A DNA stretch of 64,000 nucleotides from Amphiscolops sp. MND2022. Taxonomy: Eukaryota. Under the pieces are notes generated by a model, which saw only the letters and a list, made by a program, of their open reading frames with translations, did not search any database and was not told where the DNA came from. The stretch's first letter is position 1; the number at the start of each line of letters is the position of its first letter. Below, piece after piece: positions 1-64,000 of this stretch. The translations under genes were made by a program, and so were the position numbers. The DNA is taken from assembly GCA_964187785.1 (NCBI GenBank), contig OZ076409.1, positions 38,752,001-38,816,000 of the forward strand, in the 5' to 3' direction.

Positions 1-3000
1 CCACAGTTGCATCGAAAGGAACGTTTAATGCCATACCCCAAAATGCAACAATAGAGCGAGATGTAACAGCAGAGCTCCTAATCGAGAACGCAGATCCGTC
101 TTTCAAAAACAGCAAAGACATCAAGCGCAGTTTCTCCAAGGCTTTCCCGAAAAAGAAGTTGATGTATGCATTCAGAACAACGAGGAGCCATGTCCATCTG
201 GAATTCCCGACACAAGAAGAATCCAAAGAAAACGAGGAATTATGGAAATCAACTTTCCTGGGCACATATACTACTTGTAGGTGACCACGAAAGCTTCAAA
301 AGAATCACTCCCTTATCATTAAAGACGTCACAAAGGAAGATGTTTTTACGGACATCAAAATGACGGCACTACTACAAGAGAGCTTCCCCGATGCTACTGC
401 TCGTAGATTTGCGAAAAAAAGACAAAAGTACTTCAAGTACTGTCAAAACTGATTTTCTCAACCGCCACGACGTGGAAAGAGCAATAACAAGTGAAATCTT
501 TCTAAACGATCAATTCGTCCGAGCAAATGAGTTCATTGAAGAGGAAAGACTACCAAATGTCCGATGCTATAATTGCCACAACTTCGGGCATATTGCCAAC
601 ACGTGCTAGAGCGCCCCGAAAAGTGGCAAATGTGCAGGAAATCACAGCACTGAAGACTGTAACTCAGAAGAATCCACATGTGCAAATTGCCAATCAAGAC
701 ACGCTTCAAACGATCCCAACTGTGAAGATGACCTAAACCATGCAAGGAAAGTCTATCCCAAAAAAACGTTCCCCTTCCGAGGCACTTACAAGAAAGACTT
801 GAATTCTATACCAGTAATGGCTAACAGGAACTCTTTTACTGTACTGCAGCTAAATCCAACCGGACTTTGAAATGCCAAACAACGACTTCTAAATAATAAT
901 CTCGAAGATCAGAAACCTGACTTTGCTGCGTTGAACGAAACCAAGAAGCAAGTACCCGAAAACTTTTTCACGAACTACCGCACTTTCTCGAGATGTAGAA
1001 GACAAAATCATTACTTTTGGAAGTGCAATCGATTTTATCAAAAAAATAACATGAAAGGAGTTTTCTTTATAGAAGATCTCAATGCCAGAAGCAGTTTTAT
1101 GTTGAGGTTAACCAACAAACAAGATTGGTGGTATTCTGGAGCATTATATCGAGAACAAGCTGGTGAACATACTAAAAAACGGTGAAAAACGTTTTACGCT
1201 GTCAATGGTTGCTCAATTATCGACCTATGTTAGACTACCGACCAACTCACGAATTGGAAGTCAATTTTATTTACTGACACTGACGGGGAGTTACTTTTGG
1301 GTACCCTAGCCGTGGGCACGTCCCGGTATACGCCAAATTTGTTCTGCCGAGCTCGTCTACAACTGAAACAGTTACTACGTTCAAACTTGACGACGTTGAT
1401 TGGAAAAAATGGGGGGACGGCCTAGAAGTGAACTTCGTGATATGTCTTTTCCGGTTGACACAACATTTAAAGACGCCATTGCAGCACGGAATATTCTGAA
1501 AGAAGCAATAAACGGCGTAAACTGAGAATGCATTCCACCAAAATCATTTACGAAACATGGCAAAATTTTCTGGAATGATCAGCTGACACAACTCAGTAAG
1601 GAAGTAAGATCAAACGCGAAAACATACACAAGGACATCCACGCCGCAAAGCAAAACCATGAGGCACTCCTGAAGGCTCGAGCGAGGTTCAAAGAAACACT
1701 TAGCACCTCAGCTTCAAAGTGGACCCTTGGGAAATTGCAAGAAGTCAACCAAGCAAAACACGGAAATGCGTTTTGGAAAAGTATCAAGGGGTCTTTCCCA
1801 CAAATAAGTAATGATCAGATTTCATCCTCACTAAAGTCTAAATCCGGACTCTGTTTTGAAAGTGATCCAAAGGCACGAATACTTCTTGACACCTTCTTCA
1901 GCGGCAAGCATCTGGAAGAAGAAGATTTCGACGTAGACTTCAAGAAATCGGTGAATGATAAGCTGAAAATGAGTTCTTGGAAAACACTGAGGTTATACAA
2001 CTGCAAAATTTGGGCTACAATGTGACTATCAGTTCGCGAGAGTTTAACCATGTCATTGAGACAGTCAGTAAAATGAATTGTTCTTCAAACGATGATTCCA
2101 TTCACCCGCGAATGATTGCAATTTCAGGCCCAACCTTCAGAACCAGCCCAATTAACCTCTTCAATAGTGGCCTAAGTTCTGCGATTTGGCCATGGTACGA
2201 AACCCGAGTACTCGTCTTGAAGAAGCCATTGAAACCTAATTACAGTGAACCTTCCGCATATAGACCTATCTCAAAGACCAGTAACATAAGAGAACGTTCC
2301 GAGAGAATACTTAACAAGCGGCTGATGACGTTCATGTTAGAGAATAGTCTGATTGACCCAGAACAAGAAGGGTTCTTGAAAAACAAGATTACAACGAGAT
2401 CACTTTTCCGATTGAAAATCGAATTCGAAATTATGAAGAAAAGTAAGTTGAAAGCTGCTCTGATAAATCTAGTCTTGAGAAAGCGTTCGATAGCGTCTGG
2501 TATAATGGTTTACTGTTTGAACTTAAGATAGCAGGTAATCGCGGACCCTTATTCAAGATACTCCAAACTTTCCTCAAACATCGGGTGGTCAGAACACGAC
2601 TAGAAGGGCGACTCAGTCATCAAGTACAGCCAAAACAAGGTGTTCCCCAAGGCAGTATGCTATCACCTCTACTCATTATTTTCTATATCGCAGAAATGCT
2701 TACAAATACCACAGGTATCAAGTTCAAGTATGCAGATGACTCGCAAATACTTGTGTCTACTCCTGTGGAAAGCGCGCTTCATCGAATTTTACAGAGGAAC
2801 ATCAACATCGTCGAAAAATATTGCAGGACATGGAGAATTCAGATAGACAGATCCAAAACGGAAATATTGCAAATAAGCTACGATGGTCTGACGACTTCTA
2901 TTTTCACACTGGAAAATGAAGTGTGCAAAGTTGAAAGCAAAACCAAAATTCTGGTCTTGATTGTCGATAATGCTTGTACTTTCAAGGATCACACGGAACT

Positions 3001-3573
3001 GGTGGTTGCCCGTTGCAAGAAGAAATGGAGAGAGCTGCGAATTCATTGTACTAACAGAAGGGGTCTGTCCCAAAACACACGTACTGCTTTATCCATACAA
3101 AACGCTGATTCTACCAACCCTACTGTACTGTGCGCCTGTGTGGTCGAACCAAAAGAAATCCGCTCCTCACCAAATTACTACAGCAGAGAGAACTTTTATC
3201 AAAACTATTTATAAAAAATGAAGGAACCGTAACTTTTGTGACTATCCACAGAAACAAACTGAAAACATTCTACAACAAGAACAACCTTGACATAATTGAC
3301 CCCTTGAGCTACACTGCAAATATCAGTCGAACCCATATACTGCGACAATGGAATTCCAGATGGCAATACACTGACTTGAAACCAACCTTAAAAAATTTGT
3401 TTCCCGAAAAGACCCTGACCCCGCTTTGATAAACTCTCTTTACAGAAGGCACTCATGAGGCTTGCCTTCGAAGTACTCATGGACATCAATCCATCCCTGA
3501 AAAACATTGCCTACAATGAAGCATGAATGCCAGCCCGATGTGCTCCTGTCGCATAACAGAAGAAATTGACGTC
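1..3573 (+). mobile_element. Decayed non-LTR retrotransposon (LINE, APE+RT type; I/Jockey-like), 5'-truncated by the window and 3'-truncated by the gap
   Basis: ORF1 remnant with gag-like zinc knuckles (RCYNCHNFGHIANTC*, then KCAGNHSTEDC, CANCQSRHASNDPNC, ~560-725). ORF2 from ATG 817 (MANRNSFTVLQLN.., LNETK, DLNAR: APE motifs). RT motifs: KKPLKPNYSEPSAYRPIS, EQEGF, QGVPQGSMLSPLL, KYADD (~2200-2750). C-terminal SPMCSC..EE knuckle. Many stops and frameshifts. Confidence 0.9.
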
Positions 3574-3773
3574 NNNNNNNNNNNNNNNNNNNNNNNNNNN
3601 NNNNNNNNNNNNNNNNNNNNNNNNNNNNNNNNNNNNNNNNNNNNNNNNNNNNNNNNNNNNNNNNNNNNNNNNNNNNNNNNNNNNNNNNNNNNNNNNNNNN
3701 NNNNNNNNNNNNNNNNNNNNNNNNNNNNNNNNNNNNNNNNNNNNNNNNNNNNNNNNNNNNNNNNNNNNNNNNN
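3574..3773. other. Assembly gap (200 N)
   Basis: Run of N; the LINE is on the left and an unrelated LTR on the right, so adjacency across the gap is unproven. Confidence 0.99.
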
Positions 3774-4006
3774 GACATTGTCAATCGTCAATGAAACTTA
3801 GATCTTTCCTTTTAAAGTACCAAACATAACATTAACTGAGATACGGATGTTTATATATGTTTATAAACATCATACTTTTGTTTCGTACTGAGATTATATC
3901 ATTTGATATAGAAAGATAGTTAGAGAAAGATCGCGTGACAATCCTTTCGGTTCGAGAGAGATTTTAGATAAAACTTTCGTTTTTTCATTCATTCAAGAAA
4001 TAGAAA
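3774..4006 (+). repeat. Partial, diverged 5' LTR of gypsy copy 1
   Basis: Aligns by eye to 9435-9659 (GACATTGTCAATC..CTTAGATC..CAAGAAATAGAA), followed by a degenerate PBS (..GGCTCAGTCAGC); the start is lost in the gap. Confidence 0.85.
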
Positions 4007-7000
4007 TAGGCTCAGTCAGCAATCTAAATTATCCAAGAAACTTTTATCGAAACAAAGAAGATGACAGAAAAAAGCAAGAATGAAGTACCGAATTTCGAAG
4101 CCACATTAGACGGAAAAAAATATTTACACCAAAACAATGGCGCGAAAGATTTCGGCAATATACGAAGAGAAAACACAAAATGGACATCACTGAACTAAAA
4201 TGGCGAATTGAATTAACACAAACCGGTTAGTCCGGAAAAGAAGCAGAAATCCAAGAAGACTTCAGATGGGGTCTGTGCCGAAGCACTTTACCAGATGACA
4301 TGGGCGGAATACAAAACAGAGAGCAACAAAATAGCGGTGAAAGACCTAATCCGACTATTCAACGAATTTTTTCTACCAAAACGGAACACCTACCACAACC
4401 GTGGGGAATTCTTCGGGACAAGACAAACCGAATCCGAAACACCAGAAGACTTCTGTCGGAGACTGATAAAAAGAGAAAAAAAAAGTGTATTTGAAGGAAT
4501 AACAGCCGAAGACTTACTTATTTCAAAATTGAAGACCGCAATTATACACGCAAATCTCCGGGACAAATAGATAGAAGAGAAAAAACTGGAACTGAGTAAA
4601 ACAATAGAAATGAATAAACAAAACACATAGGAATGAACAAACAGTAAAAATTCCATACCGGAAGCTCTGATTTCAAGCCGAGAAAAAGAAACAAAAGAAG
4701 AGCCAATACAAAGAATGGAAAGATCTGATGCAAGACTGAAGAACAGTTTTACAAATGAGAAACCATGTAAATTTTGTAACGCACCGAAATGGAACCAAAC
4801 TCACAAATGCCCGGCATTGGGAAAACTTTGCAATAACTGCGGAAAAATGGGACATTTCGCACGCATATGCACACAAAAAGCTACAAACGCAAAGTACGCA
4901 AGGTAACTGAAGACGAATCAGAGGCAATTCCAGGAGAATCCGACGAATCAGAGACAAGCATACACAGAATCAAAAGAATAAATAGAATCACCGACAGAAA
5001 CCAATATCTAACAACAATAGTAAAAGTAAACGGAATTGAGAAAAAATTCAGAGTGGAAACCAGGTCACCAAATTCAATAATGCCCGTAGACGAAAAGATA
5101 ACGAAGCAAACCGAGATACAGAGAGTGAAACACCGGTATCACGGTGTCAAGGTGTAAACAAAAATGAAGTGAAGTTCCGGAGGAAACTACCGGAGAATTT
5201 TGAATACGAGAACAACAAACAGAAAATGCAAATTCTGATTACCGAAAGACACGACATTACACCGCTACTCGGAATGGATGGGATGAGACAAATTCAAATT
5301 ACCAAATGGAAACATCCGAGTGCAGGACAGTAACTAATCAGAAAAGAGACAAATAATCGAGAAGTTCCCGGATCTATTCAAAAATAACACTATGGATACG
5401 GATAAAAGATACTGAGATCAAAATCCAACTGAAAACGGGACATTATCCGCTGAAACAAAATGTAAAACCGATCCCCCTACACTTAAAAGACGACGCCGGG
5501 AGAAAACTGGACAAACTAATAAAAATCGGACTTTTGGAGAAAGTAAAATATGTAGATGAAGACTGTTTTGTTTCACCGGTGATAATTACGGTAAAAAACG
5601 ACAAGTCGGTAAAAATTGCATTAGGTTCGAGAAAACTGAACAACAGTTGCAAAAAAATCCGACCAAACATGCATGCCAAATATGGAAGAACTGTTAAATC
5701 AAATCTCGGTAGAAATCACAAAAGACCAAACGCAAGAACTAATTAAATCGAAAAATGATCTCAACTATGCGTAAGGCCAGATGAAATTATCAATGGAAAC
5801 AAGCCGACAATGTGTATTCGCAACAACAGGAGGAAAGTTTAGCGGATATTACCGATTCAAAAGAGGATCTGCGGTCTTGGCGACATCCCAACAATATTTC
5901 AAGAGAATTTCGATCGAAGTTTGGAATACCCTACACCGGCATGGCTAGACGATACAAAAGTGGAAACCCGAGGCGACCGGAAAGAACACGAAAAGAAACT
6001 ATTCGATGTATTAAAGAAACTAGAAAACACAGGATACCGAGCAAGCGAAAAAAAATCCGAATTTTTCTTAAGGAAATCAAGTTGGCTCGGACACGAAATC
6101 GATGAGACGGGAATCACACCGAACAAAGAAAAATTGAAAGCATTTTTGGATTTGAAACACCCAGAATCTCAAAAACAATTGTAGTCATTCCTCGATGCAA
6201 TACAATACCATGCGAAATTCTTACTGAGACCATCGCAAAAAACGCAGAGACTCCTAAAAAAGGACTCGGTATGGAACTGGGGAAAACAACAAGACGAGGA
6301 TTTCAACAACATAAAAGAAATGTTAACCGAAGAACCCTGGTTAGCACATTACGCAAAGGACAGAAAAAACATCGTTACAACCGACGCTAGTAAAACCGGA
6401 CTCGGACTAATTTTATGGCAGAAACACTCCGATGGAGAAATAAAACCGATAGCATTCGGCAGCAGATATCTAAATGATAGCGAAAAGAATTACTCAATCG
6501 GAAACTTAGAACTACTTGCAGTTGTTTGGGGATTAGAGAAACTCCGATTTTATTTATACGGAAAGAAAGTCTTTTCATATACCGACCACCAAGCACTTGA
6601 ACCCTTGATTAAAAGAAACCGATGTAATAGACAGTAGAGCGCATGACTAACTAGATGGTTAGACCCAGTCGCGCACTTTGATATTGCCATCCAACATATC
6701 GCAGAAGCAATTTAAAATTCACCGACTTTCTAAGTAGAAATCCGGTGGCAAAAGCAGCGAGCGAAGACGTATACGATGAGCAATATGGAAATAACATCCT
6801 TTCAGAACATGTCGAATTAAACGTAAATTACGGACCACTATTCATTGACCAATCACAAAACGCACCGGAAAGAATTAAAACAACCGAAGAAAATCAAAAC
6901 CACCAATCACATCGGAATAGAACGTTTGGGAAAAACCGAGACGTGAACAAAAATTACGATTAGGCGGAAAGCGCATCGAACAAACGCCGACAAAAAGCTA

Positions 7001-9398
7001 AAACGGACAGTTCAATCCAAAACTTAAGAATAAATCTGATTCCAAATTCACACTTACCAAAAGAATTACCTCTATTTCAGAATGAAATCGACAGAGACTA
7101 CTTGCATTGCGGCGCAACTGTCGAAATTATGGAGATAATAAGAAGACGAAGAAAGATCCCAGAAACCCTTAGACTCGTAGAAAGACGGCTGGAAATCTCC
7201 CAACCTGGAGCATTGCACCGGAAAACCGACATGATCGCGCAAATACAAATTTGAGTCCTCTTAAGACCCCGAAAAAAAGAAGCTGTGAAGAAATTGCAGA
7301 GATCTACAGCGAATTGATATCGAGGGCGAACAGATTCGGCGGGGGATGGATATCAACGCCTTAAAAACGAAGAGAAGAGGAACAAGAACCCCAACAGCCG
7401 GAAACAATTGAAGACACCGAACAAGAAAGTGAAGGTGAAAGCCAAGGAATCTGGTGCGACAACTTCCCTATCGTCGACCTAAAAGCATATAATACGGAAT
7501 GAAAAGAAGCCCAGTTCAAATAGATAAACCAAGTCATTGAAAAAGTTACCGGCGACAAGAAGAGCACTGAAGACACGATCAGAAAGGCCGAGTTTAATTT
7601 TATGCTCGACTTGAAGATATTGATTGCAAAATCATCAACGGATGCCGAAGTCAACCGAGTACGAGACGCAATGAGACGCGGCGAAAAAAAACACGGCTCC
7701 GGACCAACACTGAACGATATTCGAGAAGCTGAACAACAAATGGGGGCTGACAATCAACGATGACCAAAAAATATTACCTACCGAACTGAGAAAGAAGCTG
7801 CTAGATACTTTACATTTCGGACACGCCGGAGCTACCAAAAGGACAGCAGAGGCCAAAATCATTTAGTGGCCGAACATTCAAAAAGAAATTGAAGACAAAA
7901 CAATAACGTGGGTGGCCTGCATGTCATCGGGTAGAAATTTAAAATATCAAATTACCGAAACATGAGTTCCGAAAACTAAAAACATTAACGGAACCGGGAC
8001 AAGAATTTCAAATTGATTTTTCCGGAAAATTAAACAACAAAAAACTGAACGGAGAACATCAGATACTAATCGCAATGGAGGGATTCAGTAATTGGCCAAC
8101 CGCCAAAATTTGCAAATCATCGAAAACAAAGGAAGTATTAAACTTTTCAAACAAATTTTTAATTTGTACGGATTAGGGGAGAGAAAAAAATCGGACAAAG
8201 GGGGGCATTTGTCTCAAAAGAATACAAAGAATTTGGACCTCGAAAAACATCGAAATTGGATACAGCACACCGAGAATGCATACCGGTACGGGAGCAGTAG
8301 AACGCGCAATACAAACATTGAAGAACCTAATTATTGCGGACTTGGAAGGCAACACATGTTTAATCGAATGCGTAAGTAGAGCATTGAACGTCATGCAGTT
8401 CACGATACATAAGGGACTAGAAACAACACCGTTTGAATTACACCACGGCTGGAAACCACGGACCGAAATAACAAACATAATAAAAGACGAAAATCGTTCC
8501 TTTCTAATTGGTCGAGACTACCTGTTTTAGCATACAATCGACCAAAGATACCAATCTATGTGACCAGAAATGGTGAAGGAGAACTATCCAACCATGTTAG
8601 CATGGCCCGAACGGAAATGGAAGAGAAGGCAATATCCGAAAAATCACCGAAGAAGAAAAATTCGGTTGGTAGATATCCTTTTCAATTCTTTGAAAAAAAA
8701 ACATAAAAGAAAATCATTGGAATAAAATTTCAGAAAAACATACAAACCACGGTAAATGGCACGGAACACATCGTAACCACCGGTACCGGAAAAATAAATC
8801 TGAGAAATTTCTTTTCGGACCCGATTGTATTTCAGAATGAAAGAATGACAGCGCCGAAGACCGGAGACACCATCACTCCAAAAACCGACACTGACTCAGA
8901 GGAGTCGATGGAAAGTACATCCAATGGAATGAAATCCTGAGAGATGTACTAAACGGAAAGCTGAAAAGTGTACAAAACCGAATCTGACTCCGAGAGTGAG
9001 GAAGGCGAAAGAGACGAGGAAGAAAGTGATTTCGAGGATCACGATACCTTCGAAAAATACGGCCGCTATCGAGCAATTACAAAATCCCCGAGGACGAATT
9101 AAACATACATACGGACGGAGAGATAAATTCTGGTGAGAAACAAACAAATAATAAAATCACCAAAAATGAAATAATAAGACGGTCCAAATGTGAAAGCAGA
9201 TACGGGGGGATTACGTATACAAAACTTTCTGGGTGTGAATTAAAAAGTTTTAAATGTCACAGGTGTTACTGGCGAAAAATGGAACAACCAAAAAAAAGCA
9301 CCCAAACCGCTAACGAGGCTTGCAGACTTCATCCGAGAGAAAACCCCAACACCTAGAACATCAAAACTGTAACCGAAGAAGATCCAGAAGGGAGGAAT

Positions 9399-9659
9399 TG
9401 TAATACGGTACACATACCGGATCGATCGTTCGGTGACATTGTCAATCAAACTTAGATCTTTTCCTAAAGTACCAAACAGAACTTTCATCGAGATACCTAT
9501 GTTCATATATATTTGTAAACATCATCTTTTTGTTTCGTACTGAGATTTTATCATTTGATATAGAAATATAGTTAGAGAAAGATTGCAAGACAATCCTTTA
9601 TGTTCGAAAGAAATTTTAGATAAAATTTTTGTTTTCTTACTCAACCAAGAAATAGAACA
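9399..9659 (+). repeat. LTR (261 bp, TG..CA), copy A
   Basis: Preceded by PPT AGAAGGGAGGAA; begins TGTAAT, ends AGAACA; immediately followed by PBS TGGCGCAGTC (tRNA-Ser-type). Confidence 0.9.
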
Positions 9660-10012
9660 TGGCGCAGTCAGCAATCTAAATTACCCAAGAAACTTTTCTC
9701 GAGACAAAAAAGATGACAGATAAGAGCAAGATTGAAGTACCGAAATTCGAAGCCACATCAGACGGAAAAAGAATATTTGCACCAAAAAAATGGCTCGAAA
9801 GATTTCGGCAATATCCGAAAAGAAAACACAAAATGGACATCACTGAACTATTACGTTGAATTGAATTAACACAAACCGGTTGGTCCGGAAAACATGCAGA
9901 AATCCAAGAAGACCTCAAATGGGGGATCGGTCTCGTAGCACTATACCAGATGACAAGGGCGGAATACAAAACAGAACCCGACAAAGTAGCGGTGAAAGAC
10001 CTTATCCGACTA
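9660..10012 (+). mobile_element. PBS plus 5' gag fragment of a second gypsy unit sharing the upstream LTR (repeated at ~12538-12890, 20101-20454, 22988-23340)
   Basis: TGGCGCAGTC directly after the LTR CA; the sequence parallels 4007-4360 (MTDKSKIEVPKFEATSDGKRIFAPKKWLERFRQY..) and then breaks off. Confidence 0.85.
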
Positions 10013-10439
10013 TATAAATTCTGAAAACCTCAAAAAGTGGTGGACAGATTCACCGAACCAAAAACCAAAGTTCATCAAAATGGTGAAAGAATTGACAGTC
10101 AAGCACCCACTTGGGGTTGTCATAAGTCACGAGATCAATCAATCCTGCACTGTTGCGGCAATGGAAGACTCAACATGGTCAACCTGAAGTTTGAGGGCGC
10201 GACATCCTCCCAGGCATAGTGTCAATCTGCGTCGAATGGCAAAGCTGATTTTTGTACGAATTAGGCCAATTGCGTCAGAAAAGTTCTCAAATCCTCTGTG
10301 AGATGTTCAACGCAAGTCTTGACATAACTTTCAAACCCAACGGTCCTGGGCCATATCAGTACAGGCAAATAACAGCAAGTTGATGGTGCTGTGTACCATT
10401 TTTTTGGTTCTCTGATCATAATTCAAATTTTCTAAATTT

Positions 10440-11130
10440 CGTTTTGTTTGTTACCATCTTTGATGTTTCGGAGACAGTATGCTGCGCGAGGATTGAAGAT
10501 CTTCACGTCAACAAATGCACGACAAAAGCGGGAATCCCAGAGTCCATTGGCCTTGATATCGAGGCGGGCTTCATCTTTAGTGCATGTGGTTTGGTAATCG
10601 AAAGATTCGCCTTCAACGTCAGAAGGCTGGGTTCGTTTTCGATATCACAACAAACGTCTCTCTAAATATTGGCGAAAGTGTCACGGTACTCATTTTGGCG
10701 CATATGAGCGTATCCTCCGCTGCCGCAGTGGAGTGCGTGTGAGATTGCGAAGTCTTCCCCGCAGAGGCATTTTAAGTGAAGATTTTCAGGCTGAAGGCCC
10801 AACTGTCCTGAAACTCGGTTTTTGTCAGATCCAAGACATAGTGTTTCAATAGTCGAGCTGTGAGCCACTTGAAGACACAGGTTTCAGATGCCAGAGCCAA
10901 GGACTATTGTTGATTGGTTTCAAGTGTCGTCTGCGGTGAGACAGTTTTTGTTTTCAATATTCCGTTTCTCGATGATCTCATTGCTTTTTTCTCTTCATCG
11001 ATGTTCACTGCATCTGCGTTCTCGAGGTGTTGGCTGACTTTTTGTGACCATGTGAGATCATTTTTTCTATCGTCAAAAGTTGTTAAACCCTCCGTTTTTC
11101 TGTGGAAGTGCCAGCAATTCCCTCATCGGT
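10440..11130 (-). mobile_element. Fragment of a CRE-like (RLE-type) non-LTR retrotransposon: RT C-terminus, CCHC finger, restriction-like endonuclease
   Basis: Minus-strand translation: RELLALPQKNGG; ASETCVFKWLTARLLKHYVLDLTKTEFQD; CLCGEDFAISHALHCGSGGYAHMRQNEYRD; DIENEPSL; EARLDIKANGLWDSRFCRAFVDVKIFNP. This matches the CxC..HAxxC / RHN / ARLDI..FxDV signature of CRE-clade elements. Confidence 0.82.
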
Positions 11131-12276
11131 GACGACTGTGGATTTTGTCCGGTCATGTTGGGTATTAAGGGTTAGGGACAATTTGCCGAAAGACGTTTTG
11201 TCGAAAGTCAATTTGCCGAAACCCAATTTGCCGAACGTGAAGGACAATTTGCCGAATTTTTTGGGCAAATTGTCCCTTTGAATTTGCCGAATTTTGTAGA
11301 GACAATTTGCCGAATACACAGCGTTTTCAAATAACAATGTTCTTGGGTGTCGGATATGCCCCCATTTCTTCAGTGCCCCGCGGCCCCTTGGGGCCCCTTA
11401 TGTTCCCATCTTGCTAAGCGAGGTCGAAAAGGAGCAAACACCTAGCGAACGCAATGATCGCGGAGCGTGCATACACCGTATATGACCCCATATTAGGTGA
11501 GGAGAAGTACCTAATCTATTTCCAACGCTTCGCCGAAGAAGAAAAATTCGGTTGGTAGATATCCTTTTCAATTCTTTGAAAAAAACATAATAGAAAATCA
11601 TTGGAAGAAACATTTCAGAAAAACATACAAACCACGGTAAATGGCACGGAACACACCGTAATCACCGGTACCGGAAAAATAAATCTGCGAAATTTCTTTT
11701 CGGACCCGATTGTATTTCAGAATGAAAGAATGACAGCGCCGAAGATCGGAGACACCATCACTCCAAAAAACCAACAGTGATTCAGAGGAGTCGATGGAAA
11801 GTACATCCAATGGAATGAAATCCTGAGAGATGTACTAAACGGAAAGCTGAAAATTGTACAAAACCGAATCTGACTCCGAGAGTGAGGAAGGCGAAAGAGA
11901 CGAGGAAGAAAGTGATTTCGAGGATCACGATACCTTCGAAAAATACGGCCGCTATCGACCAATTACAAAATCCCTCGAGGACGAATTAAATATACATAAA
12001 TTAAATTCTGGTGAGAAACAAACAAATAATAAAATCACCGAAAATGAAATAATAAGACGGTCCAACTGTGAAAGCAGATACGGGGGGATTACATATACAA
12101 AATTTTCTGGGTGTGAATTAAAAAGTTTTAAATGTCACAGGTGTTACTGGCGAAAAATGGAACAATCGAAAAAAAGCACCCAAACCGCTAACGAGGCTTG
12201 CAGACTTCATCCGAGAGAAAACCCCAACACCTAGGACATCAAAATTGTAACCGAAGAAGATCCAGAAGGGAGGAAT

Positions 12277-12537
12277 TGTAAAACGGTACACATACCGGAT
12301 CGATCTTTCGGTGACATTGTCAATCAAACTTAGATCTTTTCCTAAAGTACCAAACATAACTTTCATCGAGATACTTATGTTCATATATATTGGTAAACAT
12401 CATATTTTTGTTTCGTACTGAGATTTTATCATTTGATATAGAAATATAATTAGAGAAAGATTGCGCGACAATCCTTTATGTTCGAAAGAGATTTTAGATA
12501 AAATTTTTGTTTTCTTATTCAACCAAGAAATAGAACA
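12277..12537 (+). repeat. LTR (261 bp), copy B
   Basis: Same PPT / TG..CA / PBS context as 9399-9659. Confidence 0.9.
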
Positions 12538-13317
12538 TGGCGCAGTCAGCAATCTAAATTACCCAAGAAACTTTTATCGAGACAAAGAAGATGACAGATA
12601 AGAGCAAGATTGAAGTACCGAATTTCGAAGCCACATCAGACGGAAAAAGAATATTTGCACCAAAAAAATGGCTCGAAAGATTTCGGCAAACTCCGAAAAG
12701 AAAACACAAAATGGACATCACTGAACTATTACGTTGAATTGAATTAAAACAAACCGATTGGTCCGGAAAACATGCAGAAATCCAAGAAGACCTCAAAGGG
12801 GGGATCGGTCTCGTAGCACTATACCAGATGACAAGGGCGGAATACAAAACAGAACCCGACAAAGTAGCGGTGAAAGACCTTATCCGACTATATAAATTCT
12901 GAAAACCTCAAAAAGTGGTGGACAGATTCACCGAACAAAAAACCAAAATTCATCAAAATGGTGAAAGAATTGACAGTCAAGCACCCACTTGGGGTTGTCA
13001 TAAGTCACGAGATCAATCAATCCTGCACTGTTGCGGCAACGGAAGACTCAACATGGTCAATCTGAAGTTTAAGGGCGCGACATCCTCCCAGGCATAGTGT
13101 CAATCTGCGTAGAATGGCAAAGCTGATTTTTGTACGAATTGAGCCAATTGCGTCAGAAAAGCTGTCAAATCCTCTGTGAGATGTTCAACGCAAGTCTTGA
13201 CATAACTTTCAAACCCAACGGTCCTGGGCCATATCAGTACAGGCAAATAACAGCAAGTTGATGGTGCTGTGTACCATTTTTTCGGTTCTCTGATCATATT
13301 TCAAGTTTTCTAATTTT

Positions 13318-14008
13318 CGTTTTGTTTGTTACCATCTTTGATGTTTCGGAGACAGTATGCTGCGCGAGGATTGAAGATCTTCACGTCAACAAATGCACGA
13401 CAAAAGCGGGAATCCCAGAGTCCATTGGCCTTGATATCGAGGCGGGCTTCATCTTTAGTGCATGTGGTTCGGTAATCGAAAGATTCGCCTTCAACGTCAG
13501 AAGGCTGGGTTCGTTTTCGATATCACAACAAACCTCTCTCTAAATATTGGCGAAAGTGTCACGGTACTCATTTTGGCGCATATGAGCGTATCCTCCGTTG
13601 CCGCAGTGGAGTGCGTGTGAGATTGCGAAGTCTTCCCCACAGAGGCATTTTAAGTGAAGATTTTCAGGCTGAAGGCCCAACTGTCCTGAAACTCGGTTTT
13701 TGTCAGATCCAAGACATAGTGTTTCAATAGTCGAGCTGTGAGCCACTTGAAGACACAAGTTTCAGATGCCAGAGCCAAGAACTATTGTTGATTGGTTTCA
13801 AGTGTCGTCTGCGGTGAGACAGTTTTTGTTTTCAATATTCCGTTTCTCGATGATCTCATTGCTTTTTTCGCTTCATCGATGTTCACTGCATCTGCGTTCT
13901 CGAGGTGTTGGTTGACTTTTTTTGACCATGTGAGATCATTTTTTCTATCGTCAAAAGTTGTTCAACCCTCCGTTTTTCAGTGGAAACGCCAGCAATTCCC
14001 TCATCGGT
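13318..14008 (-). mobile_element. Duplicate CRE-like RLE fragment
   Basis: Near-identical to 10440-11130. Confidence 0.8.
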
Positions 14009-14051
14009 GACGACGGTGGATTTTGTCCGGTCATGTTGGGTATTAAGGGTT

Positions 14052-15228
14052 AGGGACAATTTGCCGAAAGACATTTTGTCGAAAGTCAATTTGCCGAAAC
14101 CCAATTTGCCGAACGTGAAGGACAATTTGCCGAATTTTTTTTGGCAAATTGTCCCTTTGAATTTGCCGAATTTTGTAGGGACAATTTGCTGAATACCCAG
14201 CGTTTTCAAATAACAATGTTCTTGGGTGTCTGATATGCCCCCATTTCGCCTAGTGCCCCGCGGCCCCTTGGGGCCGCTTATGTTCCCATCTTGCTAAGCG
14301 AGGTCGAACAGGAGCAAACACCTAGCGGGCACAATGATCGCGGAGCGTGCATACACCATATATGACCCCATATTATGTGAGGAGAAGTACCTAATCTATT
14401 TCCAACGCTTCGCAGGAGCAAAAAGCGGAAACGGGACATTTTGCCAAAAGAAAATTTGCCGAAACCCAATTTGCCGATCGTGAAAGACAATTTGCGGAAA
14501 ATATTCGGCAAATTGTCCTTGAGTCAATTTTCGGTAAATTGTCTTTCGGCAAATTGTCCGGTATCCTGGTATTAACTTTTATCGCAAAATCGTCTCGCTA
14601 CTATCGAAAACATCCGTGAGATTAAGTGTAGTGCGTTGTAAAAACGTTAATTTGTGCTCTGCCACGTTTATGAAAGCGTGGTATATTTTCCAGCGCAATT
14701 TCTCGACTGAGTAGAAAGTTTGTTTGGTGGATCGTAAGTATGTAGAAAACCAGTTTGTTCAATCCAGTTTGTAGAAATGTGAGGTCCTTTTTGTAGATCT
14801 TTTCTACAAACTGGACCATGTTCTTTTTTTGAATTAGGTCCAGTTTGCAGAATACCAGTTTGTAGAAATCATTATTTCAAAAAGAAAAACAATTAGGACC
14901 AATGTAGGAATGATGCAAAGTGTAAAACGTGCCTCGGATATGTCCCCATTTCCTCTAGTGGGCCGCGGCCCGGGTAAATGGTCACTTGGCTTAATGCCAT
15001 TTGGCCTAAAGTCATTTGGCTTAACACAATTGGTCACTTGGCTTCATTTTTTTAAGCTAAGTGTCTCTAGTATTGGTCACTTGGCTTAAAGTCGTTTGAC
15101 CTAAATTCACTTAGTTGAAAAGACGTGGCAGATTTTGTCGAATTTATCTTTATAACGTAGTTAGCGTCAACATGTCATATCAAGTACCCCTCGGATATGT
15201 CCCCGTTTCCTCTAGTGCCCTGCGGCCC
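14052..15228. repeat. Cluster of modular short-motif repeats / MITE-like pieces (partial copies at 11174-11529 and 21617-21971; extended copy at 24500-26510)
   Basis: Arrays of AATTTGCCGAA (with inverted TTCGGCAAATT), CCAGTTTGTAGAA and TGGTCACTTGGCTTAA, plus a recurrent core GATATG(T/C)CCCCATTTC..TAGTG..C.GCGGCCC. Confidence 0.75.
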
Positions 15229-15237
15229 TGCATTTCC

Positions 15238-18200
15238 TCACAAATGCCCGGCATTGGGAAAACTTTGCAATAACTGCGGAAAAACGGGACATTTCGCACG
15301 CATATGCACACAAAAAAGCTACAAACGCAAAGTACGCAAGGTAACTGAAGACGAATCAGAGGCAATTCCAGGAGAATCCGACGAATCAGAGACAAGCATA
15401 CACAGAATCAAAAGAATAAAAAGAATCACCGACAGAAACAAATATCTAACAACAATAGTAAAAGTAAACAGAATTGAGAAAAAATTCAAAGTGGAAACCA
15501 GGTCACCAAATTCAATAATGCCCGTAGACGAAAAGATAACGAAGCAAACCGAGATACAGAGAGTGAAACACCGGTATCACGGTGTCAAGGTTTAAACAAA
15601 AATGAAGTGAAGTTCCGGAGGAAACTACCGGTGAATTTTGAATACGAGAACAACAAACAGAAAATGCAAATTCTGATTACCGAAAGACACGACATTACAC
15701 GGCTACTCGGAATGGATGGGATGAGACAAATTCAAATTACCAAATGGAAACATCCGAGTGCAGGACAGTAACTAATCAGAAAAGAGACAAATAATCGAGA
15801 AGTTCCCGGATCTATTCAGAAATAACATTATGGATACGGATAAAAGATACTGCGATCAAAATCCAACTGAAAACGGGATATTATCCGCTGAAACAAAATG
15901 TAAAACCGATCCCTCTACACTTAAAAGACGACGCCGGGAGAAAACTGGACAAACTAATAAAAATCGGACTTTTGGAGAAAGTAAAATATGTAGATGAAGA
16001 CTGTTTTGTTTCACCGGTGATAATTACGGTAAAAAACGACAAGTCGGTAAAAATTGCATTAGGTTCGAGAAAACTGAACAACAGTTGCAAAAAAATCCGA
16101 CCAAACATGCATGCCAAATATGGAAGAACTGTTAAATCAAATCTCGGTAGAAATCACAAAAGACCAAACGCAAGAACTAATTAAATCGAAAAATGATCTC
16201 AACTATGCGTAAGGCCAGATGAAATTATCAATGGGAACAAGCCGACAATGTGTATTCGCAACAACCGGAGGAAAGTTTAGCGGATATTAACGATTCAAAA
16301 AAAGATTCTGCGGTCTTGGCGACATCCCAACAATATTTCAAGAGAATTTCGATCGAAGTTTGGAATACTCTACAACGGCATGGCTAGACGATACAAAAGT
16401 GGTAACCCGTGGCGACCGGAAAGAACACGAAAAGAAACTATTCGATGTATTAAAGAAACTAGAAAACACAGGATACCGAGCAAGCGAAAAAAAATCCGAA
16501 TTTTTCTTAAGGAAATCAAGTTGGCTCGGACACGAAATCGATGAGACGGGAATCACACCGAACAAAGAAAAATTGAAAGCATTTTTGGATTTGAAACACC
16601 CAGAATCTCAAAAAAAATTGTAGTCATTCCTCGGTGTAATACAATACCATGCGAAATTCTTACAGAGACTATCGCAAAAAACGCAGAGACTCCTAAAAAA
16701 GGACTCGGTATGGAACTGGGGGAAACAACAAGACGAGGATTTCAACAACATAAAAGAAATGTTAACCGAAGAACCCTGGTTAGCACATTACGCAAAGGAC
16801 AGAAAAAACATCGTTACAACCGACGCTAGTAAAACCGGACTCGGACTAATTTTATGGCAGAAACACTCCGATGGAGAAATAAAACCGATAGCATTCGGCA
16901 GCAGATATCTAAATGATAGCGAAAAGAATTACTCAATCGGAAACTTAGAACTACTTGCAGTTGTTTGGGGATTAGAGAAACTCCGATTTTATTTATACGG
17001 AAAGAAAGTCTTTTCATATACCGACCACCAAGCACTTGAACCCTTGATTAAAAGAAACCGATGTAATAGACAGTAGAGCGCATGACTAACTAGATGGTTA
17101 GACCCAGTCGCGCACTTTGATATTGCCATCCAACATATCGCAGAAGCAATTTAAAATTCACCGACATTCTAAGTAGAAATCCGGTGGAGAAAGCAGCGAG
17201 CGAAGACGTATACGATGAGCAATATGGAAATACCATCCTTTCAGAACATGTCGAATCAAACGTAAATTACGGACCACTATTCATTGACCAATCACAAAAC
17301 GCACCGGAAAGAATTAAAACAACCGAAGAAAATCAAAATCACCAATCACAACGGAATAGAACATTTGGGAAAAACCGAGACGTGAACAAAAATTACGATT
17401 AAGCGGAAAGCGCATCGAACAAACGCCGACAAAAAGCTAAAACGGACAGTTCAATCCAAAACTTAAGAATAAATCTGATTCCAAATTCACACTTACCAAA
17501 AGAATTACCTCTATTTAAGAGTGAAATCGACAGAGACTACTTGCATTGCGGCGCAACTGTCGAAATTATGGAGATAATAAGAAGACGAAGAAAGATCCCA
17601 GAAACCCTTAGACTCGTAGAAAGACGGCTGGAAATCTCCCAACCTGGAGCAATGCGCCGGAAAACCGACATGATCGCGCAAATACAAATTTGGGTCCTCT
17701 TAAGACCCCGAAAAAAAGAAGCTGTGAAGAAATTGCAGAGATCTACAGCGAATTGATATCGAAGGCGAACAGATTCGGCGGGGGATTGATATCAACGCCT
17801 TAAAAACGAAGAGAAGAGGAACAAGAACCCCAACAGTCGGAAACAATTGAAGACACCGAACAAGAAAGTGAAGGCGAAAGCCAAGGAATCCGGTGCGACA
17901 ACTTCCCTATCGTCGACCTAAAAGCATATAATACGGAATGAAAAGAAGCCTAGTTCAAACAGATAAACCAAGTCATTGAAAAAGTTACCGGCGACAAGAA
18001 GAGCACTGAAGACACGATCAGAAAGGCCGAGTTTAATTTTATGCTCGACTTGAAGATATTGATTGCAAAATCATCAACGGATGCCGAAGTCAACCGAGTA
18101 CGAGACGCAATGAGACGCGGCGAAAAAAACACGGCTCCGGACCAACACTGAACGATATTCGAGAAGCTGAACAACAAATGGGGGCTGACAATCAACGATG

Positions 18201-20100
18201 ACCAAAAATATTACCTACCGAAGTGAGAAAGAAGCTGCTAGATACTTTACATTTCGGACACGCCGGAGCTACCAAAAGGACAGCAGAGGCCAAAATCATT
18301 CAGTGGCCGAACATTCAAAAAGAAATTGAAGACAAAACAATAAAGTGGGTGGCCTGCATGTCATCGGGTAGAAATTTAAAATATCAAATTACCGAACCAT
18401 GAGTTCCGAAAACTAAAAACATTAACGGAACCGGGACAAGAATTTCAAATAGAGTTTTCCGGAAAATTAAACAACAAAAAACTGAACGGAGAACATCAGA
18501 TACTAATCGCAATGGAGGGATTCAGTAAATGGCCAACCGCCAAAATTTGCAAATCATCGAAAACAAAGGAAGTATTAAACTTTTCAAACAAATTTTTAAT
18601 TTGTACGGATTAGGGGAGAGAAAAAAATTGGACAAAGGGGGGCATTTGTCTCAAAAGAATACAAAGAATTTGGACCTCGAAAAACATCGAAATTGGATAC
18701 AGCACACCGAGAATGCATACCGGTACGGGAGCAGTAGAACGCGCAATACAAACATTGAAGAACCTAATTATTGCAGACTTGGAAGACAACACATGTTTAA
18801 CCGAATGCGTAAGTAGAGCATTGAACGTCATGCAGTTCACAATACATAAGGGACTAGAAACAACACCGTTTGAATTACACCACGGCTGGAAACCACGGAC
18901 CGAAATAACAAACATAATAAAAGACGGAAAATCGTTCCTTTCTAATTGGTCGCGACTACCTGTTTTAGCATACAATCGACCAAAGATACCAATCTATGTG
19001 ACCAGAAATGGTGAAGGAGAACTATCCAACCATGTTATCATGGCCCGAACGAAAATGGAACAGAAGGCAATATCCGAAAAATCGCCGAAGAAGAAAAATT
19101 CGGTTGGTAGATATCCTTTTCAATTCTTTGAAAAAAAAACATAATAGAAAATCATTGGAAGAAAAATTTCAGAAAAACATACAATTAACGGTAAAGGGCA
19201 CGGAGAACACCGTAACCACCGGTACCGGAAAAATAAATCTGAGAAATTTCTTTTCGGATCCGATTGTATTTCAGAATGAAAGAATGACAGCGCCGAAGAT
19301 CGGAGACACCATCACTCCAAAAAACCGACACTGACTCAGAGGAGTCGATGGAAAGTACATCCAATGGAATGAAATCCTGAGAGATGTACTAAACGGAAAG
19401 CTGAAAATTGTACAAAACCGAATCTGACACCGAGAGTGAGGAAGGCGAAAGAGACGAGGAAGAAAGTGATTTCGAGGATCACGATACCTTCGAAAAATAC
19501 GGCCGCAATCGACCAATTACAAAATCCCCCGAGGACGAATTAAACCTACATACGGACGGAGAGATAAATTCTGGTGAGAAACAAACAAATAATAAAATCA
19601 CCGAAAATGAAATAATAAGACGGTCCAACTGTGAAAGCAGATACGGGGGGATTACATATACAAAATTTTCTGGGTGTGAATTAAAAAGTTTTAAATGTCA
19701 CAGGTGTTACTGGCGAAAAATGGAACAACCGAAAAAAAGCACCCAAACCGCTAACGAGGCTTGCAGACTTCATCCGAGAGAAAACCCCAACACCTAGGAC
19801 ATCAAAATTGTAACCGAAGAAGATCCAGAAGGGAGGAATTGTAAAACGGTACACATACCGGATCGATCTTTCGGTGACATTGTCAATCAAACTTAGATCT
19901 TTTCCTAAAGTACCAAAAATAACTTTCATCGAGATACTTATGTTCATATATACTGGTAAACATCATATTTTTGTTTCGTACTGAGATTTTATCATTTGAT
20001 ATAGAAATATAATTAGAGAAAGATTGCGCGACAATCCTTTATGTTCGAAAGAGATTTTAGATAAAATTTTTGTTTTCTTATTCCACCAAGAAATAGAACA
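15238..20100 (+). mobile_element. Decayed Ty3/gypsy, copy 2 (5'-truncated duplicate of copy 1)
   Basis: Same pol motifs and most of the same stops and frameshifts as 4800-9659. Confidence 0.92.
19840..20100 (+). repeat. LTR (261 bp), copy A'
   Basis: Same PPT / TG..CA / PBS context. Confidence 0.9.
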
Positions 20101-20881
20101 TGGCGCAGTCAGCAATCTAAATTACCCAAGAAACTTTTATCGAGACAAAGAAGATGACAGATAAGAGCAAGATTGAAGTACCGAATTTCGAAGCCACATC
20201 AGACGGAAAAAGAATTTTTGCACCAAAAAAAATGGCTCGAAAGATTTCGACAATATCAGAAAAGAAAACACAAAATGGACATCACTGAACTATTACGTTG
20301 AATTGAATTAACACAAACCGGTTGGTCAGGAAAACATGCAGAAATCCAAGAAGACCTCAAATGGGGGATCAGTCTCGTAGCACTATACCAGATGACAAGG
20401 TCGGAATACAAAACAGAACCCGACAAAATAGCGGTGAAAGACCTTATCCGACTATATAAATTCTGAAAACCTCAATAAGTGGAGGACCGATTCACCGAAC
20501 AAAAAACCAAAGTTCATCAAAATGGTGAAAGAATTGACAGTCAAGAACCCATTTGGGGTTGTCATAAGTCACGAGATCAATCAATCCTGCACTGTTGCGG
20601 CAATGGAAGACTCAACATGGTCAATCTGAAGTTTAAGGGCGCGACATCCTCCCAGGCATAGTGTCAATCTGCGTCGAATGGCAAAGCTGATTTTTGTACG
20701 AATTAGGCCAATTGCGTCAGAAAAGCTGTCAAATCCTCTGTGAGATGTTCAACGCAAGTCTTGACATAACTTTCAAACCCAACGGTCCTGGGCCATATCA
20801 GTACAGGCAAATAACAGCAAGTTGATGGTGCTGTGTACCATTTTTTTGGTTCTCTGATCATAATTCAAATTTTCTAATTTT

Positions 20882-21572
20882 CGTTTTGTTTGTTACCATC
20901 TTTAATGTTTCGGAGACAGTATGCTGCGCGAGGATTGAAGATCTTCACGTCAACAAATGCACGACAAAAGCGGGAATCCCAGAGTCCATTGGCCTTGATA
21001 TCGAGGCGGGCTTCATCTTTAGTGCATGTGGTTCGGTAATCGAAAGATTCGCCTTCAACGTCAGAAGGCTGGGTTCGTTTTCGATATCACAACAAACGTC
21101 TCTCTAAATATTGGCGAAAGTGTCACGGTACTCATTTTGGCGCATATGAGCGTATCCTCCGCTGCCGCAGTGGAGTGCGTGTGAGATTGCGAAGTCTTCC
21201 CCGCAGAGGCATTTTAAATGAAGATTTTCAGGCTGAAGGCCCAACTGTCCTGAAACTCGGTTTTTGTCAGATCCAAGACATAGTGTTTCAATAGTCGAGC
21301 TGTGAGCCACTTGAAGACACAGGTTTCAGATGCCAGAGCCAAGGACTATTGTTGATTGGTTTCAAGTGTCGTCTGCGGTGAGACAGTTTTTGTTTTCAAT
21401 ATTCCGTTTCTCGATGATCTCATTGCTTTTTTCTCTTCATCGATGTTCACTGCATCTGCGTTCTCGAGGTGTTGGCTGACTTTTTGTGACCATGTGAGAT
21501 CATTTTTTCTATCGTCAAAAGTTGTTAAACCCTCCGTTTTTCAGTGGAAGTGCCAGCAATTCCCTCATCGGT
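20882..21572 (-). mobile_element. Duplicate CRE-like RLE fragment
   Basis: Near-identical to 10440-11130. Confidence 0.8.
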
Positions 21573-22726
21573 GACGACTGTGGATTTTGTCCGGTCATTT
21601 TGGGTATTAAGGGTTAGGGACAATTTGCCGAAAGACGTTTTGTCGAAAGTCAATTTGCCGAAACCCAATTTGCCGAACGTGAAGGACAATTTGCCGAATT
21701 TTTTGGGCAAATTGTCCCTTTGAATTTGCCGAATTTTGTAGGGACAATTTGCCGAATACCCAGCGTTTTCAAATAACAATGTTCTTGGGTGTCGGATATG
21801 CCCCCATTTCTTCAGTGCCCCGCGGCCCCTTGGGGCCTCTTATGTTCCCATCTTGCTAAGCGAGGTCGAAAAGGAGCAAACACCTAGCGAACGCAATGAT
21901 CGAGGAGCGTGCATACACCGTATATGACCCCATATTAGGTGAGGAGAAGTACCTAATCTATTTCCAACGCTTCGCCGAAGAAGAAAAATTCGGTTGGTAG
22001 ATATCCTTTTCAATTCTTTGAAAAAAACATAATAGAAAATCATTGGAAGAAACATTTCAGAAAAACATACAAACCACGGTAAATGGCACGGAACACACCG
22101 TAATCACCGGTACCGGAAAAATAAATCTGCGAAATTTCTTTTCGGACCCGATTGTATTTCAGAATGAAAGAATGACAGCGCCGAAGATCGGAGACACCAT
22201 CACTCCAAAAAACCAACACTGACTCAGAGGAGTCGATGGAAAGTACATCCAATGGAATGAAATCCTGAGAGATGTACTAAACGGAAAGCTGAAAATTGTA
22301 CAAAACCGAATCTGACTCCGAGAGTGAGGAAGGCGAAAGAGACGAGGAAGAAAGTGATTTCGAGGATCACGATACCTTCGAAAAATACGGCCGCTATCGA
22401 CCAATTACAAAATCCCTCGAGGACGAATTAAATATACATACGGACGGAGAGATAAATTCTGGTGAGAAACAAACAAATGATAAAATCACCGAAAATGAAA
22501 TAATAAGACGGTCCAAATGTGAAAGCAGATACGGGGGGATTACGTATACAAAACTTTCTGGGTGTGAATTAAAAAGTTTTAAATGTCACAGGTGTTACTG
22601 GCGAAAAATGGAACAACCAAAAAAAGCACCCAAACCGCTAACGAGGCTTGCAGACTTCATCCGAGAGAAAACCCCAACACCTAGAACATCAAAACTGTAA
22701 CCGAAGAAGATCCAGAAGGGAGGAAT

Positions 22727-22987
22727 TGTAATACGGTACACATACCGGATCGATCGTTCGGGGACATTGTCAATCAAACTTAGATCTTTTCCAAAAGTAC
22801 AAAACAGAACTTTCATCGAGATACCTATGTTCATATATATTTGTAAACATCATATTTTTGTTTCGTACTGAGATTTTATCATTTGATATAGAAATATAGT
22901 TAGAGAAAGATTGCAAGACAATCCTTTATGTTCGAAAGAAATTTTAGATAAAATTTTTGTTTTCTTATTCAACCAAGAAATAGAACA
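22727..22987 (+). repeat. LTR (261 bp), copy B'
   Basis: Same PPT / TG..CA / PBS context. Confidence 0.9.
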
Positions 22988-23767
22988 TGGCGCAGTCAGC
23001 AATCTAAATTACCCAAGAAACTTTTCTCGAGACAAAAAAGATGACAGATAAGAGCAAGATTGAAGTACCGAAATTCGAAGCCACATCAGACGGAAAAAGA
23101 ATATTTGCACCAAAAAAATGGCTCGAAAGATTTCGGCAATATCCGAAAAGAAAACACAAAATGGACATCACTGAACTATTACGTTGAATTGAATTAACAC
23201 AAACCGGTTGGTCCGGAAAACATGCAGAAATCCAAGAAGACCTCAAATGGGGGATCGGTCTCGTAGCACTATACCAGATGACAAGGGCGGAATACAAAAC
23301 AGAACCCGACAAAGTAGCGGTGAAAGACCTTATCCGACTATATAAATTCTGAAAACCTCAAAAAGTGGTGGACAGATTCACCGAACCAAAAACCAAAGTT
23401 CATCAAAATGGTGAAAGAATTGACAGTCAAGCACCCACTTGGGGTTGTCATAAGTCACGAGATCAATCAATCCTGCACTGTTGCGGCAATGGAAGACTCA
23501 ACATGGTCAATCTGAAGTTTAAGGGCGCGACATCCTCCCAGGCAGAGTGTCAATCTGCGTAGAATGGCAAAGCTGATTTTTGTACGAATTGAGCCAATTG
23601 CGTCAGAAAAGCTGTCAAATCCTCTGTGAGATGTTCAACGCAAGTCTTGACATAACTTTCAAACCCAACGGTCCTGGGCCATATCAGTACAGGCAAATAA
23701 CAGCAAGTTGATGGTGCTGTGTACCATTTTTTCGGTTCTCTGATCATATTTCAAGTTTTCTAATTTT

Positions 23768-24456
23768 CGTTTTGTTTGTTACCATCTTTGATGTTTCGGA
23801 GACAGTATGCTGCGCGAGGATTGAAGATCTTCACGTCAACAAATGCACGACAAAAGCGGGAATCCCAGAGTCCATTGGCCTTGATATCGAGGCGGGCTTC
23901 ATCTTTAGTGCATGTGGTTCGGTAATCGAAAGATTCGCCTTCAACGTCAGAAGGCTGGGTTCGTTTTCGATATCACAACAAACCTCTCTAAACATTGGCG
24001 AAAGTGTCACGGTACTCATTTTGGCGCATATGAGCGTATCCTCCGTTGCCGCAGTGGAGTGCGTGTGAGATTGCGAAGTCTTCCCCACAGAGGCATTTTA
24101 AGTGAAGATTTTCAGGCTGAAGGCCCAACTGTCCTGAAACTCGGTTTTTGTCAGATCCAAGACATAGTGTTTCAATAGTCGAGCTGTGAGCCACTTGAAG
24201 ACACAAGTTTCAGATGCCAGAGCCAAGGACTATTGTGGATTGGTTTCAAGTGTCGTCTGCGGTGAGACAGTTTTTGTTTTCAATATTCCGTTTCTCGATG
24301 ATCTCATTGCTTTTTTCTCTTCATCGATGATCACTGCATCTGCGTTCTCGAGGTGTTGGTTGACTTTTTTTGACCATGTGAGATCATTTTTTCTATCGTC
24401 AAAAGTTGTTCAACCCTCCGTTTTTCAGTGGAAACGCCAGCAATTCCCTCATCGGT
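23768..24456 (-). mobile_element. Duplicate CRE-like RLE fragment
   Basis: Near-identical to 10440-11130. Confidence 0.8.
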
Positions 24457-27313
24457 GACGACGGTGGATTTTGTCCGGTCATGTTGGGTATTAAGGGTTA
24501 GGGACAATTCGCCGAAAGACATTTTGTCGAATGTCAATTTGCCGAAACCCATATTTCCGAACGTGAAGGACAATTTGCCGAATTTTTTTTGGCAAATTGT
24601 CCCTCTGAATTTGCCGAATTTTGTAAGGACAATTTGCCGAATACCCAGCGTTTTCAAATAACAATGTTCTTGGGTGTCGGATATGCCCCCATTTCCCCTA
24701 GTGCCCCGCGGCCCCTTGGGGCCGCTTATGTTCCCATCTTGCTAAGCGAGGTCGAACAGGAGCAAACACCTAGCGGGCACAATGATCGCGGAGCGTGCAT
24801 ACACCGTATATGACCCCATATTATGTGAGGAGAAGTACCTAATCTATTTCCAACGCTTCGCAGGAGCAAAAAGCGGAAACGGGACATTTTGCCAAAAGAA
24901 AATTTGCCGAAACCCAATTTGCCGATCGTGAAAGACAATTTGCGGAAAGTATTCGGCAAATTGTCCCTGAGTCAATTTTCGGTAAATTGTCTTTCGGCAA
25001 ATTGTCCCGTATCCTGGTATTAACTTTTATCGCAAAATCGTCTCGCTACTATCGAAAACATCCGTGAGATTAAGTGTAGTGCGTTGTAAAAACGTTAATT
25101 TGTGCTCTGCCACGTTTATGAAAGCGTGGTATATTTTCCAGCGCAATTTCTCGACTGAGTAGAAAGTTTGTTTGGTGGATCGTAAGTTTGTAGAAAACCA
25201 GTTTGTTCAATCCAGTTTGTAGAAATGTGAGGTCCTTTTTGTAGATCTTTTCTACAAACTGGACCATGTTCTTTTTTTGAATTAGGTCCAGTTTGCAGAA
25301 TACCAGTTTGTAGAAATCATTATTTCAAAAAGAAAAACAATTAGGACTAATGTAGGAATGATGCAAAGTGTAAAACGTGCCTCGGATATGTCCCCATTTC
25401 CTCTAGTGGGCCGCGGCCCCGGTAAATGGTCACTTGGCTTAATGCCATTTGGTCTAAAGTCATTTGGCTTAATACAATTGGTCACTTGGCTTCATTTTTT
25501 TAAGCTAAGTGTCTCTAGTATTGGACACTTGGCTTAAAGTCGTTTGACTTAAAACCACTTAGTTGAAAACACGTGGCAGATTTTGTCGAATTTATCTTTA
25601 TAACGTAGTTAGCGTCAACATGTCATATCAAGTACCCCTCGGGTATGTCCCCATTTCCTCTAGTGCCCTGCGGCCCCGTTGGGCCGCTTACGTTCCCATC
25701 TTGCTAAACGAGGTGGAAGAGGAGCAAAGACCTAGCGCGAACGGAGATCGCGAAGGATGTGTGAAGGTTGTCCAGTTTGTAGAATTTAATGATCCAGTTT
25801 GTAGAAATGAATGATCCAGTTTGTAGAAAAAAACCTACAAACTTTTCCACCTAGGACCAGTTTCTAGAATTCTACAAACTGGTACTCTACAAACGACCTA
25901 ACTCCGACGTGCCCTATGACCATGCTTGAATGTTGCGGGTGGCTGTAAACAGGTCGAATTTTTCTGGTCGAAAGGACTGAGGTCGAACCTTTTGATCGAA
26001 TTACAGGGATCGAATGGAATGCGGTCGAATTTTATCGTATTTGTTGTATGGCTCGGTCGCTTCGCTCCCTTCGCCAAGTAGCAACATTGAGGCATGGCCA
26101 TAATGGCACGTCGCTCCGCTTCGCTTCGCTCCTGCATTTAGGGCACTAGGGGTATGTGAACATATCTGACTACGTTTTAAAAATTTCGATCCGAGTTGTT
26201 TCGATCCCATTCAAAAAATTTGGTATGTCGACCTGAGGACTAACTCTGATTTTCGATCCCGTTCCTTCGACCTATTTCCGCCCACCCGAATGTTGCTACT
26301 TGGCAATGGCAGCGAAGCGACCGAGCCATATAACAAATATACCAACCTCTTCTCCCAAGTTTGTTGAATTTGAGGTCAAGTTTGTAGAATTTCAGGACAA
26401 GTTTGTTGAATCGTATAGTGAGTTTGTAGAAAAAAATTCTAAAAAACTTACCCATCCATAGTAAGTCTGTAGAATCAAATGAACTTGCTTTCCACAAACT
26501 TACTATAATCTGTTTGTTCAGCAGTGCCAAAAATTTGGTTGCATTTTCAATTTTGCATTTCTCACAGGCGGAAGAAGAGCCTGTTACAGAACCCAACACA
26601 CGATGACGTCGAGGTTTTCAAATAAAGTTCTTGCCACTTTTTTGTGACTGTTTTGATGAGGCGATATTTTTGGTGTATCCAAAAGCAGGTCCATGTTGTA
26701 TTAATTTTTTGTAGAGCCTATATATTGCGTCGAGCTTCCCGACAGCATTGCCGTCGTCGGCATATTATTTTTGTGCAATCTCTGTCTTTGAGCAGTCTCA
26801 TTAGTGGTAGAAGAGCGAGTCTGTACATCGACATGGCTGATGGGTTGGTTTGATTATTCCTTCCTGCATCAGATATCATGGATCTTCGTCATCAATCAAG
26901 TGTATTGTGTATCATCATGTTGGGGGGAGAAGACACACCGGTGGTCTGCGACGAACGTAGGGAACCCCATACTAGCCACTATCCCAGTAGACCAGTAACA
27001 AAAATAACAACCAGTAAACTACTCATACCGGCTACTATCGCAGTCGACCGGTAGAAATTTTTCTTAAAGCTACAATGATATAAAGGTTTTTTTTACAAAA
27101 AAAATGTAGTAAGTATATGTTCCTTCCTGTGATAATAGATTTTTGCCGTTTACATTTCCAAGTGTAAGAGTCCTAATGTTAATAATCTTTTGCTGACTTT
27201 CGTTGGGAAAATCTAATCATGCGTTTAATTTTCGATCAATGTACTTCGTTGATCGGAATAAAGTCTTATTTTTTTATGTAGCTGATTGGGGAAGTAGGGC
27301 ACTTTCAGAAGGA

Positions 27314-30300
27314 ATGATCGAAACTGATGACATAACTGTTGATCAAGCTCAGAACTTCATCCGAATGGAGGATTTATTAGCAGCAATGGATGGCGGAACG
27401 CTTGATATGCAGAATCAACTCTGTTACTGTTGCAGTTTCATCATACAGTGCAAGTTAGTAGAATAATCTCGAAGCGATGTCCGATGTTAGAATTTCTCCG
27501 TGTTCAGTTGATTATTATATGTATTTTATATTATTTCTTTCATCCCATATTCGTGGGGAAATTGTCTTCTAATTCACAACAGTAGATTGACAAGTAGTCG
27601 AATACTCATTTAATCTACAGGTCAATGAAAACTAATATGATCAAGTTGAACTCCAGGTCTTGTAAAATTTTTTTCATCGCAATTGTTTACTCATTTCTAG
27701 AGTCTTGACACCGCGAAGTAGCGAATTAGCGGCCGTTCAGCAATTCAAATTAGTGGTAACTAATGTAACCTCCAAAATCAAAATTTCCTCAAAATCTTAT
27801 ACAGTGTTTGAAGTTTAATTTCAAAAATTTTCAACTCCTACTGTAAAACCCACAGTTTAAAAATTCGAGTCTGCTTATCTTGCAAAACTATATCAAGTTA
27901 TTCAATTTTGTCTAACAATTAATAGTTCGGAGACATTTTTCAGCGAAACAGCGATTTTTAAATTAGCGGAAAGATAAGCGATGTCAAAACCCTTTTGTTT
28001 ACTCATCGATTGCTTCGCTGATCTATCAATACTGCTGTTCCAGTGACTGTCTGGGACTCTTTCGATCTCTACCGAAGTTCTTCATTCATAAGGAAGAATC
28101 CTGTTTCACCGACAAAAGTTGCGAAGACGAGTTGAGTTAGTTGTTTCTCATTGGTCAATTAATTACTATCGGATGAACAACAGATGGGGCACAGTGACCA
28201 TTTGATGTTTTTCTTCTCTTCGGATAAACATATAACAGTTTCCAAAAGTAGCTTAACAACAAGCCGGGACCGGCCCAAGTCGGCGCCATATCCAAGGCTC
28301 AAAAATAGCAAAAAGACTTCCAAGTGTCAAGTATTCTCTTTTACAGTACTCGAAAATCGAAAATTTTTTGAAAAAAAATTTCGAAAAAACTACATACTAA
28401 AAAAATGGACCGAGTGGCGCGCTAAAGTCTCACAATGCCGAAAAACTGAAGGGGGGACCCTTTGAGGTTTTTCAACATCCATTCTGTCGCAAAACATGAA
28501 AAAATTGAATAAAACAAAAATTTTTATTTTCGGGAAAAAATCTCACAATGCCGAAAAACTGAAAGGGGGACCCTTTGAGGTTTTTCAACATCCATTCTGT
28601 CGCAAAACATGAAAAAATTGAATAAAATGAAAATTTTTATTTTCGGGAAAAAATCTCACAATGCCGAAAAAACTGAAAGGGGGGACCCTTTGGGATTTTT
28701 CAACATCCATTGTCGCAAAAGATCAAAAAAATGCAGGGGGACCCTTTGGGGGAAAATTTTTTTTCGAAAAAAAGTCTCGCAGTGCCGAAAAAAAATGAAA
28801 GGGGTGACCCTTTGGTCTCGCCCGGTATGGTATGTTACGCGGAAAAACAGGAAAAACTCTTTTGGTTCAGTTCGCTAGGCCAAATAGTGCCATTTGGTGC
28901 AATAATATTTTGTAGAACTTTTAAGAACTATTTTGGTCAGTTCGTGTGGATAGGAAAAAAGAGTCACTATAATAGTCGCGTTTCACTTCATGAAGCGCCG
29001 ACTAAAAATACATGTAAGCGAAAGATATTATTGAATTTAGTTATAGCCTTGAAAACAGTTCGCTGTAGAAAAATAATTCCTTTATTATTAATTAAAGCGA
29101 TTACTTTGCAAGTTGGTCAACTCATTGATCGATATACAAGCAGTCTTCAATATTTTCTTGTAGCGGTATGATGAGTTTTTCAGAGACTTTTTTGGTGAAA
29201 ATTGGCATTCGTTTTACGGTTTTTGCTCACTGAATTGTGAAGATTTAAAATAAAATTATACTATCGCACTTCTCACTACTTCAGAAACTAATACCCTTTT
29301 GTATCTTTTGGACCTTTTGAATCTTTCTACGCACTTCAAGTTTGTTGAAACGCAAGCCCATATTGATATAATTTATTCGAAGCGTCTTAGGTTTTGTTAA
29401 CTAGTCTAACTAGTTTTTGTTTCAATAGCAGCAAATGAAGATTATGCTGCCAGTTTTGAAGCTTCCCAGAAGTCTTCAGTGTTGACCTCTGATCAGTTGG
29501 CACAGAGTGACAACAATGCTGATGTGTTTTTGGAAACAGTGGCGTCATCTGAAGAGCAGACACCAGTGGAAAACAGTAAATCAGACTGCCTAGATCTTGG
29601 ATTTGCTCCCGAAAACATATCTACGTCTGATGGTAAGTTTTCTCTAACCTTCTTATATTTTTTCGCAGCAAAATTCTCAAGTTGACCGTGTGAACTGAAA
29701 CTGTTTGTTAACAAAACCTGCTGTAGTCATGTTGCTGGACATGTCATAGTATGTTAAAGTTGAGTATGCGTTGCTAGCTGCATAGCCTCCTTGCAGCGCC
29801 CAGTAACGGTTACATTTAAAATATCGAATTCCATGATAAGTTGGGAGAATTAAAGAAAAGAACAAAAACTGCTCGTCTAAGAATAAAAATCAAGTCAAGA
29901 ATTGCTCGTTAAAGAGTACCCTGTGGAGGTGTCATTGTGACTGCCTCTCATTTTCTACTGTTGCTGCAATTGCAGAATCAGTCATTTCAGCTTGAGTGTA
30001 TGGCACCCACAAAGGCACAACCGATATTTTCGGAGGTCAACCTTTACTTTCATTCTTATGTAGCCCATTCCATCAGAAAATTGTCTTCGCTCAGCTTGAA
30101 CGCGAGCGGGTCCTGACCTTTGAGGCAGCTCTTCGGGTGGTTACAAAAATTATTGTGTCAGTAACCCTGACAATATTCATCTTCTGTCAAGAAAAGTATT
30201 TATGGGTCGCCGATTGCGTAAGGTTTTCAAAGCTCAACGTGGTTTCATCTGATTTTGCTGAAAACATGTGGAAGTTTAATGAAGAAGTCCACAATCTGTG

Positions 30301-31487
30301 GTATTGATTGCAGAGTAGTTTTTCTATGCTTCTTGTTTAAATTCTCATTAATTGCTAATTCAATTTGTAAAAAGTTTGCGTTTTTTCAAGGTTTTACAAA
30401 TGAAAGTGCACACAAAGAAAGGAGCTCAGAAACGAAGAAAGAGGAGGCCGCGGAAATGATGGAAGAAAGCATGCTGACACGAGAATCAACCAACGACCTT
30501 GATGACACCCCTTTCATCGCAATGCTTGTGGAGTGCGAGTTTTGTTCGGAATTATTTCAGTCCGAGGAAGAAAGGCTGGAGCACATGGCCATCGAATGTC
30601 CTTACGCTGAACCAGTCCAGTATCGTCGCAAGTACGACGACATTGGGGCGGACATTGACGACGGTGAATTATCTCCGAAGCGAAGAAAAGTGGCATACGA
30701 GCAAGATGATGATTTCGAGATACAGCCGAACGTTAAACAAAAGTTCGAAAAGAAGCTAGTTAACCTTTATTGCGAAATTTGCGACCGGCAGTTCAAAAGT
30801 TCAGCGGCCGCGACCAAACATCGCAAAAAAGTTCACAAGGATGGCGAGCTATTCGTCAGTCCGAGCATAAATTCATTCGAGTGCTCCGAGTGTTTCAAAA
30901 ATTACGCAACGAAGAAAAATCTAGAGCGTCACAGAGCTTTTGTTCATGGGTTGACATCTTCTGTAGCTATTCCAGATAAGACCTCCAACAAAAGTAAATC
31001 GACCCAAAGTAGAAAAGAACGGAAAGAAGTTGACTTGAATAACCAAGAGAATACTTCCCCTGTACCAGATGGGGATTCAAGTAGTGTGAAACCAACCAAA
31101 AAGCAAGTATACCATGATTTTTCAACCCCACGCATTTCGGATGAAGAACTTTTGATATATTACGACCATGACACCAAGCAATGCTTAATATGCTGTGGTC
31201 ATTTTGACACTTTAAAAGCAATAAGAAATCATATCAAATATGCTCACGCTGAACACGTGTCCTCTGAAGACATAGTTTTGGAATCCCACGCCAACCGTCT
31301 TCAGAACGAAGTGGCTTCTTTCCCTGAAGAAATGCCTTCCACTCTTCCTGATAGCTACTCTTCCTCCAAATCCAACACCACGGGAGATCGCAATTACGTT
31401 TGTTCTTTGTGTGGAAAACACTTTTACGTCTTACAGGAATACGAAACTCACATTGCTCTGCCACACAAAATAGCAATTAAATCATGA
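27314..31487 (+). CDS. Spliced gene: dispersed C2H2 zinc-finger protein, possibly with a divergent BTB/POZ-like N-terminus
   Basis: Last exon 30391-31487 (acceptor TTTTTTCAAG) has five fingers (CEFC..HMAIEC, CEIC..H..H, CSEC..H..H, CLIC..H..H, CSLC..H..H) and NLS SPKRRKV. Exon 29429-29632 (donor GTAAGT) is phase-matched. Upstream exons 27314-27453, 27621-27656, 27701-27755, 27805-27842 and 28044-28135 join GT-AG in one open frame but are less certain. Confidence 0.78.
28258..29008 (+). mobile_element. Non-autonomous Helentron/DINE-1-like element (HINE) in the ZnF gene intron
   Basis: End 1: AACAA-GCCGG GA CCGGC hairpin followed by subterminal IR AGTCGGCGC. End 2: GCGCCGACT-AAAAA. Central ~115-120-bp tandem repeats (TCTCACAATGCCGAAAAACTGAAAGGGGGACCCTTTG..). 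No TSD. Confidence 0.8.
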
Positions 31488-31834
31488 AACCCAATTTATT
31501 TTTTTTCAAATTCGTAGTAGGTTAATATTGTTTCTATTTTGTGAAATATAATTTATTATTGTAGCAAATTGAATTTTCTTCAAATTACTGTTTAATTATT
31601 AGCATTTTGAATGGCGTTTCATTTGCGCTTTTCGGCTATCATTTCAAATTGCGAAAGCACTAAGACCAACATACGTTCTAATGCTTGATTTCCGGTGTCC
31701 CTAGTACTAACAAACTTCACAAGGGTAAAGAAGATTTACTTGATACTATTCGATACTTGATACTATTCGAACGTGGAAATCTAATCCAGTTTCTATTATG
31801 TCACTTGGGATCGATGATTAATGACCGCAGTATG

Positions 31835-31941
31835 ACTCCTGGGTCTTTTGCGTTAATTGGTAATACAAAATTTTACTGCGATTCGAAGTTCGAATCGCAG
31901 TAAAATTTTGTATTACCAATTAACGCAAAAGACCCAGGAGT
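31835..31941. repeat. Perfect 107-bp palindrome (53-bp arms, 1-nt centre)
   Basis: ACTCCTGGGTCTTTTGCG..ATTCGAA g TTCGAAT..CGCAAAAGACCCAGGAGT. Confidence 0.97.
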
Positions 31942-33852
31942 AAAAGTCAGGGGTGTTTTTTTGAAATCAAACAAAAATTATAACACCTTATTTTTGACTT
32001 TTAGCATTTTACAAAATTTATCATGCCAATTCTGAAAACCCGCCGTTCGTAACAATGCGACCCACTCAAGTATCAAAAACTTTTTTCCCAACTGCAAACA
32101 ACAAAAAACCCATTTTTTGGAAAATTCTTTCTTCGGAGAAAATCATAGTGCCGAAAATGGACCTTTAAGGGGACACTATAGAGAAAATGTTTAACAAATT
32201 TCCAGTACCAAAAATACCCGAAAGACTCGAAAACTGCGTTTTTCGTAACTCGAAACATTAAAAAACATTTGATTTTTTTCTCATTTCATTTTTTTCTGAG
32301 TCTCTGCCGAAAAACCCAAAAGAAGACCCCTTATGTTTGCAAGATTCTTTTTTGCAAGCCGGCAGCATGCACGAAAGTGAAGGGGTACACTTTTACCGTA
32401 CAATTTTTTTCGTCTCACCGAACGTGGCACCCTTTGCTCGCAAAACGCTTTGTTGCTGCTAAAAATCAACTAATTTCGATGAAAGAAATTATGGAAAAAA
32501 ATGTCCCAGAGTGACGAAAAAATTTTCGAACCTTTGCCTCCTCCTTAGTAAAACTAAAGCAGTTCACTTCGGATACAACGTCATAGCTCGGATATAGCGC
32601 AATTCCACCTTTTTTGGTGAAACGCAACCCACTTCGTATATAACGTCAATAACATTGAAAATTTCTCCACCGTTATATCTAGTATGGGCTGCGTTATTGT
32701 CGAACGGGACCCTTTAGCACTTTTTACAGTTTAAGTGTAGCATGTAAATACCCAAAAGAGGCTTTGCCAACTTCTAGAACTATTTTGGCTTGTTCAGATG
32801 TATCGAAGAAAAAACGACGAAAAGACATCAATTTTCTAAAAAGCGCTAAAATGCCTGTGACAAACGTTTTACCTTTGATTCCGATCAATAACTTCTGACT
32901 TGAACACTTTTAAACACTTCCTCTAAAAACACCCTTGAATTTTAGTCCCTTGGAATAATGTTTCGGCGGAATTACAACTGTTTTCAGCTGTTGATTTTGC
33001 TTCTTTGAAAGCATATTCGGAAAGTGTTAAATTTGGAAGTTAAAACTGGTTTTCTTTTGACCAGTTGTTTCTGATATATTGCGTAATAGAGTCCAAAAAA
33101 TTTCAAAACTCGAAATGCCACGTGATTTGGCTTTTAAAATGTAGGTTCGACTTCAAAACAAAAATTACCGTTGTAATTCTGAACAAAATATGAGTAGCTT
33201 TTGCTCCTTAGACTTTTTTGTAAAATGTATTTATTAAGAGATTTTGCGCTGTGAAAATTTTCTTTGGCTAAATCGAGTGTTTTCAGCATTTTGGTACCTA
33301 GTGTAAAGCGAATAAGGTTCATTTTTTATCGTTCGTTGATAGCTTCGCCCGCATTCGAATGAAAACCCTTTTTAAAACTACAAAATCTCAGTCCAAAAGA
33401 AAGTTTAGGAGGATTGCAATTGAAATTACGAAGTTCGCACTGTAGTAACACTAGTTGAATCTGCTTTGAAGTTTTTCATGCTGTTCAAGGCTATTTTTTG
33501 CGTGGAAAATATGGAAATTTCCGTGAGCTTGCTTGGAAAAACTCTGTAAGATTGCAATGCCGCTTCCACTATTTCAATCAAAGCTAAATTTTTCCACTGT
33601 CTAGAACACTGTTTTCACATCAACATTGAACACACACTAGTTTCTCATGCGTGGTATTTATGTAACCACTGTCAGTCGAACTGCAAGCTGAATATGACGC
33701 TACTTGGAAACTTCCCAAATTTAGGATGCATTTTAGTGGTAGCTTGATTGAATTCAATTGAATCAATGAAAATTTGATCCATGGAAGTTTTCTTGATTTC
33801 TAAAAACTCATGATAAATTAGCTTGGCAACCCTCAGAAACCAGGGAAAATTT

Positions 33853-34267
33853 AATAAGACGGGAATGCCTAAATTCGGCGCTATATCTAAGTCTCAAAAA
33901 GCGCAAAGTTTTTAAAATTGTAAAAAGGGGAAGGGACCCTTTCGGCTTTTTGAAAGTCAAGTTTGTTGGAAAATATATAAAAAAATGGAAGGGGGACCCT
34001 TTGGCGACAAAAAAATTTGGAAAAAGTTGCACAGTCCCGGAAAAAATCAAATGGGGGACCCTATAGTCTCGTCCGGTTTTGTATCCTACGTTAAAATGTG
34101 AGTCAATGAAAGGGGGACCCTTTGCACCAACTTAGATGTTTCCGTTTGCTGGTCCAGTAATTTAGTAGTTCTGTAAAAAGTGTCAACTACGCATACATTG
34201 TTATCTGACGAAAAAAACGCCACCGTAATAGTCGGGCTCATTTTGTTAAAATGCACCGACGAAAAAT
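33853..34267 (+). mobile_element. Diverged HINE copy
   Basis: AATTCGGCGCTATATCTAAGTCTCAAAAA near the start, GGGGGACCCTTT modules, end ..GCACCGACGAAAAA. Confidence 0.65.
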
Positions 34268-35887
34268 TGAAATTGGTTCAAGAAGGCTATTTGGTAGATT
34301 TGGAAGATTTACCTCCTGGAATCTTTATGGGTTAATCTTATTTTGAAAATGTATAGAATTGATAGATAATCTTTTTGAACTATATTCGCAAAATTTTGCA
34401 GCTGCAGTTACTCAGCCCCGGAGGTGCCGATTTTCCGACTTTAACTATTTGAGTATCATTAGAAATTCATGTGTAGCGTTTTTGTTTTGGAACCTCAAAC
34501 CTGCCGGGATAATTAGTGAGCATGAAATGAATGAAAATAGACACGTTGACCTTCATTTCTTGTTTTTTAAAGGTGACCTTCGTTTTTCTAGAACATGGCA
34601 GAACGGCTGCATGGAGTCAATAATATTGAATTATTGATTTCAGTCCATCTCTTCAAATCCACCATCTGTATTCTCGCTGAGAAATCATTACATTGATTTT
34701 TTGAAAAGCTGTAAAAGGTGTGTAAAATTTTAGCCATGGGGAGGTTTCCAGACTCCCAGATTTAGGGGCCACAAAAAAAAAGAAAAAATGTGTGCAACTT
34801 CTAGTTTGGGGAAGAAATCTACGACTTGAAAGCAATAATTGCTATTCACAAACTGGATGTGAAACAAGTTTTCAGTGCTGAAATCGAATGCTGAATTCAA
34901 TTTTTGTTAAAAACTAACATATGTTTTAAGTTCTTTTGTTGCATGACTTTTTGACGTGAGGATTTGTTAAAGACCACAAATGCTTCTCAGCTCGAATGGA
35001 AAGCGTCAACGCGTTCCTGATCCAGAAAAAACAGAATGTGAAGAAGGACAAATACTTTATTGTAAGGCCAGACATTGTGGATGTAAAAATTGACATTAAG
35101 CATTGGAAGTGACTGGAACGGAAACCGAAAACTGGAAGTTTAACTAAAAACGAATTTCTGAAAATTCATATTTCAAAAAACTGCAATTCGGAACAATTCA
35201 GTTGAGAACACTTTTTGTGAGCCTCAATCTTGGAAAAGTACTGCAGAACTGTTTTTACCATGCCCTAATAAACGAAACATTTCTGTAACACCAATTTAAG
35301 ACTCGGGGGAAAATTTTTCAGGCGCAGATGTTGCTGAAACGAATTGGTCTGGTATATCCACTGATGGTTTCACCCTGTTGACTGTTGATACCAATTCACT
35401 CGAAAACGCGGGCATGGGACCGGTATTCATTGAAGCCCAACTGTATCGTGAAATCTCGAGGTCATATCAATATTTGATGTACATCGCTCACTGAAAAATA
35501 ACTGGATGACCTTAATGTAACGTCCGCTAAGATATAAATGCAGCTGTGAAAAAACGCAAAAAATAGTTTCTCAAGACAAGTTGATTGTGGAATATCTTTG
35601 CAATATTGAAATTTGATGAGAACAAACTATTTAAAGCTATGACCAAAATGTATGACCTGGAGACAATATTAAATATCAAATCGAGTTTTCGATTACTCGC
35701 TCTGCTTCAGATTGGGTTTTCGTAAGTTCGGTACTCGTTTTCGACTGAATCAAATAACACTGTTGAGGATTTCAGTGCAATTCAAGATCAATAATGTGAC
35801 TTCTTCGTACTTCAACCTGTTTCGTGGCTGTATTTTTGGTTGACACATTTAGTTGGGACTTTTTGAATGAAGGCACGAAGGCGGATA

Positions 35888-35963
35888 GGACGATCAGTTG
35901 GTCTAGTTGGTGGAGAGTTGGCTTCCGAAGCAGGAGAACGCAGTTCGAATTTTGCTAGTGTCC
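35888..35963 (+). other. Degenerate tRNA-like sequence (pseudo-tRNA or SINE head)
   Basis: A-box-like TGGTCTAGTTGG and B-box GTTCGAAT at tRNA spacing, GGAC..GTCC ends; stems pair poorly. Confidence 0.4.
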
Positions 35964-36763
35964 TAAGAGAGAACTGAAACAATTAAAATGCTATGCGGAA
36001 GTGACAACACATTTCTGAGAAATGTATCTTGTTTAGCCGAATTATTTAACCATGCATTCAAAAAGGTGATCTCGTTTGTCAAAAACATCAATTGAACTCC
36101 CCCGAGAAGCTTGTTGGTTCAAATCGAACAACTGAAGTTTAAGCAACCCCATGGAAAACTAATAGAAGAGATCAGAAAAACAGATTCATGAATCATGAAC
36201 AAGGCTAAACATGAAGTGTTGGAAATGTAAATCGAACATTGCATGGTAACATTGGTATGAGAACGAACAAAAATGCCATTAATGAACAAGAAACAATCAA
36301 CACAGCGTGTACGCATGTATTCGTATCGTTTTATTTAATCAGCGCCCGATTAACGAAGATTTTCATAGATGACAAAAATTCAGCCCGGAAGAAAAAAATG
36401 GAAGATTTGGTTTGAATTATATGGAGAAATTTTCGGAGAAAAACAAAAAAGCTATCGTCCAAAGCATTCATTCCAGGTGATTTTTCTGACCGTTCCGAAA
36501 TTTTTCATCGTAACATAAACGGTCCTCGTTGTAGAATGCTACTTCATGCCATTTTGACGAGAATCAACAGTTGAAAGTTGATTTTCGAAAAACTTTTCTT
36601 TGCAAAGCGTTTCAAATTTTCAAATAATTTGTGTGCTAGCCATTAAAACGACAGAGAAGAAATATGATACCTTTTTCATCCCAATTCGTCAAAACGTCAA
36701 GAAAGTTAGACAATCTTCATTTAAAATGGACAAACTTCAACCAGTTTGATCAAACATCAAGCA

Positions 36764-37577
36764 CCCAGGTTTTCGATCTTTGCGAATCTGTGCAGATCTG
36801 CAGGATTTTTGCAGATCTTTGCAGATATGTGCAGATTCGAAGAAAAATGACCTACTTAGAAACACAATAGAAACCCCACAGCAATGTCAAACGAATAATA
36901 AAAATGTTTAAAACCCAATAGAAATTTATGTCAAAATGATGAAACATTTTTCTGCAGCAATCTGTACAGATCTGTAGAGTTTTGCAGATCTTTACAGATC
37001 CAAACAATGAGCAGTAAATTACTATAACGTATTCCGAGTTACCAGAAATTATTTGAATTAGTCCAACAAACCATTTTCCCGAAATATTACAACAACAACA
37101 CTTTATCAACACATCTACCAAGCCAGAAGGGCGCCACATGTCAAATTTCATCCGTCAAAACGAAGTCAATAAGGCAAACAAGCTTCTCAAAGTTCAACAA
37201 CCACTTCTGGAAAGTTCAAGTGAAATGGATAAATCACGGTGTATAACCAATACGGCGCATTCTCCAGTCACCAAAACTCCTATGATGGGAACACATTTTC
37301 CTTCTCGAGAATTTTGAGTGATCGAGAGTATCAACCGACTGAGCCTTGGTCAGCTAAAATAGTTGAAGTAAAAGAAGTCCAAAAATGCAGTGTATTAGTT
37401 CCTTAGAAGCTGCAGAAAAACATATTTCTGCAAAAATCTATAAAGAAAATCTGCACACTTCTGTAAAGATCTTGCAGATCTGTATGGATCTTCAAGATTC
37501 AGTGCAACGATCTTTGCAGAACCCTGCAGAAAGAATCCTGCAGATCTGTACAGATTTGCAAAGATCGAAAACCTGGG
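36764..37577. mobile_element. MITE with long TIRs, apparently nested inside an older inverted-repeat element (~36670-38050)
   Basis: CCCAGGTTTTCGATCTTTGCGAATCTGTGCAGATCTGCAGGAT .. ATCCTGCAGATCTGTACAGATTTGCAAAGATCGAAAACCTGGG, with subterminal GCAGATCT repeats; outer TTTTTCATCC(C)AATT..AATTGGATGAAAAAA pair. Confidence 0.8.
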
Positions 37578-38276
37578 AAATCTGATCAAAATTCAAGCAA
37601 ATTGAACGTACTCAGCTTGGCCGGTTTTTCATGCAGTTTTCGCTTTAAATTAGCAGTTTTCAAGCATGGCAAGCTACAAAAAATTTCAAATGATCGAAGA
37701 AGAATTTTGAAGGCCTCTAACAGCAATGAGGATTTCCTAATGGGTTTGAAATTAATTTTGAGGATTTCCCTAATGAAAGCAATTGTCGAAAACTCTGCCT
37801 TCGTGGCAACTCCCGACAAATTTGCAGCTTCGTACAATAACACATTGAGCTACATCTCCAGTGCCTCGCAAAGGAACCGATATATGACAAATATGAAAAT
37901 GTATCTATTCAAGTATGTTAATTTGCATGAAGTTTGTCGAATTTGGTTGAAGTTTTGATCAATTTAACTGAAGTTATAGATGTAGTTCAATTTGCTCGAA
38001 ATTGTGTCTAAATTGGTTGAAATTTTATCTAAATTGGATGAAAAAAGGAGTATTTTTCCCAGGGAGTATTAGCTATAAGCCAGTCTTTTTAATGTGCGCT
38101 TTTGTAAAATAGAAGAGCAGACATAGTGGCTAGTATTTTGTTATTTTTCTCTTCGCACCGCGCAACGTACATTTGATAGTTTCCTGTTATAGATTCATAA
38201 CGATCAGCTCAGTTTTTACGAGTGCGATGCTGAAGACTAGGAACCCTGCGATTTCGAATCCTGCGTTGGTCTTCAA

Positions 38277-38653
38277 TTTTTAGTCGGCGTTTTCGAAGAA
38301 AATCCCGACTCTTACAGTGGCTAGTTTTTTTTCGTCAGTTCAACGCGTAGCGTCCACTTTTTGTGCATTAATCCAATTAATGCACATTTACCAACTTTTA
38401 CCATATGTACTTAATACTTCATTTTCAACGCATCCAAAGCGTCTAACATGAGAAAAAGCGTCCCCCCTTTTACATTTTCGGCACTATGCGACTTACCGGA
38501 AACTTCGAAAAAAAATTTCAAAAAAAATTCGAAATTTTTTTCTCAATTTTTAGTTTTTTGAGAGCTTTTGTTGTCTCCAGTTGTAGAAAAAGTGGTTTTC
38601 GAGTCTTTTTGAGCCTTAGATATGGCGCCGACTTGGGCCGTTCCCGGCTTGTT
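38277..38653 (-). mobile_element. Short HINE copy
   Basis: TTTTAGTCGGCG at the left end; GGCGCCGACTTGGGCCGTTCCCGGCTTGTT at the right end; T-rich flanks. Confidence 0.78.
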
Positions 38654-41376
38654 TTTGTTTGCAAAACGTACCATCTTGAGATCTTCAGCTCTGTGCAATT
38701 TTTCGCAAAAGGTTTTTCCTCACCGAAGCATCCCATCCCGTTTCCACTCAAGAGAAGATGTTTATTTTGAGCGTAGTGGGTTGACCGTTTGAAAATTTTG
38801 GAATTGTGCAATATTTTTCAACAGTTTTTTCCCGAAGTTTGTTTTTTTTTAAATGTTTTGAGTTAAGATGAAAAACAGTTTCCCAGTCTCAAAATTAACC
38901 TCTACGGTTACTTTTTGGAATTGTGAGACTGAATAAAGTTTTTTATTATTATTTGTCCTGCAGCATATTCGAAAGACTTGCTCTGTTTTGAGCACTTAGA
39001 ACCTTTTAATCAAGTGGACTAGATCTGCGTCTTTCATTTCAAATCATCGTGAAGTCTCAAAACGTCTATTAGCGTTCGAAAGAAAACAAAGTTTTGAGGG
39101 AGAAAAAGTTTCTGAAAGCATCCTTCAGCGCCAACAAATCTTTAGGATAGCCATCAATTGCTGGGACAAGCAGTCAAATCCTTCGGCAAACAATCAATTC
39201 CTTTGACAAGCAATCAATTCTCAATGAACACTTTTCCTTCTGGTGATCTTTCGCGCTGCATTGTGACATGGAAGGCGCACCTCGCCCTTTTTTATTGTGG
39301 GCCATTCAAAATTTAGCTAGAAAACGTTTTTTTCTGACATTTTTGCCAAAAACATCATAACCAGATACGTTACTTCAGACAAATTTCTGCAGCAAATTTT
39401 CCTATCAGCCGAGTTCAGGCGTTGTCTGTTATTACCAGCTTCTGTATAAAACCCTATTAAGTTTTTCGTTGATGGAAGTATTTCAGGTCCGACTGCTATA
39501 GGTCAGATCAGAGCTTTTAACGTGACTTCTCAAAAGTTATTTATATCAAGTTCAAGTTTACCAAACCGGGAACGCCTCCCGTAAAGACTCACTCGCAAAT
39601 GTTTATCAAATTTACAGTGACAAAAAATGCCCGATGGATATCCAAAAGACTGGAATACACCTTTTCCCTATCTCGGAACATCAAAAAAAAACAAAGTTTT
39701 GAAAGAAAAAAAAGGAAAGGCCTTTCGGGGAAAGTCTCATAGCCCCAAAAAATCCAGAAGATTCATTATATTTGCAACACCTTTTTCCGAGCCAAAAACT
39801 TTTTGAAATGTGAAGGGAGTACCATACTACCAAAAAGAACTGTTTCGAAAAACCGCAGGACCTAAAAAAATCAGAGGTTACCCTTAAACCTGGGAAAACG
39901 GTTTTCCTCAACAGAAAACCACTAAAAGGACAAAAATTCGGGGAAAATTTTTCAATTTTTGCTTGCAAAATGTTCAGATATAGCAAGTATAGAAATTTAG
40001 TATAGACTTATTATTAGTGCAGACGAATTTAATTTGTTACTTCGCGTCTCTTAGAAAAAGCCACTGCTATAGTTCTTTTCTTCGAAACGAGCCTCTTAAA
40101 ATGGAAAAAAGGTAGTTTCCAATATTTAAAGGTTTCTTTCGTCAGGGCAAGACTAGCCTAGGTTTCGAAAAATTGCTACTGGTACACTGTAGGCTACCAA
40201 AAGGTCACGCACAGCTATTTCTTTCCGATTAAACCAGTAAACACGAAACGCCACGGTTATAGTTCATTCGGAAAAAGTTTCTGAACAGATCAGTCGAATT
40301 GAAACAATTATTTGTGGTCATAGACGTTTCAGAAACTTTAGACATTCAAATTTCCCATCGCTGATGCTCTTGGTGGACCCTATTTGTACTGGCTTCCAAA
40401 AATTAAATAGGCACCCAATTTTACGTTTATTTTCAAGTTTAGCAGAAACTCTTCAGAGGTTAGTTTTGAGTTTTCCGAAATTAATCAGCCCTGTCCGACA
40501 ACCTTGTCAGAATCAACTTACATGTCCTATTTTTGTAACAAGAGCAGCTGAAAATATTTCGAACATAATTTGCTGAGGTTATTTTGCAACGGCGACAAAC
40601 TTGATGATCTAAACTGTCAGTTAATACTCTTGGTTTTCGAGTGTTTGAAGGTAAAAAAGTCAATAAAAATGTTTCCGCATTGTATTTGAGTCTGAAAAAA
40701 AATAATTGCGGGCGTTATTTAAACTATCAAATTCAAATTTTGCCTGTAAAAGACAAAAAAATGCTTTGAAACACGTACGTTATATCCGGACAATTAGTTG
40801 TTGTTTTCTTATGAGATAATTAAAATTAAAATTGGTTCTGTTTTTTCAACCGTTTGAGCATGAAACTGCTAGAAATCGGGAAGTACTTGTCATTTGGCCC
40901 AGTGGTTACCGCTAGATCCTGACGTGGCTCGCGGTGAGAAGTAGTATAACTGTAGTTTCGGGTTATCCCAAGATCTGAGGTGCATTCAGGGGTATAAGAG
41001 GGCCCCATTTCAAACTTGTTCAGGTTCTAGTTTCCAGAAGTCGTTCAGCAAAACTTTAAACGAAAATGGAAACAACAAATTGTGTTTTAATTATCCAGAT
41101 CTCATTAGCATCATTCATATCACAGCTCTATTCGAAGTTCGACTTCGAACTCTTGCTGAAATGTTAGTTTTTACAAAAATTTTTATGAAGTTTACCATGT
41201 ATGTGAAAGTACATTACATTACTCTCAGCTCTCTTCAATCACAATGTATGATGTGTTATAAACTGTAGTTTTGACCAAATTATGTAATATGTAACCAAAT
41301 CAAAAACGTAATACGTATTTTATCTAATACTATTTTGTTTTGCAAAACCACGCGTTGGCTCAAAGTGCAATAAAAC

Positions 41377-44300
41377 ATGTCTTTAACAGGAGAACAGAGA
41401 GACTTTCTGCTTAAAAATACTGTTTTCAATGACGCTCAAATTAACCACTTGATTAAGCGTTTCAAGGCTCTCCTACCCCGGGGACATGCAAACAGAGGCG
41501 GAGCGGAAGATTCAGAGTATAGCGAGGAAATAGCGCGTGAACAATTGACTTTTGTGCCCGAATTCACCAGTAATCCATTTATAGAAGCAGCCGGTCGTCT
41601 CTACTCCAGAGGTTAGCCTCCAATTATCCTGATTTTCCCGCAATTCGAAGGTCAGCCGGGAATATGTACTTTTTGGAACGCCCAAAGGGGCTTTGAGTGA
41701 GCGAGAAATGATGATTATAATTGTCAAACAGCTTTTCTAAAGCTGGAGTTCAGATACACTTTTCAGAATCAAGTATGGCTGATTTGACAAAGGAAATATT
41801 TCAAAGGGCCCAGTTTGACACTCTTACTAGCATCTTGGCTGCCATGGCAAAGTCTTGCAAAATTCTTACTACATCTTGGCGGCCATGAAACCCATGACAA
41901 GATTCTTAAGATTTTTCGTACCATCTTGGCCTTCTTGGTAAGATTTTTATCGGAAGCATGCCTGTCTTGGTAAGATCTTACCATGGCAAAATATATACCA
42001 TGTCAATATCTTAGCAAGGTCTTAGCCAAGATTGTTTCGAGATCTTGCGAAGATCTTACTAAAATAACCCGGGGCGTTAATGTTAATATGATTAAGCGGC
42101 GTATCACGGAAGTATCAACAGTAGAAGTTTTTCAATTTCTGTTAAGATTGCAGAGATATCCTCTGAATTGATACTGAATTAAAATCCAAAGCAGCTTCTG
42201 TACGTTTGGACTTTTCCAACGAATGAAGAGACAGACAACGTGAGAGAAGAATTTTTACACAGCAAGGTTTCATTTTTATTAGGAACGTTCCCAACATGAT
42301 ATCATGCAGCTAACACGCGGTTAATTTGACAAACATCAAATATTAATTACGGAAAATTAAAAAAAGTGAGGCCGGCAGATTTTTTTGCAGAACTTTCAAA
42401 GTAAGGGGAATAAAAGGTTCCAGTGTCTTTGAAAAAGCAATGGTCCTTCACATTTTTGTCACATAATCAATGTTATATGTACGTACACACTCCATGATAA
42501 CGCGTTTCATATTTTCGCCAATTTTTCCTGAAAAATGTTCATACAGTTATCTTACTATTTAAAAATAAAACGGAAGACAGAAGAAAAATAATGACGAAAC
42601 AGCTTCAAGCCGCTATTAAATCAAACGCACCAACAGAAATGGCACTTACATTGACTTGTTAGAAAAATGATTGAAAAGTCACGCATTGAGAACAAAAAAG
42701 AAACGGCGACAGGCAATTGCTTTGATCATCATTGAACTAACATTATTTTTTGTTGAAATTTCTTTGCTGCCTGAAATCAACGTAGGATGGATGTATTTTG
42801 TCTTTTCTTTTTGATATTCTAACCTTTCAGAAGTCACAATTTAAGAAACCGAAACTGAAGTAGTAGTAGTAGTTCAAACCCTTTTTAATAGAAAGCGAAA
42901 ACAGGATCGACCATTGCCATTTTTAGTCACAAGGACGCGAGGCGGGGTTTTAGGCTCATTTTAGTCTAAGAACTGCAGGCTGTTGTTTGCTTCACGATTT
43001 TTAACACAGAATTTAGAATTAGCAAAATATTCTTTTTCCAGGCTTTTAAAAACTACCTTTGAAGAAATCAAGGACAGCATGTAAACTGTCAAAATTTAAA
43101 CTTTTGCTAATTTGCTTGTTATTACTTACAGCGGCGTTCTAAAATATAGAAAACTCCGTTGCTCAAAATAGCAAATTTCGAATCCAAATATCGTAAAAAC
43201 TGTTATGAATACGAAAAACTGCAAGCTGGAAAAGTGTCTTAGGACTTTTTGTAGTTTTCAGAAAATTTTGAATTTTCCGTGACGAAAACTACAAATGTTA
43301 CAAATTGTAAGTTTTGACGAAATTTCATCAAATTTCTACTTTTCGTCAATTTACACAAAATTGAAAACATGTCTTCGAAAAGTTTTCAGTCAATCATTTG
43401 CCCCAAATCTCCTCGAGGATGTTGATTTCAAAAGAACTTGATCAATTTTCTAAAAAGCCTATCTTAATACATTTATTGCAGTGCTCATAGACACAAAACA
43501 CTGCATTTTTCCTATTCAAAATAAACTCTCAATCAGTACAGTACAGTAGGTTTGAGTGATTACAAGTATCCGAATCAACGAAATTTTAAGATTTAGGCCT
43601 CTTAGTTGTCGAAACAACTCAATTTTCAATCAAAAATTTTTAGAAATTGCAAGTTCCAACTTTCTCAGAATGGGTTGTAAAAATTTCAAACAAACATTTT
43701 TGCAAACGATATTAAATTCTGGGAAACTTTTGTTGTTGACAATTTTTTTTGTATTTGAGACAGTTTGCGAGAGATATTTGGTTTTGATTTTCGTCGTTTT
43801 GAGTAATGGAGTTGCGATATTTGAGAACGCTACTGTACACTAAATAGCGTTCTAAAACGTGGCAAGTTCAATATTTGAAATGACAAATTCAAAAGAAAAT
43901 ATCTCGTTAACTGTAACAAATAACAAAACGGTCAGCTAAAGACGTTTCTTAGAATTTAATATCGTTTGCAAAAATGTTTGTTTGAAATTTCTACAACCCA
44001 TAATGAGAAAGTTGGAAGTTGCAATTTTTAAAAATTTTTCATTGAAAATTGAGTTGTTTCGACAACTAAGAGGCCTAAATCTTGATATTTCGTTCATTCG
44101 GATACTTGTAATCACTCAAACCTACTGTACTGTACTGATTGAGAATTTATTTTGAATAGGAAAAAAGCACTGTTTTGTGTCTATGAGCACTGCAATAAAT
44201 GTATAAAATAGGCTTCAAAAATTTTAATTAGAAAATTGATCATTTTCATTTGAAATCAGCACCCTCGGGGAGATTTCAGGGCAAATGGTTGACAAAAAAT

Positions 44301-44990
44301 TTTGAAAAATATTTCTTTAAACTTTGTGAAATTGCTCAATTTTCGTCAGTATTCACGATTTCTAACTTGGGTAAATTTTGTCGCGGAAAATTCAAATCTT
44401 TTCGAAAACTACAAAAAATATAACTAAGAAACTTTCTCAGCTGACAATTCTTCGTACTCATGACAATTAATTCTTCGTACTCATGACAATTTTCAAGATA
44501 TTTGGATTTGAATATTGCAATTTTAGGCAATGGAGTTGCAATATTTTAGAACTACCGATGGACGGTTTAGTGCATGTGATGGTGGTATAGTTATTAAGTC
44601 AGTTAAAAGTAGAACTAGCTCAAAGAACCGTCTTAGTATAGAATAAACTTTGATAGTTAATCTGGTCCCTAATTGTTAATGGTGAATTTATAGGGTCATT
44701 TCTTGCTGTCAGATTTGACAGAGAACCTTTCAAAACATCGCATTAATGGTATTTTAGAAGAGAACTCGAGCAGATCGAGATGTATAACAAAAAAGTTTTG
44801 ATTTCTTTAGATGATTCAGGAATTGACGCCATCGAATTCATCAAACTGTGCAACATGTTTTCGCCCAAAGTGCCCTCAGAGAACAAAAGAAGGTTCTTGT
44901 TCCGCATGTTGGACATAGATTTCAATGACTACATAGACTATGACGACCTCTTCAGATTCTACAAAATGGTTTTTGGACCCGGCATACCAG
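41377..44990 (+). CDS. Calcineurin-B / CHP / CIB-like EF-hand protein, exons 1-2 (41377-41611, 44811-44990); 3' exon(s) not identified
   Basis: Exon 1 MSLTGEQRDFLLKNTVFNDAQINHLIKRFKAL..VPEFTSNPF (family motif F..EI..L..RF..L / PEL..NPF) with donor GTTAGC. Exon 2 follows TTTCTTTAG and is phase-1 matched: IDAIEFIKLCNMFSPKVPSENKRRFLFRMLDIDFNDYIDYDDL..MVFG (EF-hand loop); donor GTGAAA. Confidence 0.85.
41810..42075. repeat. Small MITE-like repeat built from CCATGGCAAG/ATCTTGG motifs
   Basis: Repeated CATCTTGGC, CCATGGCAA, AAGATCTT; CCC..GGG-like ends. Confidence 0.5.
43133..44553. mobile_element. ~1.4-kb foldback: two inverted copies of a ~700-bp TIR element in the EF-hand gene intron
   Basis: 43458-43720 is nearly the exact reverse complement of ~43950-44213; each half has its own termini (GCGTTCTAAAAT..AACTCC / GGAGTTGC.ATATTT.AGAAC). 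Confidence 0.85.
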
Positions 44991-45403
44991 GTGAAAAAAT
45001 ATATATTCATTGGAATACCTCAATAATGAAATTATTCTTATCATTTCATAGTTTCAGAAATTAAACGAATATATGTTTCTTTTCAAATTTGTCGATATGG
45101 CTTTGTTGATGAAAATTAGTGAAAATGTTGCCAATATCAGCAGTTCGTGGGATATTTCTGTTGGGATATGATTGAAGGTTCTAACCTTGTCCGTGGATTT
45201 TTGTCCGTTGTTCTTCAGACCATTGTGAGATTTGGTCACGGAGGTTTCGTCATTGTTACATGGAGATAAAATCAATATACTTTGACATGAACTCTATTCT
45301 CATTTTTAGTTATCAATTTATAATCTTTTGCAGAAGAAAAATTCAAGTTCAACTTTTGAAAGTAAAATGAAATTGAATGCTCCGCCGTTTCAACTGGTTA
45401 TTA

Positions 45404-45986
45404 AACAAGCCGGGACCGGCCCAAGTCGGCGCCATATGTCAAGTATTCTCTTTTACAGTACTCGAAAATCGAAAATTTTTCGAAAAAAAATGGACCGAGT
45501 GGCGCGCTAAAGTCTCACAATGCCGAAAAACTGAAAGGGGGGACCCTTTGAGGTTTTTCAACATCCATTCTGTCGCAAAACATGAAAAAATTGAAGAAAA
45601 CAAAAATTTTGATTTTCGGAAAAAAATCTCAGTGCCGAAAAAAAACTGAAAGGGGGGACCCTTTGGGATTTTCCAACATCCATTCTGTCGCAAAACAGCA
45701 AAAAAATTGAAGGGGGGACCCTTTGGGGAAAAAATTTCCGGAAAAAAAGTCTCGCAGTGCCGAAAAAAATTGGAAGGGGGACCCTTTGGTCTCCCCGGGT
45801 GTGGTATGGTACGCGGGAAAACAGGAAAAACCTTTTTGGTTCAGTTCGCTAGACCAAATAGTGCAATTTGGTGCAATAATATTTTGTAGAACTTTTAAGA
45901 ACTATTTTGGCCAGTTCGTGTGGATTGAAAAAAAAGAAAAGCCACTATAATAGTCGCGTTTCACTTCATGAAGCGCCGACTAAAAA
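45404..45986 (+). mobile_element. HINE copy
   Basis: Same termini and central repeats as 28258-29008. Confidence 0.82.
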
Positions 45987-48439
45987 TCACGGGAAGAGTT
46001 TTTTTATGTAGGGTACCCATCTTGAAAGTTTTATCTAAGGCACTGTCAGTGAGTTCCATTTTAACCAGTGGCCTCGCCATCAGTTACACAATTCGGTTAG
46101 AAAACGAGTTTTATTAAGCAATTTATAAGTTGCTTGAATTATAAGGCAATCGATTTAAGCGATCCCATCAAATTAGACTCAAATTTACCTGATTATCAAA
46201 GTGCTATGAATTGGCATTATTCCAGATCTTTCAGGAGTTGTTTTTTATATTTGTTACAAAATTTTTCCTCAAATTTCAATTTTTCCTTCACAACGCCATT
46301 TGTTGGACACATTCTCTAATTCCGGACTACCCGCCTTGGGAGTTTTCAGGAACATCGAGCGTTTAAATATTTTAAATAATCAGTTGAATTCATTTTTCTC
46401 CAAAAATTGGGTTCAGCCGATATGGTTAAAATGTTTGAATCAGTTTTTGGTTTAAAAATGGGTAAAATTTCATTTACTGGACATCACTGGTCACGGTATT
46501 GGATTGTTTCCAAAAGTTTCACTGTTAAAAAAGTTTTTCGTGCCCTACTTCATTTCTGATTCATAATAACATTCTTAGTTCATGGTCATCCTTGCAAACC
46601 CTTCAAAAACATTTCATCGGCTCTTTAAAAGTATAATAAATCTCCATTTGCTATTAGAAATATTTACAACCATGTTTTCTATCTAAATCAATGGTGCGCA
46701 CTATAAAACACCTATGAAAATGTTCGAATAATTTGAATGTTTCATGAGAAGGAGACTGTTTGTCCACAACGAGGCCGGTTTGTCTAACTTCTTGATTTTT
46801 TAGACCAGCGGCTGATCGAAATGACCCAATTTGTGTTGGCACGGAAAGACCTTTCTTTTCCCGGAAAAATCTCATATCCTGATTTCTGTGATTTGGTGTC
46901 TTTGGAAGAAGCTCACCTGAGACTGACTGCAGTCATTCAGTTTCCACGAGAACGGAAGAATTGAAAATAGTATATTTAGTATGATTTTATTTCAGTTTAT
47001 TTTTGAAAAGTTATTTGAAGATGCAATTAATTGTCATGATTGACGCCGCGAGAAAAAATTATGGGGAGTGTTTTAGAAATAAAGTTGTTTTCCATTTGAT
47101 ATTTTGAATGTTACAAAAATTGAACAGTTTTATGTGGTTCCGTACTAAAATAATAATGACTCGCTCTTAATCTCACCATGTTCCACGTTTGAACCACGGA
47201 GATAGCATCCGTAGACTTTGCGTGACCAAATGTTGATCATTGGTGGAAACATTATAGTTCGTATTATTTGTGCTACTTACACAGACTTTGAAAATGCAGG
47301 AATTAGACTTTAATCTATGTTACCCTCCCGGCACTAGCATGCAGACTCTAGTAAGATCGTAGCATGATTGTTTCTAGCATGGACATCATGCTACGATTCG
47401 TAATTACCTAATATCCCTTGTTGAACTTGCTTGAACTTTTTATATGTTCTTTAAAGTTGCCAGCAACTTTTTCAATGATTTTCTAAATCTCTTACGGAAA
47501 CTTCAATGCGTTATTATTTCCCTGTTGTCAACAACTTTTATCAAGCTGCTTCAAAGAATCATCAAAGTTTTGGCGGCAATTTCAAGCAGTGAAGTTCTGC
47601 GAGTTTCATCATGCATCAGTTCTAATTTTAAATGCATCTGAGACGTTCACAATTTTGCCGCCATTTCAATGCAATTTAATTTCATTCACAATGTAAACAG
47701 CAAACTAGCGTCATCTTCAGCGTCTTATTTGAGAAGCGGTGGTTAAATCAGATGAGTAGTTGAGAAATTAATGTGTGAATAAAACGTGCTCATGTCCATA
47801 AAGAAAGAACATATGTTAATTGTTTTTCGTTTTCTGCAGAATTTAATTTTTTCTACCACTTTCTGCCAATAGCTACTAGATACTGGTAAAGGTCATTTTC
47901 ACTTAGCGTAAATATTAACGCGGGTTTATCTACATAATGATGGGGTCTGGGAGACAGAAGAGTGTTTTTTGAACCGCTCTTTTGTAAACCTATATTCATA
48001 CAAACATGATCTAGTTTTTATAAATGATTTGATTACAAATGATACTGCTCCTTTCTGAAGTAATGATATAAATTTGTCATGAAATTGCAATGAATTGTCA
48101 ATTGACAATTAATGGATTGCTACGTGCATTGTAGAAAATGTATACCAACTCGTCATTTGTTTCGTATAACGACTTTATATGATACCAATTGTCCTACGAC
48201 TATGTTTTATACCTTAAAATTTGGTCTGATTGTGGCCTGGTTATATTACGATCGCACTACTGCATGCATAGCCGCCAACCTGGGGGTTCGTTGGAGATCA
48301 AGTTCGACAAAAACACGACTGAACCGTCTAAAATCGGAGCCCAGTCAAACTTTTGATTAAAAAACGCTTTCATTTTTGCATAAGGATAACTTCCTCGAAA
48401 TTCTGAGAAATCCCACTGTCGTGAGTACTATCTGCATTC

Positions 48440-49460
48440 TCGTCATGAAGACGGTTACGGAAAGGCTCACTCCGAACTGCGTCTGGTTTTCAGGTTAGAG
48501 TTATCTTCGGTAATACGTTCCGGTCTCTCAACCGAGACGTTCCCTCCTTTCTGTGTCACTGTTCCTGAACCGGCCCTTAGGGCATTTTGGATTTGGGGCA
48601 AAACTTGATTATTGATTGCATCAATAATAGCCCTCTGAATTTGAACGCTGACACTGTTCATAATCTCGTCCATCTCCCTTGAGATTCTCAAGTTAAGTTC
48701 ACCTGATAATCTATTAAATCAGCACTAGAGTCAGTACCAGCTGAATTATGGCCGTAATTGGCGCTGTTACTTGATCTATTCTCCCTAGAATTGGGGTAGC
48801 TGTCTTCATTATCTTCTAGCGTCTTGTAATTCGGACTATCCGGTCTCCTAATGGAGTCGCTAAACTTACTTTCACCCCTTTCTAGGTTATTGCCTCCTAA
48901 CAAAATTGCCTCTAGATATTCTATGTCAGATAGCATGTCTAATCCTCTAGACTTTCTAGTTTACTTCTGTTTTTTAGTGGTAGGCATCAAGAAATCCAGA
49001 TTCACATTTTTTACATTGCTGAATATACGAACATAGCATACCAATTGCATTACAAATTCCATAAAGGGCACATGACTAGGGTGGATGTCCGCTTTTATCA
49101 CTGCACTTTTAGCGGTATCAACATTATCAAAGCACTTCAGGAGTTTGCCCTATTAGGGTTAAGGGGGAATGATTGTCTAAATATGAATGGCAACAAGTAA
49201 CTATGTAAACAACAGCACAGTGGTTTTGAATATATGCATCAACAATTCTAGTCAAGCACTCAAGTACGTAAACAAATATATATCCGGTTAAATATTGTAT
49301 CAATTTTCATGCTTCAACCTTTATGACGAAGTGGCCAAAATGGGACGTTCGTCCAAGAGCGGGCATATCTTTCATCACATTCGGTCTAAGAACTGGCACA
49401 TAAGACATTGCATCTCCAATCAACAAATCATTACTTGACAGTACTTAATAACGTCACAAC
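48440..49460 (-). mobile_element. Probable 5' remnant of another LTR element (LTR piece, PBS-like TGG site, decayed ORF)
   Basis: Minus strand TGTTGTGACG..CGTCCCA-TTT-TGGCCACTTCG, then a broken ORF (MPTTKKQK.., LSDIEYL.., RISREMDEIMNSVSVQIQRAIIDAINNQVLPQIQNAL). No catalytic motif is visible. Confidence 0.4.
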
Positions 49461-49501
49461 ATGAAAGAAAGCAGTTTAGGTACTATTTAGGCTGGCCTGT
49501 A

Positions 49502-50152
49502 TTTTTAGTCGGCGCTTCATGAAGTGAAACGCGACTATTATAGTGACTTTTCTTTTTTTTTTTTCAATCCACACGAACTGACCAAAATAGTTCTTAAAAG
49601 TTCTACAAAATATTATTGGTCCAAAATGCACTATTTGGTCTAGCGAACTGAACCAAAAAGGTTTTTCCTGTTTTTCCGCGTAACAAACCATACCGGGCGA
49701 GACCAAAGACTCCCCCCTTTCATTTTTTTCGGCACTGCGAGACTTTTTTTCCGAAAAAAATTTTTTCCCCAAAGGGTCCCCCTGCATTTTTTTGATGTTT
49801 TGCGACAGAATGGATGTTGAAAAATCCCAAAGGGTCCCCCCTTTCAGTTTTTTTCGGCATTGTGAGATTTTTTCCCGAAAATGAAAATTTTTGTTTTCTT
49901 CAATTTTTTCATGTTTTGCGACAGAATGGATGTTGAAAAACCTCAAAGGGTCCTCCCTTTCAGTTTTTCGGCATTGTGAGACTTTAGCGCGCCACTCGGT
50001 CCATTTTTTTTGAGTATGTAATTTTTTCGAAAAATTTTTTTTCAAAAAGTTTCGATTTTCGAGTACTGTAAAAGAGTACTTGACACTTGGAAGTCGTTTT
50101 GCTATTTTTGAGCCTTGGATATGGTGCCGACTTGGGCCGGTCCCGGCTTGTT
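49502..50152 (-). mobile_element. HINE copy
   Basis: Reverse complement of the 28258-29008 family with both termini. Confidence 0.82.
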
Positions 50153-50690
50153 AATAGTAATATTAGCACACTGCAAAGAATAAGTAACCGGGATCGGCCA
50201 TTTGACTGGTGTTATAATACTCGTTAGCTTCGCTTGGTCAATTAGCCGTAGTCGGCTCGTATAAATAATTGTTATCTAATAGTTTATAGATAACGTAGAA
50301 TAACTTCAAAACAGGACTACTAGCAGTGCACTGTGATTGGTTGAATTACCTTTGGTAAGCAACGTTGCCGAGAAAAGTCGTTTCCGCACTTGGACTCGTT
50401 TCCTTTCCGCTGCTTAGTACATTTCCTTCAGCATATTTGTCAACTGTACAAAATCTTTACAACAAATTGATCATCCATCAACGGTTAACAGATTAATAAA
50501 ATAACTACAGCAACAGAGTTTGCAAAATAACAGCTAATATATTGATTAGGTAGAAGTGTTTATTAGTTTGTTGTATTCTAATAAATGGGAAGGGTTCCGG
50601 GCGCTATCTGCTGACCGTCTGTGGTCGTAGTTGTTCTTGTACCATCACAGGCGGCAGCCTGCGATTCTCACAGTGCGAAACTTAGGAGTA

Positions 50691-51674
50691 GTGAGCATTC
50701 GAGAACGACAAACATTTGAAAAGTTGAAACGTCAAAAAACGCAAAATAATGTTTTTTTTTCAAAAAGTCTCACTGTGCTGTAAAGTGCATTAGTTGGGAC
50801 CCATTAGGCCTGAAAATTGTTTTTTTTTAAAACTGAAACAAACAAAGAATATCGGTCATTTAAGAAAATCCACTGTATTAGTATTGGACAGTTCCTACAA
50901 AATGCCCTCACTAAAACCAACTGGCCCTGAAAGAGGCTAAAATCTGGGCAAGTTTTATCTCCAGATGATAGTTAGACACTAAAATAGAAAATTCTCATCT
51001 ATCCAGCGTCTCCAAGAAAGGCCACGCCTGGAAAAGTTTTTAATGCTAGCCGTTTCAATAAGACAACTCAGTGAATCCAATACAACTTTGGAAAAAAACT
51101 GTTATCAGTGTGGAAAACTGATGTTTTCTAAAATTAAATACTGAAAATTACTTTTTTTAGCATTTTGAGTCGGCGCTCCATGAAGTGAGCATTCGAGAAC
51201 GAAAAACATTTTAAAAGTTGAAACGTCAAAAATTGCAAAATAGTGGGTTTTTTTTCAAACAGTCTCAACGAGCCGTAAAGTGCATTAGTTGGCTCGAAAA
51301 GTGTTTTTTTTTACTGAAACAAACAAAAAATATAGGTCATTTAAGAAAATCCACTGTAATAGTATAGGACAGTTCTTACAAAATGCGCTCACTAGAACCA
51401 ACTGGCCCTGAAATATGCTATTATCTGGCAAGTTTTATCTCCAGATGATAGTTAGACACTAAAATACTAAAATACAAAATTCTCATCTTTCCAGCGTCTC
51501 CAAGAAAGGCCATGCCTGTAAAAGTTTTTGATGCTACCCGATTCAATAAGACAACTCAGTGAATCCAATAAAACTTTGAAAAAAACTGTTATCGGTGTGG
51601 AAAACTGATATTTTCTGAAATTAAATACTGAAATTTATTTTTCAAAGCATTTTTAGTCGGCGCTCCATGACGTG
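50691..51674 (+). repeat. Tandem duplication of a ~494-bp unit
   Basis: GTGAGCATTCGAGAACGA.AAACATTT.AAAAGTTGAAACG at 50691 and 51185; both units end in AGTCGGCGCTCCATGA. Confidence 0.92.
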
Positions 51675-52524
51675 AAACGCGACTATCATAGTGACTCTTT
51701 TTCTATCCACACGAACTGACCAAAATAGTTAAAAGTTTTACAAAATGTTATTGCACCAAATTGCAATTTGCACTATTTGGCCTAAGGAACTGAACCAAAA
51801 GGGTGTTTCCTGTTTTTTCCGCGTAACATACAATACCGGGCGAGACCAAAGGGTCCACTTTTTCATTTTTTTCGCCACTGCGAGACTTTTTTCTCGAAAA
51901 ATTATTTTTTCCCAAACGGTCCATCCTTCAAATTGTTTGCTGTTTTGTGTCAGAATGGATGTTGGAAAATCTTAAAGGGTCCCCTTCACAGTTTATTTCG
52001 GCACTGTGAGATTTTTTTCCGAAAATAAAAATTTTTCCCCCTTCAATTTTTTGATGTTTTCCGACGGAATGGATGTTGAAAAACCCCAAAGGATCCCTCC
52101 AGCCTTTCAGTTTTTCGGCATTGTGAGACTTTTTTTCCGAAAATTTTTTTCTCTCCAGACTGTCCCCCCTTCATTTTTTTGATATTTTACAACAGATTGG
52201 GTGTTTAAAATCCCAAAGGGTCCCCGCTTTCAGTTTTTCGGCATTGTGAGATTTTTTTCGAAAATTTGTTTTTTCTCCGAAGGGTCCCCCATTCAACTGC
52301 GACAAAAATGTTAACAATTTCAGACGTGTCCCCCTTTTAGCGCGCCAGGGGCTCGCGCTAGCGGGCCCCGGCGCGCCACTCGGTCCATTTTTTTGAAAAT
52401 GTAATTTTTTCGAAAAAAAAAAAATTTCGAAAAATTTTCGATTTTCGAGTACTGTAAAAGAGAATACTTGACACTTGGAAGTCTTTTTGCTATTTTTGAG
52501 CCTAGGTTATGGTCGCGGCTTGTT
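51650..52524 (-). mobile_element. Longer HINE copy with an internal GC-rich hairpin
   Basis: TTTTAGTCGGCGC start, more central repeat units, hairpin at 52340-52377, partly deleted other terminus (..GCGGCTTGTT). Confidence 0.78.
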
Positions 52525-55095
52525 TTTGTTTTACTCCGGTATGCTGTATTCAGTCTCGAATAAGATCTTTTCACCATGAAAGCTGTCAAAGAAATTATGC
52601 AAATAATTTTTTGCAGACTTTTTTAAACATAAGAAATTAAATTCTGCGGAATAGATTTTCTTTCAAATTGTCTTGTTTAGAAGAATTGAAGTCATTCATT
52701 CGACAATTCATCGGTAACAAACATTCAACATATTTTTCCACAATCATAATGGCATACATTTCCTAATTTTAGTACATAATCTCATGTTATTTGGAGACTA
52801 GCATCTCGAAGTCTTCCTGAAAATTGGTTCCGAGAGCTCTGTAATCTGATACGGCTGGCTGGAAATGATATTGATAATTGATCTTGGTCGAAATCCCATT
52901 AATGAAAAATATTCCAAGTTGTAAGGGAGACTTTTTAAAGAATTCAATCCCTAGCGATCGAAGACGACGAATTTCCTCGAGCGTTGTTCAGAGCTGCCTA
53001 AAAGATTAGCTTTCTCAGTGAAATTTAAGATGACTAGCAAATGGAATTAATCTAAGTTCGGTATACCAATGAGAGCTGAATGAAAAAGATTGAAGTTTTC
53101 AGAAACGGCCTAACAGTCCATTATAGACCATTATAGAAAAAGGCTTTCATTGTAATCAATTAGACAACCTTTTTACTTTAGCAAACATTACGGTCAAATG
53201 ATGGGATTCAACAAGTTCAGGAAATTTTAATCTGGGGATTCCAAGCATTACCTTTATGAGCAATAAAGGTACCTTCGAACAATTGAAAAAATATTTCACC
53301 ATTAACTGCAAAAAAAATAAAAAATTGTACCTTTATCACGTAGGGGAACATTTTGGGTATATGAGCAGATCGAAACACTCAAAATTGGGACGAGGTTTTT
53401 TTAAATTCAAAATTAAAAAAAATTAAAATATTTTGGGTACATTTTGACCGGGCGTAATAGTCTTACAGTGGAAACTGCTTCAGTGAGATCCTGCTACAAT
53501 TTCAGATTTTGCATTCTTCAGTATCTTTCGCTAACTGAACATAAATGTCTTGGCTTTGTCAACTAAAGGTGGCCTGAATGCATTGTTTTTTTTTCAAATT
53601 TCCATTGTACAAAAAAATGGCACAGCCAATTAGCATTTTTAGAATTAATTTTAGGAATAGGAAAAAAATTTCAATTACTTATGCACTCGTACTTTTTTCT
53701 TCCGACCTTTTAATGAAATTTTCAACTTTCTCAAAAATTGTCCATATGATTCGAACGAATTTTTTTAACAGTCTCTTTACCATATTAGGGTCCTATGTGC
53801 GCATTGACATCAAAATAGTATGACTAGGATCTGAGAAACATAACCAAAATTAGTCCAAAAATCCTGGAGAATCCTGCGACAATAAAGTACGTACTTTGTT
53901 TATCAATATTTTAATCCGTTTCCGACTCCTTTACTGCACATGCTCTGGTTGAGGATATAATTTTAAAAAAGTAAATTCCAGGCACAATAGCATTGCCATA
54001 AATCCATGCATGGAGTGGCTTCCTAATACTGCAAAACATAGTTTTTACATGCAAGATACGTGATATGATCAGTCGTTTTTTTCGTTCAAATGAACGAAAA
54101 ATAGCATAATTATGGCTGCTAATTGCTTTGCGAATTATGTCTCACTCAGAAATTTTTGCAAGCACAAATTACCCCGAGCTCCGAAACGAACCACTCCAAA
54201 CAAACGACCTGAAACAATCGTAGCCAGTAGCCAGTTAGTTAACGTACAAGACGCTCGCCAAGCACCGTGATAGATTCCGCCCCGCTACATCTTACCAACA
54301 TACATAATGAATAGAAATTCAAAAACTATGTTTTCTTAGGCACATTTTTTTTCATTTAGGTTTCTAGAACAATTTCAAAATTTCTTAAAAAACGCCAATT
54401 CCTTGATTTCATGATTAAAACGTAGCAACGGAACGTTTAATTTTCTTAGTCACATTAGGTTCATTGCTGGGTTGTTGAATTCATGAAACACTTTGAAAAC
54501 TTCATTTATCCGAAAATTTTCACTGTTCACTTTACAGCAAAAAATATATCTTGAGAAGTTTTTCTCCAGCCAAATATGTCATTTTGAGTTTTTCGATTGA
54601 ATTCTCAACTCGAGGCGAGAGAACATTTAATTTTTTTGGACTCAACAATAGTCTGTCAAAAACTGCCTGAAATGTTAAACTTGAATTATGGTGCGGCTTA
54701 GGAAATTAATTGTTCTTTATCGTCGAATAACTCACCGAACAGTTTGTATGCTATTCAAGAATTATCCAGGTGTGAATTGTTTCTTACCAGCCCTGATCCA
54801 TTGAAAAAGTTCAGAGCTGAAATTATTGCTGCATTGAGATGAAAGCAAGCAAACAGAGATATTCTCTCTGGTGATGTCCATCCAAAGCATACTACATGAA
54901 ATTCCAAACCATTCCAAAGCAGATGGGTCCCTCTCAATTTTTCTCGGCGCTATGGGACTTTTTTCGGCTTCGTGAGACTTGTTTTCGAAAGATTTTTAAT
55001 GTCTCCAAAAGGACCCCTTCATTTTTTTGATTTTTTTTGCACTGGAAAGGATGTTTAAAAAAGCCTAAAGGGTCCTCTTTTACATTTTACGCCAC

Positions 55096-55293
55096 TATGA
55101 GACTGTTTAAAACTCTCATTTTTTGTCTGATATCAGGTTTTCTCAATATATATCCACTAAAAATGTTTTTCAATTCCATCCGAATTTTTGACGTACGTCA
55201 AAAATTCGAATGGAATTGAAAAACATTTTTAGTGGATATATATTGAGAAAACCTGATATCAGACAAAAAATGAGAGTTTTAAACAGTCTCATA
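55096..55293. repeat. 198-bp spacerless palindrome (1 mismatch) inside a decayed HINE-like element (~54925-55635)
   Basis: TATGAGACTGTTTAAAACTCTC..TTTTTGACGT|ACGTCAAAAA..GAGAGTTTTAAACAGTCTCATA. Confidence 0.95.
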
Positions 55294-56280
55294 CTACGTA
55301 CTATCTAAAGTAAAGTATTCGAAATTTAGACGTTATTTCCAAACTAGATTGCTTTTTACTATGGAGGAGCCGGAGGTTCGAAAACAAGCGCTCCCATTCG
55401 TGCCATCACGCTATATCCGAGCTTTGGACGTTATATCCGAACTATAATGCGTTTTACTGAGGAGGCGTATGATCGAAAAAAGCTCGCATTTGTCTCAGCA
55501 CGCTATATCCGAACTTCTGAAGCGTTCTCCAATTTCCGAGCACGAAAGGCACCCTTTGGGTGTTTCGAAACCTTTTTTTGAGTTTGATCTCAACTTCGAT
55601 CTTTAGGTGTAGTGCCGACTTTAGAAGTTCTCGTTTTGATTTTGTGTTAAACTATGGCAAAGGTATTGCAAAGTTTGTTTGCGAGGGCCTTTGTGTGTCC
55701 GTTAACTTGACATAGCGAGCTATTGGCCGATGATTTAGCAGACACGTAACATTTATTACACAGCTTTATACAACTCCCGGTGAGTATAAGTGTGAAAAAT
55801 GTGACTGTATTCGAAAACAGAAGAAGTTTTGAAACCTGGGAAGTCTTATTAATTCAAACCATTCTTCTTGGAAAGCCGTGAAACGGAACAGCTCACTATC
55901 ATTTTGTTTTGTCAGAAAAAACACAAAAAATCCTGTATTGAATAGTGCATACGTGGCGATCAAAAAGTATTTTTTGTTGACTGCGAAGATACGAAAAAAT
56001 AGACGAACCTCGATCCGATTTCTCGTCGAAGTCTTACAAAATGTATCGAGAAAATAAAAACAGGCTTTGAAAAACAAATGCTAATTCCATTCCGGAAAGC
56101 TTCTGTCCAAAAATAGACAACTGGATTGATTGCAAGAAAAACGAAATCCCTTCATTAGATCAACGTCGCAGAGCAAAGTTTTAGCCATGCAATATTTGCA
56201 CAAAATGGAAGAGAGCCACTAACCACTGAGCGCCTAGATGTTTTGCTGTTTTAAAAAAGTCAGTACTGACTAGTGGATAG

Positions 56281-57435
56281 TGTAACGGATCCAAGAAATT
56301 TATGACTGACAGACTTGCAAAGAAATTTTAAAATAACCCGCAAACTGTTCGACTACGACATGAATTTGAGGCTCAAAAATAGCCAGTGCACTATGAAAAC
56401 GCAGAGAAGTTCGAACGAATGAAAGTGAATGTTTACACTATTCTAACCCACGGAATAGCTGGAAAATGTTACAAAACCTGCATGAAAACGTTCAACTTTT
56501 TTGTATTTTTAGGGGCATTTGTGTGCATTTTTCTACTCACAAAAATGCAAAAGTATACATTGAAAGGCGTACTGCATACATAGTTATTTCGTTCGGATCC
56601 TGATGAATGATAAATATTAAACAAAAAAGGTCAAAAAATATTACGGTCCCAAAGAAATTTTCTTTCAACGTTTGTATTTTCTATATAACAGCCTTTTTCT
56701 TATAGTATGAAATTCTCTTCTTTGTATGGGTTCGCTGACTGTTATGATAATTTGGAGTTCAGTAATTTAAAATTACTAAGGCTTTAGGACTACCGTAAGA
56801 GGGATATCTTGAGTGAAAGAGAAAAAGTTATTTTTGCTTTTTGGGGAAGAATTTAAATTAAAATGAAATCAGAGTTAAGAGATGAAACAAAGTTTTAAAT
56901 ACTTTTACAAGTTTACAAACTAACATATTGGGTGGACTATGGGTGGCTGAGTTGGAGTTCTGAATTTTGTTTCTTCTTCAGTTGATTGTTGTTGTCTTCT
57001 GGTTTGTAGCTTCTCCAATTGTTGAAAGATTAGAGATCGATTTTTATTTTTGTTAAACAAGATTAATAAACGGCATGAACACGATAAAACGGGTTCGAAA
57101 GAACAAGATTAAGCTCGCAGAACTCAAAATCTGCAAATCTGCAATTAATTACACTAGGCTCTGGATAAGTCCAGATAATTGAACAAAAACGTAAATAAAT
57201 GGGGATCGGAGTAATTGGACAAGATTTAAATGCGGGGTTTACAAAATACTGTATAAAACACAACACGTTGTAGAACTATCTGTGTAATTATGTGACTGGT
57301 TTTGTACTGATAAGCAAATTTGTATGTAACTTAGAAACATGAATTGTTTTAAGTGCTTTCTTGTTTTGTTTTGTTGCTCCGGCTTTTGTTTACTAGGGGC
57401 CGTCTTTGTTTTCGTGTTACCGCTTGCTTGTCACA
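56281..57435 (-). repeat. Putative 3' LTR (~1.15 kb)
   Basis: Minus strand: PPT AAAGAAGGAAGTGG (57436-57449) then TGTGACA. The candidate end ..CCGTTACA at 56281 gives imperfect TGT(G/A)AC inverted ends. The inner boundary is firm; the outer boundary is tentative because the partner LTR is outside the window. Confidence 0.62.
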
Positions 57436-57468
57436 CCACTTCCTTCTTTGTGAAATTGCGTCTCGCAA

Positions 57469-58450
57469 TTATAGATCCGTGAACTCGTGAAGATTTCGTA
57501 GAAACGGGTCGCAACGGCGACATGTCCGCAGACCAATTTCGTTTCGTTGTATTCCAGGAAGGCCACAACAAGCATAGACTTCCTTTAACGTGGGATCGAG
57601 GAGGATCCGTTTAGCTTCCTTGACAAACGGTATGTATTTGCTGGCCGTGGTTGTGGCAGCCTTATTTTTGTCGGGATGTAGTGTATGTACCAGCACGCGG
57701 TAGTTTTCCTGGATAATCTCGGCATAAGACGATGGGTTGCAACCGAGCAGATTGAACAACAAATTATCAGGGGCATCTTCAGGCTCAGGTTGTAAGGGTA
57801 GTTTTGTAATATGGTGAGCAAGCATCCTTTGTAGAATGGGGACTTGGCGTTGGGTGGCAGCTAAATTCCGGAGCGTGCTGAGTTCTTCAGTGAGCTCTAA
57901 AGTCGGTTGCAATAAGGACTCATTCTCCGCTGTAAGGGCGGACAGGCGTTTTTGGAGTGCTTCGTTAGCTGCCTCTAGCTCTTTGGTAGTCTCCAGTTGC
58001 TCACAAAGGACGTCCATGGTCAACGAAGTTTCGCGACGAGCATCCTCAAATGCTTGATTCAATGTAGTAACATCGTCGAAGCGTTTTGTTAGGAACGCTG
58101 CATACTCGTCAGTGTCGACGCAGCATTGAGTACCGGTGTCAGCGGTATCCGGCCAAACACGGGGAGGGGTTGGCTCACAGAGGCAGTTTGGGGTCGGCTC
58201 GTCAACCATGAGACAAGCATCTTGGCTTGCTGGAGGTAACACGCAAATGGCTGTTGATGGGCGCATGAAGCTGCGCTGGTTAGGAGTAGCGTCCATTCGT
58301 CGTAGGACAACAGTCCCACTGTGGGGATTAACACGTAGGACAGTGTATTCACGTTCGTCCAGAATCTGCACGGTGTCGCCAGGACTGATGGAGGCGATTT
58401 TCCCAGAACAGGTGTATAGATTTGCTCCTGCACGGCGCTTGGCGGGGAAC
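57469..58450 (-). CDS. Accessory ORF: N-terminal beta-rich module + coiled coil + C-terminal DnaJ/J-domain
   Basis: Intact ~327 codons. J-domain LFNLLGCNPSSYAEIIQENYRVLVHTLHPDKNK..FVKEAKRILLDPTLKEVY has the HPD motif and helix I-IV pattern. Heptad region LEAANEALQKRLSALTAENESL. Splice acceptor at 58451. Confidence 0.85.
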
Positions 58451-58645
58451 CTGAAACATAACAAAAGATTAAAAGAGACCGATTAGGGTTTTATGTGACA
58501 ATTTAAAGTGTAAAAGGAGGGGTTTTGACGACTGTAAGATGGAAACTGAGATCTTGAGCTACAGAATGATTAAAGCTTTATTTGCGAGAGACAATTCACG
58601 GTTTTATTTTGTAGACTGGACACATAGGTATGGACAAGAATTAGG

Positions 58646-58838
58646 GCACGGACACGTGCATTGACTAGGCACAACACGGAAACGTGTGGAGAGGGCACGG
58701 AAACGTGCAAAGTGAGGACTAGACGCAAACGTGTATGTTAGATAACACAATTTTTTTGGGCACGGAGACGTGCAGAAAAGGGGCAGAGATAAGTCTGCGT
58801 TAGTGTCCATCCAAATAAAACGGGGCACGGATACGTGC
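58646..58838. repeat. Array of GCACG-GANA-CGTGC mini-palindromes
   Basis: Perfect units at 58646, 58674 (ACACG/CGTGT), 58695, 58760 and 58825; one imperfect unit at ~58721. Confidence 0.9.
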
Positions 58839-58956
58839 ACAAGGTGGTGACTAAGAGTCACGGCTAAAAGTCACCAAATTAGGATAGTTATTTGTATTAA
58901 TACTTTTATATATACATATATAGAGAGGTGGTGTCGAGGCATTTAAAGGGTTGTAG

Positions 58957-61294
58957 CTATGTCGTCGTCTCGGAGTAGTGAGGAGCAGTAACATCTGGAT
59001 AAATTCGTGGAGGAATAATTGTTGGAACTGTATCGGAGATGCAATTAGAGTCACGCGTCATTTGTAAGGTTTCCTTAGCCAGGCCTTGTAGGGCAAGAAA
59101 TTCGTTCTTTGTCAGATAGAGGAACGGCGCGTTATTCTCTATCAGTGAGGGGTTTTCACTGTCGTCCAAGATGTGGATGAATTGGCCTTGGGAACTTGTG
59201 AAGAAACGTTGAGGATGAAGAAACAGACGTTTCCATAGTCTGCGGAAGAGTGTGAAGCTGATAGTAAAAGATAACAAGGAAAGTGTAATGGAAATGCCGG
59301 AAAAGAGTGCGGCTGTACGATAAGGCAAATACGATTGCAGGGCATGTGATGTGGCTGGTGATATTGACGAGTAATGATCTGCGATGGGTTTAGTTAACTC
59401 ATCAATTGCGGTGTTTGTCATTCTATGGACATCAGGAAGCTCCGCAAGCTCCATCTGGACGCTGCCGATAATGGATTCGCGGGCTTCTCCAAGCGAGTAG
59501 GCATGGAAAACATTGCTAGACTGGGGAACATGCTTGAACACTTGTTCAAGTGACGGGGTAAGGGCAACAGTAGCTACAAACGGTTCTGGATGCGTTTCAC
59601 AGAAGTCCATGTCAGGCGACAGTACAAGATCGCCCTGATTGAAAGAGAGCGTACTGGTACAGCTCGGGCGCATTATACAAGCTTGACACATTACAGTGGT
59701 GACTGAGATACCATGTAATCGGCTATCGTTTTTCACTTGCAAGACCGGATCTCTTGAGATTATGTGGTACAAACCATCCGCTAAATAGAATGCCTGTGGG
59801 GCATTTGGTAGGAGTACAGATTGAACGGGACAGTTCCTCAGGCTAGGAATGTCATAGTTGTAGAGTAGGGAACTCAAACAAAGAAGTGTTTCGTCTGTCG
59901 TAGTAGAGAAACCCTTGCGACAGAGTTTGATCCTATTATTCCCTGAGCACTGTTGTAGTGTGGAACCTTCGAGTTCCGCAAAACGGGAGTTGTCCGTAGA
60001 AACTGCCAAAAAGGGCTTTTGAAGCTGGTACAGAGATGCTGTCTTGTTGTCCCCATTCGGTTGATGCAGGGGATCGCGTGATACACATCAAACGTGGAGG
60101 ACTTGGAATTCATAGGAATTCCGAGCACTACTGAGATGCCACGAGGAATCAGTGTGACCTCTAGCACGATGTTAATTTCATAATAGATAGCTTCGTACCC
60201 TGGTTGAATAGCTGGCGATAATTTAGTACCGCGGCGGACTTCATCGTCAGAGAGTTCTTGCACGATGTCCGCAATCTCCTGTGGTAAGAGAAACTGGGGC
60301 GTAATGTGGCCACTCGCGAGAGATGAGATGGTGGAGAACAAGTTAATCTTGTAAGCGTAGAAAGCAGCTTGGTAAGATTTGATGTGAGTGTAGAGAGAAC
60401 CCATGTCTGATATGAAGTTACGAATCTCCTGAAGGAACTTTATATGGACCGTTTCTAATCTTTGGCACTCCTTGTGTGCTACTATCGTACCTTTTATGGT
60501 GCGTACCTCTTTGTCTATTCTGTGTAAATGCTCATTTATTTGGTCCCTTATTTCTTGCAGATTATGTTGTGTTGCTTTGACTTCATTACCGAGAATGAAG
60601 AAATTTTAGGTCATTCCTTGCCTGCACGCGCTGCAGAGTCAAAATGGTCTTCTGTTGGGTATCCAAGACAGCTTCGACATCTCGCGACAACTGGCTGTTA
60701 TCGCTACACATGTTGAATATTGATAACGCTGTACATGCAGCGTCCTTGATCGGATCACCCAAGATTAATCCGGCGCCTGCTCCAATAGCTGCAACAGCGC
60801 CAACAAACCGTTTCTTTCGGGGAGCAGAAACTTCTTCTGTCCTATAAATCTGTGGCAAGAATGACTTCGTTATCTCGGAGAGGCCATTTTGGTCCTTGAC
60901 CGATGCGCTCATCTCCTTTTTTACCAGATTGACTCTTTCTTCCAACTGCTGGACCACTAGACTGTAGGTTTCGTTTATCTTCTCCCAATAACAGCTTGTC
61001 TGGGCGTACATACCGCCGACTGCTATCGTTTGTACTTTGGCTAGAGCCAACAGGCGTTCGACTTCAGTAAGATTCACTTCCGGTATTTTCGGAAACGGGG
61101 AAAACACACGAACTTTGCTCTCACTCTCGGAGGTGACAGCTTGGTACTTGAACAGGAAGGCTGCGCCTTTCTTGAATACAGGGACTTCAGGATTGTCATT
61201 GAGGTGGGTAGAGTAATGCGTAATGGCGACGCAAACTTGAGAAGTGAACAACCGGCAAAGGAGGGTGAACACTTTGTCGTTTGGAAAGTGTCGC
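58957..61294 (-). pseudogene. env: env: class I (F-type) fusion glycoprotein, ~780 aa, with two frameshifts (~60607, ~60065)
   Basis: Furin site RKKR followed by fusion peptide FVGAVAAIGAGAGLILG; heptad repeat; ISSLASGHITPQFLLPQEI motif; Cys-rich block (QCSG..LCRKG..LCLSSL..NC); TM AALFSGISITLSLLSFTISFTLF then RRLWKR. The three ORF-track pieces join after single-base corrections. Confidence 0.9.
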
Positions 61295-61449
61295 CTGAAA
61301 GTAAGAGATATGCGTGAAGGTTTGTATGTGTCCAATTGGTATCGTAGAAATAGATAGAGGATATAGTGTACAAGCTAATGATTGCTAATTCTTCCCGTTT
61401 TATACTTTTTGTTGGTTTTTTGAATATACTAAAGGAGGGAGATGCGAAT

Positions 61450-64000
61450 TCAGGTGCGTTTGCTGTTACGCTTCTGTTTAGAAGTGTTGGGGGAATTGAA
61501 GTCAGTGACATCGTTTGGGAGATTTGCTTTCCATAACGGTTCAGCTCTACGCTGGGCTTGCGTTGATTCGCGAAGTGTGCGTGATCTTGGTTCGGGGAGG
61601 TGGAGAGTACGTGCTGCCTGATGCATAGCATGTCGGTACCAAGGCGAGGTTTCATTAGAGGGAAGATTTGATGAGACGGGGCTGGTCGGGAGGCTTTTCG
61701 TTAACAGGGGTTTGTTGGGGGAGGAATTGAGCCAGCTGGGTGATGTATTCTGGTAGGAAGGTTGGTTGGGAGAAATAGAGGGAAATCGTTGAAGAGGTGA
61801 TTCTGCATGAAGAGGTCCGGATGTTGGGGTGGTTGTTGTGTGAGTGGTGGGAGCGATTGGGGCTGTTGGTGACGCAACAAAAGGAGTAGAAGGTGCAGAT
61901 AAGGGGGTTCCCGGGGTAGCAGATGAAGGTGCGGGCGCGAAAGAAAATGGCCAATTACATTGATCGTGATCAAATGCAGAAGCAGTTTCAGGGTTTTCTT
62001 TACTATGAGGTTTTGGGTTTGCAAACTGACTTGTATCTCGGGTTGGGACATTGGATGTAGGTGGGGGTTCTTTGAATGGTTTCAAGCGATCGTAATGAAC
62101 CACCAATTCCTTTTGAGTTTGTTGGTCTTGAATCCGATAAGTTACGTCGTTAATGTCCTGCAAGATGACATAGGGGCCTTTCCACGGGCTGAAGAACTTC
62201 GATGTTTTGCCAACTGGCACAACTGGATTGTGAAGCAAAACTTTCTGTCCTGCTTCGTAGAGGGGTCCGTGAACTTTGCTGTTATAGATGGCGTTTCGTC
62301 TCTTCTGGTTTTGATTGAGGGCGGACCGAGCCAGTTCGTAAGCCTTTTGGAAGGCTAGTTTGCGCGCGGAGACAAATTCATTCGTATTTGACGCTGGTTG
62401 ATCCTTTGGGTTGGGGTACATGAAATCGATGGGTAATGAAATTTCTTGACCATAGACAAGAAAGTGGGGCGTGTAGCCAGTCGATTCATGTACGGAGGTA
62501 CGATATGCCATCATGACATAAGGCAATTGTGTTGACCAATTGTCCTGCTCGTCGTTCACACACTTTTCAAGCATGCTTTGAAGGGTCCGGTTCATCCGCT
62601 CGATAACAGCGTTGGACTGCGGTCGAAAAGCCGTGGTACGGGTTTTCTCAATCTGGAGAGATTGCATTAACAGTTTGAAGATTTTTGACTCAAAATTACG
62701 ACCTTGGTCACTGTGGATGCTATAAGGAAATCCGAAGCGGCAAATCCAATGTTGTAGCAACGCATTGGCAGTTGTAGAAGCTGTTTGATCTGGAAGTGGA
62801 ATGGCTTCGTACCATTTCGTGAAATGATCTCCAATTAGTAGTATGTGCTGGTTCCCGTTAGACTGCGGCAAAGGACCCAGGAAGTCAATACCAATGTGAT
62901 GGAATGGGTAGCTAGGGGGCCAATCCGAGAGAGAATGCAGGTGTTTCTTTGGAGGGTTGGCCCTTTTTTGGCATTGTTCACATCTACCAATGAATAATTT
63001 ATTATCTTCCTTGAAATTAGGCCAGTAGAAACGTTTTCGTACTTTTTCAGTGGTTTTGAATACACCTAAGTGTCCTCCAGTAGGTGAAGCGTGAACTGAT
63101 GAGAGTATTTCCTGGACCATATCAGGTGGTACTATCTGCTGGAAATAATGATCTCCGGTTTTGATCAGTTCGAAACGTCGGCATAGGATGCCATCTCTAA
63201 TTAACAGGCTCTTTAACTGATTGGCCAGTCGCCAGGTTAGACGGGGAGAACCCTGCAACTCCTTGTTACTCGGTGTTGTACCATCGGTTATCCACTGATG
63301 AACAGTTTTCAGTGCTGGATCTTTCTGCTGGGCGCTTCGCAGAGGGTTTGAATCGTTATCTTGGAGGACTTTAGTCCCTTGAGAAGGCTCACTGATTTTT
63401 AGAGGTGACTTGTCTTCAGGAGCCAGTTGTTTTGTAACTTCTGGTAGAGTGAGAACCGTCACTCGGATTACTGAACCATGAAACAAATCTTGTATCATGT
63501 CCCTTACTTCCTTCCAATCCAATTTGTCGAGACCACATCCAATTCTGGGCAAGCTAATGCGTGTGACATTATTTGTTTCGGCATGGGTTCTCAACGCTAT
63601 GAGAGAGGCTCTAAGGTTCTTGTATGTAGGTTTATGGAAGTAACGTCTTTTCGTTATTAGGTGGTACAGGAATCGCTGAGACTGGTTAATCACCTGGGGC
63701 CAAAGGGGTGCATTGTTAACCATTTCCTTTGTAGGTATCTTCGTCGGGAATTGCAGTTTTAGTTCCTGAGCAATTCCGGAAGACATTTTGAAGTCAGCCG
63801 ATATGCAGTGCGCAATGGAGTCGGCGACCTTCAAAAGGTCTCCTTCCTTCTCGGTGTAGTTAGCTTGGTTTGATCGGTTTGGCCATTCGGACTCGTCTTC
63901 GTAGTAAACTGTTCCTCCCGGCTGATCAACAGGTTCCGGTTGTGTCGAGACTATATTCAATGCTCTGGTTGGCGTGCGGGATAGACCGTCTGCGTGTCCA
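61450..64000 (-). CDS. pol: pol C-terminal part: end of RNase H, TARG1/OARD1-like macrodomain, integrase (HHCC, DDE, GPY/F), Pro/Ser/Thr-rich tail; open at the window edge
   Basis: In-frame HADGLSR at the window edge; EGDLL..SIAHCISADFKMSSGIA..YHLITK..KPTY..ISLPRIGCGLDKLDW; H-ASPTGGH..CEQC; IDFLGP, HSDQGRNFES, AVIERMNRT; WKGPY; no stops over >836 codons. Confidence 0.95.
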   Translation of the reverse strand, partial: GHADGLSRTPTRALNIVSTQPEPVDQPGGTVYYEDESEWPNRSNQANYTEKEGDLLKVADSIAHCISADFKMSSGIAQELKLQFPTKIPTKEMVNNAPLWPQVINQSQRFLYHLITKRRYFHKPTYKNLRASLIALRTHAETNNVTRISLPRIGCGLDKLDWKEVRDMIQDLFHGSVIRVTVLTLPEVTKQLAPEDKSPLKISEPSQGTKVLQDNDSNPLRSAQQKDPALKTVHQWITDGTTPSNKELQGSPRLTWRLANQLKSLLIRDGILCRRFELIKTGDHYFQQIVPPDMVQEILSSVHASPTGGHLGVFKTTEKVRKRFYWPNFKEDNKLFIGRCEQCQKRANPPKKHLHSLSDWPPSYPFHHIGIDFLGPLPQSNGNQHILLIGDHFTKWYEAIPLPDQTASTTANALLQHWICRFGFPYSIHSDQGRNFESKIFKLLMQSLQIEKTRTTAFRPQSNAVIERMNRTLQSMLEKCVNDEQDNWSTQLPYVMMAYRTSVHESTGYTPHFLVYGQEISLPIDFMYPNPKDQPASNTNEFVSARKLAFQKAYELARSALNQNQKRRNAIYNSKVHGPLYEAGQKVLLHNPVVPVGKTSKFFSPWKGPYVILQDINDVTYRIQDQQTQKELVVHYDRLKPFKEPPPTSNVPTRDTSQFANPKPHSKENPETASAFDHDQCNWPFSFAPAPSSATPGTPLSAPSTPFVASPTAPIAPTTHTTTTPTSGPLHAESPLQRFPSISPNQPSYQNTSPSWLNSSPNKPLLTKSLPTSPVSSNLPSNETSPWYRHAMHQAARTLHLPEPRSRTLRESTQAQRRAEPLWKANLPNDVTDFNSPNTSKQKRNSKRT

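Follow-up and report, generated by a model that had tools for sequence, protein, structure and literature searches.

Accessory genes are regarded as a mark of complex vertebrate retroviruses, and for gypsy elements with an env the described gene content is gag-pol-env. One end of the window (the whole stretch of DNA analysed, 64,000 nucleotides from Amphiscolops sp. MND2022) raises the question of whether a gypsy element has accessory genes of its own, and of what a J-domain protein encoded between env and the LTR would do for it. The minus strand contains the 3′ part of a Ty3/gypsy element of about 9.9 kb, the remainder of which is located past position 64000. The order (RNase H)-Macro-IN / env / J-ORF / PPT / LTR given in the preliminary description is real, as seen in ORF calls and Pfam matches. 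The features are as follows.

56680..56683, minus strand: target-site duplication TAGA, 3′ copy (same four bases at the 5′ LTR flank)
56684..57435, minus strand: 3′ LTR, about 750 bp, termini TG...TA (alignment to the 5′ LTR)
56919..56926, minus strand: predicted donor-like site AT|GTTAGT in the 3′ LTR (sequence motif)
57436..57449, minus strand: polypurine tract, immediately upstream of the 3′ LTR
57469..58450, minus strand: J-ORF, 326 open codons after an acceptor-like site ending at 58451 (ORF 57469-58482)
57574..57756, minus strand: J-domain, with HPD at 57670-57678 (Pfam DnaJ, E 1.7e-9, over the cut-off)
57856..58071, minus strand: coiled-coil helix, residues 127-198 of the J protein (predicted structure)
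58234..58425, minus strand: N-terminal SH3-like (KOW/Tudor-type) β-barrel (AlphaFold2, pLDDT about 75-86)
58957..61294, minus strand: F-type env with two frameshifts, acceptor-like site ending at 61295 (ORFs; Baculo_F in a related copy)
61450..63999, minus strand: 3′ part of pol, with the end of RNase H, macrodomain, integrase and a Pro/Ser/Thr-rich tail (ORF, Pfam)
62077..63132, minus strand: integrase, with H2C2, core and p58_C (Pfam)
63445..63861, minus strand: TARG1/OARD1 (C6orf130)-type macrodomain, between RNase H and integrase (phmmer against the PDB)

The boundaries of the element differ from those first proposed, with an end at 56281 and a left flank of ..GATAG. By alignment to the 5′ LTR, the 3′ LTR stops at 56684 and positions 56281-56683 are flanking DNA outside the element, so that this flank is incorrect and the target duplication is TAGA. 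The matching 5′ LTR that had been sought beyond 64000 is present outside the window, at window-equivalent 65805-66550 (blastn match to the 3′ LTR, 98.1%), and the LTR pair is 98.9% identical (8 differences in 746 aligned bases), with termini TG...TA rather than TG...CA. The primer-binding site, also anticipated together with the target duplication, corresponds to the 3′ terminus of a tRNA-Leu(CAA) whose gene contains an intron; ARAGORN recovered tRNA genes at none of 6 loci with introns disallowed and at 2 of 4 with introns allowed, one of them labelled Met through the placement of the intron. Only the last motif of the RNase H lies in the window, and its remaining motifs follow in the same frame beyond 64000.

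The copy in the window is dead, being internally deleted and frameshifted. About 2.65 kb is gone, including gag and protease, both of which are present in a 98%-identical relative with a separate 4-bp target duplication (GATG). An LTR pair, a target duplication, a tRNA primer-binding site and a polypurine tract are all present, as in gypsy elements, and Pfam finds gag followed by PR-RT-RNase H-IN on the ORFs of a related family. The integrase tree was built from unnamed elements.

The pol ORF has 849 residues in the window, is open at its edge, and runs on to 1011 residues. Its integrase is recognized by Pfam (H2C2, E 3e-19; rve, 6e-10; p58_C, 3e-12). The Pfam Macro match in the window's pol is under the cut-off (0.011). 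A phmmer search against the PDB aligns residues 14-152 with C6orf130/OARD1 at E 5e-32, and this match settles the identity of the domain, a putative hydrolase, as TARG1/OARD1 type. A Lys and an Asp, which we take to be the catalytic residues of TARG1, are conserved in 51 of the 52 homologues aligned (77 examined). The likeness to human TARG1 covers the whole domain, which in the element is a part of Pol. TARG1 cleaves ADP-ribose off acidic residues and off the terminal phosphates of nucleic acids, as described in the available parts of PMC4695847 and PMC11088682. The domain occupies the bridge between RNase H and integrase, where broad-sense errantiviruses have a 'mini' or 'pseudo' RNase H. 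Other gypsy pol branches also have a macrodomain, which is not special to the lineage with the J-ORF; the J-ORF, rather than the macrodomain, is the distinctive part of the element.

The env gene is spread over three frames (60586-61374, 59874-60605 and 58957-60087), with frameshifts near 60590-60605 and near 59875-60090. It has a furin-like site, RKKR (60808-60819), ahead of a hydrophobic stretch resembling a fusion peptide, and a hydrophobic anchor near 59254-59310. The env pieces in the window matched no viral Pfam family and no sequence in the PDB. A related copy matches Baculo_F over the cut-off (E 8e-6), and a 95%-identical copy links it, at 57-58% identity, to the env of the window; by this sequence relationship env is classed as F-type. 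Errantiviruses in the broad sense (PMC13524379) have an env ORF after pol, F-type or gB-type, and here it is F-type. Features of Retroviridae (retroviral RT and IN, class I env) are absent, their places being taken by gypsy-type RT_RNaseH, Integrase_H2C2, p58_C and a baculovirus-F env. The element resembles a complex retrovirus in layout only.

In this layout, however, the resemblance is closer than first described. Related elements have two further conserved small ORFs ahead of gag (uORF1 and uORF2), and the env and J genes have features that suggest spliced messages. The order in the clade is LTR, small membrane ORF, small Cys/His ORF, gag, pol, F-type env, J-ORF and LTR, with PR, RT, RNase H, TARG1-type macrodomain and IN in pol. 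The same layout and primer-binding site are found in two more families, giving three altogether. No Pfam family was matched by any of four uORF1 and uORF2 proteins. All six ORFs are under purifying selection: against older copies, in-frame ω is 0.20-0.39 for uORF1, 0.10-0.17 for uORF2, 0.18-0.27 for the macrodomain, 0.15-0.31 for the env pieces and 0.06-0.09 for the window's J-ORF (four older copies), and off-frame controls give 0.5 and above.

The J-ORF was found across the genome, with at least 137 matches in at least 72 loci. A related env is located within 8 kb upstream at 49 of the 72 loci, compared to a chance expectation of 0.02. The J-ORF and env searches scored 119 of 214 and 84 of 817 candidates, respectively; among those scored, no env was matched within 8 kb at 23 of the 72 J loci, a J match is missing from 14 of the 63 close env loci, and three J/env pairs are simply 18-31 kb apart. 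In a sister env lineage (25% identity) the J-ORF is present at 0 of 11 loci, two of which were read directly, and therefore an F-type env does not need it. The J-ORF families are 30-55% identical to each other. Among 78 pairs, 68 have reached saturation at synonymous sites while keeping an open reading frame, and the seven unsaturated pairs between subfamilies all have dN/dS of 0.11-0.16. The J-ORF is almost certainly a selected accessory gene of the element, with a fixed place after env throughout the clade. A one-off insertion, which had been raised as a refuting case, is rejected by the 49 loci in fixed position and by ω of 0.06-0.16 wherever it could be measured.

The predicted J protein is of the class C type, with a J fold and the HPD motif between helices II and III. 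Its J-domain is superimposed on that of ERdj5 with a Z score of 10.0 and an rms distance of 2.5 Å over 74 residues, and is followed by a conserved CG...CxxC tail. The HPD is conserved in 23 of the 24 rows aligned, at 28-91% identity. This motif is functional rather than structural in J-domains, and a J protein with Hsp70 is a textbook pair; the J protein of the element likely works through Hsp70. Basic residues in helix II are the norm for typical J-domains. There are few of them here, and as a result the stimulation of Hsp70 may be weak or altered. There is no membrane segment, the top 19-residue hydropathy being 0.98 (2.4-3.1 for uORF1).

The predicted barrel is best matched by KOW domains from Spt5 and NusG (Z scores of 7.1-7.9; for Spt5, 7.9, with an rms distance of 3.2 Å over 59 residues), followed by Tudor and chromo-barrel domains (6.5-7.0). 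Such values, in the range of 7-8 for this model, are within the range of common folds and assign no function. Foldseek found no match at E 0.001 or better in the PDB or among viral models. A profile search across 1.84 billion proteins gave whole-length matches; the best ESM Atlas score, 0.80, is a lead only.

The env gene and the J-ORF are mostly without an ATG. The J-ORF has no conserved in-frame Met at its start, where every family inspected has a pyrimidine-rich YAG|G in the same phase. An acceptor-like YAG|G precedes env in five of six copies, and in one family env starts with an ATG of its own. Of 9 element loci, 7, from three families, have AT|GT(A/T)AGT at a comparable place in the LTR; the other two (older copies) have AA|GT or AG|GT instead. 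The working donor would be the 5′ LTR copy, at window-equivalent 66045, and both acceptor-like sites stand in the phase that this AT|GT donor would complete. The start codons of the env and J messages are probably made by AU|G splicing: a single 5′ LTR donor ending in AU would be joined to either acceptor, and the junction itself would create the AUG. In the Drosophila springer subclade, env is spliced from an AU dinucleotide, according to the available part of PMC12992720.

Our main reading, to which we give a probability of roughly 0.55, is that this is a complex-retrovirus-like gypsy clade with spliced env and J messages, in which the J protein brings Hsp70 to the element's own particle and the macrodomain counters ADP-ribosylation. 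The J protein would be soluble and would oligomerize through its coiled coil, with the barrel holding a client and the HPD stimulating host Hsp70. The most likely client would be the ribonucleoprotein particle of the element, at assembly or uncoating, a tentative identification to which we give slightly less than even odds. The macrodomain, travelling in Pol, would strip ADP-ribose from proteins of the element or from the ends of its nucleic acids and so counter host ADP-ribosylation.

The barrel could instead read a component of host silencing or chromatin, with Hsp70 brought in to dismantle it. The Tudor and chromo-barrel matches fit such a counter-defence factor, as do the two J genes of a second gypsy family (see below) and the synonymous divergence of the J-ORF from older copies (1.7-2.0, about three times the 0.26-0.62 of env), as if the module had been exchanged or were freer to change. 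A plausible target pathway is known from plants, where the J protein SILENZIO links Hsp70 to transposon silencing (PMC8616336, available part). However, the barrel is under strong purifying selection (dN about 0.07-0.11, dS saturated), which is unusual for an arms race, and its only conserved aromatics, Y35 and F61, are few for a methyl-reading cage. We consider this rather unlikely; if it were true, the J protein and the macrodomain would be a two-part anti-host kit. It is less probable still that the J protein regulates the element's expression in the manner of Tat, Rev or Bel, with RNA or the elongation complex bound by a KOW barrel and remodelled by Hsp70. The top barrel matches are KOW domains, and complex retroviruses keep regulators as spliced genes between env and the 3′ LTR, a position also noted for foamy-type accessory ORFs in the available part of PMC4977317. 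The KOW and Tudor matches are nonetheless tied, being about one Z unit apart at 10-24% identity, and the N-terminal domain in the second family gives no confident barrel (pLDDT 55-62).

A decoy J-domain, binding Hsp70 or a partner of host J proteins without productive stimulation, would agree with the degenerate helix II and the Pfam DnaJ scores of just 31-40 bits; with an HPD that is almost invariant across families, it is very improbable. Hardly credible is a host fragment carried passively and without a role: near-identical J pairs (n = 3, dS at most 0.023) have ω of 0.54-1.17, as in post-insertion decay, but frames that stay open at 30% identity and the fixed place and low ω described above argue against it.

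Polyomavirus T antigens and pestivirus Jiv insertions are viral J-domains that steer host Hsp70. These and giant-virus DnaJ are likewise J-domains encoded by viruses, but not by retroelements, and structural matches of the J protein to viral models span the J-domain only (TM by query at most 0.23, none at E 0.001 or better). An LTR element with a J-domain gene was not found in the open literature (Repbase, GyDB and Dfam being outside the scope of the search). The 'ancient errantiviruses' of Chary and Hayashi (PMC13524379) share the gag-pol-env order, the gypsy domain order, the F-type env, young multi-copy families and tRNA-Leu among the primers listed; the J-ORF, the two ORFs before gag and the macrodomain in the RNase H-integrase bridge are extra here. 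The words 'DnaJ', 'J-domain', 'accessory' and 'macro' are absent from the main text of that paper, and seven supplement files likewise lack 'DnaJ', the 'macro' matches shown there being species names. Only gag, pol and env are annotated there, and such ORFs could sit unannotated in its elements.

The springer-subclade ERVs of Drosophila (Senti et al., PMC12992720) have, in the available part of the paper, an AU-spliced env main exon, an F-type env, a furin site and a fusion peptide, and that part mentions no J-ORF; unlike there, one donor, located in the LTR, would serve two genes here. Juno, Vesta and TelKA of bdelloid rotifers (PMC5408684) are gypsy elements with selected ORF3s of cellular-type domains before the 3′ LTR, and one lineage has an F-type env. 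Their cargo differs, being a GDSL esterase or a DEDDy exonuclease that mostly replaces env, and 'DnaJ' and 'macro' are absent from the text. A macrodomain has also been captured by fish epsilon-like endogenous retroviruses (Basta et al. 2009, cited in PMC4977317), which belong to Retroviridae rather than gypsy; no J-ORF is mentioned for them in the available part of PMC4977317.

A different gypsy family in the same genome, with another class of env, has two J-domain ORFs in the same position after env as in the window's clade. In profile comparisons of the two J families, the J-domain alone was aligned, or the J-domain with about 40 flanking helical residues. Recruitment of Hsp70 would be a recurrent need, because J genes are found after env in two lineages with different env classes. 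The whole picture, of six genes, a single LTR donor that supplies two alternatively spliced genes with their start codon, and an Hsp70 co-chaperone of its own, may represent complexity of retroviral grade that evolved independently in env-bearing gypsy elements of this host lineage, and a recurrent, so far undescribed need of infectious retrotransposons for Hsp70 across two lineages, which we put forward tentatively, at a little under an even chance. A gypsy clade with three extra selected genes, one of them biochemically recognizable, would be a case of parallel evolution of retroviral complexity, and the presence of a TARG1-type domain in Pol suggests that retrotransposons face ADP-ribosylation as a pressure from the host. 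The question raised is which step of the infectious cycle depends on Hsp70 so strongly that elements encode a co-chaperone themselves, as seems to be the case for two lineages in this genome. Elements of this kind may bring their own tool for steering host protein folding through Hsp70.

The window copy of the element lies on the minus strand, and three parts were recognized from its open reading frames.

Open frames of the window copy
Minus strand, pol frame of 849 aa, open at the window edge
Minus strand, env, in three overlapping frames
Minus strand, J-ORF (the ORF after env), a frame of 337 aa

Pfam finds the integrase H2C2, rve and p58_C domains in these frames, together with a weak Macro match (E 0.011) and a DnaJ match (E 1.7e-9) at residues 243-303 of the 337-aa frame. 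Past the window edge, the pol frame reaches 1011 aa and takes in RNase H, and a frameshift separates it from an RT frame upstream. The matching 5′ LTR that the preliminary description had proposed to seek beyond the window is present at the equivalent of 65805-66550, with a target duplication of TAGA. The LTRs differ at 8 of 746 bases and have the termini TG...TA. Their alignment places the 3′ LTR at 56684-57435, so the element edge once set at 56281 was 403 bases too far to the left. The primer site corresponds to the 3′ terminus of an intron-containing tRNA-Leu(CAA) gene in the genome. Tandem arrays at G000:C8:35.59-35.64 Mb and C11:6.00-6.01 Mb also contain the tRNA-Leu 3′ end, for which the genome holds more than 1,200 matches.

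Compared to a 98%-identical copy on contig C2, the window copy is missing about 2.65 kb, corresponding to most of uORF1, the whole of uORF2 (the two small ORFs before gag), gag and protease, and its env carries two frameshifts. As a result of this loss and the frameshifts, the window copy cannot be autonomous. In the flank beyond the 3′ LTR, about 200 bases form a near-perfect palindrome (window ~55100-55300, by eye). Elsewhere in the window are four near-identical 2.9-kb direct repeats (8700-25000), duplicated gypsy RNase H fragments (6185-6637 and 16624-17076), an integrase-like fragment (18614-19144), and fragments resembling a non-LTR reverse transcriptase by eye (1962-3214, plus strand). 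An open frame of 421 aa (30222-31487, plus strand) that encodes several C2H2-like zinc fingers is probably a host-gene exon.

With 119 of 214 candidates scored, the J-ORF protein has at least 137 matches in the 1.07-Gb assembly (1929 contigs), many of them stop-free at 33-38% identity; env has at least 94, with 84 of 817 candidates scored. Once matches are clustered, there are 72 J loci, and at 49 of these an env match on the same strand lies no more than 8 kb upstream, against a chance expectation of 0.02; in three J-env pairs the distance is 18-31 kb, beyond this limit. A J match lies downstream of 49 of the 63 clustered env loci with at least 39% identity and of none of the 11 at 25-26%, and the J-ORF is absent after env at two such distant-env loci that were read. 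Two further families, each read at one locus, have LTR pairs that are 99.4% and 99.7% identical, and share the primer site and layout of the window element. An integrase tree was built with 49 of 79 candidates, the other 30 being left out for short alignment; it groups the three families within a supported clade (99/95) whose elements bear the macrodomain. At G000:C12:47298605-47302954, C12:54715757-54735047 and C7:29288265-29292852, units that include the J-ORF or its 3′ part are tandemly amplified, with periods of about 1.7, 1.3 and 2 kb, respectively.

Selection was assessed with 13 open J-ORFs, giving 78 pairs. The dN/dS ratio is 0.11-0.16 in the 7 pairs with measurable divergence and 0.54-1.17 in 3 near-identical pairs; the other 68 are saturated at synonymous sites. 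The genes of the element were also compared with older copies.

In-frame omega against older copies (by simple Nei-Gojobori counting; the copies are related, not independent)
J, 0.06-0.09
Macrodomain, 0.18-0.27
Integrase core, 0.07-0.16
gag, 0.10-0.19
env pieces, 0.15-0.31
uORF1, 0.20-0.39
uORF2, 0.10-0.17

The remaining two frames, as off-frame controls, give omega of at least 0.5. The synonymous divergence of the J-ORF (window 57472-58449) from older copies is 1.7-2.0, about 3 times that of env (0.26-0.62), which suggests module exchange or weaker nucleotide constraint. With env upstream at 49 of 72 loci and with selection acting on it, the J-ORF belongs to other copies as well and is no one-off insertion, in line with the reading of the preliminary description. 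The J-bearing architecture is real, clade-wide and selected. The window element is of the env-bearing Ty3/gypsy kind, outside Retroviridae, with a layout like that of a complex retrovirus.

The J protein was modeled with AlphaFold2 from 24 sequences (mean pLDDT 75, pTM 0.37).

Features of the J protein model
9-72, beta-barrel
After the barrel, disordered linker
127-198, helix
~229-305, J-domain

The modeled J-domain matches ERdj5 (Z 10.0, rmsd 2.5, 74 residues). The barrel matches the KOW domains of Spt5 and NusG at Z 7.1-7.9 and Tudor domains at Z 6.5-7.0; common folds also match at such values. The HPD motif is kept in 23 of 24 aligned rows, helix II has few basic residues, and a CG...CxxC tail follows the J-domain. 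Hydropathy finds no membrane segment, and public assemblies contain relatives over the whole length of the protein. A PPR(V/I)(Y/W)P(D/N) motif is found at the end of env in three families (window 58960-59020) and recurs in the J-protein linker of some families (window ~58140-58170); it may resemble late-domain or ALIX-binding motifs.

The macrodomain matches human C6orf130/OARD1 (TARG1) over its length (E 5e-32). A Lys and an Asp, which we take to be the TARG1 catalytic pair, are both kept in 51 of the 52 homologues aligned over both sites (77 examined). The TARG1-type macrodomain is wider than the J-bearing clade: some carriers are on other branches of the 49-row integrase tree, and many of its at least 150 genome matches are in repeated frames of ~834 aa away from env and J loci. 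This large family includes G000 C7:41580094-41580522 and C1:97803801-97804229. TARG1 is described as an enzyme that takes ADP-ribose off both proteins and the ends of nucleic acids (PMC4695847, PMC11088682), and fish endogenous retroviruses have been reported with macro domains (PMC4977317).

All three families have both small, conserved ORFs before gag, located as follows in loci read elsewhere in the genome.

uORF1 and uORF2
L023, ~3650-4260, minus strand
L038, 1372-2090
L040, 1443-2178

uORF1 (82-89 aa), which encodes a putative membrane protein, opens with a Pro-rich stretch and contains a single strongly hydrophobic segment; in two families it also has a PPPSY-like motif. uORF2 (118-135 aa; matches at 71 genome places) has an invariant CYFC and several His residues, and its product may bind zinc. 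A Pfam search with both gave no match.

No conserved in-frame Met was found near the J-ORF start. Instead, the start is a pyrimidine-rich YAG|G site, in a common phase, in every family examined. A like site in the same phase is found at env in 5 of 6 copies; env of one family has an ATG. Downstream of AATAAA in the LTRs, AT|GT(A/T)AGT is found in 7 of 9 loci, which include three families with LTRs that did not align over the site; the sequence is AA|GT or AG|GT in two older copies. We infer splicing from this LTR donor to the env and J acceptors. Joining of the donor AU to the acceptor G would create a start codon for either gene, and for env also a signal-peptide-like leader. In the Drosophila springer subclade, env is reported to be spliced from an AU dinucleotide (Senti et al., PMC12992720).

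A genome scan with Pfam DnaJ finds many dispersed J-domain pairs ~1.1 kb apart. One such locus was read, and it represents a second gypsy-type family.

L068 (G000:C3:17352501-17359000)
2-5176, gypsy-type integrase, env and two tandem J-domain ORFs

Its env is broken and of another class (Monjiviricetes_fusion, E 1e-13; Monjiviricetes/gB-class). Each of the post-env ORFs (245 and 251 aa) follows an acceptor-like site and has, at its end, a coiled coil and an HPD-bearing J-domain. This J family has 156 genome matches, many of them dispersed copies. The L068 integrase is 43% identical to that of the window and is placed outside the three-family clade, on a long, unsure branch of the 49-row tree. 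The two J families can be aligned over the J-domain and its flank only; the J-domain may have been captured independently, which is the simpler reading.

Chary and Hayashi describe gypsy elements from across the animals whose env is of F- or gB-type (PMC13524379), with annotation covering gag, pol and env only; in comparison, the window's clade adds the J-ORF, the two small ORFs before gag and the macrodomain. Neither DnaJ nor macro domains are mentioned in the text and supplement files searched. Rotifer elements are reported to bear GDSL and DEDDy ORF3s (PMC5408684). Searches of the open literature yielded no LTR element described as carrying a J-domain gene.

Beyond the structure, distribution, selection and folds observed here, the J protein would stimulate Hsp70 through its HPD motif, oligomerize through the coiled coil, and bind a client with its barrel. 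Viral J-domains serve to direct Hsp70 onto a chosen complex. A counter-defence factor and a gene-regulation factor are both live rivals for the role of the protein. We favor the element's own particle as the client, because the J gene would share its donor and co-expression with env, because the J-ORF is under steady purifying selection, and because viral J-domains aim Hsp70 in this way.

Follow-up and report, generated by a model that had tools for sequence, protein, structure and literature searches.

The window, a stretch of 64,000 nucleotides from the genome of Amphiscolops sp. MND2022, carries on its minus strand a gene for a J-domain protein, which lies between env and the polypurine tract (PPT) of an LTR retrotransposon. 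As judged from its copies, this J-ORF is a standing gene of a clade of Ty3/gypsy elements that is kept under purifying selection, a real accessory gene that is apparently undescribed. The best explanation, with a probability of roughly 0.45, is that its J-domain protein would be made from a spliced RNA and would act as an adaptor through which cytosolic Hsp70 of the host is brought to the Gag-RNA particle of the element itself.

The J-ORF, its element and its predicted splicing

Together with the neighbouring stretch, the window's copy is an LTR element of 9,867 nt with LTRs that are 98.1% identical and a 4-bp target duplication (56680-56683, beside the 3′ LTR). All its parts lie on the minus strand. 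The 3′ LTR (56684..57435, 752 nt), whose 5′ counterpart lies past the window end, is abutted by the PPT (57436..57449), and upstream of these follow the J-ORF exon (57469..58450), a spacer of 506 nt with five CACGT-n-CCGTG repeats (58451..58956), an F-type env spread over three frames (58957..61374) and the 3′ part of pol (61450..64000), encoding integrase with its H2C2, rve and C-terminal SH3-like parts. The primer-binding site (PBS) is complementary to the 3′ end of host tRNA-Leu(CAG). A furin site and a fusion peptide are present in the env sequence; the Baculo_F profile on env of one of two relatives stays below its cut-off (E 3.6e-5, 23.0 bits vs 24.1). Compared with its closest relative, the window's copy misses a 2.65-kb block comprising two leader ORFs, gag (with PR) and the beginning of pol. 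Both env and the rest of pol are broken, and the copy is dead. Complete relatives measure 12.5-13.5 kb in the order LTR, PBS, ORFa, ORFb, gag, pol, env, J-ORF, PPT and LTR, and Pfam matches on relatives give the Ty3/gypsy order, gag and then PR-RT-RNase H-IN. Among the first ten elements pulled, nine have paired LTRs at 98-100% identity and all ten have the J frame behind env.

The stop-free ORF that the earlier note had placed just before the PPT is borne out: the stop-to-stop frame has 337 codons (57469-58482) and the J-ORF stop lies 19 nt from the purine tract, while the longest frame in the shuffled 1.5-kb region has 257 codons and 337 was reached in 0 of 2000 shuffles. The limits claimed for it stand in part, in that the frame exists and its end at 58450 is the first base past a splice-acceptor-like site. 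The predicted exon begins with G at 58450 and continues with 326 codons (58449-57472) and a stop. The first in-frame ATG is at residue 52, and this Met is not conserved (Val in the closest copy). Four parts can be distinguished along the protein; an N-terminal small beta barrel of the KOW/Tudor/SH3-type fold (residues 9-70, 58240..58425), seen by AlphaFold2 and fold searches, a long helix predicted to form a coiled coil (residues 115-199, 57853..58107), whose length varies among families, the J-domain (residues 232-292, 57574..57756; PF00226) with HPD at 57670-57678, and a C-terminal cysteine tail (57511..57570) with conserved C295, G299, C310 and C313, possibly a metal site. In 16 sequences at 29-70% identity, HPDK is invariant, and F61, R63, C89, C91, C295, G299 and C313 are kept along with it. 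The basic PAKRR stretch, which the earlier note had listed among the features of the protein, is present in the window's sub-clade and absent from four other families, so that it is no general signal.

The J protein is likely translated from a spliced RNA. The predicted acceptor (58451..58490) has a CTAAT branch-like site (58486-58482), a pyrimidine tract and AG at 58452-58451. Its position and phase are shared by 9/9 elements listed, with the G always in the third-codon position, and AG·G (the dot marks the predicted junction) is kept in 35 of the 36 copies having the region. The acceptor-like site of env, with an exon start at 61294, has a phase identical to that of J. A donor-like site, AT·GTTAGT, is found in the 3′ LTR (56919..56926); the working copy would be that of the 5′ LTR. 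The pattern AT·GT(A/T)AGT occurs 192-240 nt before the LTR end in 5/5 families, against a chance rate of two matches in 57,105 nt of element body, and the donor is kept in 34/36 copies with an LTR found. Since the donor ends with AT and the acceptor starts with G, an ATG in the J frame would form at the junction. The donor of the 5′ LTR would join the acceptors of both env and J, and the start codons of both genes are very probably made in this way. The start codon of env in Drosophila gypsy is supplied by splicing, for which a literature search found no paper. The available text of one report describes gypsy env as made from spliced RNA (PMC4276936). Other donors were considered. Leader, gag or pol donors with an upstream ATG in phase 2 were found at no position shared across families, and leader ORFs as an exon 1 fused to J were dropped for the LTR donor. 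No processed copy showing the splice junction was seen among 30 loci. One database relative begins with Met-Phe at exactly the predicted position on a contig of 1,950 nt, and this is not decisive for splicing because its cluster mates start in the same way on contigs of 11-13 kb.

Spread among copies and selection

The J-ORF protein has at least 140 matches in the 1.07-Gb assembly (123 scored of 213 candidates), and the J-ORF is found inside LTR-bounded copies with 4-bp target duplications; it is a gene of the element and not a single-copy host gene. For a census of J, copies were chosen by a 601-nt piece of RT in three families, to avoid selecting by J itself. J was present in 36 of 37 copies, and the sole J-less copy is also without env. 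This census does not include three RT-picked copies with large insertions, in which J matches are found 10-40 kb off, nor one truncated copy. At least five families have the gene, their proteins sharing 29-44% identity with that of the window. Of 26 young copies, 17 have an intact J and 16 an intact env, and lesions amount to 0.84 per kb in J and 0.44 in env, the rate in J being probably inflated by gaps in diverged alleles. The copy closest to the window has a frameshift near the start of J. As J is no more often intact than env, the contrast between an intact J and a frameshifted env in the window's copy, on which the earlier note had built an argument, is a matter of chance.

Selection is evident from the comparison of copies. 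The dN/dS of J is 0.11-0.24 in 14/14 diverged pairs, which are not independent (each p <= 1.2e-14), not near 1 and as low as that of pol and env within the same pairs. Among J variants common to several copies, amino-acid changes are depleted to 0.24 (p 4e-28, in the only family with enough variants), and singleton variants give 0.44-0.65. Against its closest copy, the window's J shows a dN/dS of 0.85 (13 N, 5 S, p 0.78), whereas against 8/9 copies of its own family it shows 0.05-0.08, with dS near saturation. Therefore, selection acts on the transposing lineages and not on the window locus. Barrel, coil, J-domain and tail are each constrained, and the barrel is the most conserved with a dN/dS of 0.02-0.08. 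HPD is kept in 34/35 copies scored. All three checks to which the earlier note had tied the gene, namely a profile or structure match, dN/dS and the possibility of a single-copy host gene, were made, and none refuted it.

Two observations concern an individual copy and a single family. In an older copy at C3:42.67 Mb (L122-L123), QPD replaces HPD and the LTR donor is lost in both LTRs. In the L045/L046 family, diverged alleles of the J region (~91%, 86% and 81% identity) sit on copies with pol up to 99% identical; such alleles indicate that sub-lineages have recombined close to the 3′ end.

Among 1.84 billion representatives searched with a profile of the J-ORF family, 46 proteins reach E <= 1e-30 and 142 reach 1e-10. 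Some of them are own copies of this genome (99-100%). For a cluster of 24 members the best match here is at 70%, and for one of 6 members, whose alignment spans barrel, coil and J, it is at 26%; the J-ORF family therefore reaches other assemblies, where it is known from proteins alone. Pattern matches on viral contigs (29) and metagenome contigs (63) contained no relatives of the J-ORF protein, and the ESM Atlas gave no match at 0.9 or above for the J proteins of this lineage or of the second one described below.

The J-domain, its barrel and their possible client

The earlier assignment of a J-domain holds by profile and by fold. Pfam DnaJ (PF00226) matches residues 232-292 with E 1.6e-9 and 38.2 bits (cut-off 27.8), and this cut-off is passed by three of seven other family representatives and missed by four. 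In a profile search of the PDB, the protein matches DNAJC5 (E 2.2e-9). The AlphaFold2 model of the whole protein, made with 16 sequences (mean pLDDT 75.9, pTM 0.36), consists of the barrel (9-70), a low-confidence linker, a single helix at 115-199, in agreement with the coiled coil noted earlier, and the J fold. The top rows of Foldseek with this model are J-domains, with an rmsd of 1.7 over 66-72 columns and E 0.003 or weaker, none being at E <= 0.001. HPD sits between helices II and III of the four-helix fold. Among solved structures, the best matches are the J-domains of host DNAJC5, DNAJB and DNAJC10, and the likeness extends to the YDxxG end of helix IV, but it is confined to the J-domain and helix II of the J-ORF protein is less basic. 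In the 16 residues before HPD, the window's sub-clade has one K/R and three other families have 2-4. The count in 18 host J-domains is 2-6, with a median of 5, leaving aside three rows with a linker HPD. The J-domain is C-terminal, and there is neither the order N-terminal J, G/F and DnaJ_C nor any DnaJ_C match. By this exclusion of classes A and B, the protein fits class C, or type III, J-proteins.

Helix II, HPD and helix III form the interface at which a J-domain binds and stimulates Hsp70, and the client is chosen by other domains, according to the available text of PMC10410713. A complex model of the J-ORF protein with the host cytosolic Hsp70 that ends in EEVD reached a median score of 0.52, against 0.00 for the best of three controls; the partner pLDDT was 65-69, the runs shared at least 90% of contacts and alignments were not used. 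In calibration, the mark was reached by 51 of 78 solved pairs and 2 of 108 mismatched pairs. The support is rated as weak because the band of scores <= 0.60 holds only 5 of the 78 solved pairs but all four mismatches that passed, and the pass may reflect memory because J-Hsp70 complexes have already been solved. The J-domain probably stimulates Hsp70, with the few basic residues of helix II speaking against it.

The KOW/SH3-like nature that the earlier note had assigned by eye to the N-terminal segment is confirmed at the level of the fold. Folded alone by AlphaFold2, the barrel has a pLDDT of 83.5 and a pTM of 0.71. Spt5/NusG KOW domains come first in both fold searches (Z 7.7, rmsd 2.7, 60 aligned; Foldseek E 0.011), a Z in the range that the search tool rates as a common arrangement, so that the likeness is one of fold only. 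In the fold list, Tudor, chromo and BAH domains rank level with KOW, at Z 5.7-6.6. Pfam gave no KOW or Tudor match to the J-ORF protein at E <= 1.

According to the preferred explanation, the coiled coil would dimerise the protein, the barrel would pick the client, as in type III J-proteins, and the J-domain would recruit host cytosolic Hsp70 to it. The client would be the ribonucleoprotein or capsid of the element itself, whose assembly or opening would be served; this is the best guess, to which about half of the remaining probability falls. The Gag-RNA particle is favoured because J and env would be expressed together from one predicted donor and because the barrel is highly conserved.

On the client question, the main rival is that the gene serves counter-defence, which is possible, though not probable. 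The target of the barrel would then be a silencing protein of the host (PIWI/Argonaute, Tudor partners or repressive chromatin), on which the J-domain would set Hsp70, much as polyomavirus T antigen directs Hsp70 at Rb-E2F via its J-domain. The place of Tudor, chromo and BAH domains in the fold list agrees with such a target, and the swapping of the J region between sub-lineages within one family, at 91% identity where pol has 99%, fits a conflict with the host. However, the barrel is the most conserved part of the protein, unlike a fast-evolving conflict surface, and its only near-invariant aromatics, as candidates for a methyl-arginine cage of the Tudor type, are Y35 and F61.

The low basic charge of helix II could mean that the J-domain is degenerate or a decoy, its fold and HPD being retained to serve a different partner or to obstruct the J-proteins of the host, with no productive stimulation of Hsp70. 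The low Pfam scores of several families and the long branch between element and host J-domains agree with this reading, but HPD is invariant while its flanks vary, and the complex score, although weak, is above the control. This reading is considered unlikely. Still more improbable is an activator of transcription or RNA export like Tat or Rev, in which the Spt5/NusG-type KOW barrel would act on the polymerase or on the element RNA. The first place of Spt5/NusG KOW domains in both fold searches and the requirement of the element for several spliced and unspliced RNAs, as its predicted sites imply, are in favour, whereas no match of the barrel reaches Z 8 or E 0.001 and the basic PAKRR is limited to one sub-clade. 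Finally, a passenger host gene fragment or a domesticated host gene with no role for the element is largely refuted: the window's copy keeps J open while its gag is deleted and its pol and env are broken, but its divergence from the closest copy is as in post-insertion decay, J is broken as often as env and selected between transposing sub-lineages, and its best host match is merely 21-45% identical.

Other lineages and known systems

A genome scan with the DnaJ family (150 scored of 248) contains many paired J matches ~1.1 kb apart. A second Ty3/gypsy lineage of ~10.5-11.3 kb has an env of the gB type (PF24664, E 9.8e-19). In 5/5 loci examined (L190-L199; C5:54.00-54.02 Mb, C3:17.35 Mb, C8:14.28 Mb, C1:57.20 Mb and C4:53.68 Mb), two J-domain ORFs lie between this env and the PPT. 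The protein of each ORF has a short domain at its N-terminus, a coiled coil and, at the C-terminus, the J-domain (Pfam E 1e-17 to 3e-12). Among close copies, dN/dS of these genes is 0.32-1.42, none with p < 0.05; against one distant locus it is 0.16 on 64 codons. In profile comparison between the J proteins of the F-env and gB-env lineages, the J-domain alone aligns. In trees made from elements of this genome only, integrase joins the two lineages at 92/92, unstarred, and RT leaves them unresolved. In the J tree, the J-domains of the gB lineage are nested among host domains, those of the window's clade are separated from host ones by a long branch, and a topology with all element domains in one clade could not be rejected (p-AU 0.535). 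Either one capture of J or two would fit these results. A joint interpretation, in which two lineages with unrelated fusogens keep J genes behind env in a lentivirus-like layout of six genes and the KOW/Tudor-coil-J protein would be a weapon aiming Hsp70 at PIWI/Argonaute or chromatin silencing, is rather doubtful.

A third F-env lineage, related and far more numerous (L184-L189 and L200-L201; C1:13.8 Mb, C9:39.6 Mb, C13:15.3 Mb and C8:59.0 Mb), has an env of 759 aa and LTRs of 3.0-3.7 kb. Its fourth ORF, of 282-306 aa, is a different one with no Pfam match. J is absent in 4/4 copies examined, and it is therefore not needed by every env element. In one family of this lineage, the LTR contains an antisense ORF of 335 aa.

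Ty3/gypsy elements that carry an env of the F or gB fusogen type occur widely, as described in the available text of Chary and Hayashi (eLife, PMC13524379). Their "ancient errantiviruses" resemble the present elements in the order LTR-gag-pol-env, the F-type env with furin site and fusion peptide, the tRNA-Leu PBS, young multi-copy insertions and the presence of both env types in one genome, and differ in that the present elements carry one more gene, placed between env and the PPT, as well as two ORFs upstream of gag; the terms "DnaJ" and "J-domain" are absent from that text, and "DnaJ" from its seven supplements, as far as available. Those LTR retrotransposons of bdelloid rotifers that have captured an ORF3 (Rodriguez et al., PMC5408684) likewise carry a host-like accessory ORF at the 3′ end, which is described as expressed from spliced messages. 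However, the bdelloid extra ORF (GDSL, DEDDy, coiled coil or TM) occupies the ORF3 position, whereas J is added behind env, and DnaJ, chaperone and Hsp are absent from the available text. Type III J-proteins that recruit Hsp70 are encoded by viruses and phage, for example SV40 T antigens, the Molluscum contagiosum JDP and 057w/Rki of phage RB43 (PMC3486835, available text). Like the J-ORF protein, they join a J-domain to unrelated domains and are carried by a selfish element, but they belong to DNA viruses and phages, no likeness to the J-ORF was found outside the J-domain, and the J-domain of the J-ORF protein is C-terminal, behind barrel and coiled coil. In the accessible parts of further sources, DnaJ is absent from PMC8557442, PMC5890265 and PMC12440569, chaperone and Hsp from PMC6338049 and 'transpos' from PMC10410713, and a term look-up in the accessible part of PMC9940879 gave a single, unrelated mention. 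Literature searches, covering sources outside subscription journals, Repbase-type records and most supplements, did not turn up any LTR retrotransposon reported to have a J-domain gene.

Accessory genes for the redirection of host machinery typify complex retroviruses and large DNA viruses, whereas invertebrate env retrotransposons are described as gag-pol-env. The J-bearing clade keeps a putative chaperone-recruiting gene under selection of the strength seen in pol, together with two conserved leader ORFs, and a second lineage has two J genes, which suggests that three-ORF surveys miss a layer of accessory genes. If the J-domain works, the J-ORF would provide a small assayable protein to probe the role of Hsp70 in retroelements or the resistance of transposons to small-RNA silencing.

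Several further features were noted in these elements and around them. The leader of complete copies (e.g. L038:4730-5412, minus strand) has two conserved ORFs before gag with no Pfam match; one, of ~85 aa, combines a PPxY-like stretch with a transmembrane helix, and the other, of ~130 aa, has CxxC. Their dN/dS is 0.14 and 0.12 in the single well-diverged pair with both sufficiently intact, and constraint is weaker in other pairs. One family of the J-bearing element has two CxxC leader ORFs. Drosophila MDG1/412 elements have sORF1 and sORF2 upstream of gag, one with a transmembrane helix, a likeness of position and layout, but are without env (PMC11952523, in whose available text DnaJ is absent). 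A macrodomain-like insert lies between RNase H and integrase in the window (63480-63840, minus strand) and in relatives; Pfam Macro matches a relative's insert below its cut-off (E 0.0028), and the window's piece has no match at E <= 0.01. Tandem arrays of J-ORF and LTR fragments occur at C12:47.30 Mb, C12:54.72 Mb, C7:29.29 Mb and C1:21.59 Mb, and a long tandem array matching the tRNA-Leu 3′ end at C8:35.59-35.64 Mb; this 3′ end has 928 matches genome-wide, with a full tRNA at just one of four loci checked. Elsewhere in the window, a near-perfect palindrome with 99-nt arms and zero spacer lies at 55096-55293, and positions 8700-25000 hold four or five copies of a strongly A-skewed unit of ~2.9 kb at 86-100% identity.

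Follow-up and report, generated by a model that had tools for sequence, protein, structure and literature searches.

A conserved splice-donor motif in the LTR of Ty3/gypsy elements from Amphiscolops sp. is predicted to supply the start codon of both env and a J-domain gene

In this work, an env-carrying Ty3/gypsy element was analyzed in a stretch of 64,000 nt from Amphiscolops sp. MND2022 (G000:C1:38752001-38816000, hereafter the window; genome 1.07 Gb). A conserved splice-donor motif ending in AT, located in the LTR, is probably joined to either of two acceptors whose exons begin with G, and the junction would thereby create the start codon of env or that of a gene encoding a J-domain protein.

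The element and its relatives

The motifs are located in the 3' half of a minus-strand LTR element, in which the gene order in the window is pol (to 61450), the env-like gene, the J-domain ORF, and an LTR of 752 nt. The 3' LTR (56684..57435, minus strand, TG...TA) is preceded by a polypurine tract (57436..57449, minus strand) and differs from the 5' LTR by 8 mismatches and 6 gap columns, with 738 matches. The 5' LTR lies outside the window, 1.8-2.6 kb past its end (G000:C1:38817805-38818550, minus strand; L022:2806-3551), and the copy is flanked by a 4-nt target duplication, TAGA. The 3' part of pol (61450..64000, minus strand) comprises a macrodomain-like region that precedes the integrase, and the RT, RNase H, and primer site are found, like the 5' LTR, past the window end (L022). 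The pol order protease-RT-RNase H-integrase, with the protease read from the sister copy L025, is of the Ty3/gypsy type, and the RT matches Ty3 with E 1e-50 versus E 5e-25 for Retroviridae. With direct LTRs, a primer site that we take to be of the leucine-tRNA type, a polypurine tract, and a target duplication, the hallmarks of Ty3/gypsy (Metaviridae) are present, and the element is a Ty3/gypsy LTR retrotransposon carrying env. The window copy is defective: compared with a 98% sister copy on C2, about 2.6 kb including gag and protease are missing. Its pol is spread over more than one frame and its env over three, and the J frame is open. The window also contains an open frame of 421 codons (30222-31487, plus strand) that encodes several C2H2-like zinc-finger motifs and is probably a host gene.

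Relatives in the same genome were collected by protein search, which gave at least 140 matches, and the flanks of 58 loci were scored, 55 with an N-terminal J match and 39 with an N-terminal env match. These relatives form six families, A (that of the window) to F, whose J proteins share 30-46% identity with the J protein of the window. Third codon positions of J are saturated between families (0.29-0.34; first and second positions, 0.49-0.73), and LTRs of different families are nearly unalignable, blastn aligning no more than two patches, of 40 and 26 nt. As the loci are copies of common origin, the effective sample is the six families, which themselves share descent. No relatives were confirmed in metagenome and viral contigs. 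In one locus (L038, G000:C5:54.03 Mb), an internal deletion fuses gag straight to the middle of the J-ORF.

Splice-acceptor motifs at the J-ORF and env

The J-ORF (57469..58450, minus strand) is open for 326 codons after the G at 58450 and has no start codon of its own, the first ATG of its frame in the window being only at codon 52. It is preceded by a splice-acceptor motif in phase 2 (58451..58488, minus strand) with a branch-like CTAAT at 58486-58482. The preliminary description had taken 58450 as the first exon base, with its G in the third codon position, and had read the env acceptor (61295..61310, minus strand, phase 2) in the same way, with G at 61294 as the first exon base; both readings were confirmed. 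The host DNA of the window contains 2.4 acceptor-like AGs per kb, a rate at which one copy alone is weak evidence. By scoring intron-side bases only, irrespective of phase and exon base, the top-scoring AG around the J start was found to be in phase 2 and followed by G in 47 of the 55 loci and in all six families (6/6). Acceptor-like sites inside coding regions gave phase 2 with G in 0/44 cases (phase 2 in 13/44), and G follows 29/268 acceptor-like sites in host DNA. The pattern of acceptor phase and G across the relatives is far beyond chance. The loci that depart from it (8/55) are mostly truncated or decayed copies, and in the 98% sister copy L024 the J acceptor is weakened to AAG.

In open J frames, the first Met is at codon 23-165, within the conserved domain or later, and the spacing between the acceptor and the conserved core varies by whole codons between families. 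Furthermore, in database relatives the same trace of the acceptor is visible, as 'CFR' ahead of the J start. In two decayed, B-like copies (L118 and L162), ATG stands at precisely the position that the J acceptor AG/G occupies in other copies (the slash marks the predicted exon boundary). The J-ORF region is repeated in tandem, with an LTR or without, at G000:C12:47.297-47.303 Mb, C7:29.287-29.294 Mb, and C12:54.715-54.743 Mb; in the two J arrays examined the intron-side acceptor is kept.

At env, the best-scoring acceptor is in phase 2 in only 27 of the 39 loci, because in eight family-D loci a phase-0 AG located 47 nt upstream outscores the phase-2 site followed by G, which is also present. 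This second strong acceptor of family-D env starts (L092, L131, and others) is mostly followed by G and is in another frame. The exon base covaries with the presence of an own ATG. The env genes without one (families A, D, and E) have G after the acceptor; in the window, the first ATG of the env frame is only at codon 95, and in open family-D env the first Met is at codon 72, past the hydrophobic N-terminus. On the other hand, all loci called phase 2 with A (11/11; families B and F) have ATG within six codons, and L124, L151, and L165 likewise combine A after the acceptor with ATG within six codons. Family C env has G after the acceptor plus its own ATG. Since family B clusters with D, separately from F (support 90/95, moderate), the switch from G to A probably happened twice. 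The exceptions to the acceptor/ATG rule are L154, with T after AG and no own ATG, as well as L039, L024, L032, and L027. Codon 8 of env is GTG in the window and ATG in the family-A copy L039. The earlier view that env needs splicing for its start would fit families A, D, and E, in which env is ATG-less; in some related families (B, C, and F), env carries its own ATG.

A donor motif inside the LTR

An AT/GT donor near the gag start, in a phase fitting both ORFs, had been predicted. A donor motif fitting both phases does exist and is conserved in 6/6 families, but its place is inside the LTR rather than close to the start of gag, a gene that the window copy has lost by deletion. Among the donors listed, no conserved AT/GT donor was found between the primer site and gag. 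In the 3' LTR, the motif AT/GTTAGT occupies 56919..56926 (minus strand), with the last exon base at 56925, 241 nt before the LTR end. The identical copy in the 5' LTR, presumed to be functional, has its last exon base at G000:C1:38818046 (minus strand; L022:3047). The donor thus lies upstream of the primer site, and in family A about 240 nt before the LTR end.

The motif AT/GTWAGT (W = A or T) was found 192-244 nt before the LTR end in 7/7 representative LTRs from six families (6/6), in the form AT/GTTAGT in family A and AT/GTAAGT or AT/GTTAGT in families B-F, and it was seen in 5' LTRs of families A, B, C, D, and F. In all seven representative LTRs (7/7), the AT-preceded donor is the sole GTNAGT (N = A, T, or G) of the examined stretch. 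In shuffled LTRs, the motif occurs in 1.9-4.8% per LTR and AT precedes 5.5-11% of strong donors, values that do not form a joint probability, because the representative LTRs were picked after the donors had been seen and the families are kin. Seven of the eight columns of the donor core are invariant over the six families, whereas the flanks mostly agree in 2-4/6. Counted over the window, ATGTWAGT was observed 6 times versus 3.7 expected, so the evidence from a single copy is weak.

Downstream of J, the donor motif was found in 45 of the 55 J loci. It is absent at the other ten (10/55); L028, the 3' LTR of L088, and L107 have AA/GT. The donor of L040 is AT/GTTCGT, and L149 has no strong one up to 800 nt from the primer site. 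L104 and L113, of a C-like subfamily, both break the rule, as their downstream donor is TA/GTAAGT and their J acceptor is also altered. The GTTAGT of families A and E is a weaker donor than GTAAGT. A host EF-hand gene in the window (exons at about 41374-41610 and 44770-45030, plus strand), presumably calcineurin-B-like, has a first exon that appears to end at a GTTAG donor, which was counted as support for GTTAGT donors. Moreover, AATAAA occurs 124-152 nt upstream of the donor in 5/7 LTRs, which suggests that the donor is placed in U5.

Gene products

The J protein consists of a beta-rich N-terminus, a coiled coil (long helix), a J-domain with HPD, and a Cys-rich tail. The Pfam DnaJ match is above cut-off (E 1.6e-9), HPD is present in 10 of 12 aligned rows, and the top fold matches are J-domains with E 0.002, none reaching E <= 0.001. 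By its predicted J fold with HPD, the protein is a member of the J-domain family, and it would act as an Hsp70 co-chaperone in folding or assembly. Its N-terminal beta domain gave weak KOW/Spt5-like fold matches. Among the database relatives, an env and a J protein are both placed on NCBI records of 3477 nt, and J alone on records of 1.1-2.1 kb; these records were left out of the evidence.

The env-like gene (58957..61294, minus strand) is spread in the window copy over three frames with breaks near 60600 and near 60070, and has open frames of 760-829 codons in families B, C, and D. Its product has a hydrophobic N-terminus, a basic RKKR site, a glycine-rich fusion-like peptide, and a C-terminal membrane segment. 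The N-terminus aligns with those of the ATG-bearing families; its signal was judged by hydropathy only, with a value of 1.65 in family A versus 2.15-2.59 in families B-D. A Baculo_F match was obtained for 4 of 28 aligned members (best E 3.4e-8). The env model has a pLDDT of 53, its fold matches are only non-significant RSV F rows, and comparison with solved sequences and folds gave nothing significant. The env is likely of the F type and, by its env-like ORF after pol, the element is classed as an errantivirus in the wide sense.

Intact leaders contain two extra conserved ORFs ahead of gag. The first (L025:4017-4262, minus strand; also in L077, L087, L144, L149, and L152) encodes 75-89 aa that include a PPxY-type motif, a single membrane segment, and two Cys residues without variation, and is cut after 7 codons in the window copy. 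We take its PPxY motif to resemble that of a late-domain or ubiquitin-ligase adaptor. The second (L025:3648-4001, minus strand; also in L077, L087, L144, L146, and L152) encodes 118-139 aa with invariant CxxC and HxxxH, and its product is possibly zinc-binding; it gave no Pfam match and no usable Atlas match. L146 has two paralogues of the second ORF plus a further ORF of 100 aa. No AT-phase acceptors are conserved for the small ORFs or gag.

Proposed expression strategy and alternatives

Motifs, phases, conservation, covariation, and protein domains were observed directly, and from these we infer the transcription start, splicing, and translation. We hypothesize that transcription starts in the 5' LTR and that the donor lies within the transcript. 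The unspliced RNA would serve as the genome and as the message for the two small ORFs, gag, and pol. Splicing from the LTR donor to 61294 would give the env mRNA, with an intron of 4751 nt in the deleted copy of the window, and splicing to 58450 would give the J mRNA, with an intron 2844 nt longer. In both, the AU at the end of the LTR exon would be completed to AUG by the G that opens the acceptor exon, and the choice of acceptor would set the ratio of env to J mRNA. The two alternative subgenomic mRNAs of the preliminary description are thus supported by the phase fit and conservation of the LTR donor and by the acceptors. Because the donor precedes the primer-binding site, this site would be absent from both spliced RNAs, which the element could then not copy. 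By comparing 94 stretches upstream of env or J starts with 47 LTR exon stretches, no spliced genomic copy was found (0/94), and the LTR-exon matches run on into intron-side LTR sequence in 11/11 cases. Such a lack is expected for spliced RNAs without a primer site and is weak support, as the genome searches give lower bounds and rare processed copies are possible.

It is improbable that genuine acceptors are supplied by a different donor or in two steps, for example from a GTAAGT after the primer site, or for J from a donor inside env, in which case the LTR motif would serve only one of the genes or act in RNA processing. In family A, a consensus GTAAGT is indeed present about 290 nt past the primer site, acceptor-like sites follow the primer site at 222-253 nt in families B and C, and family D has the second env acceptor. 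However, this post-primer donor does not follow AT, a stop in the required phase stands 12 codons ahead of it, and none of the donors listed for families B and C corresponds to it. The LTR donor alone is common to the six families and fits both phases.

Quite improbable is the expression of env and J from internal promoters without splicing, by near-cognate starts or their own ATGs. Such a promoter has a precedent in the env of Oikopleura Tor3b/4b, as far as described in PMC4402516. The own ATG of B, C, and F env, the GTG of the window env that is ATG in L039, and the ATG at the acceptor position in L118 and L162 are in its favor. This explanation would leave unaccounted for the phase-fixed J acceptor in 6/6 families, the LTR donor, and the acceptors that precede ATG-bearing envs.

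Very improbable, finally, is a coincidental fit of AT and G, with the LTR motif acting on translation of the genomic RNA as a start codon or AUG-stop element, or with a trans-spliced leader joined to the acceptors. Unspliced, the donor bases do read ATG, and flatworms have spliced leaders ending in AUG, but the ATG frame runs for 22 codons in A and stops at once, after 1 codon, in B, C, D, and F, so there is no conserved LTR peptide. Conservation reaches as far as donor positions +4 to +6, and a leader ending in a whole AUG requires phase 0 and not phase 2 with G.

Comparison with known systems

Gypsy, whose env had been cited as the precedent for a junction-made start, is itself a member of the springer subclade. 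A start codon created at the junction has been published for the Drosophila springer subclade, in which env is spliced to an AU dinucleotide that forms part of the start codon (as described in the accessible text of 10.1101/2023.08.03.551782). The springer donor is 43 nt downstream of the 5' LTR, and the accessible text describes one spliced gene (PMC13097621; 10.1101/2023.08.03.551782). The elements studied here resemble this subclade in being Ty3/gypsy with env after pol and in having an AU-ending donor with a G third-position acceptor, here as motifs only. In contrast to the springer elements as so described, the donor motif here is inside the LTR (192-244 nt from its end) and not between the 5' LTR and gag, and it fits two genes, one of which encodes a J-domain protein.

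The 'ancient errantiviruses' with F-type env are gag-pol-env Ty3/gypsy elements of non-insect animals from many phyla (PMC13524379), which our elements resemble in gene order; leucine-tRNA primer sites occur there as well. The main text of that paper mentions neither splicing, DnaJ, nor accessory genes, and its seven supplements contain neither DnaJ nor splice (PMC13524379). In Oikopleura, the env-bearing, gypsy-type Tor elements are similar, with the Tor3a env mRNA spliced from a 5' LTR promoter by a donor near the gag start and Tor3b/4b env transcribed from an internal promoter, although the accessible text describes no J gene there (PMC4402516). Within Retroviridae, foamy viruses likewise have a splice donor in the R region of the LTR (PMC3185757), and walleye dermal sarcoma virus (WDSV) carries one accessory ORF upstream of gag and others on subgenomic RNAs made by splicing (PMC3185748); unlike the present elements, neither has a split start codon or a J-domain gene in the text available (PMC3185757, PMC3185748). 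A literature search, with most subscription papers outside its coverage, listed no paper that describes an LTR element with a J-domain ORF or two genes with a common split start codon, and PMC6431247 does not mention DnaJ. The env start from AU and G is known from published work on the Drosophila springer subclade. The novel features are the LTR-internal donor, the J-domain gene, and the two ORFs before gag, and apparently also the use of the donor by two genes.

We give even chances to a broader scheme, in which this would be a complex lineage with six genes (two pre-gag ORFs, gag, pol, env, and J). A single two-base start stub in the LTR would be alternatively spliced to env or to an Hsp70 co-chaperone, the resulting mRNAs could not be reverse-transcribed, and each solo LTR would offer host exons a promoter together with a start-making donor. 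ATG-less ORFs of such a kind get wrong starts from gene callers. If the proposed splicing from the LTR is true, the split start codon has been reused for a second gene, and a J-domain co-chaperone joins the accessory genes of LTR elements. It would mean that retrovirus-like complex expression, with one donor, several subgenomic mRNAs, and accessory genes, exists in a further Ty3/gypsy lineage.

Follow-up and report, generated by a model that had tools for sequence, protein, structure and literature searches.

A TARG1-type macrodomain with intact catalytic residues in the pol gene of a Ty3/gypsy-type retrotransposon, a likely eraser of host ADP-ribose marks

Introduction

The pol gene of an env-carrying Ty3/gypsy-type LTR retrotransposon in the genome of Amphiscolops sp. 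MND2022 encodes, between RNase H and integrase, a macrodomain of the TARG1/OARD1 type in which the catalytic residues are intact. On balance, the domain appears likely to be an active eraser that would be made and packaged by intact relatives of this element and would clear host ADP-ribose marks from element RNA, cDNA or proteins. The fusion is real, conserved and recurrent rather than unique. The element lies on the minus strand of what is called here the window, a stretch of 64,000 nucleotides (contig OZ076409.1, positions 38,752,001 to 38,816,000) of a host genome of 1.07 Gb.

The retrotransposon and its defects

The domain order protease-RT-RNase H-integrase, with the protease taken from a sister copy and from relatives, fits Ty3/gypsy elements (Metaviridae). 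The element has a target duplication of 4 bp (TAGA), and a primer-binding site starting with TGG follows the 5' LTR. When the window is read together with the adjoining genome stretch, Pfam places RT_RNaseH (residues 48-150), macro (about 207-348), Integrase_H2C2 (452-510), rve and p58_C in a single frame without stops, and the open frame spanning RNase H to integrase measures 1011 aa. The in-frame position claimed in a preliminary description of this DNA is thus correct. The parts of the element that lie in the window are collected in Table 1.

Table 1. Features of the macrodomain-carrying element, in positions of the window
Feature	Position	Strand	Basis
RNase H last motif and linker	63868..64000	-	RNase H domain itself just past the window end (L009 2036-2344)
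TARG1/OARD1-type macrodomain (P0001, 144 aa), inside pol	63436..63867	-	Sequence match and predicted fold
Ser23 in AHCIS, equivalent of human Ser35	63799..63801	-	Alignments
Lys73, equivalent of human TARG1 catalytic Lys84	63649..63651	-	Alignment; invariant in the 93-row alignment
Gly112 in GCG loop, equivalent of human Gly123	63532..63534	-	Alignments
Asp114, equivalent of human TARG1 catalytic Asp125	63526..63528	-	Alignments
Integrase zinc-binding domain	62956..63132	-	Pfam Integrase_H2C2, E 2.7e-19
Integrase core (rve)	62620..62907	-	Pfam, E 6.4e-10
Integrase C-terminal part (p58_C/SH3) and Pro/Ser/Thr-rich tail up to the pol stop	61450..62619	-	Pfam, reading frames
Env-like gene, split over three overlapping frames	58957..61374	-	Reading frames, sequence features
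Extra ORF, coiled coil and DnaJ domain (HPD motif retained)	57469..58482	-	Pfam DnaJ, E 1.7e-9
3' LTR	56684..57435	-	98.1% identity to 5' LTR at L009 3805-4550, beyond the window

The window copy is a defective relic, and it is unlikely to make the macrodomain protein itself. Relative to the sister copy on contig C2, to which it is 98% identical, about 2.65 kb of gag-protease is deleted; a frameshift has put RNase H out of frame with RT, and env is in three pieces. The sister copy is likewise broken. The env-like gene encodes a hydrophobic stretch after a basic, cleavage-like site, as well as a C-terminal hydrophobic segment; it had no match in Pfam and nothing significant in a PDB sequence search. 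Atlas features on the env of a relative (L057) gave Baculo_F/Fusion_gly at 0.95 with low recognition, which is a weak lead towards an F-type env. The ORF with coiled coil and DnaJ domain, the fourth of the element and located after env, was also noted at L052 1986-3131 and L010 4732-5727 and occurs in a second family; its product is possibly a recruiter of Hsp70.

The window contains other sequences as well. A 421-aa frame on the plus strand (30222-31487) with several C2H2-like zinc-finger motifs is probably the exon of a host gene. A LINE-type RT and another gypsy element have left fragments at 1962-3214, 6185-6637, 16624-17076 and 18614-19144, and one RNase H piece among these occurs twice, about 10.4 kb apart.

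A domain of the TARG1 type within pol

All three motifs quoted in the preliminary description were located at the position given there, on the minus strand, and the assignment to the OARD1/TARG1 family was right. In a phmmer search of PDB sequences, residues 7-141 of the domain matched human OARD1/TARG1 with an E-value of 7.2e-32, the second-ranking family being of the DarG type (E 8.5e-4). A macro fold is also predicted. Folding of the single sequence was poor (pLDDT 61) and an alignment-based model was used instead; with the 93-row alignment as input, AlphaFold2 produced a model with a pLDDT of 89 and a pTM of 0.86. The top eight PDB entries retrieved with this model by Foldseek are all TARG1, with TM up to 0.86 and 41-43% identity, and are followed by DarG. 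Both the catalytic Lys and the catalytic Asp are retained, as had been claimed, together with the equivalents of Ser35 and Gly123, which we take to be ligand-pocket residues. The Pfam Macro profile, proposed earlier as a check, does detect the domain, but weakly, with 20.4 bits against a cut-off of 22. Most macrodomains of these elements score below this cut-off, which is probably the reason why such domains get overlooked.

The available parts of the literature describe catalysis by TARG1 as dependent on Lys84 and Asp125 (PMC9411070, PMC7050489, bioRxiv 10.64898/2026.03.31.715305). The human enzyme is described there as removing ADP-ribose from acidic residues and nucleic-acid ends (PMC7050489), and most efficiently from RNA bases by means of a basic patch (bioRxiv 10.64898/2026.03.31.715305). 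This RNA-docking patch, Lys50/Arg86/Arg126, reads Leu/Arg/Lys in the window copy, so that two of the three basic residues are retained. Across 58 element places, Arg occupies position 50 in 27, and the residue at the Arg86 position is basic (Arg or Lys) in 55.

With human TARG1 (also OARD1 or C6orf130; PDB 4J5Q, 4J5R, 4J5S, 2L8R; ALC1-like class) the element domain therefore shares its fold, its level of identity and the equivalents of Ser35, Lys84, Gly123 and Asp125. TARG1 is, however, the product of a stand-alone gene, whereas the element domain sits in a retrotransposon polyprotein, has the Lys50 to Leu change and is at present only predicted to be a hydrolase. The DarG antitoxin (PDB 5M31, 5M3E) resembles the domain in class, fold (TM 0.82-0.85) and catalytic Lys, but is only 20% identical; in the available text of PMC9411070 it has no Lys/Asp dyad, unlike the element domain.

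Four architectures in one genome

A protein search of the genome yielded 991 macrodomain candidates, and all of the 150 that were scored matched. RNase H lies upstream in 26 of the top 30 loci, 25 of these having integrase downstream as well, while the other four have neither. Four different architectures can be distinguished. The first, RNase H-Macro-IN, occurs in env-carrying families; one of these has an open pol of 1646 aa and an LTR identity of 99.7%, and 13 of its 31 matches lie at 99-100%. The second, Gag-protease-Macro, encodes 834-845 aa without RT or integrase (L053 4830-7331, L094/L095, L054). It is a high-copy family with 120 candidates in the genome (40 scored, at 95-100%), and its LTRs of about 1.94 kb are 99.1-99.2% identical. 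The high similarity of their LTR pairs marks these carrier families as recently active. In the third architecture, protease-Macro-RT, the domain lies within a pol of about 1850 aa of a gypsy family (L091-L093). The fourth, integrase-Macro, has the macrodomain at the C-terminus of a gypsy pol, and an antisense JmjC-like ORF is present within the LTRs of the same element (L056 524-5908 and 6844-7743). The RT regions of the latter two are only 28-32% identical to the RT of the RNase H-Macro-IN elements. The caveat voiced in the preliminary description, that the fusion may prove to be common, does apply, given the many families in this genome and the carriers in other animals.

Selective constraint

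In 58 distinct element places, which include many near-identical copies, the equivalent of Lys84 is found in 57 (the remaining one being unaligned), that of Asp125 in all, and those of Ser35 and Gly123 in 57 each. When eight family representatives are compared, 20 of the 144 positions are invariant, among them these four, at an identity between families of only 41-54%.

The ratio of dN/dS differs according to the lineage. In the window lineage, compared with four decayed relatives, it is 0.19-0.27 for the macrodomain, 0.04-0.08 for RNase H and 0.15-0.61 for the linkers; the macrodomain is thus much less constrained than RNase H and no more constrained than the flanking linkers. In the Gag-protease-Macro family it is 0.18 for the macrodomain versus 0.49 and 0.52 for the flanks, based on 23 copies and on non-independent pairs with dS over 0.15. 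The macrodomain is therefore retained in elements without RT or integrase.

Origin of the domain

The macrodomains of the RNase H-Macro-IN and Gag-protease-Macro elements form one group, with support (94/97) just short of the starred level. The host itself possesses a single-copy TARG1-like gene (L090 4556-5500, minus strand) with an N-terminal extension of about 170 aa for which there is no Pfam match; a look-alike protein of this gene was also noted (P0129). In the phylogeny against host OARD1 that had been suggested, the host gene clusters with lamprey OARD1 (support 96/92), yet a tree constrained to place it among the elements cannot be rejected (AU p 0.079). A recent capture from the host's own gene is disfavoured by this grouping and by an identity of 39% to the domain of the window, although the constraint test would still allow this gene as the donor. 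A single clade for all elements with a bridge macrodomain, that is, one located between RNase H and integrase, is rejected on the RT-RNase H tree (29 rows, L123 and L126 being left out as too short; AU p 1.7e-61). There must therefore have been repeated gain or repeated loss.

Homologues in other organisms and the errantivirus bridge

Among other sequences, 3181 cluster representatives match at E-values up to 0.001. The best 150 of these include 53 proteins of 250 aa or more, 11 of which carry retroelement domains; named carriers are the sawflies Athalia rosae (XP_048515211.1) and Neodiprion virginianus and the whelk Nucella lapillus. The same macrodomain class is present in an insect RNA-virus polyprotein and in other invertebrate-virus proteins, and the 53 proteins also comprise fusions of TARG1-type domains to the DNA-repair enzymes PNKP, ligase III and UDG. 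A PHD-Macro-GDSL protein was found too, with a layout that presumably resembles LINE ORF1. Gypsy-type pol in records labelled bacterial (Brevinema, Wolbachia and Fibrobacteria; P0150/L185, L184, L186) is probably mis-binned host DNA.

In the pols of sawflies and in other errantivirus-like pols, intact or eroded macrodomains occupy the same place, the bridge between RNase H and integrase. Two of them are present in the Athalia pol: the intact one scores 121 bits and the eroded one 53 bits, for which 500 shuffles gave at most 5. The strand order quoted for a bridge domain named 'pseudo-RNase H' is, in our understanding, the strand order of a macrodomain. In the survey of Chary and Hayashi (eLife 2026; PMC13524379) the errantivirus bridge is described as variable, and mini and 'pseudo-RNase H' domains are listed. 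The latter is reported there for almost all insect errantiviruses, and beetle elements with two tandem pseudo domains appear in the table (PMC13524379). A parallel has been drawn between this domain and the duplicated RNase H of vertebrate retroviruses. The surveyed elements share with the present one the LTR-gag-pol-env layout, the variable bridge and possibly an F-like env; they differ in that the bridge is described as mini or 'pseudo-RNase H', the word 'macro' being absent from the main text (PMC13524379).

Gypsy bridges were sampled from 81 loci, a biased set, as the query was built from macro-bearing pols; both ends of the bridge are present in 57. Four of these 57 bridges score 153, 132, 44.5 and 12.5 bits with the macro profile, and the remaining 53 at most 1; all four belong to elements with an F- or gB-type env. 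In hhalign, five eroded bridges gave 99.4% (E 6e-21) against macro and 0.1% against RNase H. For the weakest eroded bridge the top five PDB matches are TARG1, at non-significant E-values of 0.56-0.69. For five bridges of a different type, the comparison with macro yielded 2.8% (E 0.016) and that with RNase H an E-value of 0.66, and a PDB sequence search with this type returned nothing significant. When the eroded sawfly domain was used as the query for homologues, a single further protein was retrieved. Judging from these comparisons, which involve sequences other than Chary and Hayashi's own, some errantivirus bridge domains are probably macrodomains. The activity seems to be dispensable for many elements, since the eroded versions in other gypsy lineages have lost active-site residues and 53 of the 57 bridges have no detectable macrodomain.

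Possible function

The pol products of Ty3/gypsy elements are translated as a polyprotein and packaged. On the basis of this biology, the macrodomain of intact relatives would be translated as part of the Pol or Gag-protease polyprotein and would enter the particle together with it. Since the catalytic residues are retained, the packaged domain would be likely to hydrolyse ADP-ribose from element RNA, cDNA or proteins, RNA being as plausible a substrate as cDNA, integrase or chromatin. The opponent would be a PARP-based host defence that tags components of the element. Host PARPs are plausible candidates for this role. The genome has 32 PARP-domain matches among 41 candidates (exon-level and not gene counts), and three of the five host ORFs that were scanned are fusions of PARP domains with a superfamily-1 RNA helicase. 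These are candidate RNA-sensing ADP-ribosyltransferases. They are long single-frame ORFs, ZNFX1/UPF1-like and with one or two PARP catalytic domains (L190 1532-7474, L192 1805-8002 and L195 1337-6823, on C4 and C13).

In the preliminary description the enzyme was proposed to travel with the pre-integration complex and to have cDNA, integrase or chromatin as its target. An anti-ADP-ribosylation role is still the best reading, but such a delivery is not supported over the alternatives, as other elements have the domain between protease and RT, behind integrase, or in a Gag-protease polyprotein with no RT or integrase. A particle-borne eraser of marks on element RNA, cDNA or proteins is more likely than an integrase-specific tool, because the domain is retained in the absence of integrase and in invertebrate RNA viruses. 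Alternatively, the domain could remain attached to integrase and bind or remove PARP1-type marks, either at the integration gap or on target chromatin. Its location next to integrase in two of the four architectures, the fusions to PNKP, ligase III and UDG among the 53 longer homologues, and the interaction of TARG1 with PARP1 given in the available text of PMC7050489 would agree with such help in integration. We nevertheless consider it unlikely, in view of the purifying selection in elements that encode no integrase, the lineage with the domain between protease and RT, and the occurrence of this class in RNA viruses that do not integrate.

Less likely still is a reader or RNA-binding module, in which binding of ADP-ribose or nucleic acid aids packaging or localisation and catalysis is incidental. 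The persistence of eroded copies that keep the fold in other errantivirus-like pols and the basic character of the Arg86 position in 55 of 58 places are in line with this; against it, both catalytic residues are present in all eight family representatives of this genome. That the domain is a neutral passenger, a captured piece of a host gene carried as a folded spacer, is very improbable: the linker-like constraint in the window lineage and the unrejected placement of the host gene (AU p 0.079) would allow it, but the active-site residues are invariant across families that are only 41-54% identical, dN/dS is 0.18 in the RT-less family, and the domain recurs in gypsy lineages that are not monophyletic as a group.

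Known systems and wider meaning

The reading as a packaged eraser of host marks has counterparts among viruses. The macrodomains of coronaviruses and alphaviruses, according to the available text of PMC7729036, are likewise embedded in polyproteins and counter host ADP-ribosylation; they are, however, distant structural matches (11-14% identity for alphavirus) and belong to RNA viruses without a DNA stage. Fish epsilon-like endogenous retroviruses carry macro-domain ORFs (Basta et al. 2009, as cited in the available part of PMC4977317). They too are LTR retroelements with a macro domain, but they are Retroviridae and have the domain in additional ORFs, its class being unstated in that part of the source (PMC4977317). 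The literature search, which covered neither Repbase nor GyDB and few subscription journals, turned up no gypsy Pol described as having a TARG1-type domain. Macro domains of retrotransposons are reportedly mentioned in reviews of repeat databases, and prior annotation is therefore quite possible.

Counter-defence enzymes that an element has captured are good indicators of the defences of its host. A likely eraser that is conserved in recently active retrotransposons, and that is kept even by parasitic elements which have lost RT and integrase, suggests that invertebrates use ADP-ribosylation against transposons beside piRNA. The element domain, a protein of 140 residues, can easily be assayed, and it offers a testable re-reading of a domain that has just been described as a second RNase H. 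It is tempting to speculate, as a tentative and on present evidence rather doubtful generalization, that ADP-ribosylation is an old, unrecognised invertebrate defence against LTR retrotransposons, in which RNA-helicase-PARP fusions write the marks and TARG1 domains, repeatedly placed in gypsy polyproteins by the elements, erase them, and that the 'pseudo-RNase H' of insect errantiviruses is the eroded fossil of this macrodomain and not a duplicated RNase H. Further ORFs of a size similar to the helicase-PARP fusions are present elsewhere in the genome.
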